Source: an uncultured Planctomycetota bacterium
GTDB taxonomy: Bacteria > Planctomycetota > SKW154 > DAOVDS01
Assembly: GCA_964641955.1 (NCBI GenBank)
Contig: CAZXNM010000003.1
Location: 197,813 to 261,812, forward strand
DNA: 64,000 bases
Direction of reading: 5' to 3'
The notes under the pieces were generated by a model, which ran no database searches, had not been told where the DNA came from, and worked only from the letters and a program-made list of their open reading frames with translations. The translations under genes and the position numbers were made by a program. Positions 1 to 64,000 of the stretch are shown in pieces. Within the stretch, counting starts at the first letter, position 1. Every line of letters starts with the position of its first letter.

Positions 1-470
1 CGCGCGGGCTTGTCCGCAGGCTGCACGAGCGCATTCCGGGGCTGGCGCTTCGCACTTCGCTCATTGCGGGCTTTCCGGGCGAGACGGAAGACGATTTCAG
101 GAAGCTGCTCGATTTCGTGAAAGAAGGATATTTCCAGCGGCTCGGAGCATTCGAGTACTCGCGGGAAGAGGGAACGCCGGCCGGGAAGATGAGCGACCAG
201 CTTCCTCCCGGGGTAATTACCGACAGGCATGAGAGTCTGATGCTCGCTCAGCGGGAAGTCGCGCATTCCTTCGCTCGCAGCATGGTCGGCAAGCAGTTGG
301 AAGTGCTCGTGGAAAGGCGGACGGGGCAGGGAAGATTCGAGGGTCGCACTTACATGGACGCCCCTGAAATCGACTGTAGAGCCTTGATTGAGTTGGAAGA
401 TGCACCTGAAGACCCTGTGCCCGAGATGGAGGTTGTTGACACGTCGGGCTACGACCTTATACTAAGGTAG
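1..470 (+). CDS. rimO: ribosomal protein S12 methylthiotransferase RimO, C-terminal part (5' truncated by window edge; TRAM domain)
   Basis: Reading frame is open from nt 3. Motifs LIAGFPGETEDDF...LLDFV...RLGAFEYSREEGTPA followed by a TRAM-like C-terminus are typical of RimO/MiaB-family methylthiotransferases. Confidence 0.75.
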   Translation, partial: RGLVRRLHERIPGLALRTSLIAGFPGETEDDFRKLLDFVKEGYFQRLGAFEYSREEGTPAGKMSDQLPPGVITDRHESLMLAQREVAHSFARSMVGKQLEVLVERRTGQGRFEGRTYMDAPEIDCRALIELEDAPEDPVPEMEVVDTSGYDLILR

Positions 471-510
471 CGTCCGCCGGCACTCGTCCGTTTTCTTTGG
501 AGATTTCGCA

Positions 511-1092
511 TTGAACCTCCCCAACTTCCTTACAGTGCTGCGCCTCCTCATGTCTGTGGTCGTGTTTTCGATGTTGAGCGTGGCCGCCCGCAGGCCGGAG
601 CCGCCCTGGCTGCTTCTCGTTGTATCGCTTGTGCTTTTCGTCTTGACGGCGCTGACAGACATGCTCGACGGCATGATAGCCAGAAGATACGGCATGGTGA
701 CTACGTTCGGGCGCATTGCAGACCCGTTCGCGGACAAAGTTCTTACGGCGGGCAGCTTCATCTTCCTCCTCGGATTTCCCCAGACGTACCTTCAGCCGTG
801 GATGGTGGTGGTTATCCTCGGGCGCGAGTTCCTCGTATCCGGCCTGCGGGGATTCATCGAGGGACAGGGCAGGCAATTCCCGGCGATGATGTGGGGCAAG
901 GTGAAAGTCACATCGCAGTACTGCCTCATCGGCTGGCTCATCTTCCATGTCGCCAACACGAGCGATATAACCGGGTTTCAATATTTCACGAGAGTTGCGG
1001 TTATCGGAGTCACGGTGTGGACGGCACTCAGCGGCGTAGCATACCTCGTCAAGGCAATCAGGATTCTCAGAAGTGGCACAGAAAGCCAGTAA
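511..1092 (+). CDS. pgsA: CDP-diacylglycerol--glycerol-3-phosphate 3-phosphatidyltransferase
   Basis: CDP-alcohol phosphatidyltransferase signature DG(x2)AR...G(x3)D(x3)D (DGMIARRYG...FGRIADPFADKVL). Multi-TM, about 190 aa. Confidence 0.85.
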   Translation: MNLPNFLTVLRLLMSVVVFSMLSVAARRPEPPWLLLVVSLVLFVLTALTDMLDGMIARRYGMVTTFGRIADPFADKVLTAGSFIFLLGFPQTYLQPWMVVVILGREFLVSGLRGFIEGQGRQFPAMMWGKVKVTSQYCLIGWLIFHVANTSDITGFQYFTRVAVIGVTVWTALSGVAYLVKAIRILRSGTESQ

Positions 1093-1561
1093 GATACTGC
1101 TGTCCTTCTTCGGCCTGGGTTATCTCCCCAAGATGCCGGGAACGTGGGGCTCCGCCGGAGCGGCCCTTGTCTACCTGGCGCTGGCATCGGCGGGACTTCC
1201 CATGCTTCCTCTTTGTCTCGGGCTCGCGGCGGCCTTCACCGTGCTGACTATTGCGCTGGGAGGCTGCGCGGAGGAAGCCTACGGCAGGAAGGACCCGTCG
1301 CAGGTGGTCACGGACGAGGTCGCGGGCTACTTCGTCTCTGCGGCGTTTCTTGTTGATGTCAAACCTGTTACAGCCGCCGTGCTGGCCTTCTTCCTGTTCC
1401 GGTTCTTCGACATCGTGAAGCCGCCGCCCGTCAGGCAGATAGAGAAGCTGCCGCGCGGCTGGGGCCTGACTCTCGACGACGTGGCCGCAGGTGTTTTCGC
1501 CTGCGCAGCGGGGCACCTGGCGATTATATATATCATTCCAAGGCTGCCATTCGGCGCTTAG
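1073..1561 (+). CDS. pgpA: phosphatidylglycerophosphatase A
   Basis: Conserved PgpA N-terminus FFGLGYLPKMPGTWGS and C-terminal FRFFDIVKPPP...DDVAAG. GTG start overlaps the pgsA stop by 20 nt. Confidence 0.8.
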   Translation: MAQKASKILLSFFGLGYLPKMPGTWGSAGAALVYLALASAGLPMLPLCLGLAAAFTVLTIALGGCAEEAYGRKDPSQVVTDEVAGYFVSAAFLVDVKPVTAAVLAFFLFRFFDIVKPPPVRQIEKLPRGWGLTLDDVAAGVFACAAGHLAIIYIIPRLPFGA

Positions 1562-1599
1562 GTGCACGCGGCTGCCCGGGTCGTGCCCGAACAAAACGC

Positions 1600-1627
1600 T
1601 TGACAATTTTGCCCTCGATTGTAATAT
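1600..1627 (+). promoter_or_regulatory. candidate sigma70-type promoter (TTGACA-N16-TAATAT) upstream of the GGDEF gene
   Basis: TTGACA at 1600-1605, 16-nt spacer, TAATAT at 1622-1627, about 70 nt upstream of the TTG start at 1700. A GGAGG RBS precedes that start. Confidence 0.4.
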
Positions 1628-1699
1628 GTAGATTCAAGAATGCGCCGGCGTGCGTACGCGTTGCGTGCGCTGCGCGGTGACTTCTGGCCGGAGGCCTGA

Positions 1700-2908
1700 T
1701 TGACTGAGCTTACCGATAGAGAGAAAGCGGTCGAGATAATCGAGGAGTGCATTACGGACTCCGGCAAGAAGGAGATTGTGCTCAAGTGCCTCGCGGACCT
1801 CGACGACGACAGGAACAACGGGCTCAAGCTTCTCAGGAAGCTGAAGCTCGATTTCGACACTGTAATCGAGGTCGCAAGCCAGATAAACGCCAAGAGCCTC
1901 GACATCGAACTCATCGAGCGATTCACACTGAATACGGTCATGGGCCAGTTCGCCGTGCAGCAGGTCTTCCTGATGCGCAGGCAGGACCATTCCGAGCCGA
2001 AAATCGTGCCTGTCGCCGCCAAGAACGTCGAGGTTCCATTCTTCGAGTTCGTGGCCGACGGACCGTTCGCCATGAAGCTGGTAGAGAAGTCAGGACCGTT
2101 CGAGGTTGACGAAGCGGCCGGGATGTTCGGCGAGTTCGAGGAATACAAGGCGCTGCAGAAGTCCGGCGTCGAGCTGTGCGTTCCCCTGATAAAAGAGGGC
2201 GACGAGACGGAAGTCGTGGATGTCAAGGGCCTGCTCTGCCTCGGGAAGAAATTCAACAGGCTCAAGTTTACGGACGATGACAAGGAATTCCTCGGGCTAC
2301 TGGGGTCGATGGTTGCGATCTCGCTGCACAACGCGCAGCTTTACCATCGTTCGATACTCGACGAGATGACGCAGGTCTTCAGCCGCGGGCACTTCGACGT
2401 CTATCTCTCGCAGGAAATAGAGCGGGCGCGCCGCTATCGCAGGACCGAGGAAGGCAGCGATGTCGAGGTGCCGAGCGTGTCGCTGGTCATGTTCGATCTC
2501 GACGACTTCAAGAAGGTCAACGACACCTACGGCCACCAGGTCGGCGACGTCGTCCTGAGGCAGACGGCGCAGCTCGTGCGCGGCAAGGTCCGCTCGGCTG
2601 ACGTGGTTGCCCGGTACGGCGGGGAGGAGTTCGTAATCGTGCTGCCCGAGACGGCCAAGGACAACGCGGTGATGGCGGCGGAGAGGCTGAGAAAAGCCAT
2701 AGAGACCAACAAGATAAGAACAAGAGAATTCGGCGAGTTGAAGATAACGGTCAGCCTGGGCGTCTCGACATATCCGGTGGACGCGAGGGACGCGCACGGG
2801 CTTGTGAGGGCGGCCGACAAGGCCCTGTACAAGGCCAAGGGCGCCGGGAAGAACAGGATTGAGGCTGCCGAAGAGAAAGAAGATGATGCGGAGAACGCAG
2901 ACGGCTGA
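1700..2908 (+). CDS. GAF domain-containing diguanylate cyclase (GGDEF domain, GGEEF active-site motif)
   Basis: C-terminal GGDEF domain with RYGGEEFVIVLPET and the D(x)DDFK(x)VND region. The N-terminal half is GAF-like. TTG start preceded by GGAGG. Confidence 0.85.
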   Translation: MTELTDREKAVEIIEECITDSGKKEIVLKCLADLDDDRNNGLKLLRKLKLDFDTVIEVASQINAKSLDIELIERFTLNTVMGQFAVQQVFLMRRQDHSEPKIVPVAAKNVEVPFFEFVADGPFAMKLVEKSGPFEVDEAAGMFGEFEEYKALQKSGVELCVPLIKEGDETEVVDVKGLLCLGKKFNRLKFTDDDKEFLGLLGSMVAISLHNAQLYHRSILDEMTQVFSRGHFDVYLSQEIERARRYRRTEEGSDVEVPSVSLVMFDLDDFKKVNDTYGHQVGDVVLRQTAQLVRGKVRSADVVARYGGEEFVIVLPETAKDNAVMAAERLRKAIETNKIRTREFGELKITVSLGVSTYPVDARDAHGLVRAADKALYKAKGAGKNRIEAAEEKEDDAENADG

Positions 2909-2932
2909 GAATTAGCAACCGGGAATAGTTAC

Positions 2933-3379
2933 ATGGCTTCAGTGTTTTACGAGGAACTGATAGTCTCGAACGAAACGGCCAACCTGGCCAGTGTCAGGGA
3001 GTTCGTGCAGGCCAATATCGAGCGGACTGCTCTCGCGCCGAGCGAGCACGTCAAGGTAATACTCGCGGTTGACGAGGCCGTCTCGAATATCATGAGGCAC
3101 GCCTACGAGGACTTCGCGAAAGGCACCAGGAGCATTGAGATAGTCTTCAAGGCTGACGAAGAGAAAATAATACTCACGCTCAAGGACAGCGGGAGGGAGT
3201 TCGACCCGACAGATGTCAATGAGCTGAATATCTCCGAGCACGTAAAGCTCGGTAAGAAGTACGGTCTCGGTCTCTTTCTCATGCGGAGGATTATGGACGA
3301 GGTCAAGTTCGTCTTCCGCTCGGGAATAGAGAATATGCTGACAATGGTTAAGTACATTAAGCCTCCCGAACCGAAGTAG
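2933..3379 (+). CDS. anti-sigma regulatory factor / serine-protein kinase (RsbW/SpoIIAB-like, HATPase_c)
   Basis: About 148 aa. Motifs DEAVSNIMRHAYE and GLGLFLMRRIMDEV are typical of GHKL-type anti-sigma factor kinases. Confidence 0.75.
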   Translation: MASVFYEELIVSNETANLASVREFVQANIERTALAPSEHVKVILAVDEAVSNIMRHAYEDFAKGTRSIEIVFKADEEKIILTLKDSGREFDPTDVNELNISEHVKLGKKYGLGLFLMRRIMDEVKFVFRSGIENMLTMVKYIKPPEPK

Positions 3380-3434
3380 GCGAGGTGCGGCTGACGGAAA
3401 AGACGAGAATCCAGACAGCGCTTAGGAGAACACG

Positions 3435-3791
3435 ATGTCCGGACTTGCAATCAACCAGAGAGAACTCGAAGACGGCATAATACTTATCACAGCCTCCGGA
3501 TTTCTCGATGCCCACACCTTCGAGGAGATGGAAAACGTCATCGAGGACCTCTTCCGCCAGCGGGTCTTCAAGATAATAGTCCGGCTCGACGGCCTCGACT
3601 ACATATCCAGCGCGGGGGCGGGCGTCTTCATAGGCGCCATAGGCACGGCCACGCAGAACGGGGGGAACATCGTCCTGCTGAGCCCGTCGCCGAACGTCAA
3701 GGAAGTGTTCGACCTGCTGGGCCTCTCGCAGATATTTCCCATAGTCTTCCACCAGGAAGAGGCGATGCAGTACTTCGACCAGGCCGTGTGA
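3435..3791 (+). CDS. STAS-domain anti-sigma-factor antagonist (RsbV/SpoIIAA-like)
   Basis: About 118 aa. LDYISSAGAGVFIG with the conserved phospho-Ser position and a terminal LLGLSQIF...A helix are typical of anti-anti-sigma factors. Confidence 0.8.
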   Translation: MSGLAINQRELEDGIILITASGFLDAHTFEEMENVIEDLFRQRVFKIIVRLDGLDYISSAGAGVFIGAIGTATQNGGNIVLLSPSPNVKEVFDLLGLSQIFPIVFHQEEAMQYFDQAV

Positions 3792-3843
3792 ACTCTCTTG
3801 AGCCCGCAGAAAGGGTCGTGCCACGGACAGCCGCCGCGACAGA

Positions 3844-4284
3844 ATCACGGAACCGCCGGTCATCGTAAGCGCCTGCCTGCTCGGGCTTCCGACGCGCTAC
3901 GACGACAAATCACTCACAGGAGTCATCTTGCCCGAACAGTTCAGGGGAAGAGTCCTCATTCCCGTCTGTCCGGAACAGCTCGGTGGTTTGCCGACTCCGA
4001 GACCTTCCCAGGAGTTCAGCGGCGGCACCGGGATGGATGTCCTGGAAGGCAGGGCGCGTGTCGTGAACATCGAGGGAGCGGATGTCACACGCAGCTTCGT
4101 CAGGGCGGCGGAGATTATTTGCGAGTTAGCGAGTGCGCTCGGGGCGACAGAAGCGCTGCTCAAAGATGGCTCTCCCGCCTGCGGCGTGAGTCGCGTGACG
4201 GTGGATGGCAGGGAGTGCGCCGGCCTTGGCGTCACCGCCGCCGCGCTAAAACGCCTCGGTCTTGCGCTTCACACTTGCGGTTAA
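3844..4284 (+). CDS. DUF523 / TudS-like [4Fe-4S] protein (2-thiouracil desulfidase family); start codon uncertain
   Basis: Conserved DUF523 blocks VSACLLG...RYDD, PVCPEQLGGLPTPRP and SPACGV (three Cys ligands). The frame is open from the stop at 3799, but there is no ATG/GTG/TTG before the conserved N-terminus. Only ATC at 3844 or CTG is available. Confidence 0.55.
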   Translation: MTEPPVIVSACLLGLPTRYDDKSLTGVILPEQFRGRVLIPVCPEQLGGLPTPRPSQEFSGGTGMDVLEGRARVVNIEGADVTRSFVRAAEIICELASALGATEALLKDGSPACGVSRVTVDGRECAGLGVTAAALKRLGLALHTCG

Positions 4285-4291
4285 TCCATTG

Positions 4292-6391
4292 TCATGCGAG
4301 CACGACGCGGGCATCGACCGCGCAGGTGCAGCCGCTGGCGCCCGAGACGAAGAACGGGTTCATCTCGAGCGATTGAATCTGCGGGAAATCGCCCGCGAGC
4401 TGCGACACGCGAAGAAGAGTGTCCTTTATCTTTTCCACGTCGGCTGGCTCCTTGCCCCTGTAGCCGGTCAGGAGCTTGTAGCCTTTTATCGATTTAACAA
4501 TGTCATCGGCGTCGAGGTCGGTGAGCGGGTACATCTTGAATGAGACATCGCGCAGCACTTCCACGTATATGCCGCCCAGGCCGAACATGATGAGCGGGCC
4601 GAAAGTCGGGTCGTACGTCATGCCGATTATGGTCTCGACTTCGCCTTCTATCATCTCCTGGATGAGTATGGCTTCGACCTCGTCCCTGCCGAAAGATTCG
4701 CGTATCCTGCGGTATTCGTTGAGCAGCCCCTGCTCATCCCGGATGTTGAGCGCGACGCCGCCGCGGTCGCTCTTGTGAGATATCTTGCCCGAGACGATCT
4801 TGAGAGCGAGGGGATAACCGTGCTTGCGGGCAAAGGCGGCTGCCGTTGCTTCATCCTCGACTGTCGCCGAGGCTGCTACATCTATTCCGTAAGCCGCCAG
4901 CACCTGCTGCGACTCGGCGATGGTCAGGAGCTTCCTGCCCTCGCCTCGCGTGGTCTCGAGGACGGCGGCGGCTGATTCCGTTTTGACCTTGAATTTTTTT
5001 ATCTTGCCGTGCGGGCGCCTGCGCCATTTCCGGTAACGCTCCAGTCCCTCGAGGGCGATGGCCGCGCTCTCGGGATAAGTGTACACTGGTATGTCGGACT
5101 CGCGCAGCAGCTTGAGCGCTCCCGTCTCGTCCTCCGCGCCCGTCATGAAGCACGCCAGGACGAGCTTGCCGGGATGGCTGTTTCTCGTATCGATGACCGA
5201 ACGGGCCACGGCTCTTGCATCGAGGAAGGCGGGCATGACGACGATGACCAGCGCACTGTCCACGTCGGGGTCCTTGAGTATGATGTCGAGGGCCTTCCCG
5301 AAATCGTCCGGACTGCTTGAGCCTGTCATGTCCACGGGATTGCCAACGGCCGCATCTTCGGACAGGAAGCTCGACAGCGACTTGAGCGTCTCCGGGCTGA
5401 AACGCGCCATTTCGAGGCCGCGCGTCGAGAGCGCATCCGTTGCGAGTATGCCCGGGCCGCCGCCGTTCGTGAGAATCGCCACTTTCGGACCGGCGGGCCG
5501 CGGCTGGCCGACGAAAGCCTTGGCCATGTCAAAGACTTCCTCTATCGTGTTCGCCCGAAGCACGCCGCACTGCTCGAAGAGCGCATCGACGGCGATGTCC
5601 ATGCCTGCCAGCGAGCCGGTATGACTGCTTGCCGCCCGGGCGCCGGCCACGGTCCTCCCGCTCTTGACGGCGATTATCGGCTTTACGCGGCTGAGTTCCC
5701 TGGCAATTCGGGAAAAATTGACCGGATTGCCGAAGCTTTCGAGGTACAGGAGCACGAGTTCCACGCTGGGGTCGTTCTTGAGATATTCCATCGTGTCGTT
5801 CGAGGTGACATCCGCCCTGTTGCCGAGGCTTATGAACTTGGAGAGGCCGAGATTCGTCTCAATCGAATAGTCGAGAATCGCCTCGCCCAGCGCTCCCGAT
5901 TGCGAGATGAACGCGGTCTTTCCGGTCAGGGGATAGGTTCTCGTGAAGCTGGCGTTCATCCTCACTTCGGGGTCCGTATTCACGACGCCCATGCAGTTAG
6001 GGCCCACCATTCTCATGCCTGACGAGCGCACTATGCGCGTAATCTCGGCTTCTATCCTCGCCCCTTCTTCGCCCGTCTCCTTGAATCCGGCTGTTATGAC
6101 GACAAGGCCTTTGACCTTTTTGCGGACGCACTGGTTTATCACTTCGGGCGCGATTCTCTTCGGAACCGCGATTATCGCCATCTCGACTTCGTCCGGGACA
6201 TCCTCAACGGTCGGGTAAGCTTTTATGGAATGAATAACATCTGCTTTTGGGTTTATGGGAAAGACTTTGCCGTTGAATTCCGCGGTAACCAGGTTATGCA
6301 CGATTTCATGGCCTATCTTGCCCGGCTTCTGGCTCGCGCCTATTACCGCGATTGACTTCGGCTTGAAAATACAGTCAAGAGAATCCGGCAT
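4292..6391 (-). CDS. acetyl-CoA synthetase (ADP-forming), fused alpha/beta subunits (NDP-forming acyl-CoA synthetase family)
   Basis: 699 aa. N-terminal CoA-binding fold KSIAVIGASQKPGKIGHEI, succinyl-CoA-synthetase-like ligase domain, and C-terminal ATP-grasp domain. Confidence 0.8.
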   Translation of the reverse strand: MPDSLDCIFKPKSIAVIGASQKPGKIGHEIVHNLVTAEFNGKVFPINPKADVIHSIKAYPTVEDVPDEVEMAIIAVPKRIAPEVINQCVRKKVKGLVVITAGFKETGEEGARIEAEITRIVRSSGMRMVGPNCMGVVNTDPEVRMNASFTRTYPLTGKTAFISQSGALGEAILDYSIETNLGLSKFISLGNRADVTSNDTMEYLKNDPSVELVLLYLESFGNPVNFSRIARELSRVKPIIAVKSGRTVAGARAASSHTGSLAGMDIAVDALFEQCGVLRANTIEEVFDMAKAFVGQPRPAGPKVAILTNGGGPGILATDALSTRGLEMARFSPETLKSLSSFLSEDAAVGNPVDMTGSSSPDDFGKALDIILKDPDVDSALVIVVMPAFLDARAVARSVIDTRNSHPGKLVLACFMTGAEDETGALKLLRESDIPVYTYPESAAIALEGLERYRKWRRRPHGKIKKFKVKTESAAAVLETTRGEGRKLLTIAESQQVLAAYGIDVAASATVEDEATAAAFARKHGYPLALKIVSGKISHKSDRGGVALNIRDEQGLLNEYRRIRESFGRDEVEAILIQEMIEGEVETIIGMTYDPTFGPLIMFGLGGIYVEVLRDVSFKMYPLTDLDADDIVKSIKGYKLLTGYRGKEPADVEKIKDTLLRVSQLAGDFPQIQSLEMNPFFVSGASGCTCAVDARVVLA

Positions 6392-6405
6392 TTTCGCCCC
6401 CGTAT

Positions 6406-7389
6406 CTACTTTAACCAGCCTGCGACATCCTTCGCGTGGTACGTCAGAATCATATCGGCGCCGGCACGCTTGAAACCGGTTAGAATTTCGAGCACGGTTC
6501 TTCGCTCATCGAGCCATCCTTTGGCAGCGGCCGCCTTCACCATGGCATATTCGCCGCTGACGCTATAGCACGCGACAGGTAGGTCGAATTCATCGCGCAC
6601 CAGGCTGATAATGTCCATGTATGCGAGCGCCGGCTTGACCATGACTATGTCGGCTCCCTCGGAGATGTCCAGCTCTACCTCACGCAGCGCCTCGCGCACG
6701 TTGGCCGGGTCCATCTGATAGGCGCTGCGGTCGCCGAATTGCGGCGGCGACTCTGCCGCGTCGCGGAAAGGGCCGTAGAACGCCGATGCGAACTTCGCCG
6801 AGTAGGCCATGATAACCGTGTTCTCGAACCCGGCCTTGTCGAGTGCATCTCTTATCGCGACGACCTGTCCGTCCATCATGGCCGAAGGCGCTACGACATG
6901 CGCCCCGGCCCGTGCCTGCGACAAGGCGGTCTTCGCCAGCAGCTTCAGGGTGGCGTCGTTATCGACCTCGAAATCGGCCCCGCGCTTTTTCACGACGCCG
7001 CAGTGGCCGTGGCTCGTGTACTCGCAGAGGCAGACATCCGTAATAACCAGAAGGTCCGGCACTTCCTTTCGTATGCGTTTTACCGCTTTCTGAACGATGC
7101 CGTCGGCTGCGTATGCGCCGGTTCCCATCCTGTCCTTCTTCGGTGGTATGCCGAAGAGAATCACTGCCGGGATTCCGGCAGCGAATAGCGAAGCAGCCTC
7201 TCTGGCCGCTTTATCCACGGACAACTGAAACTGGCCCGGCATGGAGGGGATGAGTTTTCGTACTTTCTTTCCTGGTCGCACGAACAGCGGCGCTATCAGG
7301 TCGTCGGTGCTCAGGCTCGTCTCTCTGACAAGCCTGCGTATAGCCTCGTTCCGCCTCAGCCGCCTCATTCTCGTTTCCGGGAAGTCCAT
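6406..7389 (-). CDS. hemB: porphobilinogen synthase (delta-aminolevulinic acid dehydratase)
   Basis: [16 protein letters not shown]...PLFV...SMPG N-terminus and active-site lysine context (VMVKPAL) of ALAD. 327 aa. Confidence 0.9.
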
Positions 7390-7410
7390 TTTCTCTCCTG
7401 TCTGTCGGTT

Positions 7411-8226
7411 TTATCCCTCGGACTCAACGTGCGCTGCAATCGCCCTGGCGAGTCCCGGCATTGTATGCTCGCGGGCTTCTATGTCAATGCGCAGGCCGAG
7501 CTTCCTCGCCACGCGCGAGGTTACCGGCCCGATAGATGCCAGCCTGGCTTTGCCGAGAAACCTTCTCAACTGCTGCGGTGCAGGCAGTCTTCCGTTTCCC
7601 GCGATTGCGGCGAGGCTGCGGACCGTCGAGCCGCTTGCCACCGTGACGAAATCAACCTTCAGGACCCGTTCTCGCAGCTTTTTCGCACCGGTACTGACAG
7701 GCACAGTTTCGTATAGGCTTCTGACAGTTACTTTCGCGCCCGCCGCACGCAGCCGCCGCGGCAGTGTCTCTCTCGCGCCCTTCGCCCGCAGAAGCAGCAC
7801 GGTCTTTCCGCCTACGCCACCTGCTTTCATCATGTCGGCCACGGATTCGGCGATGTACTTTTCCGGCACCGCCTTCACGCGGACGCGGCGCTTCCTGAGC
7901 GCGTCGGCAGTCCCGGGGCCGATGGCGACCACGCTGCTGCCGCGCAGGGCCTTCCCGCCTGCTTCGGCTCCTGCACGGCGGAAGAAATCGTCAACACCAT
8001 TGCGGCTCGTGAAAATGACGTAATCAAACTTTAGCCTGCCGGCGCAGAAGCGCTCGATAAACCTGTCCAACCGGATTGACCGGACGGGCTGAATCTCAAT
8101 CAGCGGAAACTCGACCGGCGTTGCGCCGAGCCTGCGAAGTATACGCGAGAACTCGCCCGCCTGATGTCCGGCGCGGGTGACGAGGATTTTCTTTCCCGCC
8201 AGCGGTTTTCGCGCGCTTCTAAGCAT
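7411..8226 (-). CDS. hemD: uroporphyrinogen-III synthase
   Basis: Sits between hemC and hemB. KKILVTRAGHQAGEF...PLIEI and duplicated half-domains typical of HemD. ATG at 8226 chosen over the upstream ORF start to avoid overlap with hemC. Confidence 0.7.
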   Translation of the reverse strand: MLRSARKPLAGKKILVTRAGHQAGEFSRILRRLGATPVEFPLIEIQPVRSIRLDRFIERFCAGRLKFDYVIFTSRNGVDDFFRRAGAEAGGKALRGSSVVAIGPGTADALRKRRVRVKAVPEKYIAESVADMMKAGGVGGKTVLLLRAKGARETLPRRLRAAGAKVTVRSLYETVPVSTGAKKLRERVLKVDFVTVASGSTVRSLAAIAGNGRLPAPQQLRRFLGKARLASIGPVTSRVARKLGLRIDIEAREHTMPGLARAIAAHVESEG

Positions 8227-8227
8227 A

Positions 8228-9166
8228 TCAGCTGCTCCCGCCGCGGACCTGCTGGAGTATCTCTTTCGCTCCCGCACCCATAAGCTCCTGAGCCACTTTC
8301 CATGTGACATCGCGCCAGTCGCTCGAATCGCCGTCCGCCTGCGCTTTCAGGACCCGGCTGCCGTCGGGCGAGACGACGCACGCGCTCAGGGCGACCTTCC
8401 CGTCGCTTACACGAGCCATGACGCCGATAGGCGCGCGGCACCCGCCTCCAAGAAGGTCCAGGAGTTGCCTCTCTGCCAGCGCCTCGGCTCTCGTCGGTTC
8501 GTGCTCGATGGAGCGAACTATATCGATAATATCAGAGTCTCTCACGCGTGCCTCGATAGCCACGATTCCCTGCGCTGCGGCCGGCTGCATTACGTCCGGC
8601 TCCAGCATCTCGGTAATAACATCTTCTTTGCCAAGTCTCCTGAGACCGGCGGCTGCCAGGACGATTGCGTCGAGGTCCATGGATTCGAGCTTCTGAAGCC
8701 TGGTCGGCACGTTGCCGCGCATGGAGATAATGTCGAAATCGCCGCGGAATGCCCGTAGCTGCGCTGCACGGCGGATGCTGCCAGTTCCGATGCGGGCGCC
8801 CTGGGGCAGGTCGGCGAGCTTCGCTCCGCTGCGCGAGACAAGCGCATCGCGCGGGTCCTCGCGCTTGAGGACACCGGCGACGGCGAGCCCTTCCGGTTGC
8901 GACGTCGGCAGGTCCTTGAGGCTGTGGACGGCGATATCCAGCGTCCGGTTGAGAAGATTGCGCTCAATCTCCTTGGTAAAAACGCCCGTGCCGAGCCGGG
9001 GTATCGCTTCTTCGGCGAAACGGTCTCCCGATGTCGTTACCGTCCTGATTGTGAAATCATGGCTGGGCCAGACGGCGGCGAGCTGCTCGACGGCCCATTT
9101 TGCCTGCGCCAGGGCGAGGTCGCTTCCCCGCGTCCCAACCAGAATCCTGCGGGAACCTTTCTGCAA
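8228..9166 (-). CDS. hemC: hydroxymethylbilane synthase (porphobilinogen deaminase)
   Basis: RILVGTRGSDLALAQA...TSGD and the dipyrromethane-cofactor Cys region (LGGGCRAPIG). 312 aa. Confidence 0.9.
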   Translation of the reverse strand: MQKGSRRILVGTRGSDLALAQAKWAVEQLAAVWPSHDFTIRTVTTSGDRFAEEAIPRLGTGVFTKEIERNLLNRTLDIAVHSLKDLPTSQPEGLAVAGVLKREDPRDALVSRSGAKLADLPQGARIGTGSIRRAAQLRAFRGDFDIISMRGNVPTRLQKLESMDLDAIVLAAAGLRRLGKEDVITEMLEPDVMQPAAAQGIVAIEARVRDSDIIDIVRSIEHEPTRAEALAERQLLDLLGGGCRAPIGVMARVSDGKVALSACVVSPDGSRVLKAQADGDSSDWRDVTWKVAQELMGAGAKEILQQVRGGSS

Positions 9167-9273
9167 TGCTGCTCCTCTCCGTACCGTGGGCGAGAAACAC
9201 GAATTTTACGGGCGTCGTGCCGTGCATGTCAACATCCATTGCAATTCCGCCCGGCGCGAGGGTCACATTTATG

Positions 9274-9302
9274 CTTGAAGAGAACCGAAGCGATTAGTAC
9301 AA
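9274..9302 (+). promoter_or_regulatory. candidate sigma70-type promoter (TTGAAG-N17-TACAAT) for folD
   Basis: Hexamers at 9274-9279 and 9297-9302 in the divergent hemC/folD intergenic region. AAAGGAGGA RBS immediately before the ATG at 9355. Confidence 0.35.
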
Positions 9303-9354
9303 TCATAAGTTCCACGACAGAACCTGCAAGTTCACGAGTTGAAAGGAGGATGCA

Positions 9355-10248
9355 ATGGCGGCGGAGCTTATCGATGGCAAGGCTATTTCGCAGAAGATTA
9401 TCGAAGACGTGACAGCGGAGATTGAATCCGGCGCGGTCAAGCCGCATCTCGTTGCAGTTCAGTGCGGCGAGGACCCGGCCTCCATGTACTACGTAAACAG
9501 CCAGAAGAAGAAAGCCGAGGCGGTGGGAATACAGTACACGCTCGAGCAACTGCCCGCCGATACAACCCAGGACCAGCTAATAGCCAAGATAGAGGAGCTT
9601 AACAAGAATCCCGAGGTCACGGGCATGATTCTGCAAATGCCCGTGCCGGAAGGCGTGGACCGCAGGGCAGTCCAGCAGGCGATTAACTACAAGAAGGATG
9701 TGGAAGGAATCACGCCGACGAGCCTGGGGCTTCTCATGCAGGACAGGCCGGCGCAGGTGCCCTGCACGGCGCTCGGCGCGGTCGAGCTGCTGCACGCGGC
9801 CGTTGACAAGCTCGAAGGCCTGGACGTCACCATCGTGGGCCGCAGCGAGATTGTCGGCAAGCCGGTCGCCATGCTTCTTCTGTCCATGAGCCGGAGCTGC
9901 AGCGTCAGCGTCTGCCACTCGCGCACGAAAGACCTCGAAGGCGCGGTCAGGAAGGCGGATGTCCTGTTCGCAGCCGTCGGGAAGCCCGAGATAATCAAGG
10001 GAGAATGGATAAAGAATGGCGCGATAGTCATTGACGTGGGCATTAACCGCATACCGGTCCTCGATGAGAAGGGCGAGCCCGTTCTCAACGAGAAGGGCAA
10101 GAAGAAGATGCGCACGGTCGGCGATGTCGAGTTCGATGTTGCGAATGAGAGGGCGTCGAAGATAACGCCCGTTCCCGGCGGAGTCGGCCCGATGACCACG
10201 GCGATTCTTATGCGAAATACGCTCGAGGCGGCTAAGCGCCTCAAGTAG
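9355..10248 (+). CDS. folD: bifunctional 5,10-methylene-tetrahydrofolate dehydrogenase / 5,10-methenyl-tetrahydrofolate cyclohydrolase
   Basis: IDGKAIS N-terminus, YxxxK catalytic region, GRSEIVGKPVAMLLL...TVCHSRT Rossmann motif, PGGVGPMT. 297 aa. Confidence 0.9.
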   Translation: MAAELIDGKAISQKIIEDVTAEIESGAVKPHLVAVQCGEDPASMYYVNSQKKKAEAVGIQYTLEQLPADTTQDQLIAKIEELNKNPEVTGMILQMPVPEGVDRRAVQQAINYKKDVEGITPTSLGLLMQDRPAQVPCTALGAVELLHAAVDKLEGLDVTIVGRSEIVGKPVAMLLLSMSRSCSVSVCHSRTKDLEGAVRKADVLFAAVGKPEIIKGEWIKNGAIVIDVGINRIPVLDEKGEPVLNEKGKKKMRTVGDVEFDVANERASKITPVPGGVGPMTTAILMRNTLEAAKRLK

Positions 10249-10292
10249 CACCGATGCGGGCCCGGCGGCCTGCAGCGTGAGGCCCGGCTAAG

Positions 10293-10910
10293 ATGGCTTA
10301 CTACTGTCTGAACCACCCCGACCGGGTTGCGGTCGGCGTATGCGTGAAATGCCGCAAGTACGTATGCGCCGAATGCGCCACGAAAATAGAGGGCGTGAAC
10401 TACTGCGCCGACTGCCTTCCGCAGGTGGGGCGCAGGAAATCCGGCCGGAGCCGCTCGTGGGAGAAGCCCGCCGCGTTTCTCGTTATCCTGTCGAGTCTCG
10501 CGGTTTGTTCCGTTCTTCTGGGCACCTGTGCCCTGCTTCTGCCCGAGGCGCGTCCGAACGTCCCGAACGAGGAGCAGTGGGATAAAAACTTCGAGTGGAT
10601 GGAAACCATCATAGAAGCCCTGCTCGAGTTCCGCGGGGACTGCGGGCGGTTTCCGAGCGATGACGAGGGTCTGGACGCGCTGGTTTCGTCTCCCGGCGCG
10701 CCGGGCTGGAGCGGCCCGTATCTCGAATCTCACATTACCTATTACGGGGTGGAGGACGAATACGGCGAGCTGGTGATATACCGGATAGGCGGGCTCCCGG
10801 AGCCGGTCGTATTAAGCGCCGGCAGGGACGGCGATTTTCAGACCGATATCGGCATGCTCGAATACGGCGAAGATGGCGAAGGGGATGATGAACTCTTCTG
10901 GGTCAAATAG
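10293..10910 (+). CDS. B-box zinc-finger membrane protein with C-terminal type II secretion pseudopilin GspG-like domain
   Basis: N-terminal CxxHP...CxxC...CxxC...CxxC B-box pattern, one TM helix, then ALLEFRGDCGRFPSDDEGLDALVSSPGAPGWSGPYLE, which resembles the GspG C-terminal domain. No prepilin leader. Confidence 0.55.
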   Translation: MAYYCLNHPDRVAVGVCVKCRKYVCAECATKIEGVNYCADCLPQVGRRKSGRSRSWEKPAAFLVILSSLAVCSVLLGTCALLLPEARPNVPNEEQWDKNFEWMETIIEALLEFRGDCGRFPSDDEGLDALVSSPGAPGWSGPYLESHITYYGVEDEYGELVIYRIGGLPEPVVLSAGRDGDFQTDIGMLEYGEDGEGDDELFWVK

Positions 10911-11754
10911 CTCGAAGCATGACATCCTGCTCGAATTGAGCCCCATGGGCGTCATCGAGCTGGTTGACGGCGGGCTGGAGATGTGCTCGCGGCACTTCGG
11001 GGCGCTTGTCATGCTCGTCCTCCCGGGATACCTGCTTCTCGGGGCGGGTGTGCTGCTGCTGGCATCCTTCGCGGAACTCCCGCCGCCCGTATTCTCGAGC
11101 GTGCCGTTCTACTACCTGCTTGCGATCGGCATTGCCTTCCTGTTGCTCGTCTCGCACATCGGCCACGGGGCCGGGGTCTACTACCTTTACCGCGCGGAGA
11201 CGGGTCAACCCGTAAGCGCCGGTGAGGCGATGTTCCGCGCCTTGCAAAAGGGAGGCTCCCTCATGACGGCGGCTGCGGTCGCATACGCGCTTGCGGGGCT
11301 GGGCGCGCTGCTCTGCATCGTTCCGGGAGTGGCCGCGTTCTCGCTTTTTGCCCTGTGCGGGCCGGTCGTTATGGTCGAGGATGCCGGGCACATATCGGCG
11401 CTCAAGCGCGGCTACCGCATGCTGAGGGAATCGGCCGGCAGGGCGTTCAAATCGTACCTCCTCGTCGCGGCGCTATGGTTTGTGGGCATGCTGAGCCTGC
11501 ACGGTATGATTCATATCGGCCTGCTGATGAGCAGGGGCCTGCTCGGGGTCGATGCGGGGCTTCTTGCCAACGCATTCGCACTGTCGAATTTCACCTACTT
11601 CGCCTTCCTGAGCATTGTCGTGCTGCTGGGGACATCTCTGTTAATGTGCGCCATGTCGGTGCTGCTCTACATTGATGTTCGCATGCGCACGGAGGGCATA
11701 GACATAGAGAGAAAAATCGAAATGCTGCCCCGTATCCGGGAGGAGACCGAGTGA
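10873..11754 (+). CDS. polytopic membrane protein, function unknown (possibly GP-PDE-membrane-domain-like)
   Basis: 293 aa with about 6 hydrophobic helices. First member of a chain of overlapping, translationally coupled genes. Confidence 0.45.
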   Translation: MAKGMMNSSGSNSSKHDILLELSPMGVIELVDGGLEMCSRHFGALVMLVLPGYLLLGAGVLLLASFAELPPPVFSSVPFYYLLAIGIAFLLLVSHIGHGAGVYYLYRAETGQPVSAGEAMFRALQKGGSLMTAAAVAYALAGLGALLCIVPGVAAFSLFALCGPVVMVEDAGHISALKRGYRMLRESAGRAFKSYLLVAALWFVGMLSLHGMIHIGLLMSRGLLGVDAGLLANAFALSNFTYFAFLSIVVLLGTSLLMCAMSVLLYIDVRMRTEGIDIERKIEMLPRIREETE

Positions 11755-12764
11755 GCTTTCTCGTCGTACTGCTGCTTTTCGGTCAACTGGCCACACCGGG
11801 GCTTGAATGGTCGGTGGATGAGTACATGGAGAGACTCGAAACCGCCATAAAAAACACGTCGGCCGCGGCGAATAGTCCATACGAATCGGAAAGGGCGGTG
11901 CAAGCCCTCCAGAACCTTAAAGGCGCGATTATCCGGTTTCCGGGAGAGGAAGCAGTCCGGGTTCACAATCGCTGGGTTGACGATGCGGTTCAGGCACTCA
12001 GGGTCGATAGCACAGGCGAAGCGGCACAAAAAATACTGGCGCGGCTCGAAGCTGTAAAACGGGAGATATCGCAGATACGGGGCGCGGAATCGTCCGAAGT
12101 CAGCGCCGAGCTTGCGACCGGCGAGGAATTCGGCGAGACAGCCTCTAAACCTAAAATCGAGGATGTGGACCTCGGTATAAAGGACAGCCTGCGCGACCTG
12201 GCCGAGTGGCTGCGCAAGCGGCTCGAAACGGAACCCGATATGCGCAGGCCCGCGACAATAAGCGTGCCAAGGGCTGTAGCCTGGATTATCGCGGTCGCGG
12301 TCGTGTGCCTGCTCGTTTTCTTCATAGTGCGACATATAATGCGAGGTCGGGGTTTCGGCAGTCCCGAGTTCTCGGGCGGGCCGAGGGTGAGAAGCCTTCT
12401 CGAAGATGCGTTAAAACGCACTCCGGAGCAGTGGAAGGAACTGGCGAGGCAATATTTCGACAAGAGCGATTTCACGCAGGCGCTCAGGGCGCTTTACCTG
12501 GGCCTGCTCGTCGTACTGCACAGGAAAAGGCTCATAAGCTACGATACCTCGCGGACGAACTGGGAGTACGTGTGGGAACTCGGGACGGCCAAGCCGGAAC
12601 ACGAGCCGTTCGCGGAGCTCACGCGCGCCTTCGACTACAAGTGGTACGGGCGCGAATCCTGCACCAGAGGCGATTACCTCGCCCTTGAGAGCAGGGCTGA
12701 CGGAATTATAGCAGCATCGGCGGACGCCGGTGCGAATGAACAGCGAACAGGGAAAACGCAGTGA
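11751..12764 (+). CDS. DUF4129 domain-containing membrane protein
   Basis: C-terminal region ALRALYLGLLVVLHRKRLISYDTSRTNWEYV...FDYKWYG fits DUF4129. GTGA start/stop overlap with the upstream gene. Sits in the MoxR/DUF58 neighbourhood. Confidence 0.6.
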   Translation: MSFLVVLLLFGQLATPGLEWSVDEYMERLETAIKNTSAAANSPYESERAVQALQNLKGAIIRFPGEEAVRVHNRWVDDAVQALRVDSTGEAAQKILARLEAVKREISQIRGAESSEVSAELATGEEFGETASKPKIEDVDLGIKDSLRDLAEWLRKRLETEPDMRRPATISVPRAVAWIIAVAVVCLLVFFIVRHIMRGRGFGSPEFSGGPRVRSLLEDALKRTPEQWKELARQYFDKSDFTQALRALYLGLLVVLHRKRLISYDTSRTNWEYVWELGTAKPEHEPFAELTRAFDYKWYGRESCTRGDYLALESRADGIIAASADAGANEQRTGKTQ

Positions 12765-13981
12765 GAGCATTTTCGGCATTATTGCTGATTGCTGCCGCGG
12801 CGGCTTTCGCCGGGAGCGTCTGGTACGCTCTCGGGCGGCGCATTGCGCGCGGGGAATACTACAGCCCCTATTCGAGCTACCGTTCCGACGCTCTCGGGAC
12901 CCGCAGGCTGTTCCTGTTCTACGAGGATGCGGGCTTCGAGCCCGAGAGGCTCAAAAACGAACTCGTCATGCTCGAGGAGCCGGGAATCCTGTTCGTGATA
13001 GAGCCGGCAAGCATGATGCTGCCTGTGCTGATTGCTGACAGGATGCCCGAGTTCGGCACTTTCATGGAACGTGAGCTGGAGGCAATCGTCTCGTGGGTGA
13101 GCGAGGGTAACGTGCTGGTGCTGGCGGGCTGCCGCGGGACCGAGCTGCATGAGCGCGTCGGGCTGGAAGTGCGGGGCATCACGCCCGGCAGGACGAGAGA
13201 TGCCCCCAGTACACAGATTTCGCCGCTGACGAGGGGGATAAGGAACCTTCGGGCGCGCCGCGGCGGCGGGTTCGAACTCGATGACGCGTCGTGGGTGGAA
13301 CTGTTCGCTTCCGAAGAGGGACAGGGCGGGCTGCAGACGCTCGCCGCAGTCAGGCGGCTGGGCGAAGGGGCGGTCGTAGCGGTAAGTGACCCCTATATCT
13401 TCACCAACAAGGGCGTGAAGGCGTCGGCGAACCTCCTTTTCGCGGCGCGGCTCGCGGGCCTCGCGGAAGGCACGAAGATGTACTTCGACGAGTATCACCA
13501 CGGGTTCAGCGACCCGAGGACCATTGTCTCCTACGTGCGCGAACGGGGCTTTTACCTTGCTGTCCTGCAGGCCATCGTCGTTTTCGTGCTTTTCGCGTGG
13601 CGGGCGAGAGCACGGCTGGGCACGCCGATAAGCCTGAGCAGGGAGGTCGAAAGAGGCTCTGCCGAATACGTAAGGGCGTTCTCGCTGATTTACCGCAGGG
13701 CTGGGCTGCACGCCAGTGTTATTCGGGCCGCATACGCGCTCTTCAGGGAAAAGGTGGGAATCTGGGCCGGGCTTGGCCGCGACGCGGAGCCGGACGAAAT
13801 CGCCGAGGCGCTCGAGAGCCGCGACGGCGCGGCGGCATCGCGGTTCAAGGTGATTACGACGCGGGCGAAAGTCGGAGGCTACGGCGGCACCGACGCGCAG
13901 GTGCTCGCTTTTACAAGACTTATAGCGTCTTTTGAGAAGGAGTTTCTGCATGCCGAAAGAAGAACTCGACGGACTTCGTGA
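12761..13981 (+). CDS. DUF4350 domain-containing protein
   Basis: N-terminal TM, 406 aa. Canonical position between DUF4129 and MoxR. GTGA coupling with DUF4129. Confidence 0.55.
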   Translation: MRAFSALLLIAAAAAFAGSVWYALGRRIARGEYYSPYSSYRSDALGTRRLFLFYEDAGFEPERLKNELVMLEEPGILFVIEPASMMLPVLIADRMPEFGTFMERELEAIVSWVSEGNVLVLAGCRGTELHERVGLEVRGITPGRTRDAPSTQISPLTRGIRNLRARRGGGFELDDASWVELFASEEGQGGLQTLAAVRRLGEGAVVAVSDPYIFTNKGVKASANLLFAARLAGLAEGTKMYFDEYHHGFSDPRTIVSYVRERGFYLAVLQAIVVFVLFAWRARARLGTPISLSREVERGSAEYVRAFSLIYRRAGLHASVIRAAYALFREKVGIWAGLGRDAEPDEIAEALESRDGAAASRFKVITTRAKVGGYGGTDAQVLAFTRLIASFEKEFLHAERRTRRTS

Positions 13982-14915
13982 GAAGATAGAGACGGCCCGT
14001 TCGGAGCTGGCGAAGGTCATTGTCGGCCAGCACGATGTCATCCGCTACATGCTTGTGACGCTTTTCTGCGGAGGACACGCGCTCCTCGAGGGCGTCCCGG
14101 GAATCGCCAAGACGCTCATGGTGCGCGCTCTCGCGCGCGTGTTCAGCGTGAAGTTCAAGCGAATCCAGTTCACGCCCGACCTGATGCCTTCCGACATAAT
14201 CGGCACCAACGTCTTCAACATGAAGAGCAGCGACTTCGCGTTCAGGGAAGGTCCCGTTTTCACCGATATCCTGCTGGCGGACGAAATCAACCGCACGCCG
14301 GCGAAGACGCAGGCCGCGCTGCTCGAAGCCATGCAGGAGCGGGCCGTTACGGTCGATGGGATTCGCAGGGAAATCTCGCGGTATTTCACCGTCTTCGCCA
14401 CGCAGAACCCGGTGGAGTACGAGGGCACCTATCAGCTTCCCGAGGCGCAGCGCGACCGTTTCCTGCTGAAGATTCTGGTGCGCTACCCCGGCCCGGAGGA
14501 CGAGGATGCGATACTGGCACGGTTCAACAAGTCGTTCGGCGCTGATGACCTTGAAGTGCAGGGCGTGAAGCCGCTGCTTACCCCGGAAGACATCGAGTCG
14601 GCGCGCAGGGCGATTGAGGGCGTGAAGGTCGAGGACGACGTGCTCAGATACGTCAGGGAGGTCGTGCGGGCGACGCGCGACTCGTCCGCCATCCTGCTCG
14701 GCGCGGGGCCGCGCGCGGGAATCCACCTTCTGACGAGCGCCAAAGGCCTGGCAGCGCTCGCCGGAAGGCACTTCATGACGCCCGACGACATTAAGGAAGC
14801 GGCCTTGCCGGCGCTTCGTCACAGGATTATCCTGCAGCCCGAGGTCGAGGTCGAAGGAACCACCCCGGATGATGCGCTGCGTGACGTTTTGAGGAAGATT
14901 GATGTCCCAAGGTAG
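13950..14915 (+). CDS. MoxR-family AAA+ ATPase
   Basis: VIVGQHDVIRYMLVTLFCGGHALLEGVPGIAKT (Walker A), DEINRTPAKTQAALLEAMQE (Walker B / sensor), about 320 aa. GAGAAGGAG RBS before the ATG at 13950. Confidence 0.9.
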   Translation: MPKEELDGLREKIETARSELAKVIVGQHDVIRYMLVTLFCGGHALLEGVPGIAKTLMVRALARVFSVKFKRIQFTPDLMPSDIIGTNVFNMKSSDFAFREGPVFTDILLADEINRTPAKTQAALLEAMQERAVTVDGIRREISRYFTVFATQNPVEYEGTYQLPEAQRDRFLLKILVRYPGPEDEDAILARFNKSFGADDLEVQGVKPLLTPEDIESARRAIEGVKVEDDVLRYVREVVRATRDSSAILLGAGPRAGIHLLTSAKGLAALAGRHFMTPDDIKEAALPALRHRIILQPEVEVEGTTPDDALRDVLRKIDVPR

Positions 14916-16227
14916 GCTTGTGCTGTCTGCGAGATTCCTGAAGCTCCTGGGTGCGGGGGCGGCACTGCTGCTGCTTGTGCCATTCGTGCCCGAGGTCGGG
15001 TTCCTGGTGCTCGGGTGCGACCTGCTGCTGGTGGTGCTGCTGTTGTGGGATGCCGGCACGGTGCCGGGCATGGACGCGGTCGGAATCGAACGCAGGCTGC
15101 CCGCCGCGCTGTCGCTCGGAGAGCGCAACCCGTGCGAAATCAGGGTCAGCAACTTCACCGACCGGATGGTGAGTGGCGTCATGCGGCTGGTATTTCCCGA
15201 GGGTCTCGCCGCCGACGTCGAGACGTGCGACATAGCCATGAAGCCTTACGGTGCGGCGCTCGTGGATTTCAGGGTCTTCGCTCTCCGGAGGGGGCTCTAC
15301 GAGGTCGAGTCGGTGTATATGCGGCTGCGCGGGCTTCTGGGGCTTGCCGAGCGCGACTACGCGTTCGACGACCCGCGCAGGGTGAAGGTCTATCCGAGCC
15401 TGCTCGGAATCGGGCGGTACGAACTCATGGCGCGCAAGAGCCACCTTGCTCAGATTGGATTCAGACAGATGCGCAAGATAGGCGCCGGGACCGAGTTCGA
15501 GAAGCTCCGCGAGTACCTCCCCGATGACGACTACCGCCATATAAACTGGAAGGCTACCGCGAAGAAGCGGAGGCCCATTACGCAGGAATACCAGATTGAG
15601 CGCAGCCAGAATATCTTCATCTGCATAGACACATCGCGGTACATGGCGTACCGCGCGGGGCGGCTCACCAAGCTGGACTACGCGGTGAACGCATCGGTCA
15701 TGCTCGCGCACGTGGCGCGCAAGTTCGACGACAACGTGGGGCTCATGGTCTTCAGCGACCGGGTGCACCTCTATCACCCGCCGCGCAAGACAGGCGGCAT
15801 GTTCGCCTCGCTCGTTGATGCGCTTTACAGGGTCGAGCCGGAGCGCTGCGCCGTCGAGTACGGCGAGGCTTTTCGCACGCTCCAGACGAGGCAGAAGAGA
15901 CGCTCCCTCATTGTGGTGTTCACGGATTTCTTCGACCAGAGGGACGGCGAGGAGCTGCTGAAGTTCGTGCCGCTCCTGGGCCGCAGGCACGTGCTTATCT
16001 GCATCACGGTGCGCGACGAGCGAATCTCGGCGCTTGCCCGCAGCGAGCCGGCGAGGGCGGAGGAGGCATTCGACCGTTTCGTGGCGGGCGAGGTGCTGTC
16101 GGAGCGTGCAAAGATACACGGAATTCTGAGAAACAGGGGCGCCTTCGTCGCCGATTCGGAGCCGAGGGACCTTACGGTAGCTGCTGTGAATCAGTACCTG
16201 CAGGTGAAAACGAGACAGTTGATTTAG
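14899..16227 (+). CDS. DUF58 domain-containing protein (vWA-like MoxR partner)
   Basis: EFEKLREYLPDDDYRHINWKATAK...PITQEY is the DUF58 signature. N-terminal TM pair. Follows MoxR with overlap. Confidence 0.85.
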   Translation: MMSQGRLVLSARFLKLLGAGAALLLLVPFVPEVGFLVLGCDLLLVVLLLWDAGTVPGMDAVGIERRLPAALSLGERNPCEIRVSNFTDRMVSGVMRLVFPEGLAADVETCDIAMKPYGAALVDFRVFALRRGLYEVESVYMRLRGLLGLAERDYAFDDPRRVKVYPSLLGIGRYELMARKSHLAQIGFRQMRKIGAGTEFEKLREYLPDDDYRHINWKATAKKRRPITQEYQIERSQNIFICIDTSRYMAYRAGRLTKLDYAVNASVMLAHVARKFDDNVGLMVFSDRVHLYHPPRKTGGMFASLVDALYRVEPERCAVEYGEAFRTLQTRQKRRSLIVVFTDFFDQRDGEELLKFVPLLGRRHVLICITVRDERISALARSEPARAEEAFDRFVAGEVLSERAKIHGILRNRGAFVADSEPRDLTVAAVNQYLQVKTRQLI

Positions 16228-17272
16228 CGCTTTCGCGGCCAGCAACGGTGAAGTACAGGATAATGAATACACCGGTCAGGGCCGCGACGAGTAGCTTGAA
16301 CCAGTAAGGAATGGCCGGCGGGTTTATCTGGCTTAGCGAGCCCTCGATAAGTCCTGCGACCACGAGAAAGGGAATAATGCCCAGCACGAGGACGAGCGCG
16401 GAGCGGCCGCGTATGCGCAGCGAGTCGAGCATCGTATACTGCCCGGGCCACAGTACGGCCCTGCCCAGGAGCAGGCCGGCGGCGCCCGCGATTACGACGG
16501 AGGTCAGCTCCATTATCCCGTGCGGCAGAACCCAGGAATAGAAGAAGAGGGCTGCGCCGCGCTGGTGGTAGTCGGCAGCCACCGCGCCGAGCGTGACGCC
16601 GTTTATGCCGAGTACGAGCGCCGTGCCGATGCCGAGGGTTATGCCGGCTGCGAATGCGAGGAGCGCGACCCGGATGTTGTGCGTGAACAGGAAGGAAGAG
16701 AAGGCGGCGGACTGGCCGGCCGACTTGATGCGCCCGCCCTCGTTCTCGGCTTCGCGCGCCTCGTCCACGCGCTGGGCGGGGTCGGCGTACATGTGCTCGT
16801 GCGGCATCAGGTAGTAGCGGCTGTTCTCATCGAAAGAGACGGCCAGGAAACCGAACACGACGCCGCCCAGCAGAAGGGCGGCGGAAAGGGCGAAATAGCG
16901 GGCGCGCAGGCGCAGCTCGCGGGGAAACGTTCGGACGAAGAAATCGGTCAGGGCGCGCAGGCGCAGGCGGCGGCCGGAGTAGATACCGGCGTAGCCGCGC
17001 GAGACCAGGCTGTTGAGGTATTCGGTGAGTTCAGCGTTGGAAGTGGCGGAGCGGACGTGCACGAGGTCGCTGCAGACCTTGCGGTACAGTATGCCGAACT
17101 CCCTGAGCTGCTTGTGGTTGAAGCGGTCGAGCCCGGCGGTCTCGGCGGTCCCGAGCATCTTTTCGAGGTTGTGCCAGTCTTCGCGGTTATCTGCTATAAA
17201 CTTGTTGAGGTCCAATACGTGCGCCCTCCGCGCTGAAAGCTTTATAGCACTCTGCGCGGGATACTTCAACAC
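16172..17272 (-). CDS. stage II sporulation protein M-like (SpoIIM/DUF95 family) membrane protein
   Basis: Polytopic, with HGIMELTSVVIAGAAGLLLG-type helices and an N-terminal FIADNREDWHNLEKML motif. A TTG at 17215 is an alternative start. Confidence 0.65.
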   Translation of the reverse strand: MLKYPAQSAIKLSARRAHVLDLNKFIADNREDWHNLEKMLGTAETAGLDRFNHKQLREFGILYRKVCSDLVHVRSATSNAELTEYLNSLVSRGYAGIYSGRRLRLRALTDFFVRTFPRELRLRARYFALSAALLLGGVVFGFLAVSFDENSRYYLMPHEHMYADPAQRVDEAREAENEGGRIKSAGQSAAFSSFLFTHNIRVALLAFAAGITLGIGTALVLGINGVTLGAVAADYHQRGAALFFYSWVLPHGIMELTSVVIAGAAGLLLGRAVLWPGQYTMLDSLRIRGRSALVLVLGIIPFLVVAGLIEGSLSQINPPAIPYWFKLLVAALTGVFIILYFTVAGRESAKSTVSFSPAGTDSQQLP

Positions 17273-17292
17273 GTTTTCGGGAAGGAACCCGG

Positions 17293-18060
17293 GTGAAGTA
17301 TAAGGTAATCACACCGGAGAACCTCGAGCTTACGTTCGAGCTGGCGGGCCTGACCGGCCGGTTCCTGGCGTGGCTTATAGACACGCTGTTCATGATAGCG
17401 ATAATTATCGCGGGTATTATTGTGCTTGCGATTGTGGGATTCGCCTCGCCGCACCTGTTCACGGCTTTGATGATTATCCTGGTATTCGTCGTGCAGCAGG
17501 GCTACTTCATCTTTTTCGAGCTTAAGTCGGGCGGGACGACCCCCGGTAAGCGCATAATGAAGATACGAGTCATACAGGACACCGGCATCAGGATAGGATT
17601 CTATCATTCTTTTCTCAGGAACATCATGCGGCTCATGGATTCCACGCCGCTCATGCTGCTCCACGTGGTCGGAGCGGCAGTGGCTTTCTTCCACCCGCTG
17701 AATCGCAGGCTCGGCGACGCAGTGGCGGGGACGGTGGTCGTGCGCGAGCGCAGCTACCCCGAGCCGGGGAAGATAATCGCCGAGAGCGACAAGTATTCGA
17801 CCCTTCTCGGGAACTATCGCCTCAGGGAGACAATCAAGCGCACCGTGAGCAGCGAAGAGAAAGAGGCCATGATTGAGGCGTGCCTTCGTGCCGAGGAAAT
17901 CGAGCTTTCCCGCAGGCTGGAGATTTTCGCAAGGCTCGGCCGGCGCATGAGGAGCAAGCTGGACCTGCCGCCCATGGAGTTCAGCAGCGACGAGAAGCTT
18001 GTGCGAAACATCACCGCCATACTTCTCGGCGCCGAGCCTGAAGCCGGTGAAAAGGCTTGA
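17293..18060 (+). CDS. RDD family membrane protein
   Basis: N-terminal RDD domain (GRFLAWLIDTLF...GGTTPGKRIMKIRV) followed by a soluble C-terminal extension. GTG start. Confidence 0.8.
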   Translation: MKYKVITPENLELTFELAGLTGRFLAWLIDTLFMIAIIIAGIIVLAIVGFASPHLFTALMIILVFVVQQGYFIFFELKSGGTTPGKRIMKIRVIQDTGIRIGFYHSFLRNIMRLMDSTPLMLLHVVGAAVAFFHPLNRRLGDAVAGTVVVRERSYPEPGKIIAESDKYSTLLGNYRLRETIKRTVSSEEKEAMIEACLRAEEIELSRRLEIFARLGRRMRSKLDLPPMEFSSDEKLVRNITAILLGAEPEAGEKA

Positions 18061-18121
18061 TTTGTGCAGGTGCGGTCTGCTATTCTCGCGCCCTCGACCC
18101 TAAGCTTTTCAGGAGAACGGA

Positions 18122-18835
18122 GTGAAGGTCCGCTGCAGGAAATGCGGCAGCACGTTCGAGGCGCTCGCGGACGAGGAGGCGCTTTGCCCCGTCTGCCGGC
18201 GTCTTGGCGGCGGGCATCCGGAGGCAGCGCTGGAAGGACCGGAAGGCTCGGACGAGACAAAAGCCAACCGCTGCGCAGTCCATCCCGGCAACGTGGCCGA
18301 CCAGGTATGCGGGCGCTGCGGCAACTTCATGTGCAGGCTGTGCGCAATCCACGTGGGCAGGACGCGAGTCTGCCCGGCGTGTTTCAACAGGCTCTACGAG
18401 AAGGACGAGGTTTTCGTCCGCTACGCCGGATTCGGTGAGCGCCTGGGTGCGCTGGTGATTGACTGGGTGCTTCTATTCGTCATTTCCCTTTTCGTCAACA
18501 TGATTCTGCAGATTGCCTGGTTCAGCCGGGACTCAGAGGGTGAGCTGGGCTTCCTGCTCTTCTCGATGGCCATGGTGGGGCTCTGGAGCTTCTACAACGT
18601 GGCGCTGTGGACCCTGACCGGCTCGACGGTCGGCAAGCGGGCGCTCGGCATCAAGGTCGTGGGGCCGGACCACAAGCCGCCGTCGCTGCCACGTTCGCTG
18701 GCGCGCTACGCAATGTACTGGGTGAGCACGGCGGTGTTCTTCCTCGGCTTTTTCTGGGCTGCATGGGAGCCCAGGCACAGGGCGTGGCATGACCTCGCGG
18801 CAGGCACCGAAGTAATCGTAGCCCATAAGAAGTGA
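18122..18835 (+). CDS. zinc-ribbon / B-box zinc-finger fused to RDD domain protein
   Basis: N-terminal CRKCG...CPVC zinc ribbon, B-box-like CAVHP...CGRCGNFMCRLC...CPAC, then an RDD domain (RLGALVIDWVLL...GSTVGKRALGIKVV). Confidence 0.75.
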   Translation: MKVRCRKCGSTFEALADEEALCPVCRRLGGGHPEAALEGPEGSDETKANRCAVHPGNVADQVCGRCGNFMCRLCAIHVGRTRVCPACFNRLYEKDEVFVRYAGFGERLGALVIDWVLLFVISLFVNMILQIAWFSRDSEGELGFLLFSMAMVGLWSFYNVALWTLTGSTVGKRALGIKVVGPDHKPPSLPRSLARYAMYWVSTAVFFLGFFWAAWEPRHRAWHDLAAGTEVIVAHKK

Positions 18836-18860
18836 CGCCCGGGAGACTCTCCGGCAAACC

Positions 18861-20072
18861 CTAATCGCTCTGCGCGGTCGGCTCCGTTTCTTCCTGCGCT
18901 ACCGGTCCTTCCGAGGTTGTGATATCCTCGTATATCGGCGAGGGCAGGGGCGGCTCCTTGCTTTGGGCAGGTGCCGGCGCGGGTTCTTCCTGTGCGACAG
19001 TCATGAACCCTTCGCCCGCGGCAAGCTCTATCATCTGCTTTATCTGCTGGATTTCCTTGTCAATGTCGGCGAGTGTGGGAGATGGTGGAGGCTCTGGTGA
19101 GGAGATAGCTGCTGGCTCTTCCTCCATATCCGCCTCCTGCTCGAAATCGGAAGCCTCGACGCTTTCGAGTCCGGCTTCTGCAAGCCCTTCCGGCGCGGTG
19201 GCGGTCTTGCTGCGCTCCTGCTGGATAAGCTCGCGCAGCTTCGCTTCGGCGCGCCTCGCCTCGTCTTCGAAGCCGGGCGGCGGCCAGACCATGGGTTCCG
19301 TCTCGGCCTCTACGCCCGCGACCTCGCGCGCCAATTCCATGTAGTCTTTCGCACCGCTTGAACCGGGATCGTACTCGATTATCGTCTTGCCGTGGCCCGG
19401 CGCTTCCGCAATGCGCACGTTGCTGCGAATCGTGCTGGCGAAGACCTTTTCCTTGAAATATTTCCTGACTTCCTCGACGACCTCGTGCGCAAGGTTGGTG
19501 CGCCTGTCGAACATGGTGAGGATAATGCCGCTGAGGTCGAGATTCGGGTTAAGGCGGCGCTTTACGAGCTTCACCACGTCCAGCAGCTTGCCCATGCCCT
19601 GCAGCGCGAAAAACTGCGTCTGCACCGGGATGAAGACCTCGCTAGCGGTAGTCAGCGCATTCAGCGACAGCAGGCCCAGCGACGGCGGGCAATCGATGAG
19701 AACGTAGTCGTAGTGTCCGCCCTCGCGGACGTGTTCGAGCAATGCGTCGCGCAGGATTGTCTCGCGGCCGACCGCGCTTGCAAGCTCGACCTCCGCACCG
19801 GAAAGGTCTATGTTCGAGGGGATTATGTCGAAGTTCTTGCGTTTGGTCGGTCTTACCGCCTTCGAGACCGGCATCTCGCCGAGGAGGACGTTGTATATAC
19901 TTTGCTTTGTCTTGTAGATGTCGATGCCGAGGTGGATGCTCGAGTTTGCCTGCGGGTCGATGTCTATGAGCAGGACTTTGCGGCCGAGCTTTGCGAGGCA
20001 GGCTCCGAGGTTTACGGCGGTGGTGGTTTTCCCCACGCCGCCCTTCTGGTTCATGAATGCTATGATGCGCAT
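18861..20072 (-). CDS. ParA/Soj-family ATPase with a roughly 150-aa acidic, Pro/Glu-rich C-terminal extension
   Basis: Deviant Walker A MNQKGGVGKTTTAVNLG, IDIDPQAN and DCPPSL motifs. ATG at 20072 (MRIIAF...) preferred over the longer ORF. No adjacent parB. Confidence 0.85.
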   Translation of the reverse strand: MRIIAFMNQKGGVGKTTTAVNLGACLAKLGRKVLLIDIDPQANSSIHLGIDIYKTKQSIYNVLLGEMPVSKAVRPTKRKNFDIIPSNIDLSGAEVELASAVGRETILRDALLEHVREGGHYDYVLIDCPPSLGLLSLNALTTASEVFIPVQTQFFALQGMGKLLDVVKLVKRRLNPNLDLSGIILTMFDRRTNLAHEVVEEVRKYFKEKVFASTIRSNVRIAEAPGHGKTIIEYDPGSSGAKDYMELAREVAGVEAETEPMVWPPPGFEDEARRAEAKLRELIQQERSKTATAPEGLAEAGLESVEASDFEQEADMEEEPAAISSPEPPPSPTLADIDKEIQQIKQMIELAAGEGFMTVAQEEPAPAPAQSKEPPLPSPIYEDITTSEGPVAQEETEPTAQSD

Positions 20073-20230
20073 ACATCCCCTCCCAGCGCATGGTCTGCTG
20101 CGATTCATTATATTTTGTACAGCTCAGTCACGCAAGGCTATTCCTGTTAGACAATCTGGTGCGCAGAGGAATATTAGTGTATAATCATGAAATTACTTAC
20201 TGGAACAGGATGTGAAACGGAGGTTGTGCA

Positions 20231-20944
20231 ATGCGTAAAACTTGGATTCTGCTGGTTGTAGGCATTTTTGCAGCGGGGTTTGTCTGGATGCAGTGCGGGT
20301 TCTCGCAGGACGAGCCGCAAAATGAGCCCAAGGGCAAGACTGTCAAGCTTCCCAAGCCCAAAGAGAAGGGCGAGATGTCGGTCGAGGAAGCCATCAAGAA
20401 GCGCCGTTGCGTGCGAAGCTACAAGGACAAGGCGATGAGCCTCGAGCAGCTCTCGCAAATCCTCTGGGCTGCAAACGGCGTTACAGGCAAGAAGAGCTAC
20501 TACAGGGCCGCGCCGTCGGCCGGCGGGCTGCACCCGCTCGATTTCTACGCTGTGGTGGGCAAGGGCACTGTGACCGGCCTCGATGAAGGGGTATGGCACT
20601 ATAACCCTGTCAAGCATACCCTGAGACGCATTGTAGAGGGCGACAAGCGGGAAGCGCTCAAGAACGCTGCGCTGGGCCAGAAGCAGATAGGCACGGCCCG
20701 GGTCGATATCATGGTTACAATCGAGTTCGAGAGGACCACAAAGAAGTACGGCGAGCGCGGCAAGCAGCGCTACGCATATATGGACTGCGGGTTCGCGTGC
20801 GAGAACGTGTTCCTGCAGGTGCAGTCGCTCGGGCTGTCCATGTGCGTCGTGGGCGCGTTTCACGATGACAAGGTCGCCGCGGCCCTGAGCCTGCCCGAGA
20901 AGCACGAACCAGCCCTGCTGCTCACAATCGGGTATCCGGAATAG
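20231..20944 (+). CDS. secreted nitroreductase-family protein (SagB-type dehydrogenase-like)
   Basis: Signal/anchor peptide, then RRCVRSY...LSQILWAANGVTG and GGLHPLDFY..., typical of the nitroreductase/SagB fold. A TATAAT box lies at 20180-20185. Confidence 0.65.
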   Translation: MRKTWILLVVGIFAAGFVWMQCGFSQDEPQNEPKGKTVKLPKPKEKGEMSVEEAIKKRRCVRSYKDKAMSLEQLSQILWAANGVTGKKSYYRAAPSAGGLHPLDFYAVVGKGTVTGLDEGVWHYNPVKHTLRRIVEGDKREALKNAALGQKQIGTARVDIMVTIEFERTTKKYGERGKQRYAYMDCGFACENVFLQVQSLGLSMCVVGAFHDDKVAAALSLPEKHEPALLLTIGYPE

Positions 20945-20953
20945 AATTGCCTG

Positions 20954-23104
20954 TCAGTTGACCGGGGCCTGGTCTTTGTACTGTAGCTGGTAGAGCTTGT
21001 AGTAGAGTCCATGCCTGGCGAGCAGCTCCTGGTGCGTGCCTTCCTCGACAATCCTGCCGTGGTTGAGGACCAGTATGCGGTCCACGTTGCGCACGGTCGA
21101 GAGCCTGTGCGCTATGACAATCGAGGTGCGGTCCTTCATGAGGTTGTCGATTGCCTGCTGTATAAGCACCTCGGTCTCGGTGTCGATGTTCGCGGTAGCC
21201 TCGTCGAGGACGAATATCCTCGGGTTGAACGCCACGGCGCGTGCGAAGGAGAGCAGCTGGCGCTCGCCCTGCGAGAGCGTCGCGCCGCGCTCGTGAAGCT
21301 CGTGGTCGAAGTCGCCGGGCAGTCGGCTAATAAAGGAGTCGGCCCTGGCGTAGCGCGCGGCGGAATTAACCGCATCGTCCGTGATAGAGAAGTCGTTGAG
21401 GCGAATGTTGGACTTGATGTCACCGGAGAAGATGAAAACGTCCTGCATGACGACGGCAATCTGGGAGCGCAAGTCGTTCTTGAGCGCGTCCCTGACATCC
21501 ACGCCATCGACGAGAATCTGGCCGTCGCGAATGTCATAGAATCGGCTCAGAAGGCTGATTATCGAGGACTTGCCTGCGCCCGTAGGACCCACAAGCGCGA
21601 CTTTCTCGCCCGGTTTGACCTTGAAGGACACGTTTTTCAAGACGTCCTCGTCCTTGTAGGCAAATGACACGTTCCTGAATTCAATCTCGCCGCGTATTTC
21701 GGGCAGCGGCTTGGGTTCCGACGGGTCGGGAATGCGCTCCTCCTTGTCGAGAAGCTGGAAGACGCGCTCGCTGGAAGCCATTGCCTGCTGGAGCTGGTTG
21801 TACTTCTGGCTGAGTTCGTTTATCGGCTGGAAGAACATCCTGACGTAGAAGAAGAAGGCCACAAGGTCGCCCAGATTGAGCCTGCCCTGTATGACCTCGC
21901 CTCCGCCGTACCATACGAGAAGAGCGACCGCGAGGGTCTGGAACGCACTTATCACGGGCCGGAAGATAGCGAAGATGGTTATCTGGCGGCGGTTGGCCAG
22001 GTAGGTCTCGTGGTTAATCTTCTGGAAGTGGTCGTAGGAAGCCTTCTCGCGGTGAAAGAGCTGCACGACGCTCATGCCCGAGATGTGCTCGGCGATTGTC
22101 GCGTTTATGCGGGCGATTTTCACTCGGACTTCGCGGAACGCCTCGCGGACCTTCCTGCGGAAGTAGAACGTGACCCATACAAGCAGCGGAAGTATGCAGA
22201 ATGTGACCAGTGCAAGTTCCCAGTTCAGCCAGAGAAGCATTGCCACGATGCCTATGAGCAGGAATATGTCCCTGAAGAGATTTATCATTATGTTGGTGAA
22301 CGCTTCGTTGAGAACCTCGATATCGTTTGTGACGCGGGTTACGAGCCTGCCCACCGGGTTGGAATCGAAGAACTTGAGCGAGAGCCGTTCGAGGTGATTG
22401 AAAAGCCCCGTGCGAATATCCATTATGATGCGCTGGCCTATGTACTGGGAAAGGTGCCTTTCGAGCATGGTAAGAACGAAGCTCGCACCCAGCAGGCTCA
22501 GAAAAATCAGGACGAGAATCCTGACGCCGCTGATATCATCCACACGCAGGAGGCGGAGTTCCTCTCTGGTAAGCATGGACTTCTCGTATGCGTCCTCATA
22601 CAGGAGGTAGTGGAAACCTTGTCCCTGCTCGAATACAGTCGGCTTGGATTGAACGAGTGCCGCCACGTCGGCTCTCGCCGGTTCGGGGTAGTCCTCGATT
22701 CTCACTACCAGATAGGGCTTTCCTATCACTTTCTCGTGTGAGAGCCTGACCGTCAGGGCGGGGTCCAGCTTCTTGAAATCCCTGTTCGAAATGAGCCTCT
22801 GATTCCCGGTGGTAACGAGCAGCCTGTCTTCCAGCTTGCCAAGAAGTTCAACTGTCTGCGCGCTGGCCTGAGACAGGTTAATCGATTTGTAGGTGGTGAC
22901 GATGTAAGTGTCCACTGCCGTGCGATAAACCATTGGCAGGGCGAGCGTTACGCCTGTCAGGAGCAGAATCAGTATCACGCTGCCAAGAACGAGAAACCGG
23001 TAGGGCCTGACGTACTTGAGCAGCCTCTTGACCAGCGGAAGGTCAATAGCCTTTCCCAGTACTTCCTCGTCATGGAATGAATGGCCGTGGCCGTGCCCGT
23101 TCAC
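20954..23104 (-). CDS. ABC transporter ATP-binding/permease protein (type I exporter half-transporter) with an enlarged first extracytoplasmic loop
   Basis: Six-TM domain plus NBD (GPTGAGKSS, LSQGERQLLSFARA, VLDEATA). About 130 extra residues between TM1 and TM2. His-rich N-terminus. Confidence 0.85.
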   Translation of the reverse strand: MNGHGHGHSFHDEEVLGKAIDLPLVKRLLKYVRPYRFLVLGSVILILLLTGVTLALPMVYRTAVDTYIVTTYKSINLSQASAQTVELLGKLEDRLLVTTGNQRLISNRDFKKLDPALTVRLSHEKVIGKPYLVVRIEDYPEPARADVAALVQSKPTVFEQGQGFHYLLYEDAYEKSMLTREELRLLRVDDISGVRILVLIFLSLLGASFVLTMLERHLSQYIGQRIIMDIRTGLFNHLERLSLKFFDSNPVGRLVTRVTNDIEVLNEAFTNIMINLFRDIFLLIGIVAMLLWLNWELALVTFCILPLLVWVTFYFRRKVREAFREVRVKIARINATIAEHISGMSVVQLFHREKASYDHFQKINHETYLANRRQITIFAIFRPVISAFQTLAVALLVWYGGGEVIQGRLNLGDLVAFFFYVRMFFQPINELSQKYNQLQQAMASSERVFQLLDKEERIPDPSEPKPLPEIRGEIEFRNVSFAYKDEDVLKNVSFKVKPGEKVALVGPTGAGKSSIISLLSRFYDIRDGQILVDGVDVRDALKNDLRSQIAVVMQDVFIFSGDIKSNIRLNDFSITDDAVNSAARYARADSFISRLPGDFDHELHERGATLSQGERQLLSFARAVAFNPRIFVLDEATANIDTETEVLIQQAIDNLMKDRTSIVIAHRLSTVRNVDRILVLNHGRIVEEGTHQELLARHGLYYKLYQLQYKDQAPVN

Positions 23105-24894
23105 GAATCCAGCTCCTCCTGCGACGCGCGTTCGATTTCTTCCTCGAGCTGCTGTTTCTGGTGCATATCGGCGTAGATTCCGCCGAGAGCGAGCAGCTCC
23201 GAGTGCGTACCTTCTTCGACGATTCTGCCTTCGTCAAGGACGACTATATAGTCGGCGTTCTGGATGCTGGAGATTCTGTGACTGATTATTACTGCCGTGC
23301 GATTGGCGAGCACGTTCTTCATGCCTTTGAGAATCTCTTCTTCCGTATTGGTGTCAACGGCGGAGAGACAGTCATCGAGAACAAGAACCGCCGGGTCGGC
23401 TGCAATTGCGCGGGCGATTGCCACTCGCTGCTTCTCGCCGCCGGAGAGCATAACGCCGCGCTCGCCAACGATGGTCTCGTACTCCTGGGGGAATGTCATG
23501 ACCTGGTCGTGTATCTGGGCAATACGAGCGGCATTGCAGACTCCGTCGAAGTCCATCTCGGAGTCCGAGAAGGCTATGTTTTCCCTGACCGAGCTTGCGA
23601 AGAGGAAAGTGGTCTGAGGCACGGCTGCGACCTGGGTACGCAGGCTGCCCAGCTTGATCTGTCTGATATCTTTATCGTCAATGAGGACCTGGCCGGGTTC
23701 GGGCTCGAGCATCCTGCTTACGAAAGACGCCAGCGTGCTTTTTCCCGAGCCGATCCTGCCCACGATGGCGAGGGTTGTGCCGGGTTCCACGGCGAGGTTG
23801 ATTCCAGTAAGCGACGGGCGGTCGCTGCCGGGATAGGTGTAGGTAAGATTGCAGAATTCTATCCGACCTTTGATGTCAGGCAATTCGACGGCATCAGGAG
23901 AATCCGAAATTTCCGGCTCCGTGTCGAGTATCTTCTTTATGCGGCCCATCGAGACTTCGGCGCGCTGCAGGAAGGGAATCACCATTCCCACTGCGATCAT
24001 GGGCCATGTAAGATTCAGAAGATACAGCCAGAACTCGAGGAATTTGCCTATTGAAATGTCCCCGAGGATAGTGCCGGCGCCGCCGAGCAGCAGAGTCAGG
24101 GCAATGGCGCTGCTGGCGAATACCATGAGCAGCGGCTCGAAGACACGCCTTACCCTGATAAGAGACATGTTTCTCTCGAAGTAGTCCCGGTTGGCATCAT
24201 GGAACTTTTCTATCTCCGCGTCTTCCTGGACGTATGCTTTGACCACGCGGATTCCTGAGAAATTTTCCTGGGTCTTTTCGCTGAGCTTGGCGAAGGACTC
24301 TTGTACCTGCCTGAACCGGGTCTTGAGGGCCTTGTCGAACCTGGCCACGACGAGCGATATTACGAGCATAGGCAGCAGTGCGTAAAGCGTCAGTTGGATA
24401 TTTATGAAAAGCATTAGCGTCAGTGTCGCAATGCCGACGAACAGCATGTCGATTACGATTATGGCGCCGAAGCCGCACGCTTCGCGGACCGCGCGCAGGT
24501 CGTTGGTGGCATGCGCCATGAGGTCGCCGGTTTTCGCCTTGCTGTAGTAATTCGGAGTGAGCTTCTGAAGGTGGCCGAAGAGCCGGTTGCGCAGCTTCTC
24601 TTCGATTCGGAAGGCGGCGACTACAATGCCTATTCGCCAGCCGAATCGGGCTACGGCGACGCCTGCGGCAATGAGAAGTATCAGGCCGGCGTAGACGAGC
24701 AGGCGCGATGGCGCGCTTGTGCCGAGGGCGAGTTCGTCGGTGGCTCTTCCGATAATCTTGGGGATGATAAGCTGCAGGCCGTCGCAGATTACGAGCGCGA
24801 TGGCGCCGAAGATATAGCGCCATTTGTGTTCGAAGAAATAGTTCTTGAGTGTACGCAGATTCTTGAACAAGCCCTCACCCCGGTCGCGGTTCAA
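23101..24894 (-). CDS. ABC transporter ATP-binding/permease protein (exporter half-transporter; probable heterodimer partner)
   Basis: TMD plus NBD (GRIGSGKST, LSGGEKQRVAIARA, VLDDCLSAVD). Overlaps the downstream partner gene by 4 nt. Confidence 0.9.
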   Translation of the reverse strand: MNRDRGEGLFKNLRTLKNYFFEHKWRYIFGAIALVICDGLQLIIPKIIGRATDELALGTSAPSRLLVYAGLILLIAAGVAVARFGWRIGIVVAAFRIEEKLRNRLFGHLQKLTPNYYSKAKTGDLMAHATNDLRAVREACGFGAIIVIDMLFVGIATLTLMLFINIQLTLYALLPMLVISLVVARFDKALKTRFRQVQESFAKLSEKTQENFSGIRVVKAYVQEDAEIEKFHDANRDYFERNMSLIRVRRVFEPLLMVFASSAIALTLLLGGAGTILGDISIGKFLEFWLYLLNLTWPMIAVGMVIPFLQRAEVSMGRIKKILDTEPEISDSPDAVELPDIKGRIEFCNLTYTYPGSDRPSLTGINLAVEPGTTLAIVGRIGSGKSTLASFVSRMLEPEPGQVLIDDKDIRQIKLGSLRTQVAAVPQTTFLFASSVRENIAFSDSEMDFDGVCNAARIAQIHDQVMTFPQEYETIVGERGVMLSGGEKQRVAIARAIAADPAVLVLDDCLSAVDTNTEEEILKGMKNVLANRTAVIISHRISSIQNADYIVVLDEGRIVEEGTHSELLALGGIYADMHQKQQLEEEIERASQEELDS

Positions 24895-25077
24895 AGCACC
24901 GAATATAGCCCGCCGCGTTCACATGTCAAGACATGCAAACGCAATACTGCCAAGAAAGTTGAAACACCCGGGCCGGAGTGTTGTTCGGGGTATTCCGGAT
25001 TTGGTTTTGTTTTGACAGAAAGGCGCCCTTGCGGTTAAACTCGCCCTGTCCTTCATCCGGCGCGTAAGAGGTTTTTC

Positions 25078-26637
25078 GTGAGGTTTCTCAAGGCACCCGT
25101 CGTTTTCGCACTTGTTATCCTGTCCCTGTTTGCGGGCTGCACGGGGTCAACGCCAAACTACAAGTTCAAGGTAGAAAAGAACATCTCCCACGTCTATATA
25201 AACAACGATGGGTCCATAGACATCGAATATCACATAACCTTCGAGAACCTGGGCGACCCGATAGACGTGGTTGACATAGGCCTGCCCCACGACGGCTACC
25301 GGCTCGACACGGCGCGGGCGGATGTTAATTCGTTCCCCCTGACGGACATAGACCGTTCGAGCTACATAGCGGTCGGCGTGGAGGTGCAGCTCGGTGAGCA
25401 CGCCATACCGAGGAGTCAGAGCGGCACGCTGAACTTCAGAATCAACAATCCGAAGATGGTCTTTCCCGACACCGAGGATGCGACGTATGCCAGCGTTCAG
25501 TTCTCGCCGACGTGGTTCTATCCCCCGTTCGTCGTCGGGACCACCCGCGTCGAGGTCCACGTCCACTTTCCCCCGGGCGTGAGCGGGAGCGAGACGAAGT
25601 ACCACGCCGTTGCGCCCACGTCCGATACCTATGCCGGCGACAGGCTGATTTTCACGTGGGTGAAAGAAGCCGCCCGCCAGGAAAAAATGATGGTGGGCGT
25701 GTCGTTCCCGAGGAAGTACGTTGACAAGGTATTCGACCCGTCCGAAGTGACCTTTGTCGAATCCATGGAGCCCACGGAGCCTTTCAACTGGGGTGCGCTT
25801 GCAGCCTGGCTGCCTTACATAGTGATTGCGTTCATAGTGATTCTGGGAGCAGTGGGAGGCGCTTTCGCGAACCGCACCAAACGGATGCACTACCTGCCGC
25901 CCGAGACCAGGATAGAAGGGCTCGGACCGTGTAGGAGCCTCGACCCGATAGAGGCGGCCATCGTGCTTGAACTGCCGCTTTCGAGAATCGTGGCGCTGGC
26001 CATGATGCAGCTCATACAGAAGCAGTGCATCGAGGTTAAGCAGGTTCATCCTCTCAGGGTCAATATCCTTGACGAGAACAAGCCGGGGCTTAAGGCCTAC
26101 GAGGAGAGCATATTGAAGGCGCTTGACCCGGCAAAGTACGATGATGAGAAGACAAGGGAAAGGCGACTTCACAACGCCGTGACGAAACTGATAGAGAGCG
26201 TGAGGGACAAGCTTAAAAAAGGCTTTTCCCGGAAAGCGACCGCGGATTTCTACCGCGGGAAGATTGAGCACATGTGGGGCAGAATCGAGCGCGACCCGCA
26301 GCTCGAGCACCTTGCATGGATTGCGCTGAACGATGACTACGTTAAGGAAATTGAGGAAAGTCCGGCCAAGCAGGAGAAGCTCGAACCTTTCTGGCGCGAT
26401 GGATATTACGACTATTTCCCCTCGCGGTACAGGCGGCGCAACATGTACTACATCTTCGATGATTTCGAGGAAGAGATGGTGCCGGACAATACAGGATTCA
26501 CGCACGGCGTCAGCAAGGTCACCAATCCCACGGCGTGGATACAGTCTTCCGGCTGGTCCTCGGGCGGCGGAGGCGGAGGGTCCTGTGCATGTGCGTGCGC
26601 CGGCTGTGCCTGTGCCTGCGCCGGGGGGGGGAGATAG
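25078..26637 (+). CDS. lipoprotein/membrane protein with DUF2207-like architecture and a Gly6-Ser-(Cys-Ala)n C-terminal tail
   Basis: Lipobox LFAGC, extracytoplasmic N-domain, one TM (WLPYIVIAFIVILGAVGGAF), a roughly 250-aa cytoplasmic part ending ...SGWSSGGGGGGSCACACAGCACACAGGGR. GTG start. A TTGACA-N17-TTAAAC candidate promoter lies at 25012-25040. Confidence 0.6.
   Translation: MRFLKAPVVFALVILSLFAGCTGSTPNYKFKVEKNISHVYINNDGSIDIEYHITFENLGDPIDVVDIGLPHDGYRLDTARADVNSFPLTDIDRSSYIAVGVEVQLGEHAIPRSQSGTLNFRINNPKMVFPDTEDATYASVQFSPTWFYPPFVVGTTRVEVHVHFPPGVSGSETKYHAVAPTSDTYAGDRLIFTWVKEAARQEKMMVGVSFPRKYVDKVFDPSEVTFVESMEPTEPFNWGALAAWLPYIVIAFIVILGAVGGAFANRTKRMHYLPPETRIEGLGPCRSLDPIEAAIVLELPLSRIVALAMMQLIQKQCIEVKQVHPLRVNILDENKPGLKAYEESILKALDPAKYDDEKTRERRLHNAVTKLIESVRDKLKKGFSRKATADFYRGKIEHMWGRIERDPQLEHLAWIALNDDYVKEIEESPAKQEKLEPFWRDGYYDYFPSRYRRRNMYYIFDDFEEEMVPDNTGFTHGVSKVTNPTAWIQSSGWSSGGGGGGSCACACAGCACACAGGGR
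26584..26631 (+). repeat. hexanucleotide (TGYGCN)n coding microsatellite followed by a G9 homopolymer at the 3' end of the upstream gene
   Basis: tgtgca tgtgcg tgcgcc ggc tgtgcc tgtgcc tgcgcc at 26584-26622 encodes CACACAGCACACA. Nine consecutive G at 26623-26631, then aga tag. Confidence 0.9.
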
Positions 26638-26651
26638 GCACCGGAGGTAAA

Positions 26652-28001
26652 ATGTCCGTATTCGGTTTCCTGAAGAAAGTCAAACCTCTTGAGAAGGGAA
26701 TATACTCCGCCCGCATCGACGAGCCGGAGGGCAACTACAGGCTTCACCTGCGAATTGAAGAAGACGGAAGCGGGGTCCTGGTGATAAACGCTTCCAGGAT
26801 TCTCCACATGAACCAGACTGCGACGGAATACGCGAAGATGATTATCGACGGTCTCGATGTTGACGAGGCCGCTAAAAAAATGCGTTCGAGATACAGGGTC
26901 AGGTTGGACATCGCCAGAAGGGATTATCAGAAAATCAATGATACCATAAACGCACTCTCGCGCACGGACCTCGTCTGCCCCGTAAGCTATCTCGACGTCG
27001 AGATGATTGAGCCCGACTCCGTCGTCCCCTCCGCACCATATCGCATGGACATCGCGCTTACTTACGAATGCCAGAACAAGTGCGCCCACTGCTACGTCGA
27101 GGAGAAGGAAAGGGGCGAGCCGCTGAGCTTCGAGCAGTGGAAGCAGGCGCTGGACAGGCTGTGGGCGGCGGGGATTCCTCACGTATGCTTCACGGGCGGG
27201 GAGCCGACGCTGCACGAGAACCTGGAAGGGCTGATTGAATACGCCGAGGACATCGGCATCGTGACGGGGCTTATAACGAACGGCAGGAAGCTGGCGGACG
27301 AGGCGTACACGCGCAGGCTGATTGACGCCGGGCTGGACCACGTGCAGATAACACTCGAGAGCCACGATGAGAAGGTGCATGACGAGATGGTCGGCAGTCC
27401 AGGCGCGTGGAAGGAGACTGTCGAAGGCGTGAAGAATGCCGTCAAGCTGCCGCTCTACACGATTACCAATACCACGCTTCTCAGAAACAACGTCGGTGAA
27501 ATCGAGAAGACCGTGGAATTCCTCGCTTCTCTCAACGTCGATGCATTCGCCTGCAACGGCCTTATTTACAGCGGAAAGGGCAGGGAGCACGAAGGCGGAA
27601 TCAGCGAGGAGGAGTTGCCCGGCATCCTCGAACGAGTCAAGGATGCGGCGTCGCTGAACGGGCTGAGATTCATCTGGTACACTCCAACGCGCTACTGCAC
27701 GTTCAACCCGGTGGACGCGGGCCTCGGCATTAAGCAGTGCAGCGCCGCAAAGCTGAACATGTGCATAGAGCCGGACGGCACGGTGCTGCCCTGCCAGTCA
27801 TATTTCGAGTCCGCGGGCAATATCCTGGCGGATTCGTTCGACTCGATATGGAACAGCGACACGAGCAGGACCCTGCGCAACCGCGAGTGGATTGACGATG
27901 AGTGCAGGCAGTGCGAGATGCTGAAGCTCTGCGGGGGCGGGTGCCCCCTGCGCCGGGAAGGCGAATCGTTCATCTGCCGCGATTCCAAGGCCTCCTCGTA
28001 G
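26652..28001 (+). CDS. radical SAM / SPASM-domain peptide-modifying enzyme with N-terminal PqqD-like RiPP recognition element (RRE)
   Basis: CxxxCxxC (CQNKCAHC) about 125 aa from the N-terminus. C-terminal SPASM pattern C(x2)C(x5)C(x3)C (CRQCEMLKLCGGGC). The N-terminal 110 aa (DGSGVLVINASRILHMNQTATEYAKMIIDGLDVDEAAKKM) matches the PqqD/RRE pattern. GGAGG RBS 4 nt before the ATG. Confidence 0.85.
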   Translation: MSVFGFLKKVKPLEKGIYSARIDEPEGNYRLHLRIEEDGSGVLVINASRILHMNQTATEYAKMIIDGLDVDEAAKKMRSRYRVRLDIARRDYQKINDTINALSRTDLVCPVSYLDVEMIEPDSVVPSAPYRMDIALTYECQNKCAHCYVEEKERGEPLSFEQWKQALDRLWAAGIPHVCFTGGEPTLHENLEGLIEYAEDIGIVTGLITNGRKLADEAYTRRLIDAGLDHVQITLESHDEKVHDEMVGSPGAWKETVEGVKNAVKLPLYTITNTTLLRNNVGEIEKTVEFLASLNVDAFACNGLIYSGKGREHEGGISEEELPGILERVKDAASLNGLRFIWYTPTRYCTFNPVDAGLGIKQCSAAKLNMCIEPDGTVLPCQSYFESAGNILADSFDSIWNSDTSRTLRNREWIDDECRQCEMLKLCGGGCPLRREGESFICRDSKASS

Positions 28002-28013
28002 GAAACGTATGGA

Positions 28014-28766
28014 TTGAACACAGGGCAGGCATCCAAACACCTTGAAGAGCTGGAAGCCTACTACGCCGCGCAGGCGAGGTGGACGAAGGCAGCGCGCAGC
28101 TACCTTTACAGGCGCGCGGGCGTGACAAGGGCCCGAAGGATACTCGAGGTCGGGTGCGGTACGGGCGAGATAACGAGCGAACTTGCCCGCAGGGCGAAGG
28201 CGAGCATTACGGCGGTCGATATCGACGGCGCGATGGCGCAGTACACCCGGGAACGCGTGCTTTCGGCAGATGTGATAGCGGCAGATGCGGCGAGCCTCGA
28301 TTTCCCTGACGGCTCGTTTGACGTGGCGGTCTGCCACTTTACCCTGATGTGGTGCAGTGAACCTGCGGCAGTTCTCGTGGAGATGGCGAGGGTTGTGAGG
28401 AAATCGGGGTGCGTAATCGCGCTTTCCGAGCCGGATTACGGGGGTGCGCTGGAGTACCCGGATTCCATGGGATACCTGCGCCTTGTGGCGGAAGGCCTGC
28501 GCCGGCGCGGCGCCGACCCGGAAATCGGGAGGAAACTGTACAACATATTTTCGCAGGCTTCTCTTGAGACGGAAACGGGCCTTGCGAGCACGGTGTGGAC
28601 CGGAGAGTCCTCGAAGGCCGACTTCGAAGCCTGCCGCTGGCTCGTACGGGATGTGGTCGATGAGGAGGAGTTCATCAGAATCAGGAATGCGCACTGTGAT
28701 GCGCTGCCGGTGGAAGGATGTATATGCTTCCTGCCGGTATTCTGGGCCTTCGGGCTCAAGAAGTAG
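28014..28766 (+). CDS. class I SAM-dependent methyltransferase
   Basis: Motif I ILEVGCGTGEIT, motif II/post-I DIDGAMAQ, FDVAVCHFTLMW. TTG start is uncertain. Confidence 0.75.
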   Translation: MNTGQASKHLEELEAYYAAQARWTKAARSYLYRRAGVTRARRILEVGCGTGEITSELARRAKASITAVDIDGAMAQYTRERVLSADVIAADAASLDFPDGSFDVAVCHFTLMWCSEPAAVLVEMARVVRKSGCVIALSEPDYGGALEYPDSMGYLRLVAEGLRRRGADPEIGRKLYNIFSQASLETETGLASTVWTGESSKADFEACRWLVRDVVDEEEFIRIRNAHCDALPVEGCICFLPVFWAFGLKK

Positions 28767-28784
28767 TTTGACAAGGAGGAAGAA

Positions 28785-29783
28785 ATGCCTGAGCTGCGTC
28801 AGAACATGGCCACGAAGGAGTGGGTCATAATCGCGACCGAGAGGGCCAAGAGACCGGACCAGTTCAAGTCCGAGTCGAAATCCGACGAGGAGGTTCCCGA
28901 GTACGACCCGAAGTGCCCGTTCTGTCCCGGCAAGGAGGACAAGACGCCTCCCGAGACGTATCGCATCGATAAGGACGGGAAGTGGCTGGTGCGTTCCTTT
29001 CCCAACAAGTTCGCCGCGCTGCTGCCCGAGGGTGATACCGACAATGCGTTCACCGGCGTGATGCGCAAGATGAACGGCGTGGGCTTCCACGAGGTGATTG
29101 CCGAAACGCCGCTGCACAACCAGCACATGTCGAGCCTGGATATCGACCATTTCGCCAGCGTAATCAAGGTGTATCACCAGCGCTTCAATCACATCGCCGC
29201 CGACCCCCGAATCGAGCAGGTGATAATCTTCAAGAACCACGGTGCCGGCGCGGGCACCTCGCTTGTTCACCCGCATTCGCAGCTTATTGCCCTGCCCGTC
29301 GTGCCCGCTCATATCAGGCATCGCGTCGAGGAGGCGATGCGCTACTTCGACGACCACGGCGAGTGCGTCATGTGCGAGATGATGGAAATGGAGCTGAAAG
29401 AGAAGACGCGCGTGGTCCTTGAGACGGAGCATTTCGTGAGCTTCGTTCCTTACGCAAGCTTTTCTCCTTTTCACGTATGGCTCGTTCCGAAGGAGCATCT
29501 CTCCTGCTTCGGCCACATATCCGAGGATGTGATGCCGGATATGGCGCGCAATCTCAGGAGCGTCCTGCAGAGGCTGTACGTCGGGCTGAACAACCCGGAT
29601 TTCAATCTGGTGGTCAATTCCGCGCCTCTTGACGGCGGCACGCGATACTACCACTGGTATCTTTCCGTGGTTCCCCGCGTAACCAGGACGGCCGGCTTCG
29701 AGCTCGGCTCGGGGATGTTCATCAACACCTCGCTTCCGGAGGCGGGTGCGCAGTACCTGAGGGAACAGGAAGTGGAGGACTGA
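28785..29783 (+). CDS. galT: galactose-1-phosphate uridylyltransferase-family (GalT-type HIT) nucleotidyltransferase
   Basis: Zn site KCPFCPG plus the HxHxQ active site (HPHSQLIAL), about 330 aa. AGGAGGA RBS. Substrate specificity not inferable. Confidence 0.75.
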   Translation: MPELRQNMATKEWVIIATERAKRPDQFKSESKSDEEVPEYDPKCPFCPGKEDKTPPETYRIDKDGKWLVRSFPNKFAALLPEGDTDNAFTGVMRKMNGVGFHEVIAETPLHNQHMSSLDIDHFASVIKVYHQRFNHIAADPRIEQVIIFKNHGAGAGTSLVHPHSQLIALPVVPAHIRHRVEEAMRYFDDHGECVMCEMMEMELKEKTRVVLETEHFVSFVPYASFSPFHVWLVPKEHLSCFGHISEDVMPDMARNLRSVLQRLYVGLNNPDFNLVVNSAPLDGGTRYYHWYLSVVPRVTRTAGFELGSGMFINTSLPEAGAQYLREQEVED

Positions 29784-29790
29784 AAAGGGG

Positions 29791-30813
29791 ATGAAGAACC
29801 GCATCCTCAGGAGGGCTCAGCTATTCGGGCGCGCCCTGGCATGCGCCGCAAGGTCGCGTCTCCTGACGCACCGCCCGTTCACCCTGTCGCACAGGATAAC
29901 CGGGCGGTGCAACGCCCGATGCGAGACTTGCCTGTGGAGGGGCAGGTTCGAGGAGGAAGCCGGTACCGACCGGATTGTCGAGGCTTACGAGCGCGCACGT
30001 GATGCGGGTTTCATATCGACGACATTCTGGGGCGGCGAGCCGCTGCTGCGCGCCGATATGCCGGAAATCGCGCGCCGCGTCCGCGGCCTTGGCCTGACGG
30101 TGGGGCTCATCACGAACGGCTATTATCTTCCCGAGAAGGCGCGGGAGCTTTCTGGCGCCCTCGACTATATCATTGTATCGCTGGATGTGCCGAATCCCGG
30201 GCACGACAGGCTGAGAGGGGTAGAGGGCATCTTCGACAGGGCGGTCGAGGGGATGCGCGTTCTTAGGAGCTTCGACCCGACGGTCAAGATTTTCATCAAC
30301 TCGGTCGTCAGCAGGTTGTCCTATCCGGCGGTGCCCGGGATGGCCGACTTCGCCCGCAGACTCGGCCTTTCCGTGACGTTCGAGTCCACGAACACGGGCG
30401 TGACTCTCGACGGGACGCGCAATGTGCAGTTGAGGCTGCCGCCCGACATTGAGCGGGAGGCTTTCGACAGGATACTGGCGATGAAGATGCGCGGCCTGCC
30501 CGTCAACAACTCGTCCACGTATCTCCGGATGTTCGCGACCGGGCGCACGCGCTACGCCTGCCAGAATCCGAAAGTGGCCCTTGGCGTCGGACCGGACGGC
30601 ACAATCACCGCCTGTCTCGACAGGCCGGTTTCCCTGGGCAACTTCTACAGCGACAGCCTGGTGGAGATTTTGGACAGTTCGATTCTCATGGATATGCAGG
30701 CGAGAGCGGAGAACTGCTGGCTCTGCGTGGACAGCGGGACAATCGAAACCTCGCTCTTCTGGCAGTTCAGGCGGGAGGTGGTCTTGAGCACGCTGAGGTT
30801 ATTCTTGAAATGA
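29791..30813 (+). CDS. radical SAM protein (MoaA/NifB/PqqE-like, with C-terminal twitch/SPASM-like Cys cluster)
   Basis: ITGRCNARCETC (CxxxCxxC), GGEPLL glycine-rich SAM motif, C-terminal C...C...CWLC. Confidence 0.8.
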   Translation: MKNRILRRAQLFGRALACAARSRLLTHRPFTLSHRITGRCNARCETCLWRGRFEEEAGTDRIVEAYERARDAGFISTTFWGGEPLLRADMPEIARRVRGLGLTVGLITNGYYLPEKARELSGALDYIIVSLDVPNPGHDRLRGVEGIFDRAVEGMRVLRSFDPTVKIFINSVVSRLSYPAVPGMADFARRLGLSVTFESTNTGVTLDGTRNVQLRLPPDIEREAFDRILAMKMRGLPVNNSSTYLRMFATGRTRYACQNPKVALGVGPDGTITACLDRPVSLGNFYSDSLVEILDSSILMDMQARAENCWLCVDSGTIETSLFWQFRREVVLSTLRLFLK

Positions 30814-31631
30814 GCGGTGCGGACAGCATGCTGGATTTTGCGATTGATGTTTCGAAACGGGCCGGAAAGAAGCTGCTCGGCCGGTTCGAAAAGCTGGGCC
30901 GGTCCGATATCTCGTTCAAGGGCAAGCGCAATCTCGTGACCGTTGCGGACAACGAATCGGAAGAGTTCATCGTCGCCGAGATACGCCGTTCGTTCCCGGA
31001 GCATACGATTCTGGCCGAGGAGCGGACGAAGGACAGGGAAGAAACCGGGTACAGGTGGATAATCGACCCGCTCGACGGCACGATTAACTACGCGCACGGC
31101 CACCCGTTCTTCTGCGTCGCCATGGCGCTTTTGAGGGAAGGCGAGGTCGTGCTCGGGGTCGTGCATGCGCCGCTGCTTGGCGAGACGTATCATGCCGAGT
31201 TGGGAAAAGGGGCTTTCCTCGGCGGCAGGAAGCTCTCCGTAAGCGATTCGGACGAGCTGATAAACTCGCTGCTGGCGACCGGGTTCGCTTACGTTCGCGA
31301 AGAGACGATGTCGAACAACCTCGCCAATTTCAGCCGCCTGTCGCTGAAGGCGCGGGGAGTGAGGCGCTACGGTTCGGCCGCAATCGACCTCGCCTACGTG
31401 GCGGCCGGGCGGCTGGATGGCTTCTGGGAGTTGTACCTGGCGCCTTGGGACGTGGCGGCCGGCAGCCTTCTTGTTACCGAGGCGGGAGGAAAAGTTACTG
31501 ATATCGCCGGCGGAGATGATTACATTTACGGCCAGAACATCGTTGCATCAAACGGGTGCATTCATGATATTATAAGAGAGAATATTGAACCGTTCGAGCG
31601 AAGTGAGCGCACCGACAGTCAGGGCGACTGA
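30810..31631 (+). CDS. inositol monophosphatase-family (SuhB/CysQ/FBPase-like) phosphatase
   Basis: IDPLDGTINYAHG and WDVAAGSLLVTEAGG motifs. ATGA start/stop overlap with the upstream radical SAM gene (translational coupling). Confidence 0.85.
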   Translation: MSGADSMLDFAIDVSKRAGKKLLGRFEKLGRSDISFKGKRNLVTVADNESEEFIVAEIRRSFPEHTILAEERTKDREETGYRWIIDPLDGTINYAHGHPFFCVAMALLREGEVVLGVVHAPLLGETYHAELGKGAFLGGRKLSVSDSDELINSLLATGFAYVREETMSNNLANFSRLSLKARGVRRYGSAAIDLAYVAAGRLDGFWELYLAPWDVAAGSLLVTEAGGKVTDIAGGDDYIYGQNIVASNGCIHDIIRENIEPFERSERTDSQGD

Positions 31632-31652
31632 GTGCATTAAGGAGGAAGCGAC

Positions 31653-32195
31653 TTGTATCTCAAACTTACGGCGGCGGCGTTTCTCTTGCTGGCGGCATGT
31701 GTCGGCTGCGTATCACCGCCAACGGGCGCCGCGCCCGACCCGGGACGGACAGGTCTTCACCAGAAGGGAATCGCGATTGCGGCCAAGGATGCCTTGAAGG
31801 ATATCAACCTCAAGACGCTGGCGGGCATGAAGGTTTGGGTCGATGTGGCCTGCCTCTCGGGGCTTCAGTCGGGCGGCGACCGAAGCGAGGATGCGCGCTT
31901 CCTGGAAAACCTGATTGTTGAGATGCTCGTCGAAAGCAGGATAAGAATCGTCGAGAAGCGCGAGGCCGAGGCCGTGCTGCGCGGCGTCTGCGAGGTGATG
32001 GGCACCGATTCGGTAATCCGCGTCTTCCCGCATCCGCTGCTGCCGCTTATGTACTACGCCAAGCACAAGGCGCACGTCAAGCTGCACCTGTACGCATACG
32101 AGCCGAAGGATTCCCAGCCGATAACCGTCGCCGACTGCGAGGGGTCGTACTCGTGGTCCGAATGGTCGATATTCGGCCTGGGGCCTTACCGCTGA
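31653..32195 (+). CDS. lipoprotein, function unknown
   Basis: Lipobox LAACVGC. GGAGGA RBS before the TTG start. Last gene of the plus-strand operon. Confidence 0.5.
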   Translation: MYLKLTAAAFLLLAACVGCVSPPTGAAPDPGRTGLHQKGIAIAAKDALKDINLKTLAGMKVWVDVACLSGLQSGGDRSEDARFLENLIVEMLVESRIRIVEKREAEAVLRGVCEVMGTDSVIRVFPHPLLPLMYYAKHKAHVKLHLYAYEPKDSQPITVADCEGSYSWSEWSIFGLGPYR

Positions 32196-32722
32196 GCCTT
32201 GAGCCGGCGCATGTACGCCTGCCGCACCGAGGCGAAGAACTCGTGATAATCCTCCAGGCGGTAATCCGGAAACGTCCAGGGCAGGATTCTGAAGGAGCCG
32301 TTTGCATACTGCAGGGTGATTTCGCCGTACACACCCTTCCCGAGGTATATCCTGTGCGAGAAGTTCTTGCAGGATGCGAGAATCAGCTTCGACGGCAGCA
32401 GCAGCCCGGGGTCAACGTTGACCGGCCTCTTAACTCCGTGCATGCCGGAAAATTCCTCTTCGAGCCTGTTGGTTGAAAGTTTGGCCCTGACAAGCGATTC
32501 CTGCTCTACAAGATTTTCGAAAGCGTAAAATTTGCGCCAGAGGCCCGTTCCCATTTCAGCCTCGTAGTATTCGGTGCTGTCGAAGGCCATTGTCTCGCTT
32601 TCGAGGTCCGTCTTTCCGAAAAGTTTTTCGAGCTTGTCTTTCAATTCGGGGAGAATCTCCTGCGAGGCTGCGAGCACTCCCGCGAATAATTTTGCCTTGT
32701 CGGGTTTGCTGGGTTGTGCCAT
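32186..32722 (-). CDS. DUF4416 domain-containing protein
   Basis: 178 aa. MAFDSTEYYEAEMG motif recalled as typical of DUF4416. No further functional clue. Confidence 0.5.
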   Translation of the reverse strand: MAQPSKPDKAKLFAGVLAASQEILPELKDKLEKLFGKTDLESETMAFDSTEYYEAEMGTGLWRKFYAFENLVEQESLVRAKLSTNRLEEEFSGMHGVKRPVNVDPGLLLPSKLILASCKNFSHRIYLGKGVYGEITLQYANGSFRILPWTFPDYRLEDYHEFFASVRQAYMRRLKAQR

Positions 32723-32725
32723 TTC

Positions 32726-33589
32726 TCAAACCTCGCCGATGCGCAGGGAATGGAGTCCCGATATTACGGCGAACGTCTTTTCGTCTTTATGTGCCCGTCC
32801 CCACGAGCCATCCCTGCCGGCGGTCCGGGCCAGCCTGTCAAGCGCGAACTCGAACTCCTTTAGCGCATCGAGACCTCCGATAACGCCGAGCGTTTCCAGC
32901 GTGAAGAAGAACGGGAATCCTTTCCAGTTGCCGGATGCCGTTCTGCGGCTTCTGAGCGTTTTCAGGCCTTCGTTCGCGTATGGCCGGTACTGCGGAAAAC
33001 AGTTCGCGACGCGCCAGAAGGCGCCCGTGCAGTTCCAGCAGCAGTAAATGCCCCGCCGCGAGAACTTCACCATGTTTCTGAAGGCTTCCAGCATGTCGCC
33101 GACGCGAGGGTCATCCTTCGCGCCTGCATCGAGGAGGACTCCAAGTGCAAGCTCGCCGTAAATGTGGCAGAACGAGGCTCGTGAGGGGAGTCTCTCGCCG
33201 GTAGGCAGTATGAAGGCATTCTTGAGGTCGCTCTCGGTGGGTGCGGGAAACACGCCGCGATACGAATGGGGCTGCCCCTGCCGCCACAGGAGCCATTCCG
33301 CGGCATCGGCGACGTGCGGGTCGGAGACGTCATAACCGAGGCGCACAAGCAGGTCGAGCCGGCGCACCGTCTCTACGAGCGAGTCGTTCCACGAGCCATT
33401 GCTGCGCTGGCCGGCGGTCAGGGCCTTGTATGCGGCACGCGTGTCGGCCTCGTCGAACAGCGCAAGGGCGGCCAATGAAAGAGGAGTGGACCGGCTGCGG
33501 AAGTAGTCGATAGCATCTTTTCTCTCTGTCACGTCCTCTCCGTCGGGGCGGGCTGTTTCGGCCCGCACGCCTTGACGCACACGCCGCAT
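32726..33589 (-). CDS. hypothetical protein with QW-type (prenyltransferase/squalene-cyclase-like alpha-alpha toroid) repeats
   Basis: Recurrent Q...NGSW / SGNWKG / DGSWGR motifs. Low-confidence family call. Confidence 0.35.
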   Translation of the reverse strand: MRRVRQGVRAETARPDGEDVTERKDAIDYFRSRSTPLSLAALALFDEADTRAAYKALTAGQRSNGSWNDSLVETVRRLDLLVRLGYDVSDPHVADAAEWLLWRQGQPHSYRGVFPAPTESDLKNAFILPTGERLPSRASFCHIYGELALGVLLDAGAKDDPRVGDMLEAFRNMVKFSRRGIYCCWNCTGAFWRVANCFPQYRPYANEGLKTLRSRRTASGNWKGFPFFFTLETLGVIGGLDALKEFEFALDRLARTAGRDGSWGRAHKDEKTFAVISGLHSLRIGEV

Positions 33590-34227
33590 ATCCGCTGGCC
33601 TATGAACTGTATCCTGGAAAATTCCGCGAGCTTGTCCGAGCAGGCTTGTACGTCGAAATCCGCCGGGTCATCCTTTATCGCGCCCGCGGGGCAGACGGCG
33701 ATGCACGCGCGGCACGAGCCGCAGTTCATCTCGAACGGAGAATTTGCGGCTTCGACGGGCATATCCGTGAGTACCGACACGAGACGCATCCGGGAGCCGT
33801 ATTGCGCCGTGACAAGGAGGTTGTTCCGCCCGCGCCATCCGAGCCCGGCCGCCTCGGCGAGAAGCCTGTGCGAGATGTGGCCCTTCGCCACGGGATGCCA
33901 CGATGTGACCTGCGATGCGGCGACCGCGAAGGCTTTTGCGCCGTTGCGCTCGGTAGCAATGGCGGCATTCACAGCGAACCTGTCGAGAATATAGTTTAGC
34001 TGCCTGTAGTGGTGAAAATACGCGGTTGTGGGGCGGTCTGTAATTCCTTCGAGACAGCCGGCCGGCACGGGCATTCCGAATACGAACGCCCTCGTAAAAT
34101 TTCCCGGGATATCTTCGAGCAGCGCGGGATATTCTTCCTGAAGCTCTTCGAGATTGCAGATGCCGAACGCGCTTATCCCGCTGCCGCGGGCTTCCGTCTT
34201 AAGTTGGTCTATGAGACCTTTTGACAT
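33529..34227 (-). CDS. 4Fe-4S cluster protein, epoxyqueuosine-reductase (QueG)-like
   Basis: CGSCRACIAVCPAGAI ferredoxin motif plus a second CxxC...CGP cluster, and an N-terminal QueG-like region. Only 232 aa, so the call is tentative. Confidence 0.45.
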   Translation of the reverse strand: MSKGLIDQLKTEARGSGISAFGICNLEELQEEYPALLEDIPGNFTRAFVFGMPVPAGCLEGITDRPTTAYFHHYRQLNYILDRFAVNAAIATERNGAKAFAVAASQVTSWHPVAKGHISHRLLAEAAGLGWRGRNNLLVTAQYGSRMRLVSVLTDMPVEAANSPFEMNCGSCRACIAVCPAGAIKDDPADFDVQACSDKLAEFSRIQFIGQRICGVCVKACGPKQPAPTERT

Positions 34228-34238
34228 GCCGGAGGAGT

Positions 34239-34610
34239 CTACTTCTGGCCCGTGACCTGGACCCTGCTGACCTTGTTCCTGCCCGCGAGGTACACGCAGT
34301 AGGTCTTGAAATCCTTCATGTCCTTCTCGTCAACAAGCGCGTACGCGAGGATATGGACCCGGTCTCCCGGCTGGCCGAGCCTTGCAGCCGGGCCGTTCAG
34401 GCATATCTGCCCGGTGTTCTTCCTGCCCTTGATAACGAACGTCTGTAATCTCGCCCCGTTGTTGAGATTGAGCACTTCGACCTTCTCGTTCGGCAGAAGG
34501 CCCGTCTTCTCGAGCATCACGGGGTCGAGCGTTATCGAGCCCCCGTATTCAAGTTCGGTCTTTGTCACGGTAGCGTTGTGAATCTTGACTCTAAGCATTT
34601 CCCTAAGCAT
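34239..34610 (-). CDS. panD: aspartate 1-decarboxylase
   Basis: MLREMLRVKIHNATVT...LEYGGSITLD (self-processing Gly-Ser site), about 123 aa. Confidence 0.9.
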   Translation of the reverse strand: MLREMLRVKIHNATVTKTELEYGGSITLDPVMLEKTGLLPNEKVEVLNLNNGARLQTFVIKGRKNTGQICLNGPAARLGQPGDRVHILAYALVDEKDMKDFKTYCVYLAGRNKVSRVQVTGQK

Positions 34611-35475
34611 TATTACCTCGCGGCGCGTTCAGAATCATGTTGTCAATCAGGCGCGTATCTCCGACGAATACCGCCAGCACGGCGACACACTTCCCGTTCA
34701 CATTTTCAAGACTTTCCAGCGACTCGGGGTCAACTATATCGGCATATTCGAGCCTCGCCGCCGGAGCCTGCGCTATTATACCTGTCATGCGGGACTTTAC
34801 AAGCTCGGCTTCGGTGATTTTTTCCTCTTCGACGGCATTCTTCGCATCGAGCATCGCACGGTAGAGGCAGGTCGCCTGTTCGCGTTCTTCCGGCGAGAGA
34901 TAGGCGTTCCTGCTCGACATTGCGAGGCCATCTTCCTCGCGCACGGTGGGACAGACCACGACCTCAACGTCGAGGTCGAAGTCTTTGACCATTCTGCGGA
35001 TAATCACCGACTGCTGGTAATCTTTCTGGCCGAAGTAAGCCATGTGCGGTTTGCATACGTTGAGCAGTTTCAGGACTATCGTATCGACGCCCCGGAAGTG
35101 GCCCGGCCTGCTCGCGCCGCAAAGCTTGCTTCCGAGGGAGTCCTCCGGCTCCGCGTACGTTGCGAAGCCGGGGGGGTACATCTGCCTGGTCGAGGGCGCG
35201 AAGACCAGGTCCACGCCTTCTCTCGCGCACAGCTCGACATCTCTTTCGAGGTTACGGGGATACTTGTCGAGGTCCTCGCCGGCCCCGAACTGGGTCGGAT
35301 TGACGAAGATGCTGACGCAGACGTAACCGCACTCCTCACGCGCCCTGCGCACGAGCGAGAGATGCCCCTCGTGAAGCGCTCCCATGGTCGGCACGATGCC
35401 GATGGTCTTGCCTATAGCCCGGGCGGCGGAAATGCTCTTCCTCGTTTCAGAAATGGTGGTCAGAATTTCTGGCAT
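34603..35475 (-). CDS. panC: pantoate--beta-alanine ligase
   Basis: VPTMGALHEGHLSLV (HIGH-type), SIFVNPTQF and FGQKDYQQ motifs. ATG at 35475 chosen (MPEIL...). Confidence 0.9.
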   Translation of the reverse strand: MPEILTTISETRKSISAARAIGKTIGIVPTMGALHEGHLSLVRRAREECGYVCVSIFVNPTQFGAGEDLDKYPRNLERDVELCAREGVDLVFAPSTRQMYPPGFATYAEPEDSLGSKLCGASRPGHFRGVDTIVLKLLNVCKPHMAYFGQKDYQQSVIIRRMVKDFDLDVEVVVCPTVREEDGLAMSSRNAYLSPEEREQATCLYRAMLDAKNAVEEEKITEAELVKSRMTGIIAQAPAARLEYADIVDPESLESLENVNGKCVAVLAVFVGDTRLIDNMILNAPRGNNA

Positions 35476-35480
35476 TGCAG

Positions 35481-35981
35481 CTATACATCCAGACAAACGT
35501 TCAACAGGTCCAAGCCGCTCGTTCCGAAAACGGGATGCTTGAAGTCCGGCGCGATTTCGAGCAGGGGCCGGAGAACGAACCCGCGCTCGTGCATCAGCGG
35601 GTGCGGAATGGACAGAGTCGGGCTCACGTATACGAGGTCGTCGAGGGTCAGGATGTCGATGTCGATTGTCCGCGGCCCCCAGTGTTCCCTGCGCACGCGA
35701 CCGAGGTCGCTTTCTATGCTCAGCACGGTCCTTAAAAGGTCCTCGGGCTCGAGCGAGGTTTCTATCTCTACCACCGCGTTGAGGAACCTGCCCTGGTCGG
35801 GTCCTCCGACCGGCTCCGTTTCGTAGAACGAGGACTTCTTGAGGACACGGATTCTCCGGTGAGAGTTGAGCGCGTTTATTGCACTGTTGAGATTTTCAGC
35901 CCTGTTCGCGAGATTCGAGCCGAGGGCGAGAAATCCCCTCCTGGCGGGGGAACTCAAGGCTTTTTTCCTGGTTCGAGTCAA
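35481..35981 (-). CDS. folK: 2-amino-4-hydroxy-6-hydroxymethyldihydropteridine diphosphokinase
   Basis: LALGSNL...YETEPVG...FLNAVVEIET...WGPRTIDIDIL HPPK signature. Confidence 0.85.
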   Translation of the reverse strand: MTRTRKKALSSPARRGFLALGSNLANRAENLNSAINALNSHRRIRVLKKSSFYETEPVGGPDQGRFLNAVVEIETSLEPEDLLRTVLSIESDLGRVRREHWGPRTIDIDILTLDDLVYVSPTLSIPHPLMHERGFVLRPLLEIAPDFKHPVFGTSGLDLLNVCLDV

Positions 35982-35986
35982 TGGAA

Positions 35987-36847
35987 CTACCTTGCAATAC
36001 CGTCCTCGGTCGGCGCCTTCTCGGCCGATTTGGAACGGAAATAGCCCACCGCATACTGGATGGGACCCATCGCCACGTAACCTGCGAATATGAACACGAG
36101 CGTAATCTGTGGAATCAGCGCTATCAGGACGAAGGTGAATATGAGATAAGTGAAGTAATCGAAGGTCCTTTTCTCCTTGAATATCTTGTTGAGGACGTGA
36201 ACGTATCGAATGCGGCTCGAAACCATGAGGAACGCGAGGATTATCATAAGGAGCGGCATCATTGTCTGGGCGAAGTGGAGCAGGCTGGCCATGTTCTCCC
36301 CGCCGAACATCTGGTGCAGGTGTCCGACGACTTCGTTCCTCGCGGGTGGGGAAAGGTAATTCAGGAATATGACAAGCGATGCGACCAGCCCGCCAGCACC
36401 CGGCGTGGGCAGGCCGACGAAGTGCATGTGCGAATCATCGCCGTGTTCGTTTTCCACGTTGTACCGGGCCAGTCGAAGCAGCGCGGCCATTGCGTATGCG
36501 AGGCAGAAGAACCAGGTCACTTGCGCCCAGAACGTCTCCGGTCCGGAGCCGGCAAGGAGCTTGGAATTCCACATGGTGACGAGCGCCGCGGGAGCTACTC
36601 CGAAGGATATCGCGTCCGCCAGAGAGTCGAGCTGCCCGCCGAAATCGCTGGTCGCGTTAGTCATCCGGGCGATCTTTCCGTCAACTGCGTCGAAAAGCAT
36701 TGCCAGCAGAATAAGGTACGCCGCCTGTACGAGGAACTGGACGTCGCCGCCGGAATGCACGAAAGAGGCGACCTTGACGATTGCTGCAAAGCCGCATGCC
36801 GCGTTTCCCAGCGTAAAGAGGCAGGGAAGCGTGGAAAGATTTTTCAC
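35987..36847 (-). CDS. pssA: CDP-diacylglycerol--serine O-phosphatidyltransferase (CDP-alcohol phosphatidyltransferase family)
   Basis: DAVDGKIAR...GGQLDSLADAISFGVAP signature. Polytopic. Immediately upstream of psd. Confidence 0.8.
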   Translation of the reverse strand: MKNLSTLPCLFTLGNAACGFAAIVKVASFVHSGGDVQFLVQAAYLILLAMLFDAVDGKIARMTNATSDFGGQLDSLADAISFGVAPAALVTMWNSKLLAGSGPETFWAQVTWFFCLAYAMAALLRLARYNVENEHGDDSHMHFVGLPTPGAGGLVASLVIFLNYLSPPARNEVVGHLHQMFGGENMASLLHFAQTMMPLLMIILAFLMVSSRIRYVHVLNKIFKEKRTFDYFTYLIFTFVLIALIPQITLVFIFAGYVAMGPIQYAVGYFRSKSAEKAPTEDGIAR

Positions 36848-37524
36848 TGAGCATCCTCCGTGCGGAAGACCCCTATGACCGTCTCGCCGGCCTTGACTTT
36901 CTGGCCGACTTCCACCTGCAGTTCGAAATCGGCGTCGAGCGGGACGTAGAGTTCCGTACGCGACCCGAACTTAATCATGCCGATTTTCTGCCCCGTGTCA
37001 ATCCGGTCGCCCTCGCTGAGCTTGCATACTATCCTGCGGGCTATAACGCCGGAAATCTGGCGCATCAGCATCTTGCATCTGTCGGTCACGATGCCTATCG
37101 CGTTGGACTCGTTGACCCGCGAGGACTCGGGATTTCCCGCGTTGAGGAATTTGCCCGGCTTATACTTTAAGTATTCCACGGTTCCAGAATACGGGGCGCG
37201 GTTCAGGTGAACGTTGAGGAGAGAAAGGAATATGCCGAGCTTCCGGGCGCTCGTGCCCAGGTAACTATCTTCGTCTACCTGCGTAATCTCAGTAATCTTC
37301 CCGTCGGCGGGGGCAACGACCACCTCGGGGCTGCTGGGAACCGAGCGCTTCGGGTCTCTGAAGAAGAACATGCAGAAGCCCACGAGCCCGGCCGGCAGCA
37401 CGCAGAAGAAATATATCCACCACAGGCCCGTCAGGCAGGCCAGGGAAATGATTCCCGCTGACACCGCAGCGCCGATGAGTGCGCAGATAATAAGTTCCTT
37501 CTTGCCGTATCCCGTTACAGTCAT
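36844..37524 (-). CDS. psd: phosphatidylserine decarboxylase (short archaeal-type proenzyme)
   Basis: Short Psd form with N-terminal TM and FGSRTE (GST-type self-cleavage/pyruvoyl site) near the C-terminus. ATG at 37524. Confidence 0.75.
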   Translation of the reverse strand: MTVTGYGKKELIICALIGAAVSAGIISLACLTGLWWIYFFCVLPAGLVGFCMFFFRDPKRSVPSSPEVVVAPADGKITEITQVDEDSYLGTSARKLGIFLSLLNVHLNRAPYSGTVEYLKYKPGKFLNAGNPESSRVNESNAIGIVTDRCKMLMRQISGVIARRIVCKLSEGDRIDTGQKIGMIKFGSRTELYVPLDADFELQVEVGQKVKAGETVIGVFRTEDAQ

Positions 37525-37718
37525 GACATCCTCAACACGTTTTCTGGAATTGTAGAAAGGGTGGTGATGGATTGTCAAGGTTTTTCACCGACATAACCCG
37601 GGTGATTTGCGAGCAAAGAATCAGCCCGGTGGCAACGCTCCTTGACTCACGTTCGCATTATGGCGTATATTCTTCAGAAATTCGCACGTGCCGCCCGGAG
37701 GTTTTTGCCATAACACGG

Positions 37719-38438
37719 TTGCCGGAATCTACGGTCGTGGTGCCCACGTACAACGAGAGGGACAACATCGAACGCGTTGTGCGTGAGCTTCTCTCGCTGT
37801 CTCCCGATATCTCGGTAATAGTCGTTGACGACAATTCGCCCGACGGGACGGGCGAATTGGTTTCCGGGCTTGCCGCGAAGGAGCCCCGGCTTGACATCCT
37901 GCTGCGTTCCCGCAAGGGCGGGCTCGGCTCGGCTTACCGCGAGGCGTTCGCGCGAATCCTGTCGCGCGGGTCGAGCAAATTCATCCTCGAGATGGATGCC
38001 GATTTATCGCACGAGCCTGCCGCGGTCCCTGAGCTTATCCGGACGGCGCAGGGCAGGGGGGCGGACCTCGTCATAGGGTCGCGATACGTGCGTGGCGGCG
38101 AAATCAAGGGCTGGGATTCGAGAAGACTTTTTCTTAGCGGCTCCGCCAACAGGCTGTGTTCTCTGCTTCTGGGCAGCCGCGTCAAAGACTACACGGCAGG
38201 CTTCCGCTGCTACAGGACCGAATCACTCCGCCGTATCGAGCCGGGCCGGATGCGCTCCGAGGGCTATGCCTTTCAGGTCGAGATGACCTTCGAGGCGCTC
38301 AGGAGGGGAATGACGGTAGTTGAAATGCCGATTGTATTCTCGGAACGGGCCGGGGGAGTGTCGAAATTCGGACCCGGAATCGTGGCGGAAGCGGCCGCGT
38401 TATTGGTATTGCTTTTTTTCAGACGTCTGATAGTATAG
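37719..38438 (+). CDS. GT2-family polyprenol-phosphate mannosyl/glycosyl-transferase (Dpm1-like)
   Basis: VVVPTYNERDNI, VIVVDDNSPDGT, DADLSHEP and a C-terminal TM. Start set at the in-frame TTG at 37719; the ORF is open from 37572. Confidence 0.7.
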   Translation: MPESTVVVPTYNERDNIERVVRELLSLSPDISVIVVDDNSPDGTGELVSGLAAKEPRLDILLRSRKGGLGSAYREAFARILSRGSSKFILEMDADLSHEPAAVPELIRTAQGRGADLVIGSRYVRGGEIKGWDSRRLFLSGSANRLCSLLLGSRVKDYTAGFRCYRTESLRRIEPGRMRSEGYAFQVEMTFEALRRGMTVVEMPIVFSERAGGVSKFGPGIVAEAAALLVLLFFRRLIV

Positions 38439-38466
38439 GAAGAGATAACGTATTACCGAGGCGGAG

Positions 38467-38955
38467 ATGAAACTCTCGCAGGCCCTTTCGGAAAACCTGA
38501 TATTCTGTCATCTCAAGGGGCAAACCAAGGAAACCGCCCTCAACGAGATGATAAGAGGGCTTGTCAGGTCGGGCAAGGCCGCGGACGAGAACGCTCTCCG
38601 GGAAGCGGTGCTCGGCAGGGAAAAGCTCCAGAGCACCGGCATAGGCGGCGGAATAGCAGTCCCGCACGGAGTTACCGGAACGGTGCGCAGCCTGACTTGC
38701 GCGCTGGGAGTGTGCCGCGATGGCCTCAAGTACGGTGCAATCGACAAGCGGCCCGTCCACCTTGTTTTCATGTTTGTCAACAACAAGGCCCGCGACGTCC
38801 AGTATCTCGCTCTTCTGGCTTCGGTCTGCCGGCTCTTCGACGACAAGCTGTTCTGTGAAAAGGTCGTAGAATCGACGGCGCCGGACGGCGTCCTCGATTT
38901 GATCAGGGAGCGGGAAGCCAGCGAGTACGAGTACATGCGCAATCTGCCGACCTAA
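38467..38955 (+). CDS. PTS EIIA-type (fructose/nitrogen, PtsN-like) regulatory protein
   Basis: GIGGGIAVPHG active-site His context. About 160 aa. Confidence 0.75.
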   Translation: MKLSQALSENLIFCHLKGQTKETALNEMIRGLVRSGKAADENALREAVLGREKLQSTGIGGGIAVPHGVTGTVRSLTCALGVCRDGLKYGAIDKRPVHLVFMFVNNKARDVQYLALLASVCRLFDDKLFCEKVVESTAPDGVLDLIREREASEYEYMRNLPT

Positions 38956-41900
38956 GGCAGGTCCCCGCCTTCGGGAGCTTCGGAATACCAGAAGAACGCG
39001 CCTGAAAGCACCGTCTGCCTTGAGTCCGGCGGCAGCGCTTCGAGCACGAGCAGGAACGATTTCTCGAAGACCATGGCATCCGAAGCGTAAAACCTGTACT
39101 GAATGGTCGTAGCTTCATGCTTCTGGAGGAGGCCCGACATGGGAAGGGTGAAGGGACCGCCTTCGTAGAAGTTCGCGCCGCCGAAGTAATCGTCAATGCC
39201 GGTGGAGTGCATCACGGACCTGTCCGTCGAATCCGCGAAAGCCATGATGTCCGAGTCGAGGTATGAAATCTCGCCCAGCGAGTCGAGGCCGACCATGCAG
39301 CCGACGTAATGGCCGGCTCCCTTCACCGAAAGGAGCCGTATGCTCTCTCCCGGTCCCGCGATGGCGGTTCTCGAGTGGCAGCAGAAATAGCGCTCCGCCC
39401 GTGTGCCCCGGGGAAGCCTGGTAATGCATGCGCGGACCGTTGCCCTCGCAATGTCGGAGCCCCTGTTCGTGAGCACAATCCTGGCAGACTTGGTGAAAGG
39501 CATCGGGTAGTGAATGTATCCTTCGGTGCCGCTGAAGCCCGCGGTCAGCCCGAGCCATGGGAAGGTTCCACCTTTCTGGCCGAAGATGTCGGCCAGCGAA
39601 GAGCCTACTCCCGCCGTCTCGGACCCATCCCAGTAAATCTGAAGGATAATCTGTTCCATATCCTCGCGCTTCGCGCATTCGACTCTCAGGCATTTGATAA
39701 CGGCGGGGCCTGTAAATGTAATTACTTCGGCTTTTCCGCCGGGAGGGAGTATGGTTTCTTCCAATTCCTTCGCGCCGGGGCAGCCCGAGTGCATGTTACC
39801 CGCGTCGCGGCCGAGCCGCACGGCCAGGGTCGCAAGTTCTCTCTCCAGCCCTTTCAGGATGTTCATTGTCGAGTTCCGTATCCCGGCAGGGGATTCGTGA
39901 AGACAGTAATCCACCTGGCAGAACCTGGGTGTACCTACCGTTGCGATTACGAGGCGCTTCGAGAACCATATCGGCACGGAAGATACGGAGCCGCCGCCGG
40001 AGGCCTTGCCCGAGGCTACCAGAGGATGCCTGAACGGGAACGAGTTGCCTTCGAACATCTCTTCGGGCGTTACATCGATGCCCGGCTTACTCTCGTCATC
40101 GAAGTAGAAGCGTATGCGCGACACCTTGTCGGAACCGCCCAGGCGCAGCCAGAAACGCCGTATTACTCCCGGACCTTCCGCGTCGAATATCACGTATTCT
40201 CCGTTGTCTTTCCTGTAAAGGTATGAGCTTGTGCCGGAGAAGCCGTCATCGTTGTCGCCGCTCCTGTCGTGCGTTCCGTAGCTCGCGCAGCGCGTGCCGA
40301 GCCTGCCGGCGAGGCCGTCGAGTTCGGTCATTGCAACCGGGTTGTCCGGTCCTATCGGCTGGCCTGGAGGCGGGGGCATGTCAGAAAGCTGCTCGACCAG
40401 GACCGCGCCTTCGTCGAGCGGCACGCTGATTTCTCCACCGGTAGCCGCCGTTATGCTGCTTCGGAAATTGCCGAGGGCATCCGGAACCATCCTGGTAATC
40501 CTGGCATACGGCGATTTCACCTTCAGATTTGCCGTTTGTCCCGGTTTCTCGGCCCACGCCATGAATACTGGCTGCTTTTCCGAAGGAAAGCTTGTTACGG
40601 CGACGCCGTTTGAAGACGAGTGCATTCTGGCCCGTCCGAGGTCGCAGTTGCCGAGAGCGTGAATAAGCAGCGAAGATACGTGATAAACCGGCCTGGGCAT
40701 GCAGTCGCTGGTCAGGAGGCCGTCGAGAGCGAATGTCCCCTGGCTGCCGCGCAGGGGAGAATCCTTGAGCGGACCGAAAATCACAACTGTGACGCCCGCG
40801 TTAGCGAGCAGCGACAGACAGGCCGGAAGCTCGGTCGCTTTTTTCAGGGAGCAGAGATAGTCGCTTTCAAGCCGTGCGGTGGTGCTTCTGGCTCCGATTG
40901 CACCCTGGCCGAGCTGCGTGCACCAGAGCAGCGGCGGCTTGGCTGATGCCATCCTGAGAGAGCGCACGAACTCGGACAGCTCGGTCTTGAGCGATTCCGG
41001 GGAGAGGTTCGAGGAGACCGAGATGCCTTCGACCATGTCTCTCAACTGCTTCCCGTCCGCGAACCTGTGCAGGATGAGCGACTCGACGGCGCCCGCCGTG
41101 CCGTACCAGCGCCTGTCCCCAAGAGGGATAGGCCCCATGAAGAGCTTGACGGATGCGTCCCTTCTCCTGACCGTCGCTGCCGCCTCTTCTATCACGGCGG
41201 CATATTTCTTGTACGACGCCACCGGGTCTGTGCCGGGGTCAAGCGCGATTTCCAGGAATCTCGCCTTCGCGCCCTCTCCTTTCAGGGCGGTGTTCAGAAT
41301 GCGCTCCAGTCCCAGGGCCACCGTGCCCGCCCTCTCGAGCAGGTTGCTCGATATTTCCAGGCGGATAATTTGTTCGAGTCCCGCCTTGTCGGCGAGCATC
41401 TGGTGCTGGCGCAGCCTGTTGCGCTCGGTCTCGTAGCTGTCTTCCCAGGCGGCGCTTGACGTGCAGTAAATGACCCTGCCCGCGCCCGAGGACGTTATCT
41501 GCCTGTAGTTGATTTTCCCCGTCTCGGCAGAAACGGCTATTCCGAAGTTCCAGCTCCCCTCGGAGTCGCTGGGCATCCAGGGAAGAATCGTGCTGCGCTC
41601 GTACAGGTTCCAGAGCGAGACGAATCTCGCCGTGTCTATATCTTCGAGCATGAGGCGCGTGCGCTCGGCGAGATTCCGGGCCAATGCGGCGATGTCTTCC
41701 TGCCTGCCTGAAATTGCAAGGTTCCGCAGCCTGACCAGCGAGCTTTCTCCCAACTGCTGCTCTATTTCCGGACCGTATCCCCTGTCGGCGACGGCCGCCG
41801 CGGCCAGAGCAAACTCCTGCAGGCTCTTTCCAGCCGGGGACTCGCCCGCTTCCGGCAGCTTCCCGAGGTATCGCAGAGTCTTCCCCGCTTCCTGAGCAAT

Positions 41901-42671
41901 TTCCCTGTCTTCTTCGCTCAGCTTCAGTACCAGGGGAGGTATGTCCATGATGTTTGCGATGCAGCCGAAAGTCTGGCAGGCCCTTAGCCTGATTTCCCTG
42001 TCCGGGCTGTCCATGGCGCTTTCGAGCAGCGGGCGCAGGTCACGCCGTCCCGAGAGGATGGCATTTTCCCTCAGGTAGGAGAGGGCCGTAATGGCGGTCC
42101 TGCGGGTCTGCGTCTTGCCGGCGTAATAGCTGCTGACCAGGTAATCAACCGTCTCGGATTTGGGGTTGGCGTTGAGATAGTCGTATGCGAGCGCCCACCT
42201 GCTCGAATCGGCTGACAGCACCATTGAAGGGTCGAGGAACAGAAGCAGCCCCCGGTCGGCGCTGTGGTCCGCAAGCAGTTCGAGCAGCTTGTCCTTCAGC
42301 TCCTTGTCGGTCGAATCGCTGTGCCACAGATGCAGGTAAACCGTTATCAGTTCTTTCTGGTCGGACTCGAGAAGCCCTTCCACGGCGAGGTCGCGAAGCT
42401 GAGGGTCCTTGATGAACGACCTGAAAAAGACGTGTCTCGCCTCGCGGGGACGATTATTGATAAACCAGCGGAGAGCCTGCGTTCTGGTTTCGCTGGCCCC
42501 GTATTCGGCCTTCAGTGCGCGAATCTGAAATCCTATCCATTCGCGTTGGAAGAAGGCGATGATAATCAGAATAAGCAGGACTGCAAGCAGCCACTTGAGG
42601 ATTCCCCTGCGCTTCTTGACGTTCTTTGGGGGTATGTGGAATTTCGTGCGCGTCTTCTCGGGCTCGTTCAT
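38952..42671 (-). CDS. large membrane-anchored multidomain protein (N-terminal TM, HEAT-like repeats, central glycoside-hydrolase-like region, C-terminal beta-sandwich possibly DUF2961/GH172-like)
   Basis: 1239 aa. TM ILKWLLAVLLILIIIAFF, then alpha-solenoid repeats. C-terminal half has motifs GPGVIRRFWL and GIDDYFGG...YRFYASDAMVF. Domain calls are tentative. Confidence 0.55.
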   Translation of the reverse strand: MNEPEKTRTKFHIPPKNVKKRRGILKWLLAVLLILIIIAFFQREWIGFQIRALKAEYGASETRTQALRWFINNRPREARHVFFRSFIKDPQLRDLAVEGLLESDQKELITVYLHLWHSDSTDKELKDKLLELLADHSADRGLLLFLDPSMVLSADSSRWALAYDYLNANPKSETVDYLVSSYYAGKTQTRRTAITALSYLRENAILSGRRDLRPLLESAMDSPDREIRLRACQTFGCIANIMDIPPLVLKLSEEDREIAQEAGKTLRYLGKLPEAGESPAGKSLQEFALAAAAVADRGYGPEIEQQLGESSLVRLRNLAISGRQEDIAALARNLAERTRLMLEDIDTARFVSLWNLYERSTILPWMPSDSEGSWNFGIAVSAETGKINYRQITSSGAGRVIYCTSSAAWEDSYETERNRLRQHQMLADKAGLEQIIRLEISSNLLERAGTVALGLERILNTALKGEGAKARFLEIALDPGTDPVASYKKYAAVIEEAAATVRRRDASVKLFMGPIPLGDRRWYGTAGAVESLILHRFADGKQLRDMVEGISVSSNLSPESLKTELSEFVRSLRMASAKPPLLWCTQLGQGAIGARSTTARLESDYLCSLKKATELPACLSLLANAGVTVVIFGPLKDSPLRGSQGTFALDGLLTSDCMPRPVYHVSSLLIHALGNCDLGRARMHSSSNGVAVTSFPSEKQPVFMAWAEKPGQTANLKVKSPYARITRMVPDALGNFRSSITAATGGEISVPLDEGAVLVEQLSDMPPPPGQPIGPDNPVAMTELDGLAGRLGTRCASYGTHDRSGDNDDGFSGTSSYLYRKDNGEYVIFDAEGPGVIRRFWLRLGGSDKVSRIRFYFDDESKPGIDVTPEEMFEGNSFPFRHPLVASGKASGGGSVSSVPIWFSKRLVIATVGTPRFCQVDYCLHESPAGIRNSTMNILKGLERELATLAVRLGRDAGNMHSGCPGAKELEETILPPGGKAEVITFTGPAVIKCLRVECAKREDMEQIILQIYWDGSETAGVGSSLADIFGQKGGTFPWLGLTAGFSGTEGYIHYPMPFTKSARIVLTNRGSDIARATVRACITRLPRGTRAERYFCCHSRTAIAGPGESIRLLSVKGAGHYVGCMVGLDSLGEISYLDSDIMAFADSTDRSVMHSTGIDDYFGGANFYEGGPFTLPMSGLLQKHEATTIQYRFYASDAMVFEKSFLLVLEALPPDSRQTVLSGAFFWYSEAPEGGDLP

Positions 42672-42719
42672 TGCAGACCTGAAAACACGTGGCGGCCGGA
42701 AGGCGGTTCCTGGAATGTG

Positions 42720-43451
42720 CTACCTGCCGTACTTGAGCCGCTCGCCCAGAATCTCCGGCAGTCCGGCACCCACAATCTTCTTGACCGCCGACTCAATATC
42801 GTACTCGGTGCGCTTTATCCAGACCTTCTTCTGTTCTGAATCATATATCGCGTAAGCGGCCTTTGGATTGTCATCTCTCGGCTGGCCGACAGACCCCACG
42901 TTTATTATCGCCTTGACGCCGGGCTTGAGTTCTATCTCGGGCTCGACCGAGTACGTGACCGCGTCGTCGAGGAAAAAGCTGATGGGCACGTGGCTGTGGC
43001 CGACGAAACAAAGCTGATTCTCGAGCACCTGCAGGCTCAGGTATGCATCGAACGTCGTCTGGATATAATCGAACAGGGCTGGGGCGTACAGAGTCCCGTG
43101 GACGACGGTGAAATCATCAATTTCCTCCACCAGCTTCAGGTCCTTGAGATACTGCTTGTCGTCGTCCGTGAGCTTCTGGCGGGTCCAGAGCGTAGCTTCC
43201 TTGGCGTATGCGTTAAAGAACTCGATGTTCGTCTTTTCGATGGTTGCGAAGTCGTGGTTGCCCGCTACGCACGCGACCGCAATCTCCTGTATCTTGTCAA
43301 CGCAGCGGTCCGGTTCAGCGCCGTAGCCCACGATGTCGCCTACGCAGACGTACTTGTCGATGTTCTCGCCTTCAAGCTCCTTCAGCACCGCCTCAAGAGC
43401 GTCGTAGTTGGCGTGTATGTCGCTGACGACAGCGTAACGCAATCGATACAC
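42720..43451 (-). CDS. metallophosphoesterase (calcineurin-like, YfcE/MJ0936-type)
   Basis: VSDIHAN, GDIVGYG, GNHD and GHSH metal-ligand motifs. A TTGACA-N17-TAATTT candidate promoter lies just upstream on the minus strand (about 43455-43490). Confidence 0.8.
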   Translation of the reverse strand: MYRLRYAVVSDIHANYDALEAVLKELEGENIDKYVCVGDIVGYGAEPDRCVDKIQEIAVACVAGNHDFATIEKTNIEFFNAYAKEATLWTRQKLTDDDKQYLKDLKLVEEIDDFTVVHGTLYAPALFDYIQTTFDAYLSLQVLENQLCFVGHSHVPISFFLDDAVTYSVEPEIELKPGVKAIINVGSVGQPRDDNPKAAYAIYDSEQKKVWIKRTEYDIESAVKKIVGAGLPEILGERLKYGR

Positions 43452-43778
43452 CTCTAATGCAGAAACATAGGCAGTCTAAATTACCCCGTTCGACCGTCAT
43501 GTCAAGGCCAAAGTCTAAAAATCTCGACCCGGGGTTCAAGAAAAAACCTCCACTCGGGTGCCGTATGGCGGGGTGTTTGGAACCCGTCTTCAAAGTGGGT
43601 ACCTATCCGCGCTTGCAAAACGTCCCGCCGTAAGGCAGGCATGTCCGCAGCTTCGGAAACCAGTTCCCCGGGCAACCTTGTCGGTTCACAAAATCGCCAG
43701 CCAACTACGGGCACAGCAGAGGTTTTCTCTATATCAAAGAATAGCCCGGGGCGGGCCAAAAATCAAGTCGAATCCTGT

Positions 43779-45785
43779 CTATTTCCTCAGCCGGGCGCTG
43801 AAACGCTCTTCGAGGCGAGCGGCTATCTGCCCGATAAGCTCATCGACTTCCTCGCCTCTGAGCGTCCGCTCCGGCGACTGGAATTCGAGCGAAAAGGCGA
43901 CCGACTTCTTGCCGGGCGGGAGCTGGCTGCCCCTGTAAACGTCGAACATCTTTACGCGCAGGAGCAGCTCAATGCCCAGACCTGCAATATCGTCGTGCAG
44001 TTCCTGCCACAGCACCGTCTCATCCACCACGACCGCCATGTCTCGCAGCACTTTCGGAAATCTCGGAATGGGCGTGAAGGCGACCTTGTCCTTCGAGAGA
44101 GAATAGAGGAAATCGAGGTCTATCTCGCATACGGCACACGTGTATTCAATGCCGTAGTGCCCGGCGGTTTCCCGCGAGAGATTTCCGAGAAACGCGAAGC
44201 TTCGCCCTTCGAGCGCGGCGGATGAGGCCTGGCCCGCCTTCAGGGTCGCGTGAGAGTATTCGCCGAACGATGCTCTGCCGGTGCGCAGGCTGTCGAGAAG
44301 CGCCTCGAGCGTACCCTTCGCCGCCGGGTAGCCTTCCGGGCAGAGGAATGCCAGGGAGTGCATCTCCTGCGGAAGTTTTTCCGAGCGGGGGAGATAGACG
44401 ACCGACACTTCGAACATGCCGGCCCCGCCCTCCGCCGCCGCACCGCTTGCGCGGAAAGCATCGAGCATGTTGGGGACGAGGCTGCACCGCAGCAGCGGCC
44501 TCTCGACCGTCACGGGATTCCTGACTCCGAGCGGCTCGCCCGCGTCGAAGAAGCTCATCCTGCCCGCTGGTGAATCGGTGATGAAAGAGTCCGTGAGCAG
44601 CTCGTAGAAACCGAAGCCACTCATGCATTCCCTGACGGCGGCGAGAAATCGCTGGCGCGGTTCGAGCTGCAGGTCGCTCGATGGAATCTCGACGAGCGGC
44701 ACGCGGTCGATGCCCTCGTGCCGGAGAACCTCCTCGACGAGGTCCGCTTCCCGCGCTATATCCGACCTTCGCGGAGGAACCGACACGGTTATTGCCTTCT
44801 TTGTGCGCTTCTTCGTTTTCAGGCCGAGAGATTCGAATATTTCGACCGCCCTGTCGGGAGCAACGTCGTATCCAGTCAGAACGGGAATTCTCGCAAAGCG
44901 CAGCTTCGCCTCGCCGTATTTGATTTTCTGAACGTTTACATCTGCTGGCTCGCGCGAGAGCTTTCCTCCCGCAAGCTCGAGTACGAGGCGTGCGCATCGC
45001 ATGCTCGCAGGCATGACAAGTTCCGGGTCCACACCTCGCTCGAATCTGTACGAGGCGGCGCTCTCGAGTAAAAGTTTTCGCGACGTTGCGCGCACGCTCA
45101 GCGGCTCGAAGTACGCGCTTTCGAGCAGGATGTGCTTCGTTCTTTCGGTCACCTCGCTGAAGAGCCCGCCCATTACTCCCGCTATGGCGACCGGCTCGCG
45201 GGCGTCGCATATCGCGAGCATGTCCGGGGCGAGCTGGTAGCTCTTGCCGTTTATGGCGGTTATCGACTCGCCTTCCCTCGCGCGCCGCACGACTATCCTG
45301 TTCTCATTGAGCTTGTCGTAGTCGAACGCATGGAGCGGCTGCCCGAACTCCATCGTCACGAAGTTGGTGGCATCGACCACATTGTTCACAGGTCGCACGC
45401 CGATGACCTCGAGCCGCTGCCTGAGCCAGTCCGGTGACTCCCCGATGTCCACGTCAAGGATTATCTGCGCGGAATATCGCGGGCAGAGGTCGGCGTCCGG
45501 GATTTCGACCGAGGTGTACCTGGCCGTTTCATCCCCTTCGGCGTCGGCCTTGAAATCGGGGAATTTCAGGGGCGAGCCGCACGCGACCGAAACCTCGCGC
45601 GCCACCCCTATAATCGAGAGACAGTCCGGGCGGTTGGAAGTCAGCTCAAGCTCGATGCACCAGTCGTCGCCGACCTCGGCCAGCCGCTCGACCTCAAGCC
45701 CGATGAAAGTGAGCTTCTCCGCAAGCTCCTCGGGCGAGTAGTCGAAATCGACCAGTTCCTTGAGCCATTTGTAGCTGACGTTCAA
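43779..45785 (-). CDS. pheT: phenylalanine--tRNA ligase beta subunit
   Basis: MNVSYKWLKELVD N-terminus, B3/B4 and B5 domains, about 668 aa (short form lacking the N-terminal tRNA-binding domain extension). Confidence 0.9.
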   Translation of the reverse strand: MNVSYKWLKELVDFDYSPEELAEKLTFIGLEVERLAEVGDDWCIELELTSNRPDCLSIIGVAREVSVACGSPLKFPDFKADAEGDETARYTSVEIPDADLCPRYSAQIILDVDIGESPDWLRQRLEVIGVRPVNNVVDATNFVTMEFGQPLHAFDYDKLNENRIVVRRAREGESITAINGKSYQLAPDMLAICDAREPVAIAGVMGGLFSEVTERTKHILLESAYFEPLSVRATSRKLLLESAASYRFERGVDPELVMPASMRCARLVLELAGGKLSREPADVNVQKIKYGEAKLRFARIPVLTGYDVAPDRAVEIFESLGLKTKKRTKKAITVSVPPRRSDIAREADLVEEVLRHEGIDRVPLVEIPSSDLQLEPRQRFLAAVRECMSGFGFYELLTDSFITDSPAGRMSFFDAGEPLGVRNPVTVERPLLRCSLVPNMLDAFRASGAAAEGGAGMFEVSVVYLPRSEKLPQEMHSLAFLCPEGYPAAKGTLEALLDSLRTGRASFGEYSHATLKAGQASSAALEGRSFAFLGNLSRETAGHYGIEYTCAVCEIDLDFLYSLSKDKVAFTPIPRFPKVLRDMAVVVDETVLWQELHDDIAGLGIELLLRVKMFDVYRGSQLPPGKKSVAFSLEFQSPERTLRGEEVDELIGQIAARLEERFSARLRK

Positions 45786-45787
45786 GT

Positions 45788-46066
45788 TTAGTCTCTTTCT
45801 CTCTCGAGGAGTATGTGCGTCTTGCGGGTATTCTCCTCCATATCAATAAAGAGGTGGATAATCTGGGCGGCGGCCCAATGCAGTATCGCTGCCGCTATCC
45901 CTCCGAGAATCATGAGCAGGCCGTTGGACGTGCCTCCTGCGCCCTTGGCGCTCAGGACGGATATGCCGCTCAATATCCCGCCAATAAGGAAAAGAAGCCC
46001 TACAACCCACAGAACGGTCGTGATAATCCTCAGCGAACCGTATTTCTTCTCGACAGAAATACCCAT
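45788..46066 (-). CDS. small two-TM membrane protein inserted between pheS and pheT
   Basis: 92 aa, two hydrophobic helices, co-directional. 2-nt gap to pheT and 27-nt gap from pheS. Confidence 0.4.
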   Translation of the reverse strand: MGISVEKKYGSLRIITTVLWVVGLLFLIGGILSGISVLSAKGAGGTSNGLLMILGGIAAAILHWAAAQIIHLFIDMEENTRKTHILLERERD

Positions 46067-46093
46067 GTCGTAACCTCCCGCAAACAGGGGTTA

Positions 46094-47104
46094 TTAAAAC
46101 TGTCTGAGGAATCTGACATCATTGCCGAATATCAGCCTGATATCGTCGATTCCGTATTTCGCCATCACCATCCGGTCTATGCCGATTCCAAAGGCGAAGC
46201 CGGTGTATTTCTCGGGGTCTATGTTGACCTGTTCGAGCACGTTCGGATCCACCATGCCGCAGCCGCCCATCTCCAGCCAGCCCTTGCGGCCGCAGGTCGG
46301 GCAGCCCTTGCCTCCGCATACGAAGCACGAGAAGTCTATCTCGGCGCTCGGCTCGGTGAACGGGAAGTAGCTGGGCCGCAGGCGCATCTTCAGGCCGCCT
46401 CCCAGCATCATGCGGCCGAACATGAGAAGCACGGTCTTCAGGTGGCTGAAGGTGATTCCCTCGTCAACCCAGAGGCCCTCGACCTGGTGGAAGATGTAGA
46501 AGTGCGACGCATCCACCGTGTCGGGCCTGAACACCTTGCCCGGGGCGAAGACCCTGACAGGCGGCCTGTGCTTCTCCATGTAGCGAATCTGCACCGTCGA
46601 GGTCTGGCTGCGAAGCAGCACATCATCCTCGATGTAGAAATTGTCGGACGGGTCGCGGGCAGGGTGGTTCTCCGGTATGTTCAGCGCGACGAAGTTGTGG
46701 AAGTCATCCTCTATTTCCGGGCCCTCGGCCCAGTCGAACCCGAGCCTCATCATGCACTCGGCCACTTCCTCGATGGCCCGGGTCACGGGGTGGCGTCTGC
46801 CCAGGGGAGGGCGCCTGCCCGGCAGCGTGTAGTCGAATATCTCGGGCACCGCGGCTGCGCCCGCGGACAGCTCTTCCTTTCTGCGGGCGAGGATGTCGGA
46901 AATCTTCGTTTTGGCCTCGTTTGCGAGCTGGCCTGCCGCGGGCCTCTCTTCGGGCGGGAGCTTCCCGATTGCGCGCAGCGCCGTGGTTATCGCGCCCTTC
47001 CTGCCGAGGTAACGCACCCTCAGTTGCTCTATCGCATCGGGACCGGTAGCCAGGGCTATTTCGCGTTCGGCCTCCCCGGTGATTCGAGCGAGTTCTTCCT
47101 TCAC
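46094..47104 (-). CDS. pheS: phenylalanine--tRNA ligase alpha subunit
   Basis: Class II motifs (FRPDTVDASHFYIFHQVEG, GWLEMGGCGMVDP). GTG at 47104 chosen because the ATG pair at 47176-47179 and the TTG at 47215 would overlap rplT by 50-90 nt. The alignment of LRVRYLGRKG to E. coli PheS supports the shorter N-terminus. Confidence 0.8.
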   Translation of the reverse strand: MKEELARITGEAEREIALATGPDAIEQLRVRYLGRKGAITTALRAIGKLPPEERPAAGQLANEAKTKISDILARRKEELSAGAAAVPEIFDYTLPGRRPPLGRRHPVTRAIEEVAECMMRLGFDWAEGPEIEDDFHNFVALNIPENHPARDPSDNFYIEDDVLLRSQTSTVQIRYMEKHRPPVRVFAPGKVFRPDTVDASHFYIFHQVEGLWVDEGITFSHLKTVLLMFGRMMLGGGLKMRLRPSYFPFTEPSAEIDFSCFVCGGKGCPTCGRKGWLEMGGCGMVDPNVLEQVNIDPEKYTGFAFGIGIDRMVMAKYGIDDIRLIFGNDVRFLRQF

Positions 47105-47126
47105 GGCGTGTCTCTTGGCGCAAGCT

Positions 47127-47483
47127 TCATTGATTCTGGGCTCTGGCGATTTCGACGAGCCTGGCGAATCCCGCATCATCGCTAACCGCCATCTCGGCGA
47201 GCTGCTTGCGGTCAAGCTCGACGTTCGCCTTGCGCAGCCCGTTCATGAAGCGGCTGTAAGTCATGTCATGACTGCGGGCCGCGGCGTTGATGCGCAGAAT
47301 CCACAACCGGCGGAACTCCCTCTTGCGCACCCTGCGGTCCCTGTATGCGTACTGCTGGGAACGCGTGACCGCTTCTGCCGCGGTGCGGTAGAGTTTCGAG
47401 CGCCGGCCCCAGTATCCCTTGGCATCCTTGAGGATTCGCTTGCGTCTTCGCCTGCTCGCGACTGTGCCTGTCGAACGTGCCAT
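47127..47483 (-). CDS. rplT: 50S ribosomal protein L20
   Basis: [19 protein letters not shown]...[16 protein letters not shown] is near-universal L20 sequence. Confidence 0.95.
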
Positions 47484-47502
47484 CTTCTTCTCTCTTCCTA
47501 AG

Positions 47503-47703
47503 TTACTTGTGCATGACTTTCTTTATCTTGGCGGCATCTGCCTTCGGCAGACTGCTCTTTTTCCGCAGATTGCGCTTTCTGTTGCCGGACTTGCCGCTGA
47601 GCAGGTGGCTTCTGCCTGCCTTGTCATGCAGCACTTTGCCCTTGGGCGTAACCCTGAAGCGCTTCGCCAGTGCCTTGTTCGTCTTGTCCTTCGGCATTTT
47701 CAA
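47503..47703 (-). CDS. rpmI: 50S ribosomal protein L35
   Basis: [23 protein letters not shown]..., 66 aa, between infC and rplT. Confidence 0.9.
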
Positions 47704-47735
47704 TCACTCCCGGAATAAAACAAGGTGCACGGGTT

Positions 47736-48248
47736 CTACTTGCCGTGTTCCCTGGGGACCAGCAGGGCAGAGACCTTGTTGCGTTCGAGCGTCGAAGGCT
47801 TGTCTACTTTTGCAATTTCCTCCAGCTCGCTCGTGAAGTGGTCCACGACTTTTCTCGCCAGGTCGGCGTGCGCCATCTCCCTGCCGCGAAGCAGCAGGTT
47901 GACCAGCACCCTGTCGCCCTTTTCGATAAACTCCCTGGCGTGCTTGACCTTGACCAGAAGGTCGTGCTCCTCGGTTTTCAGTCTGAGTCTTATTTCCTTT
48001 GTCTGTTGGTGGTGGACTTTTTTGGCGGCGTGCAGCTTCTTCTTCTGCTGGTATTTGTACTTGCCGTAGTCCATCACCTTGCAGACCGGCGGGTTAGCGG
48101 TGGGCGCGACTTCCACGAGGTCGAGCCCCTCCTCTTCCGCCTTTGACAGTGCGTCTTCGCACGAGACAATCCCGAGCTGCGCCCCGTCCTGGCCTATCAG
48201 GCGCACCTGCGGTGCCTTTATCTGCTCATTAAGCCGAGGTGTTTTAAT
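47736..48248 (-). CDS. infC: translation initiation factor IF-3 (AUU start codon)
   Basis: The ORF extends upstream of the GTG listed in the track. In-frame ATT at 48248-48246 is preceded by AAAGGAGGA and followed by IKTPRLNEQIKAPQVRLIGQDG, the canonical IF3 N-terminus. AUU start is the conserved autoregulatory feature of infC. Confidence 0.9.
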   Translation of the reverse strand: MKTPRLNEQIKAPQVRLIGQDGAQLGIVSCEDALSKAEEEGLDLVEVAPTANPPVCKVMDYGKYKYQQKKKLHAAKKVHHQQTKEIRLRLKTEEHDLLVKVKHAREFIEKGDRVLVNLLLRGREMAHADLARKVVDHFTSELEEIAKVDKPSTLERNKVSALLVPREHGK

Positions 48249-48263
48249 CCCCTGTCCTCCTTT

Positions 48264-50171
48264 TTATTGCCTGCCTTCAATCTCCAAGTGAAGCCTGTCG
48301 AGAAGCTCTTCCAGCTTCAGGGACCCTGTGTCCCCCTCGGCCTTTCTCCTGACGGAGACTGTGCCGTTTTCCTGCTCCCGGTTGCCGACGACGAGCATGT
48401 AAGGAATCCTTTCGAGTTCCGCGTCCCGGACCATTGCCGAAAGTTTCTCGCGCCGCAGGTCGCCCTCGGCCCTGATTCCTTGGGCTCGCAGGCGTTCGAC
48501 GACCTCTCGTGCGTATTCGTTCTGCCTGTCGGTTATCGCAAGGACCTTGACCTGGACCGGCGCCAGCCAGAGCGGGAAGTTGCCCCCGTAATGCTCTATC
48601 AGTCCGCCGACGAACCGCTCCATCGACCCGAGCACCGTGCGGTGAATCATAACGACCCGGTGCTCGGCCCCGTCCTTGCCCGTATAATTCACATCAAAGC
48701 GTTCCGGCATGTTAAAGTCAACCTGAATTGTCGGTCCCTGCCATTCCCTGTCAAGGGCATCGAGGAGTTTTATGTCGATTTTTGGCCCGTAAAACACCCC
48801 GCCGCCGGGGTCCATTTCATATTCCAGGCCGAAACGCTCCGCCGCTTCGCGAAGCCTGGACACCGAAACATCCCATATCTCCGGACTGCCTATGGCCTTT
48901 TCGGGCCGCGTCGCAATGTAGGATTTGTACCTGTAGCCGAACGAGCGCATCATGTAATCGGCCAGGTCGATTACGCCGTACACTTCATCGACGAGCTGCT
49001 CCGGCGTGCAGAACAGGTGGGCGTCGTCCTGCGTGAAGCCGCGCACCCGCAGCATGCCCAGGAGCACCCCGCTTCGCTCGTACCGGTATACCGTCCCGAG
49101 TTCCGCGTAGCGCAGGGGCAGCTCGCGGTAGCTGCGCTTTTTCGTCTTGTATATCATTATGTGTCCGGGGCAGTTCATGGGCTTGACGCGGAAAGGCTCC
49201 TCGTCAATCTTCATGGCCCCGTACATGTTCTCGGCGTAGTTTTCCAGGTGACCGCTTATGTGGTAGACTTTTTCGCTTGCGATGTGCGGGGTGTACACGA
49301 GATGATACCCGCGCTTTATATGCTCGGTCCGCCAGAAGTCCTCTATGAGGTGGCGTATCATCGCGCCCTTCGGGTGCCAGTGGATTAGGCCCGCGCCCAC
49401 TTCCTGGTGGACGCTGTATATGTCGAGTTCCCGGCCGAGCCTGCGGTGGTCGCGCCGCTTCGCCTCCTCCAGCTTTTCGAGATGCTCGTCGAGCTGCTTT
49501 TTCTTCGGGAAGGCGGTCCCGTAGATGCGCTGGAGCATCCTGTTCTTCTCGTCGCCCCGCCAGTAGGCCCCGGCCAGGGAAAGGAGCTTGAAGTGCTTTA
49601 CCCGCCCGGTGCTGGGCAGATGCGGCCCCCGGCACAGGTCCACGAAGTCGCCGTGCCTGTAGAAGGTTACGCTGCCGTCCGGTATATCTTCGAGCAGCTC
49701 GACCTTGTATTCCTGGCCCGCCTCGCGCATTTGGCGCATCGCCTCGTCCTTCGGCAGCTCGATGCGCTCGAACGGCTCGTTACGGGCGGTTATCGACGCC
49801 ATCTCCTTCTCGATAAGCTCGATGTCTTCCGGGGTCAGCGGCTTGTCGAGGTCGAAGTCGTAGTAGAAGCCGTCCGCAATCGACGGCCCGATGGCGAGCT
49901 TCGCACCCTTCCTCAATCTGGCGACAGCGTCGGCCATCACGTGGCTTGTGGAGTGGCGCAGGACTTCCAGGCCCTCTTCGGAATCTTCGGTGACTATTTC
50001 GAGGGACGCATCCTTGGCCAGCGGTGTGGTGAGGTCGCTCAGCACACCGTCAATCTTCGCCGCGACCGCCGCTTTTGCCAGCCGCGCGCTGATATCGCGC
50101 GCGACATCCCCGGCGGTTGTCCCGGCCTCGTACTCCTGCGTACTCCCGTCTGGTAGAGTTATCCTGACCAT
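48264..50171 (-). CDS. thrS: threonine--tRNA ligase
   Basis: TGS/N2 domains, class II core (HRTVLGSMERFVGGLIEHY), anticodon-binding domain. ATG at 50171 (MVRITLPDGS) preferred over the longer ORF. Confidence 0.9.
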   Translation of the reverse strand: MVRITLPDGSTQEYEAGTTAGDVARDISARLAKAAVAAKIDGVLSDLTTPLAKDASLEIVTEDSEEGLEVLRHSTSHVMADAVARLRKGAKLAIGPSIADGFYYDFDLDKPLTPEDIELIEKEMASITARNEPFERIELPKDEAMRQMREAGQEYKVELLEDIPDGSVTFYRHGDFVDLCRGPHLPSTGRVKHFKLLSLAGAYWRGDEKNRMLQRIYGTAFPKKKQLDEHLEKLEEAKRRDHRRLGRELDIYSVHQEVGAGLIHWHPKGAMIRHLIEDFWRTEHIKRGYHLVYTPHIASEKVYHISGHLENYAENMYGAMKIDEEPFRVKPMNCPGHIMIYKTKKRSYRELPLRYAELGTVYRYERSGVLLGMLRVRGFTQDDAHLFCTPEQLVDEVYGVIDLADYMMRSFGYRYKSYIATRPEKAIGSPEIWDVSVSRLREAAERFGLEYEMDPGGGVFYGPKIDIKLLDALDREWQGPTIQVDFNMPERFDVNYTGKDGAEHRVVMIHRTVLGSMERFVGGLIEHYGGNFPLWLAPVQVKVLAITDRQNEYAREVVERLRAQGIRAEGDLRREKLSAMVRDAELERIPYMLVVGNREQENGTVSVRRKAEGDTGSLKLEELLDRLHLEIEGRQ

Positions 50172-50340
50172 GACCGTCCCGAAACACAACGATTTGCGGG
50201 AATTCCCGCTGAAACGGGCAGACATACTACAAGACAACAGATGCATCTGTCAATATAAAATGCGTTCACGTCCGCGGGAGCTTTTCGCTTGCGCAGCCCT
50301 GAGCGCCGTGCTAACATGCCTGCGTGCCGGGGGATGTATC

Positions 50341-50643
50341 GTGGCGAAAATTATTGTCACCACCGAGGACGGCGAGCACACCATAACTATGGGGGCGGAA
50401 CCGCTCACAGTCGGACGCTCGCCCGCGAACACTCTTCAGATAAGCGACCCCGCCTCGTCGCGCAAGCACTGCATGATTAAATCCTCGGGCGGATTCACGG
50501 TTATCGTCGATATGGGCTCCTCGAACGGGACGCGCGTGAACGGCGAGAAAATCACCCGCGAGGAGGTGCTCAGCGACGGCGACCTTATCCAGATAGGCAA
50601 GACGGTCCTGCGCTTCGTCGATGAAGAGTCTTCCAGAGACTAA
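50341..50643 (+). CDS. FHA domain-containing protein (small standalone)
   Basis: TVGRSPANTLQISDPASSRKHCMI...GSSNGTRVNGEKI is a typical FHA core. GTG at 50341 preferred; the ATG at 50260 is an alternative. Confidence 0.65.
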   Translation: MAKIIVTTEDGEHTITMGAEPLTVGRSPANTLQISDPASSRKHCMIKSSGGFTVIVDMGSSNGTRVNGEKITREEVLSDGDLIQIGKTVLRFVDEESSRD

Positions 50644-51458
50644 CCGCCTTCTTCTCCCGGCTGCCGCCCGGATGGAAACCTGCTGCGCCTGCCCGGCGCC
50701 CTTTCACGGCGTGCCGGCCTCGTTGCTCTCTGAAGCTCCTGCAGCTCTTCTTCGGTGAGCAGGTCTTCGAGCGCCTTCTGCGTGTCCTCGCGCACCTTGC
50801 GCATCTGCGCCTGGAGCTGCTCCCTCGACTCGGGCGAGGCCTCGTCGCTCCTGACCGTCTTGCGAAGCTCTTCTATCTTTTCCCCCTGCTGCGCGAGAAG
50901 TCCGATGACCTGCTGCTTCTTCTGCTCGTCCCACTTGTATTTTTCCGCCAGGCTGTCTATCTGGCGCTGCCTCGCGCGCGACAGCTCCTCGCGCACCCTC
51001 TCCTCGCGTTTCTGGAGTTCATCGCGCCTGCGCTCTTCCGACAGCTCGCCGAGGAGCTCCTTGAGGGTTTCCCTGTCCGTATCCTGAAGCGAAAGGGGCG
51101 TGGCCTGCGCCGGCGGGGATATCGCACCGGCTTCTCCGACAGTAGCGGGTTTCGCCGCATGCACGGCGGCAAGCTGTTTCTTGAGATTGTCGATTTCCAC
51201 AGCCTGCTGGCCTACTTCGGTTTCGAGTCTCTCGACGTGCCGCTCGTATTTTTCCCTCAGCAGTCCGATTTCTTCCCGCAGCTCGAGCATTTCACCCGCG
51301 CTGGCGCCTCTCGAGTCCGAAACGGCATCCGATTTGGAAGGGCTGGAAGACGGTGAAACAATGCCCGACATAATCTCCGGCTGCTTGAACAGCATGTAGC
51401 CTCCGAGAGCAACGCCGCACAGCGCCAGCAGAACGACAAGCAGGATTACGACTTTCAT
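50640..51458 (-). CDS. membrane-anchored coiled-coil protein, function unknown
   Basis: N-terminal TM, then an extended heptad-like E/R/K/Q-rich region. Confidence 0.45.
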   Translation of the reverse strand: MKVVILLVVLLALCGVALGGYMLFKQPEIMSGIVSPSSSPSKSDAVSDSRGASAGEMLELREEIGLLREKYERHVERLETEVGQQAVEIDNLKKQLAAVHAAKPATVGEAGAISPPAQATPLSLQDTDRETLKELLGELSEERRRDELQKREERVREELSRARQRQIDSLAEKYKWDEQKKQQVIGLLAQQGEKIEELRKTVRSDEASPESREQLQAQMRKVREDTQKALEDLLTEEELQELQRATRPARRERAPGRRSRFPSGRQPGEEGG

Positions 51459-51602
51459 TGCAGCCTCCGAGATTTTTAAGCAATCCTATCATTGTTAACG
51501 TAAACGAAAAAGAGAATGTTCTCCCGAAACCGCCGATTTTTCAGCAGGGATGGGGAAGTATCTGATTGCCGGCGCTTGCCGCAAGCTGACAGTTGTTCTA
51601 CA

Positions 51603-53063
51603 ATGCATGAGTCTGGCATAGACAGGGGGCCGTCAGTGGCAGGACGATTTCGCGTGGCAATCGGCGGGATATGGCACGAAACAAACACGTTCTCGCCCGT
51701 TCTCACGGGCTATGAGAGCTTCAGCATTGCGAGGGGCGATGCAGTTCTCGAAGGCGGGCTGCACGATGTCGGCAGGAAGAAAGACGTTGAGCTTGTACCG
51801 ACTTTTATCGCGAGGGCAGTGCCCTCGGGTCTTGTGCTGAAGGATACTTACTTAAGGCTGAAGCAGGAACTGCTGGAGCAGTTCCGCGCCGCGCTGCCCG
51901 TGGACGGGGTCTATCTCAAGCTGCACGGCGCCATGGAAGTCGAGAACACGGGAGACGGCGAGAGCGACCTGGTGTCAGCGGTGCGTGAAATTGTCGGACC
52001 GGAAGTCCTTGTTGCGGTCAGTCTTGACCTTCACGGCAATATCAGCCCGGCAGTCGTCGAGAAATCTGACATGCTAACAGCCTTCAGAACGGCACCGCAC
52101 CGGGACGAGGACGAGACGTGCAGGCGGGCGCTTGCGCTGCTTGTCCGCGCGCTCGAGGAAGAGCTGCGGCCGGTGCCGGTCATGGTGAAGCCGCCGCTGC
52201 TGCTCGTCGGCGAGAAAGCCATGACCGACTGCGAGCCTGCGAAATCGCTCTATTCGCGGCTCGGCGAGATTGATGCAGCGACGGGAATCATGGACTCCTC
52301 ACTGCTTGTGGGCTGCGCCTACACGGACAGCCCGTTCACTTCTGCGAGCGTCATCGTGGTAGCCGAGAATGACAGTGAGCTGGCGCGCGCACAGGCGCGG
52401 GCGCTCGCCCGTGAAGTCTGGTACCGGCGGCGCGAGTTTAAGTTCGGGCTGGAGGTCGCAACGGTGGATGACGCAATCCGAACCGCCATGCAGTCTCCTG
52501 ATACGCCTGTTTTCATTACAGATTCCGGGGACAATGTAACTGCAGGCGGCGCGGGCGACATCCCGTTCATTCTCGAGCGCCTGCTCGCGCTCGGGGCGCA
52601 GGACGCCCTCGTGGCGGGAATTGTTGACCCTGTCGCGGTGGCAGAATGCGCAGGAGCCGGTGTCGGCGCGAAGGTCGGACTTGCAGTCGGTGGCAAGCTC
52701 GACCCGGCTTATGGTGCGCCGCTGGAGGTTACAGGCGTTGTCGAGAATCTTGGCGCTACAGGGAAGGGCGCAGAGAATGATTCCGCGATTCTTCGCATTG
52801 GCGGGGTAAGCGTCATTCTCACGAAGCGGCGGCGAGTGTTTGAAGATATCGAAAGCATCGCCTCGTGCGGCATTGAACCCATAAAGCAGAAGATAGTCGT
52901 CGTCAAGCTCGGTTATCTCTATCCCGACCTGGAGGAGCACGCGCAGCGCGCCATTGTGGCTCTAAGTCCCGGCTCGACGAACTTGGATGTGACAAGACTG
53001 GCCTACCAGAAGCTCCATCGCCCAATCTTCCCGCTGGATAAGGATTTAGAGTGGGAGCCGTGA
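51603..53063 (+). CDS. M81-family metallopeptidase (microcystinase MlrC-like; DUF1485 N-domain)
   Basis: RVAIGGIWHETNTFSP N-terminal signature of the MlrC family, about 490 aa. ATG at 51603 or GTG at 51633 are possible starts. Confidence 0.7.
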   Translation: MHESGIDRGPSVAGRFRVAIGGIWHETNTFSPVLTGYESFSIARGDAVLEGGLHDVGRKKDVELVPTFIARAVPSGLVLKDTYLRLKQELLEQFRAALPVDGVYLKLHGAMEVENTGDGESDLVSAVREIVGPEVLVAVSLDLHGNISPAVVEKSDMLTAFRTAPHRDEDETCRRALALLVRALEEELRPVPVMVKPPLLLVGEKAMTDCEPAKSLYSRLGEIDAATGIMDSSLLVGCAYTDSPFTSASVIVVAENDSELARAQARALAREVWYRRREFKFGLEVATVDDAIRTAMQSPDTPVFITDSGDNVTAGGAGDIPFILERLLALGAQDALVAGIVDPVAVAECAGAGVGAKVGLAVGGKLDPAYGAPLEVTGVVENLGATGKGAENDSAILRIGGVSVILTKRRRVFEDIESIASCGIEPIKQKIVVVKLGYLYPDLEEHAQRAIVALSPGSTNLDVTRLAYQKLHRPIFPLDKDLEWEP

Positions 53064-53075
53064 TATGCTTCGTGG

Positions 53076-54188
53076 CTAATCATCTGCGTTGAGTTTGAAG
53101 GCGCCATCCGAAGGCTTGAATGCATGGAAATCGGGCTGCTTCGCAATTTGCTGCTCGTAGCCGACGCGCACCTTCCTCGTAAACTGGCTGACTGACTCTC
53201 TGCGAACGAGGCTTACTACGCAGCCGCCGAATCCGGCACCCGTCATTCTCGCCCCGAGCACGCCGTCCGTGTTTCTTGCGAGGTCAACGACAATGTCCAG
53301 CTCGCGACAGCTCACCTCGAACAGGTCCCGCAGCGAATCGTGGCTGTCGTAGAAGAGCCTCCCAAGTTCGTCCATATCCGAAGATTCAAGAGCCTTCACG
53401 GCGTTGAGTACTCTATGATTTTCATTTACGACGTGTTCGCATCGCTTCGCCACTGATTCAGGCAGCAGGTGTTTATTCTCCTGCAATTGTTCAGAAGTAA
53501 CATCCCGCAGCGATGCAGCATCAAGCCCGGTTTCCCGAAGGATTCTGACGCCTTCACGGCATTCGTCTCTTCTCCTGTTGTACTCGGAGGAGGCGAGGCG
53601 CCTTTCCACTTTCGTGTCAATGATTACGAGACTCGCATCTTCCGCGGGGAAAGGCACATGCCTGTATTCAAGGCTTCTGCAGTCCAGGAAGAGGGCTGTG
53701 TCTTTCTGCCCGAAGACCGAGGCGAACTGGTCCATAATGCCGCATTCCACCCCGACGAATTCGTTCTCCGCTCGCCGGCAGAGATGGGGAATCTCCGTAT
53801 CCGCGACTCCGAGATTGAACATCTTCGCGAAAGCGAGGCATGCGGCCACTTCGATTGCGGCTGATGAACTCAGGCCCGCGCCCTGCGGCACATTGCCGCC
53901 GATGCGCATCTCCGCGCCGCCGAGAACAAAGCCCCGGTCGAGCAGCACGCTGGCAACACCCTTCACATAGTTCGCCCAGGTGTATTCCGGGTCTGACCTG
54001 ATATCATTAAGCGCGAAAATGTGTTCTTGGTCGAAAACCTCCGAGTAGAGACGGACCGAACCGCCTTCGCACCTGTCAGCTTCAATCCAGACGCATCTGT
54101 CAATCGCCACAGGCAGCACGAAGCCTTCGTTGTAGTCGGTATGCTCGCCTATCAGGTTGACTCTGCCCGGCGCTTCCACGCGGACCAT
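53076..54188 (-). CDS. galK: galactokinase
   Basis: APGRVNLIGEHTDYN (galactokinase signature), GAGLSSSAA (GHMP motif), GARMTGAGFGGC. Confidence 0.9.
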   Translation of the reverse strand: MVRVEAPGRVNLIGEHTDYNEGFVLPVAIDRCVWIEADRCEGGSVRLYSEVFDQEHIFALNDIRSDPEYTWANYVKGVASVLLDRGFVLGGAEMRIGGNVPQGAGLSSSAAIEVAACLAFAKMFNLGVADTEIPHLCRRAENEFVGVECGIMDQFASVFGQKDTALFLDCRSLEYRHVPFPAEDASLVIIDTKVERRLASSEYNRRRDECREGVRILRETGLDAASLRDVTSEQLQENKHLLPESVAKRCEHVVNENHRVLNAVKALESSDMDELGRLFYDSHDSLRDLFEVSCRELDIVVDLARNTDGVLGARMTGAGFGGCVVSLVRRESVSQFTRKVRVGYEQQIAKQPDFHAFKPSDGAFKLNADD

Positions 54189-54227
54189 GCAGTCACCTCA
54201 GAAACTGCGACGGAGCTTGAAAGGGGA

Positions 54228-56198
54228 TTACTTGTTCTTCTTGTGCCATTTGAGCCACTTGTCGTGGTCCTGGCCGAAGTCCTGCATCGTTATTGCCTTG
54301 AGCGCTTCCGAGGCCGAATCGCGGACACCCTCGTTTTCGTGCTTGAGCTGCTCAATCAAAGGTCCTACAGCATTCTTTTCTTTAAGCTTCCCGAGGGCCA
54401 GTGCGCAGGTACAGCGGATATCGGGGTCGTCATCCTTCAGCAGTGCGATAAGCTGCGCCGCAGCTTCGGTGTATTTCATCTCTCCGAGGGTGTATGCCGC
54501 GCCGATACGAAGGTCTTTCTCCTTGCTGTCCAGGAGCGCGAGGAGGCTCCTTGCGACCGGCTTGCCCAGCGCGACCAGCGCTTCTGCAGCGCGCAGGCGC
54601 ACCCCGGAGTCCTTGAACGCGGCAGTCAGCGCATCGACCGCGTCGAGATCGCCTATCCTGCCGAGTGCCTCGGCGGCGCTGCAGCGGGTTCCTTCGGATT
54701 CTTTCTGGTTCTTGAGCAGTTCAATAAGAGGCTTGACGGCCTTCGATACTTTCAAGGTGCCCAGCGCCTCGGCTGCAGCCCCGCGCAGCCCGTCATCTTC
54801 CTTCAGAATCTTCATGATTGGCTCGATAACGCTGCTGTTTCCCGTCTTGCCCAGAGCCCTTACTGCCGCGGCCCGGACGCTTTCGTCAGGGTCTTCGAGC
54901 GCTTTCAAAAGCGGCTCGATGACTGCTTTCGTCCCGATATCTCCGAGTTTCTCCGCGGCCCCGCGCCTTAAAAGGGGATTCTCGTGCTTTAGCATCTCCA
55001 GCAGTCGCAGCATATTCTTCGCTTCCTCTTCCTGCCGGGTATTCTCGTACCACCATTTCCACTTGTTGTGGTCTTCGCCGAAATCCTTGCCGGTCAGCGT
55101 CTTGAGAGAATTCGCCACCGCGCTGCGGACGCCGGCATCGCCATCCTTGAGCACATCTATAAGGGATTTCACAGCCTCGGTGTTCTTCAATGCTCCGAGA
55201 GCTTTCGCGGCTGCGCGGCGGACTTCCGGACTGCCGTCAGAGAGCCTGTCAATGATTGGTGCAAGCGCCTTATCGCCGGCCGTTTCGCCGAGAGCCTCGA
55301 CCACCTCGGCGCGAACGCGCCAGTCCTTGTAGTCAAGAGCCTTGAGCAGGTACGCGAGGATGTCTTCATCCCGGCGGAGCTTGAAGGCGGCGATGGCGGC
55401 CGAGACACGCACGGGAAGCTCGTCATCGAGCTTCCAGAGCAGCCGGAGTATCGTGGCGGCGGACTTGTCGCCGATTCGACCGAGTGCGCGCGCGGCGCTG
55501 CGGCGCACAGAGGCGTCCTTGTCCTTGAGGGTTTCAAGGAGGGGTTTGACGGCCTTTTTGTCGGCGAGCATGCCGAGCGCTTCCGCCGCGCCCCGGCGCA
55601 CGCCCCACTCCTTGTCCTTGAGCGCCGCGAGGAGAGGCTCCACCGCTTTGGCATCGCCGATATGACCGAGGGCCAGTGCTGCAGCATAGCGCACATGGAG
55701 CGATTCGTCCTTGAGCGTCTCGCCCAGCGCCTCGACCGCCTTTGCGCTGCCGGTCTCGCCCAGCGCAGTCGCGACGGCGCAGCGGACATCGGCGGACTTG
55801 TCCTTCAGAGACCTGCACAGCGCTCCCGTTGCGTCAGGGTCTTTCAGCCGGCCGAGAGCTATGGCGGCCTGGTAGCGGACCGAGTTATCGGCGTCCCTGA
55901 GAAGCTTCGCGACGGGCTTGGTCGCCTTCGTGTCGCCTATGGCTGCAAGGGAGCGTGCGGCGGCAATTCGCACTCCCGAATCTTCATCTTCGAGGGCTTT
56001 CAGAAGAGGCTCGACTGCCTTCTGGCCGCCGATTTCGCCGAGCGAAGCGGCGGCGGCGCGGCGCTGTTCCTCGTCCTCGCTTTCAAGCTGGTCGGAAAGG
56101 TCCCGTATCTTCCTGTCCCGGTCGTCATTCTGGGCGAGGACCGAGCCGGCGGCAAGAATCACGACTGCGGTGCAGACAAGCGCCGGCAGTCTCATCAT
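54228..56198 (-). CDS. secreted HEAT-repeat (PBS-lyase-like) protein with internal duplication
   Basis: Signal peptide, then about 20 copies of the roughly 31-aa motif (xVRxxAAxALGxIGDxxAVEPLLxALKD). Each half ends with a DFG(E/Q)DH(N/D)KW(K/L)(W/K)W motif. Confidence 0.8.
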   Translation of the reverse strand: MMRLPALVCTAVVILAAGSVLAQNDDRDRKIRDLSDQLESEDEEQRRAAAASLGEIGGQKAVEPLLKALEDEDSGVRIAAARSLAAIGDTKATKPVAKLLRDADNSVRYQAAIALGRLKDPDATGALCRSLKDKSADVRCAVATALGETGSAKAVEALGETLKDESLHVRYAAALALGHIGDAKAVEPLLAALKDKEWGVRRGAAEALGMLADKKAVKPLLETLKDKDASVRRSAARALGRIGDKSAATILRLLWKLDDELPVRVSAAIAAFKLRRDEDILAYLLKALDYKDWRVRAEVVEALGETAGDKALAPIIDRLSDGSPEVRRAAAKALGALKNTEAVKSLIDVLKDGDAGVRSAVANSLKTLTGKDFGEDHNKWKWWYENTRQEEEAKNMLRLLEMLKHENPLLRRGAAEKLGDIGTKAVIEPLLKALEDPDESVRAAAVRALGKTGNSSVIEPIMKILKEDDGLRGAAAEALGTLKVSKAVKPLIELLKNQKESEGTRCSAAEALGRIGDLDAVDALTAAFKDSGVRLRAAEALVALGKPVARSLLALLDSKEKDLRIGAAYTLGEMKYTEAAAQLIALLKDDDPDIRCTCALALGKLKEKNAVGPLIEQLKHENEGVRDSASEALKAITMQDFGQDHDKWLKWHKKNK

Positions 56199-56226
56199 TA
56201 TATTCCTCCGGGTACCGGGTGGTTGC

Positions 56227-57084
56227 TTACTGCGAGAGACGCAGGCCTTTCCCCTTGGCGTATACGTACAGGTCCACGTAATCGCCGGGTCCTATGTTGC
56301 GCTGCAGCTCCGGGAACTCGTTGGCGCGGAAGCAGGGGCGGTACTGCCGCATAAGGTTGAAATAAGTCTTCGAGCTGACCTCGCCGGCGATGAAATCGAT
56401 TATCTCCTTCGAGCCGGCGATGCCGTTCGGCATGACAAGGTGGCGGACTATCAGCCCACTGACTGCCACGCCGTCTTCCATGACAAGGTCCCCGACCTGC
56501 CTGTGCATCTCCTTTATGGCGGACTTCATTCGCTTGGGGTAATCCTTCGCGTCGCTGTACTTCTTGGACATCTCGGGGTCGGAGTACTTGGCGTCCGGCA
56601 TGTAAATGTCTATGAGCCCGTCGAGCAGCTTGAGGGTCTTGACGGAATCGTAACCGCCGGTGTTGTAAACGACGGGAACTTCGAGCCCTCGATTTTTTGC
56701 AATCTTGAGGGCCACGACGAGCTGGGGGGCGAAGTGCGTGGGAGTTACCAGGTTGATGTTGTGCGCGCCGGCGGCCTGGAGCTTGAGCATCATCTGCGCG
56801 AGCTCCTCTTCGCTCACGGGAAAGCCCTCGAGCCCGTGGCTTATCTCGTAGTTCTGGCAGAAAACGCACTTGAGGTTGCATCCCGCGAAGAATATCGTGC
56901 CGGACCCGCCGGTTCCCACGAGCGGAGGCTCTTCGCCGAAGTGCTTCGAGAAGCTGGAGACCAGCACCTCGCGCGCGGCGCCGCATTTGCCTATTTCTCC
57001 CTCGGCACGGTTCACCTTGCAGTTGCGCGGGCACAGACGGCACTCGCTGAGGTGCTGAACGAGAAACTCGTGGGGGTCTTTCAT
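56227..57084 (-). CDS. radical SAM protein, pyruvate formate-lyase-activating-enzyme-like (PflX-type)
   Basis: CNLKCVFCQN (CxxxCxxC) plus an N-terminal accessory Cys cluster CRLCPRNC...GKCG. ATG at 57084. Confidence 0.7.
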   Translation of the reverse strand: MKDPHEFLVQHLSECRLCPRNCKVNRAEGEIGKCGAAREVLVSSFSKHFGEEPPLVGTGGSGTIFFAGCNLKCVFCQNYEISHGLEGFPVSEEELAQMMLKLQAAGAHNINLVTPTHFAPQLVVALKIAKNRGLEVPVVYNTGGYDSVKTLKLLDGLIDIYMPDAKYSDPEMSKKYSDAKDYPKRMKSAIKEMHRQVGDLVMEDGVAVSGLIVRHLVMPNGIAGSKEIIDFIAGEVSSKTYFNLMRQYRPCFRANEFPELQRNIGPGDYVDLYVYAKGKGLRLSQ

Positions 57085-57243
57085 CTCACTCCAACACCGA
57101 CGACGTTGTGGCGAACAGGTGAGACTTCCCAAGTCAATATCATAATTGAACTTGTCCGGATTTCAAGCACTTTTTAGCAGGCGCGGTTACAAATATGCAA
57201 CTGTGCGCATCTGCTGTGCGCTCCAAACGGGCCAAAAAAGGCC

Positions 57244-57271
57244 TTGTATTGGCCGTTGCGCGCTGTATAAT
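57244..57271 (+). promoter_or_regulatory. candidate sigma70-type promoter (TTGTAT-N16-TATAAT) for the tig-clpP-clpX operon
   Basis: Hexamers at 57244-57249 and 57266-57271, about 45 nt upstream of the tig GTG start. Confidence 0.4.
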
Positions 57272-57315
57272 CGCGGTTTCTCACACCGTAGCATGGGTAA
57301 AGAAAGGGTCGAAAG

Positions 57316-58716
57316 GTGCAGGTCGCAATTGAAGATATCGGAAGCTGCAAGAAGAAGCTGAAAATCGAGGTGCCTGCCGAAAAGGTCACCGAGGAACTCG
57401 ACAAGCGCATGAAGGAGCTGAAAGAATCGGCGGAACTCCCCGGGTTCCGGCGCGGGCACATTCCTGCCCGGCTCTTCGAGAAACGCTTCGGCAAGAAGCT
57501 GCGCGAAGCCGTCAAGGGCGACCTGAGCGCCGAAGTGTTCGAGGAGGCGCTCAAGGAGCACAAGCTCGAACCCCTCAGCGAGCCGGAATTCCCCGGAATG
57601 GAGGATATCGAGCTTGAGCGCGAGACGCCGTTTTCGTTCGAGGTAGAGCTTTTCGTGAAGCCGCAGGTCAAGCTCGAAGACTACGTGGGCATCGAGGTCA
57701 AGGCCGAGGAAATCGGCGTTACGGACGAGGAAGTCGAGGATGCCATAGGCCAGGTGCGCCGGGAGAGGGCGGAACTGGTTCCGGTCGCGGACAAGGCTTC
57801 GGGCGAAGAAGACATGCTCATGGTGGATGTCGAGGTCTTGGCCGAGGGGCAGGTGCTGCACAGCTCGCAGTCTTCGTACGTGGGCGTGGGCTCGAAGGGC
57901 GTATTCGGCGTGGAGATTGAGGGGCTGCCCGAGAAGCTTAAGGGCCGCAAGGCGGGCGACTCGGTCGAGTTCGAGTTCGAGCTGCCCAAGACATCCGCGC
58001 TCGAATACGGCGAGGAGCTTGTCGGCAAGACCGCTAAGTGCGCATTGAAGGTAAACGAGGTCAAGACGCTGAAAGTGCCCGAAGCGACGGACGAATGGGC
58101 CAAAGAGGTCGGTTTCGAATCGATTGCCGACATGCGCGAGAAGGTCGGGGAGCAGGTGCGCGCGGCGAAGGAGCGCGGGCGCGACCGCTACGTCGAGCAG
58201 AGAATTCTCGACAAACTCCTGGAAGCGACCCCCTTCGACGTGCCTACGGAAATGATTGAGGCAAAGGCGCACGAAGTGACCGAGTACAGGCGGTTCCAGC
58301 TTCTGAAGGCCGGCGTGGAGAGCGAAAAGATAGACGCGGACCTCGATGACTACCGGGCGCTTTCCAGGAAGGAACTGGAGCGTAATTTCAAGGAAGACCT
58401 GCTGCTGAGCAAAATCGCCGAACTCGAAAACATATTCGTCACGGAAGAAGAGGTTGACGGGGCAATCGCCCAGATAGCGCTGAGCAGGGGCCAGATGCCG
58501 GACGCCTTCAGGGAAGATATGGACTCGCGGGGGCTTACTGCGAGGCTGCGCTCGGAACTTCTCGAATCGAGGGTCAAGGAATACCTGCGCAAGAAGGCGA
58601 AACTCGAACTCGTGCCGGAAGGCGCGCTCGCGAAAGAAGAAAAGAAGGAAGAAAAAAAGGAGACTTCCGCGGAAGAAGAGAAGCCCGCGGACGGCCAGGA
58701 AAAGACCGGGGAATAG
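57316..58716 (+). CDS. tig: trigger factor
   Basis: MQVAIEDIGSCKKKLKIEVPAE, GFRRGHIP ribosome-binding motif, PPIase and C-terminal domains, acidic tail. Confidence 0.9.
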   Translation: MQVAIEDIGSCKKKLKIEVPAEKVTEELDKRMKELKESAELPGFRRGHIPARLFEKRFGKKLREAVKGDLSAEVFEEALKEHKLEPLSEPEFPGMEDIELERETPFSFEVELFVKPQVKLEDYVGIEVKAEEIGVTDEEVEDAIGQVRRERAELVPVADKASGEEDMLMVDVEVLAEGQVLHSSQSSYVGVGSKGVFGVEIEGLPEKLKGRKAGDSVEFEFELPKTSALEYGEELVGKTAKCALKVNEVKTLKVPEATDEWAKEVGFESIADMREKVGEQVRAAKERGRDRYVEQRILDKLLEATPFDVPTEMIEAKAHEVTEYRRFQLLKAGVESEKIDADLDDYRALSRKELERNFKEDLLLSKIAELENIFVTEEEVDGAIAQIALSRGQMPDAFREDMDSRGLTARLRSELLESRVKEYLRKKAKLELVPEGALAKEEKKEEKKETSAEEEKPADGQEKTGE

Positions 58717-58728
58717 AAAGGCAGCGCA

Positions 58729-59406
58729 ATGAACGACGATAAAATCATTCATCCGCCTTACGGGCAGCTCACACCCATAGTGATAGAGCGGGACGGGAGG
58801 GGCGAGCGAAGCTACGATATCTTCAGCCGCCTGCTCAAGGACAGGATTATCTTCCTGGGCTACCCGATAACCGACCACGTGGCCAACATAATCACGGCGC
58901 AGATGCTGTTCCTGGCGATGGAGAACAAGAAGCTCGACATCAACCTGTACCTGAACACGCCCGGCGGCTCGATAAGCGCGGGCCTCGCCATTTACGACAC
59001 CATGCAGTACGTGGAGTGCGACGTATCGACCGTCTGCATCGGAATGGCCGCGTCAATGGGGGCTGTTCTTCTGGCCGCGGGCAACAAGGGCAAGCGCTAC
59101 GCGCTGCCGCATTCGCGCATCATGATACACCAGCCCTGGGGCGGCTTCGAGGGCGCGGCAAGCGACATATCGAGGCAGGCGGAAGAAATTCTCGAGCTGA
59201 AGAAAATGCTCAATCAGATTCTCGCCGAGAATACGGGCAAGCCTTACGAGACGGTGGAAAAGGACTCGGACCGCGATTTCTACATGAGCCCGAAGGAAGC
59301 CAAGGAATACGGCATAATCGACGACGTGATAGTCAATATAAAAGATACAGGTGTAGCAGATACAGGCGAAAAGAAGGATAAGGACGAGAAGGAAGACAAG
59401 AAATAG
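58729..59406 (+). CDS. clpP: ATP-dependent Clp protease proteolytic subunit (with Lys/Asp-rich C-terminal tail)
   Basis: Catalytic triad context [24 protein letters not shown]. Confidence 0.95.
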
Positions 59407-59438
59407 CGAACCTTGCGGGGTTAGCGGGGAGCGTTGCC

Positions 59439-60731
59439 GTGACGACCGGCAAGTCGAATAACAGCAAGACACATCAATGCCTTTTCTGCGGGGGCTCCCC
59501 GGAGCGCGTCGGCAGGCTGCTCCAGGGCATGGGCAATTCGCTGATTTGCCAGAGCTGCGTGGAGATGCTCTACTCCGTCGTCCAGGAGCAGAAGAGGCGC
59601 ACCCACGGCGAGCGCCTTTTCAAGGGCGGCAAGCTCCCTTCGCCAAGGGAAATCATGGAGGGGCTGGACCAGTACGTAATCGGCCAGGACAGGGCCAAGA
59701 AGATTATCTCCGTCGCCGTGCACAACCACTACAAGCGCCTCCTGTCGCGCTTCGACCCCGGCGGCGTCGAGCTCGACAAGTCCAACGTGCTGCTTATCGG
59801 CCCGACCGGCTGCGGCAAGACCCTGCTTGCGCGTACGCTCGCGAGGCTCCTCAACGTGCCGTTCGCAATCGGCGACGCCACGACGCTGACCGAGGCCGGT
59901 TACGTCGGGGAGGACGTGGAGAACCTGCTGCTCAAGCTCCTGCAGGCCGCGGAGTGGGACCTCTCGCGGGCGGAGCAGGGTATCATATTCATAGACGAGA
60001 TAGACAAGCTCGCCAAGGCGCCCGTGAACGTCTCGATAACGCGCGACGTGTCCGGAGAGGGAGTACAGCAGGCGCTTCTCAAGATGCTCGAGGGCACCAT
60101 CTCGAACGTCCCGCCGCAGGGCGGGCGAAAGCACCCCGAGCAGCAGTACATCCCCTTCGACACGACCAACGTGCTGTTCGTATGCAGCGGAACGTTCGTC
60201 GGACTTACGGACATCGTCGGCAAGAGAGTGGGCAAGAGCCGCATAGGCTACAAGAAGATGGCCGAGGAGTCATGGGGAGAATCGCACACAAAGTCGGAGA
60301 TGCTCGAGCGGGTCATCGAAGAGGACATCGTCGAGTACGGCCTGATTCCCGAACTCGTGGGCCGGCTGCCGGTCGTGGCGACGCTGGGCGAGCTTGACAG
60401 GGACAGCCTCGTGAGAATCATGCTCGAGCCCAGAAACGCGGTCGTCAAGCAGTACAAGAAGTTCTTCGAGATGGAAGGGGCCGAACTCGAATTCAAGAAT
60501 TCCGCGTTGACGGAGATTGCCGAGAAGGCCCTGGCGAAAGAAACGGGCGCCAGGGGGCTGCGTTCCATGATAGAGCAGATAATGCTCGACACCATGTTCG
60601 AGATGCCGGAGCAGGGCGCCGGAAACAAGTACGTCGTCAGCCCCGAGGTCGTTCGGGGAGAGAAGAAGCTGCGCCCCGTCAAGAAGAGGGCCTCCAAGAA
60701 GGCAAGCCCGCCGAAACAGAGTACTGCTTAG
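59439..60731 (+). CDS. clpX: ATP-dependent Clp protease ATP-binding subunit ClpX
   Basis: C4 zinc finger CLFCGG...CQSC, Walker [12 protein letters not shown]-like loop, sensor motifs. GTG start. Confidence 0.95.
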
Positions 60732-60773
60732 CGGTATCGGCTGAGCACGCAGCTTGAGAGCCGGAAAGAGAAA

Positions 60774-63497
60774 ATGGCTGCCAAACCTGAACTTGCGCCG
60801 AGGTACGACCCCAAGCCGGTCGAACAGAAATGGTACCAGACCTGGGAGTCGGAGTCCTGCTTCGAGGCCCCCGTCAATAATGAGCCCGGGCACTACTCGA
60901 TTGTCATCCCGCCGCCGAACATCACCGGCGAGCTGCACATGGGCCACGCCCTCAACAACACCATCCAGGATATTTACGTGCGCCTGAACCGCATGCGGGG
61001 AATTGACACGCTCTGGCTGCCCGGCACCGACCACGCATCCATCGCGACCGAGAACGTCGTGAATCGCACCCTCGAAGGCGAGGGCACCACCAAGAAAGCG
61101 CTCGGCCGGGAGAAGTTCCTCGAACGCGTCTGGGCCTGGAAGGAGCAGTACGGCTCCCGAATTATAGACCAGTTGAAGCACCTCGGATGCTCCTGCGACT
61201 GGTCCCGCACCCGGTTCACCATGGACGAGGGGCTTTCGAGGGCTGTGCGCGAGGTTTTCGTCAGGCTGTTCGACAAGGGGCTTATCTACCGGGGAACGTA
61301 TCTCGTCAACTGGTGCACGAAGTGCGGTACGGCTCTCTCCGACGACGAGGTCGAGCACCACGAGACGAAGGGCAAGCTCTGGTGGATTCGCTATCCCGTA
61401 AAGGATTCGAAGGACTTCATCGAGGTCGCCACCACGCGCCCGGAGACAATGCTCGGTGACAGCGCGGTTGCCGTGAACCCGAAGGACGCGCGATACCGCG
61501 ACTTGCTCAAGACGACGGTGATACTCCCGGTAATCGGGCGGGAGCTGAAGGTGATAGCGGATGACTTCGTTGACCCCGCGTTCGGAAGCGGCGTGGTCAA
61601 GGTCACTCCCGCGCACGACCCCAACGACGCCGAGATGGGCGAGCGACACAAGCTCGAATTCATAAACATCCTGAACCCGGACGGCACGCTCAACGAAAAC
61701 GCCGGCCCATACGCGGGCATGGGGGTCTACGAGGCGCGGGAGAAGCTGGTCGGGGACCTCGAAAGCGCGGGCCTCCTCGTCAAAATCGAGGACTACGACA
61801 CCTCCATCGGCGAGTGTTACCGCTGCCACACCCCCGTCGAGCCTTACGTCTCGACGCAGTGGTTCGTGAAGATGAAGCCGCTCGCGGAGCCTGCGGCGCA
61901 GGTGGTTCGCGACGGCAGGGTGACTTTCTATCCCGCGCGGTGGAAGGACTTCTACCTCTCGTGGCTCGACAACGTGCGCGACTGGTGCATCTCGCGCCAG
62001 CTCTGGTGGGGGCACCGCATCCCCGTCTATTACTGCGCCTGCGGCGAGGTCGTTGTCTCGGTCGATAAGCCGGAAAAATGCCCGGAGTGCGGCTCGAAGA
62101 AGCTTACGCAGGATGAGGATGTTCTGGACACGTGGTTCTCGTCGGCGCTCTGGCCGTTCTCGACCATGGGATGGCCGGAGGAAACGACGCTCCTGAAGAA
62201 GTACTATCCCACCGACGTCCTCGTGACCGACCGCGGCATTATCTTCTTCTGGGTCGCGCGCATGGTCATGATGGGCCTCGAGTTCATGAACGAGATACCG
62301 TTCCATGATGTCTACATCCACGGCACCATCCTCGACGAACTCGGGCGCAAGATGTCCAAGTCTACGGGCAACGGCATCGACCCGTTAATCATGATACAGG
62401 GCGGCGTGCAGAAGTATCTCGACGAGGATTACGAGTGCGACGGATTCGGTGCGGACGCGGTGAGGTTCTCGCTGATTTCGCTAAGCGCCGAGGGGCAGGA
62501 CCTCAAACTCTCGCCGACGCGCTTCGAGATGGGCCGTAACTTCTGCAACAAGCTCTGGAACGCAACCCGCTTCGCTCTGATGAACCTCGAAGACTACTCG
62601 CCCGGCGAGTGGGAAGACGGCGATTTGGAGTTTGAAGACAGGTGGATTCTGTCACGGCTCAACTCGGTCATCCGTGATTATGCCACGGCACTCGACAGGT
62701 ACCGCATGCACGAAGCGGCGAACATAATCTACCACTTCACGTGGCACGAGTTCTGCGACTGGTACCTCGAACTTATCAAGCCCCGTATTTCCGCAGGAGA
62801 TAAAAGCAAAGTCATTGCGCAACGTGTACTTGCGCACGTACTCGGTGATATTCTTGCAATGCTTCATCCCATAATGCCGTTTATAACGGAAGAATTGTAC
62901 TCGTACCTTAAAACTGTAACGAGTAAAGGCAAAGGTTATCTAATAGTTGCTAACTTTCCGGAAGCCGGTAGCCAGTATATTAGCACGGATGATCCTGTCG
63001 CGATGCGACTGTTTGAAGGGCTGCAGGATATTTCTAAGAAAGTCCGGAATGTTTTCGGTGAGGTAGGAGTTTCAAGTCCCAGTGACCTTACAGTAACAGT
63101 ATCTGTACCCGACAATGATTTATATGACTATTGCAGGGACAAAGAGGGCTTCATCAAGAGAACAACAGGTGTAAACGAGGTTGCTATAGGTGTCAATCTT
63201 CCCAAACCTCCTCGTTCAGCGACAGCTATTGCATATTTTCCGGAGCTGCCGCCTAACAGGACTCCTGTGGATGTTCATGTATCTCTCGATGAACAGGCAG
63301 TAGAAAAAGAAAAGGCCAGACTTGATAAAGAGATAGAGAAAGCGCAGAAGGCGCTTGAGGGGACGGAGAGGAAGCTCGAGAACAAGCAGTTTCTGGAGAA
63401 GGCGCCGGCCGAGGTGGTCGAGCAGGCAAAGGCGAAGAAGGCCGAGCTGACGGAAAAAATCGCGAAACTCAGGGAGAGTCTCGAAAGTCTCAAATAA
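60774..63497 (+). CDS. valS: valine--tRNA ligase
   Basis: HMGH and KMSKS motifs, editing domain, C-terminal coiled coil. 907 aa. Confidence 0.95.
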   Translation: MAAKPELAPRYDPKPVEQKWYQTWESESCFEAPVNNEPGHYSIVIPPPNITGELHMGHALNNTIQDIYVRLNRMRGIDTLWLPGTDHASIATENVVNRTLEGEGTTKKALGREKFLERVWAWKEQYGSRIIDQLKHLGCSCDWSRTRFTMDEGLSRAVREVFVRLFDKGLIYRGTYLVNWCTKCGTALSDDEVEHHETKGKLWWIRYPVKDSKDFIEVATTRPETMLGDSAVAVNPKDARYRDLLKTTVILPVIGRELKVIADDFVDPAFGSGVVKVTPAHDPNDAEMGERHKLEFINILNPDGTLNENAGPYAGMGVYEAREKLVGDLESAGLLVKIEDYDTSIGECYRCHTPVEPYVSTQWFVKMKPLAEPAAQVVRDGRVTFYPARWKDFYLSWLDNVRDWCISRQLWWGHRIPVYYCACGEVVVSVDKPEKCPECGSKKLTQDEDVLDTWFSSALWPFSTMGWPEETTLLKKYYPTDVLVTDRGIIFFWVARMVMMGLEFMNEIPFHDVYIHGTILDELGRKMSKSTGNGIDPLIMIQGGVQKYLDEDYECDGFGADAVRFSLISLSAEGQDLKLSPTRFEMGRNFCNKLWNATRFALMNLEDYSPGEWEDGDLEFEDRWILSRLNSVIRDYATALDRYRMHEAANIIYHFTWHEFCDWYLELIKPRISAGDKSKVIAQRVLAHVLGDILAMLHPIMPFITEELYSYLKTVTSKGKGYLIVANFPEAGSQYISTDDPVAMRLFEGLQDISKKVRNVFGEVGVSSPSDLTVTVSVPDNDLYDYCRDKEGFIKRTTGVNEVAIGVNLPKPPRSATAIAYFPELPPNRTPVDVHVSLDEQAVEKEKARLDKEIEKAQKALEGTERKLENKQFLEKAPAEVVEQAKAKKAELTEKIAKLRESLESLK

Positions 63498-63521
63498 CAA
63501 GACCTGGGGTTCGGCCGGGGG

Positions 63522-63824
63522 ATGGATATAATGAACCTGCATATAACGAACATTGCGCCGATGGTTACCGAGATAGAGCTCCGGGCGCTTTTCGAGCGGC
63601 TGGTGCCCGTGGCATCTGTGAGAATCCTGCCCGGGGGCGATGCGCTGGTGACGTTCGACACGGAAGAGGATGCGGGCAGGGCGCTGCGCGAGCTTGACGG
63701 GAGCGTTCTCGGAGGCAGGGCGCTGTCAATGAGGAGGGCGCTGCCGCGCAGGGAGCGCGAGGAGAGCACGCGGCGCGACGAGGAAGCCGAAAGCGGACCT
63801 GCAACCCCGGACACCGGGAGGTAA
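63522..63824 (+). CDS. RNA-recognition-motif (RRM) RNA-binding protein
   Basis: RNP-type beta-alpha-beta fold signature (LHITNIAP...GDALVTFDTEEDAGRALREL) plus an Arg/Glu-rich tail. Confidence 0.65.
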   Translation: MDIMNLHITNIAPMVTEIELRALFERLVPVASVRILPGGDALVTFDTEEDAGRALRELDGSVLGGRALSMRRALPRREREESTRRDEEAESGPATPDTGR

Positions 63825-63827
63825 GAA

Positions 63828-64000
63828 GTGGAGCCTAACAAGAACGAGTTCGACGACACGAAATTCGGCGAGTGGGCCAGGAACAAGGGCATAATCAGCG
63901 ATGAGCAGTTGCAGGAGGCCCTGCGCATACAGATACGCCTCGAAAAGGAATTCGGGGAGCGATGGAACATAGGCGAGGTCCTGTACCGCAAGGGATACAT
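63828..64000 (+). CDS. hypothetical protein, 5' part only (possible MshEN/GspE-N-like domain)
   Basis: GTG start. GIISDEQLQEALRIQ resembles T2SS-E N-terminal domain helices. Truncated by the window edge. Confidence 0.3.
   Translation, partial: MEPNKNEFDDTKFGEWARNKGIISDEQLQEALRIQIRLEKEFGERWNIGEVLYRKGY

Follow-up and report, generated by a model that had tools for sequence, protein, structure and literature searches.

An At5g18200-like GalT-superfamily enzyme in an apparently mosaic radical SAM operon of an uncultured Planctomycetota bacterium

The window is the whole 64,000-nucleotide stretch of DNA that was analyzed. The GalT-like gene belongs to a cluster that is longer than 28014-31631 and runs from a membrane protein gene starting at 25078 to the end of a lipoprotein gene at 32195. 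The cluster consists of seven plus strand genes with successive gaps of 11, 12, 18, 7, -4, and 21 nt. Its features, together with the galactokinase gene that is given for context, are as follows.

25012-25041, plus strand: sigma-70-like promoter candidate TTGACA-18-TAAACT before the first cluster gene (consensus match only)
25078-26637, plus strand: 519-residue membrane or lipoprotein (tail protein) with a signal peptide, a transmembrane segment, and weak domain matches
26584-26634, plus strand: near-invariant C-terminal tail CACACAGCACACAGGGR that follows a linker rich in Gly and Ser
26649-28001, plus strand: radical SAM/SPASM protein 1 (rSAM1), 450 residues, CxxxCxxC at C141/C145/C148, SPASM 41.5 bits (cutoff 21.5)
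28014-28766, plus strand: class I SAM-dependent methyltransferase (MT), 250 residues, TTG start, Methyltransf_11 84.6 bits
28785-29783, plus strand: GalT-superfamily HIT nucleotidyltransferase of the At5g18200-like clade (GalT-like), 332 residues, assigned by Pfam/NCBIfam, structure search, alignment, and neighbor-joining tree
29791-30813, plus strand: facultative radical SAM/SPASM protein 2 (rSAM2) between GalT and IMPase, 340 residues, CxxxCxxC at C40/C44/C47
30810-31631, plus strand: SuhB-type inositol-monophosphatase family protein (IMPase), 273 residues, Inositol_P (PF00459) 241.5 bits (cutoff 27)
31653-32195, plus strand: predicted lipoprotein, 180 residues, last gene of the plus strand unit, found after IMPase in all close relatives
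53076-54188, minus strand: galactokinase with GHMP and GalKase_gal_bdg domains, outside the cluster

The open reading frames and their junctions confirm the sequence-only reading that a GalT-type gene is tightly packed between a SAM methyltransferase gene and a second radical SAM gene. The rSAM2 gene begins 7 nt past the GalT-like stop codon, and an AGGAGG ribosome-binding site lies 6 nt 5' of the GalT-like ATG. The ATGA coupling claimed for the IMPase-family gene is also present, and the overlap is with the rSAM2 stop codon, not with GalT. A consensus-only promoter scan returned 3 sites compared to 2.3 expected in shuffled sequences, and the candidate at 25012-25041 is the sole promoter-like site 5' of a plus strand gene. 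Plus strand terminator-like sites were not detected inside the cluster by the consensus scan. The GC and GC3 of the rSAM modules are the same as those of the core genes.

The GalT-like gene encodes a member of the class I GalT superfamily (HIT branch). The protein exceeds the Pfam cutoffs for GalP_UDP_transf (PF01087; 76.1 bits, cutoff 22.1) and GalP_UDP_tr_C (PF02744; 41.4 bits, cutoff 29.2), and it passes TIGR00209 with 145 bits against a cutoff of 102.1. The reading frame is intact and contains two half-domains, the HxHxQ motif, and two Cys/His metal-site motifs. KCPFCPG spans residues 43-49 (C44-x2-C47) and HPHSQ spans residues 162-166 (H162-P-H164-S-Q166), and an alignment of 20 sequences shows no variation at these motif residues. 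The nucleophile is predicted to be H164; C44, C47, H102, and H162 are candidate zinc-site residues, and C194 and C197 form a second CxxC. Judging from the family, the enzyme would operate by a ping-pong mechanism in which His164 accepts NMP from an NDP-hexose and hexose-1-phosphate leaves; the NMP would then be handed to phosphate or to another hexose-1-phosphate. An Ap4A phosphorylase assignment was rejected, there being no Pfam, NCBIfam, or PDB-chain match to Ap4A phosphorylase or ATP adenylyltransferase at the thresholds used.

Structure searches, identities, and a neighbor-joining tree were used for the clade placement proposed in the sequence-only reading, with GalT, ADP-glucose phosphorylase, and Ap4A phosphorylase as the choices, and they point to the At5g18200 ADP-glucose phosphorylase branch. 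At5g18200 (1z84) is the top solved relative and matches over its full length with 253.8 bits and 39% identity. The scores are 114.7 bits for Pyrobaculum GalT (30% identity), 110.8-112.2 bits for E. coli GalT (27% identity), and 89.8 bits for human GALT. The end-to-end alignment with At5g18200 (PDB 1Z84/2H39) includes HxHxQ, the N-terminal CxxC, the C-terminal loop GFE-G-G--IN, and a second CxxC that aligns with C194-x2-C197. Thus, the protein sequence resembles At5g18200 more than it does any proven GalT and has the second CxxC in common with the plant enzyme. In the tree, At5g18200 is the sister of the bacterial clade that holds the window protein, and with a bacterial sister clade at this level of identity functional orthology is not assured. 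The superfamily, the fold, the nucleophile motif, and the N-terminal Cys-x2-Cys are shared with the E. coli and human enzymes (PDB 1HXP, 5IN3), but the second CxxC replaces the E. coli arrangement, the C-terminal sugar loop differs, and the match to E. coli GalT is about 111 bits. PMC6329318, with reference to McCoy et al. 2006, describes At5g18200 not as a GalT but as an ADP-glucose phosphorylase (ADP-glucose + phosphate -> glucose-1-phosphate + ADP). Our literature search found no characterized bacterial member of the GalT-like clade, and At5g18200 is the sole characterized protein in the branch.

The first cluster gene encodes the tail protein, which has a signal peptide ending in ...LFAG directly before a Cys and a single strong transmembrane segment near residues 238-266. 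It matches DUF2207_C and TIGR04222 weakly. Its family comprises 645 cluster representatives at E <= 1e-3. About 120 of 150 family representatives carry the tail CACACAGCACACAGGGR, which is apparently undescribed so far. The third codon positions of the tail vary, therefore selection acts on the peptide. Both rSAM1 and rSAM2 are radical SAM/SPASM proteins with a CxxxCxxC motif and a SPASM domain over the cutoff; rSAM2 scores 58 bits for Radical_SAM and 27.7 bits for SPASM (cutoff 21.5). Among solved structures, rSAM1 scores highest against SkfB (71.5 bits) and PqqE (71 bits). rSAM1 has an N-terminal extension that is recognized as a PqqD domain (RRE-like; PF05402) in many homologues that are 53-57% identical, but the window rSAM1 itself has no PqqD match at E <= 0.01. 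The tail protein gene lies directly 5' of rSAM1 in all four lineages seen. rSAM1 resembles a maturase of peptides or protein tails because SkfB and PqqE are its nearest solved relatives, PqqD is present in its homologues, and the invariant Cys-rich tail is always encoded upstream. The tail is its probable substrate. These features recall the RRE-containing radical SAM/SPASM maturases SkfB, PqqE, and AlbA, but the putative substrate here is the C-terminal tail of a transmembrane protein of about 520 residues instead of a short precursor peptide, and rSAM1 falls under the cutoff of every curated NCBIfam model. A large unnamed family with a near-invariant Cys/Ala tail that is always followed by a conserved radical SAM/SPASM gene is a directly testable candidate for a new system of protein-tail modification.

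The 30810-31631 product is a member of the inositol monophosphatase family (PF00459). Its translation contains DPLDGT and WDVAAG, which correspond to the metal-binding motifs DPxDGT and WDxAAG that it has in common with E. coli SuhB (PDB 2QFL). The closest structures are those of bacterial SuhB/IMPase proteins with 183-223 bits. It differs from SuhB in scoring below the PRK10757 equivalog cutoff (200.7 bits versus 332) and in being preceded by rSAM2 in three organisms.

The gene order was compared among seven close relatives of the window lineage, whose GalT proteins are 72-87% identical to the window protein, and across more distant GalT-like and rSAM1 loci. GalT, IMPase, the lipoprotein, and a minus strand DUF4416 gene are kept in all of the close relatives. 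In contrast, the rSAM genes come and go at fixed positions. rSAM2 is missing in five of the six close relatives whose sequence covers the junction of GalT and IMPase (L085, L004, L088, L001, and L003), and blastn shows that window positions 29784-30810 stand in place of a 66-bp spacer in L085. The tail protein-rSAM1-MT module is missing in at least three close relatives (L001, L003, and L089). L089 has rSAM2 without rSAM1-MT, L004 has the opposite combination, and module presence and absence are interleaved on the GalT tree. The GalT-like family is very large and well conserved across phyla, with 7500 matches at E <= 1e-10; the best 120 listed share 52-87% identity with the window protein. At 80 listed GalT-like loci from many phyla, tblastn detected no galK, IMPase, rSAM1, rSAM2, or this MT within 10 kb on either side. 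The 101 immediate neighbors listed are spread over 163 Pfam families, the commonest of which accounts for 5 of the 101. The relatives show that the operon consists of separable units, therefore the GalT-like protein is most likely a plain enzyme of the plant ADP-glucose-phosphorylase branch that works on its own.

We favor, with moderate confidence, an intact GalT-superfamily enzyme of the At5g18200 clade that has a general sugar-nucleotide role and resides in a three-unit mosaic operon. Unit 1 is the tail protein with rSAM1, and in some cases MT, and probably modifies the invariant Cys-rich tail of the membrane protein. Unit 2 would be the constant core of GalT-like, SuhB-type IMPase, and lipoprotein genes, and unit 3 the facultative rSAM2 ahead of IMPase. 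The three units of the seven-gene plus strand unit would have separate histories; unit 2 is unchanged among the close relatives. The comparative genomics suggests a general sugar-nucleotide or sugar-1-phosphate function for the enzyme and not an rSAM-dedicated step. The earlier proposal that five genes form one pathway in which the radical SAM enzymes and MT tailor a sugar or cofactor moiety is not supported: no other contig carries all five together, the modules are variable, rSAM1 appears to be a maturase of peptides or protein tails, and the IMPase is SuhB-like. Even a cluster that is tightly packed and apparently co-transcribed can be a patchwork of separable units, which calls for caution in reading a pathway from a single genome.

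The five genes do not co-occur as a whole, but two parts of the cluster are found again in unrelated surroundings. The order rSAM1-MT occurs in the window and in L004, L173, and L174, and MT adjoins GalT in these four and in L086. The tail protein-rSAM1-MT-GalT block is found again in L174/L175 with identities of 43, 58, 41, and 60% and gaps of 0-27 nt. The flanks are wholly different, with SelA, CstA, and DAHP synthase upstream and DUF2284 downstream, and the L174 GalT is not the sister of the window lineage in the tree. Chance adjacency in L174 of a gene present roughly once per genome is unlikely. The rSAM2-IMPase pair recurs in a different context in L090-L093. Because of these two recurrences, the MT-GalT one on one contig, some functional coupling may still exist. 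GalT-like could thus be a facultative yet genuine part of the tail-protein/rSAM1/MT system, possibly with rSAM2 and IMPase, that supplies, transfers, or removes a nucleotidyl or sugar-phosphate group while the Cys-rich tail or a small-molecule product is being elaborated. This would be a modified form of the idea in the sequence-only reading. The tight packing, the lack of an internal promoter-like site, and the MT-GalT, GalT-IMPase, and rSAM2-IMPase fragments that match the window gene order elsewhere are consistent with this role, which we nonetheless regard as somewhat unlikely. The module is present at none of the 80 other GalT-like loci listed, the block recurs in a single independent lineage, and GalT in close relatives that lack the module is equally conserved (77-81% identity) with all invariant residues kept. 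Three independent contexts of rSAM1 were compared. Behind the tail protein-rSAM1 pair of L176 lie genes for a phosphoesterase, a PMT_2 glycosyltransferase, and a GH38 enzyme, so a sugar/phosphate theme recurs behind the pair, but MT and GalT are absent there and the window cluster has no glycosyltransferase. Support for a dedicated role of this HIT enzyme in a pathway with the rSAM proteins is weak. The tail protein and rSAM1 emerged as a by-product that may outweigh the GalT question, and the recurrent MT-GalT beside this pair yields a concrete hypothesis to test.

The enzyme might instead be the organism's true Leloir galactose-1-phosphate uridylyltransferase, with a remote galK and an irrelevant position in the cluster. 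The galactokinase domains of the 53076-54188 product and its 43% identity to E. coli GalK over the full length bear out the claim of a galK gene on the opposite strand at a distance of 24 kb. A bona fide galK needs an outlet for galactose-1-phosphate, and the GalT-like protein, which passes TIGR00209, is the sole GalT homologue in the 64-kb window. Pyrobaculum GalT (6k5z), deposited as a galactose-1-phosphate uridylyltransferase and presumably active as one, also has a CxxC at the C194/C197 position. These points are outweighed by the much closer relationship to At5g18200, for which PMC6329318 reports ADP-glucose phosphorylase and not GalT activity, and by the gene context. The window contains neither a second galT nor any galE or galM, and tblastn placed galK within 10 kb of none of the 80 relatives listed. 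An E. coli-type Leloir GalT was rejected on the basis of PRK11720, an equivalog model for which the protein reaches 161.5 of the 448 bits needed, and of the distant galK on the opposite strand. Given the At5g18200-branch placement and the lack of a nearby galK, what was found is not a clean GalT-clade position with conserved Leloir context. The earlier suspicion that the enzyme is off Leloir duty is therefore probably correct, and we judge the Leloir assignment unlikely.

Plant VTC2 is a HIT-family GDP-L-galactose phosphorylase. The plant L-galactose-1-phosphate phosphatase VTC4 belongs to the IMPase family (PMC11066809) and is a precedent for a sugar-1-phosphate phosphatase of this family. 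By analogy with VTC2 followed by VTC4, GalT-like and IMPase could carry out a two-step conversion of an NDP-sugar to a sugar-1-phosphate and then to the free sugar. The likeness lies in this two-step logic, an NDP-sugar phosphorylase-type HIT enzyme beside an IMPase-family phosphatase. GalT and IMPase, adjacent or separated by rSAM2, are neighbors in seven of seven relatives of the window lineage. However, the pairing is seen within this one lineage, with IMPase within 10 kb at none of the 80 other GalT-like loci listed, and the IMPase is a generic SuhB-type protein. The adjacency sits in a longer syntenic block and may therefore be merely inherited, and we consider the two-step route quite improbable.

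Highly doubtful is a single pathway of all six genes in 25078-31631 that elaborates, after translation, the invariant (CA)3G(CA)3GGGR tail of a widespread membrane protein. In such a pathway rSAM1 would cross-link or otherwise modify the cysteines, MT would cap them, and a decoration derived from a sugar phosphate or a nucleotide would be made, attached, or trimmed by the HIT enzyme, rSAM2, and IMPase; if true, it would be a new role for the GalT superfamily in protein maturation.

The placement of an At5g18200-clade enzyme with a general sugar-nucleotide role also bears on annotation. Genes of this clade occur in thousands of metagenome-assembled genomes, and the named ones bear the label "galactose-1-phosphate uridylyltransferase". 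A Leloir role for the clade is backed neither by sequence nor by gene context, therefore this annotation probably misleads metabolic reconstructions.

Seven closely spaced ORFs lie on the plus strand at 25078-32195 and were identified as follows.

25078-26637, +, membrane protein of 519 aa, termed the tail protein (ORF)
26649-28001, +, first radical SAM/SPASM protein, rSAM1 (Pfam/NCBIfam domains)
28014-28766, +, class I SAM methyltransferase, MT (Pfam/NCBIfam domains)
28785-29783, +, GalT-like HIT enzyme (Pfam/NCBIfam domains)
29791-30813, +, second radical SAM/SPASM protein, rSAM2 (Pfam/NCBIfam domains)
30810-31631, +, IMPase-family protein (Pfam/NCBIfam domains)
31653-32195, +, lipoprotein of 180 aa (ORF)

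The intergenic gaps are, in order, 11, 12, 18, 7, -4, and 21 nt, and the rSAM2/IMPase junction is an ATGA overlap. Ribosome-binding sites (GGAGG / AGGAGG) precede rSAM1 and GalT-like. By consensus scan only, a promoter-like site is located at 25012-25041, and no plus strand terminator-like site is detected within the cluster. GalT-like contains KCPFCPG at residues 43-49 and HPHSQ at residues 162-166, both invariant in a 20-sequence alignment. The ORFs, junctions, domains, and motifs confirm that an intact GalT-family HIT gene is packed into a radical SAM operon, as the sequence-only reading proposed, and Pfam and NCBIfam bear out every domain named there; the gene does lie where it was described. 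The cluster is surrounded by core chromosome genes (hemB, hemC, PheRS, ThrRS, ValRS, clpX, panCD, folK, pss/psd). On the opposite strand, a 668-aa ORF (27798-29804, -) runs across MT, GalT-like, and the end of rSAM1. Its GC3 is the lowest among the local ORFs (0.59), and the sense genes facing it are strongly supported by homology; most likely it is an artifactual reading frame in GC-rich DNA.

A search of all PDB sequences was used to determine which type of GalT is encoded. The best match is Arabidopsis At5g18200 (1z84), which aligns over the full length with 253.8 bits, compared to 114.7 for Pyrobaculum GalT (6k5z), 110.8-112.2 for E. coli GalT, and 89.8 for human GALT. At5g18200 is also the most similar of the three in a MAFFT alignment (39% identity), ahead of Pyrobaculum GalT (30%) and E. 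coli GalT (27%). In a neighbor-joining tree without bootstrap, At5g18200 is sister to the bacterial clade that holds the window protein. Both proteins have a second CxxC (C194/C197 in the window protein) and a C-terminal GFE-G-G--IN loop, whereas E. coli GalT has neither. The public name "galactose-1-phosphate uridylyltransferase" is explained by the broad model TIGR00209, which GalT-like passes; against the E. coli-type equivalog PRK11720 it falls below the cutoff (161.5 bits versus 448). Pfam and PDB searches did not match it to an Ap4A-phosphorylase family or structure. These data assign GalT-like to the At5g18200 branch and not to the E. coli-type GalTs. A passage of PMC6329318 that cites McCoy et al. 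2006 describes At5g18200 as an ADP-glucose phosphorylase, not a GalT. Our literature search found no characterized bacterial member of the sister clade.

The family is very large and well conserved, with 7500 matches at E<=1e-10. Of the matches listed, the best 120 share 52-87% identity with the window protein, and the named sources among them belong to many phyla. Gene context was compared at 80 loci among the matches listed, in species-representative genomes of Elusimicrobia, Acidobacteria, Cyanobacteria, Nitrospirae, and others. No tblastn match to the window IMPase, rSAM1, rSAM2, or GalK was detected within 10 kb on either side of GalT-like at these loci, and MT gave only weak opposite-strand matches (24-32% identity) at 4 of them. 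The 101 immediate neighbors, taken from our own greedy ORF calls, fall into 163 Pfam families, the commonest of which occurs in 5/101. GalT-like is normally a stand-alone gene without Leloir or radical SAM context. In the 64-kb window, 53076-54188 (-) is a true galactokinase gene whose product aligns with E. coli GalK over its whole length at 43% identity, and a second GalT homologue, galE, and galM are all absent. Both clade and context therefore support the proposal that GalT-like does not serve the Leloir pathway, although the existence of galK and a view limited to 64 kb of the genome leave it short of proof. Just upstream of galK are genes for a HEAT-repeat protein (656 aa, 54228-56198, -) and a third radical SAM protein (301 aa, 56227-57132, -). 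Elsewhere in the window, a 1239-aa protein (38952-42671, -) ends in a DUF2961/GH172 domain.

The cluster was then compared with seven distinct relatives, six of which have a complete GalT that is 72-87% identical to the window protein.

Gene order around GalT on contigs of the window's lineage (identity to the window GalT in parentheses).
L085/L087 (87%): IMPase directly after GalT
L086 (same GalT protein as L085): MT-GalT
L004 (82%): rSAM1-MT-GalT-IMPase
L089 (81%): ABC exporter, then GalT, a 227-aa gene, rSAM2, IMPase
L088 (78%): GalT-IMPase
L001 (77%): ABC exporter, then GalT-IMPase
L003 (72%): pilMNO, then GalT-IMPase
L173 (first 18 GalT codons only on the contig): tail protein-rSAM1-MT-GalT start

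GalT, IMPase, the lipoprotein, and DUF4416(-) are retained in every relative that spans the region. The five genes from rSAM1 to IMPase are found together on no contig examined besides the window, and the idea that they form one conserved unit is not borne out. The presence and absence of both radical SAM modules are interleaved across the GalT tree, and neither module carries a foreign-DNA signature, their GC and GC3 being equal to those of the core genes. The most parsimonious interpretation is that two facultative cassettes, repeatedly lost or exchanged and always at the same positions, accompany a constant core. We consider it somewhat probable that the operon is a mosaic in which GalT-like, a predicted At5g18200-type NDP-hexose phosphorylase/nucleotidyltransferase, keeps a general function of its own. 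The suggestion that the HIT enzyme serves the radical SAM product is at best weakly supported. In the window, DUF4416 and the panD block are separated by a 287-aa ORF without a Pfam match (32726-33589, -). L001 and L004 also have this ORF and L085 and L003 lack it, making it a further variable gene of the syntenic region.

The rSAM1 family is large and well conserved (~455 aa; 51-87% identity among the best 120 matches), and many homologues have a PqqD domain. rSAM1 scores below the cutoff of every curated NCBIfam model, and among solved structures it is closest to the peptide maturases SkfB and PqqE. In every context seen (4/4 lineages), rSAM1 directly follows a protein of ~520-560 aa.

Tail protein loci directly upstream of rSAM1.
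Window, 25078-26637 (tail 26584-26634; rSAM1 26649-28001)
L173, 1576-3138
L174, 6426-8000
L176, 6290-7972

The window tail protein has a lipoprotein-type signal (LFAG|C) and a single strong transmembrane segment, after which basic residues follow. Its extreme C terminus is a G/S-rich linker and then CACACAGCACACAGGGR, a tail that is identical among proteins sharing just 34-62% overall identity. The third codon positions of the tail vary between loci at synonymous sites, indicating selection on the peptide. A full HMMER search places 645 cluster representatives in this large, unnamed family; the tail or a close variant ends ~120 of the best 150, and most of the others look truncated. Neither gene had a match in plasmids or a true family member in viral contigs, and the literature searched contained nothing on the tail motif or on DUF2207 with radical SAM. 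The tail is the predicted target of rSAM1 modification. The rSAM1 family, its kinship to SkfB and PqqE, and the tail partner make rSAM1 more likely a protein-tail maturase than the sugar- or cofactor-tailoring enzyme that the sequence-only reading had envisaged. The pair stands as a candidate for a new system of protein-tail modification and is a more unusual object than the GalT-family gene, which is one more member of a known family type.

Three independent rSAM1 contexts were compared. The window order of tail protein, rSAM1, MT, and GalT is repeated on L174/L175, where the genes are 0-27 nt apart and the products 43, 58, 41, and 60% identical, respectively. The flanks are unlike those of the window, with SelA, CstA, and DAHP synthase upstream and DUF2284 downstream. 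This GalT is closest to P0015 (78% identity), a homologue with the source label Planctomycetota, and is not a sister of the window lineage. Our first conclusion, that GalT-like has no link at all to the radical SAM genes, was softened by this block. A gene present roughly once per genome is unlikely to have come to lie two genes after rSAM1 on two occasions by chance, so a facultative functional link between GalT-like and the rSAM1-MT module is possible. Such coupling of GalT-like to the tail protein/rSAM1/MT system is the main rival explanation, and we regard it as rather unlikely. A literature search for GalT with radical SAM/SPASM found nothing. L176 has the tail protein and rSAM1 but neither MT nor GalT. 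Downstream of the pair (9421-16932) are genes for a CehA/McbA-type PHP metallohydrolase, a PMT_2 glycosyltransferase, an M20 peptidase, and a GH38 alpha-mannosidase, and a sugar/phosphate theme recurs in this position. The DUF2284 protein after GalT on L174 (11187-11705) is a relative of the C-terminal portion of MbdU, a metal-binding selenoprotein, and the upstream flank includes SelA (793-2178). With the Cys-rich tail, these proteins hint at metal or metalloid chemistry. Assignments of MT as ArsM-like or DVU_1556-like were set aside because the scores are too low to support them.

rSAM2 has 449 homologues at E<=1e-10, and its nearest solved radical SAM core is the cytosylglucuronate decarboxylase BlsE (59.6 bits). 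It is missing in most close relatives of the window; L085 has a 66-bp spacer in place of 29784-30810 (blastn). In a second lineage, with other flanks, it again adjoins IMPase on L090/L091 and L092/L093 (57-60% identity for rSAM2, 61% for IMPase), where LysM is upstream, a 3-keto-disaccharide-hydrolase domain is downstream, and no GalT is nearby.

Loci with rSAM2 directly upstream of a SuhB-type IMPase.
Window, 29791-31631
L089, 7994-9837
L090, 10001-11835
L092 and L093, 8001-9829

Five relatives with GalT directly before IMPase had suggested that rSAM2 is a recent insertion. This reading was dropped because of the rSAM2-IMPase pairs on L089 and L090-L093 and the interleaved GalT tree; the pattern is better explained by an ancestral rSAM2 that was lost repeatedly. 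The IMPase has the motifs DPLDGT and WDVAAG, is closest to bacterial SuhB/IMPase structures (183-223 bits), and looks like the organism's general SuhB-type protein. By analogy, GalT-like and IMPase could conceivably form a VTC2/VTC4-like two-step route, but this has no support beyond the window lineage, to which the GalT-IMPase pairing is restricted within a longer syntenic block. More distant rSAM2 homologues have neighbors other than IMPase. Those at 34-39% identity (L120-L171) share a different recurring neighborhood that includes a DrrA-like ABC ATPase (23/150 neighbors), a PycTM-like membrane protein (12/150), metallo-beta-lactamase-fold proteins (10/150), and a DeoC/LacD aldolase (8/150).
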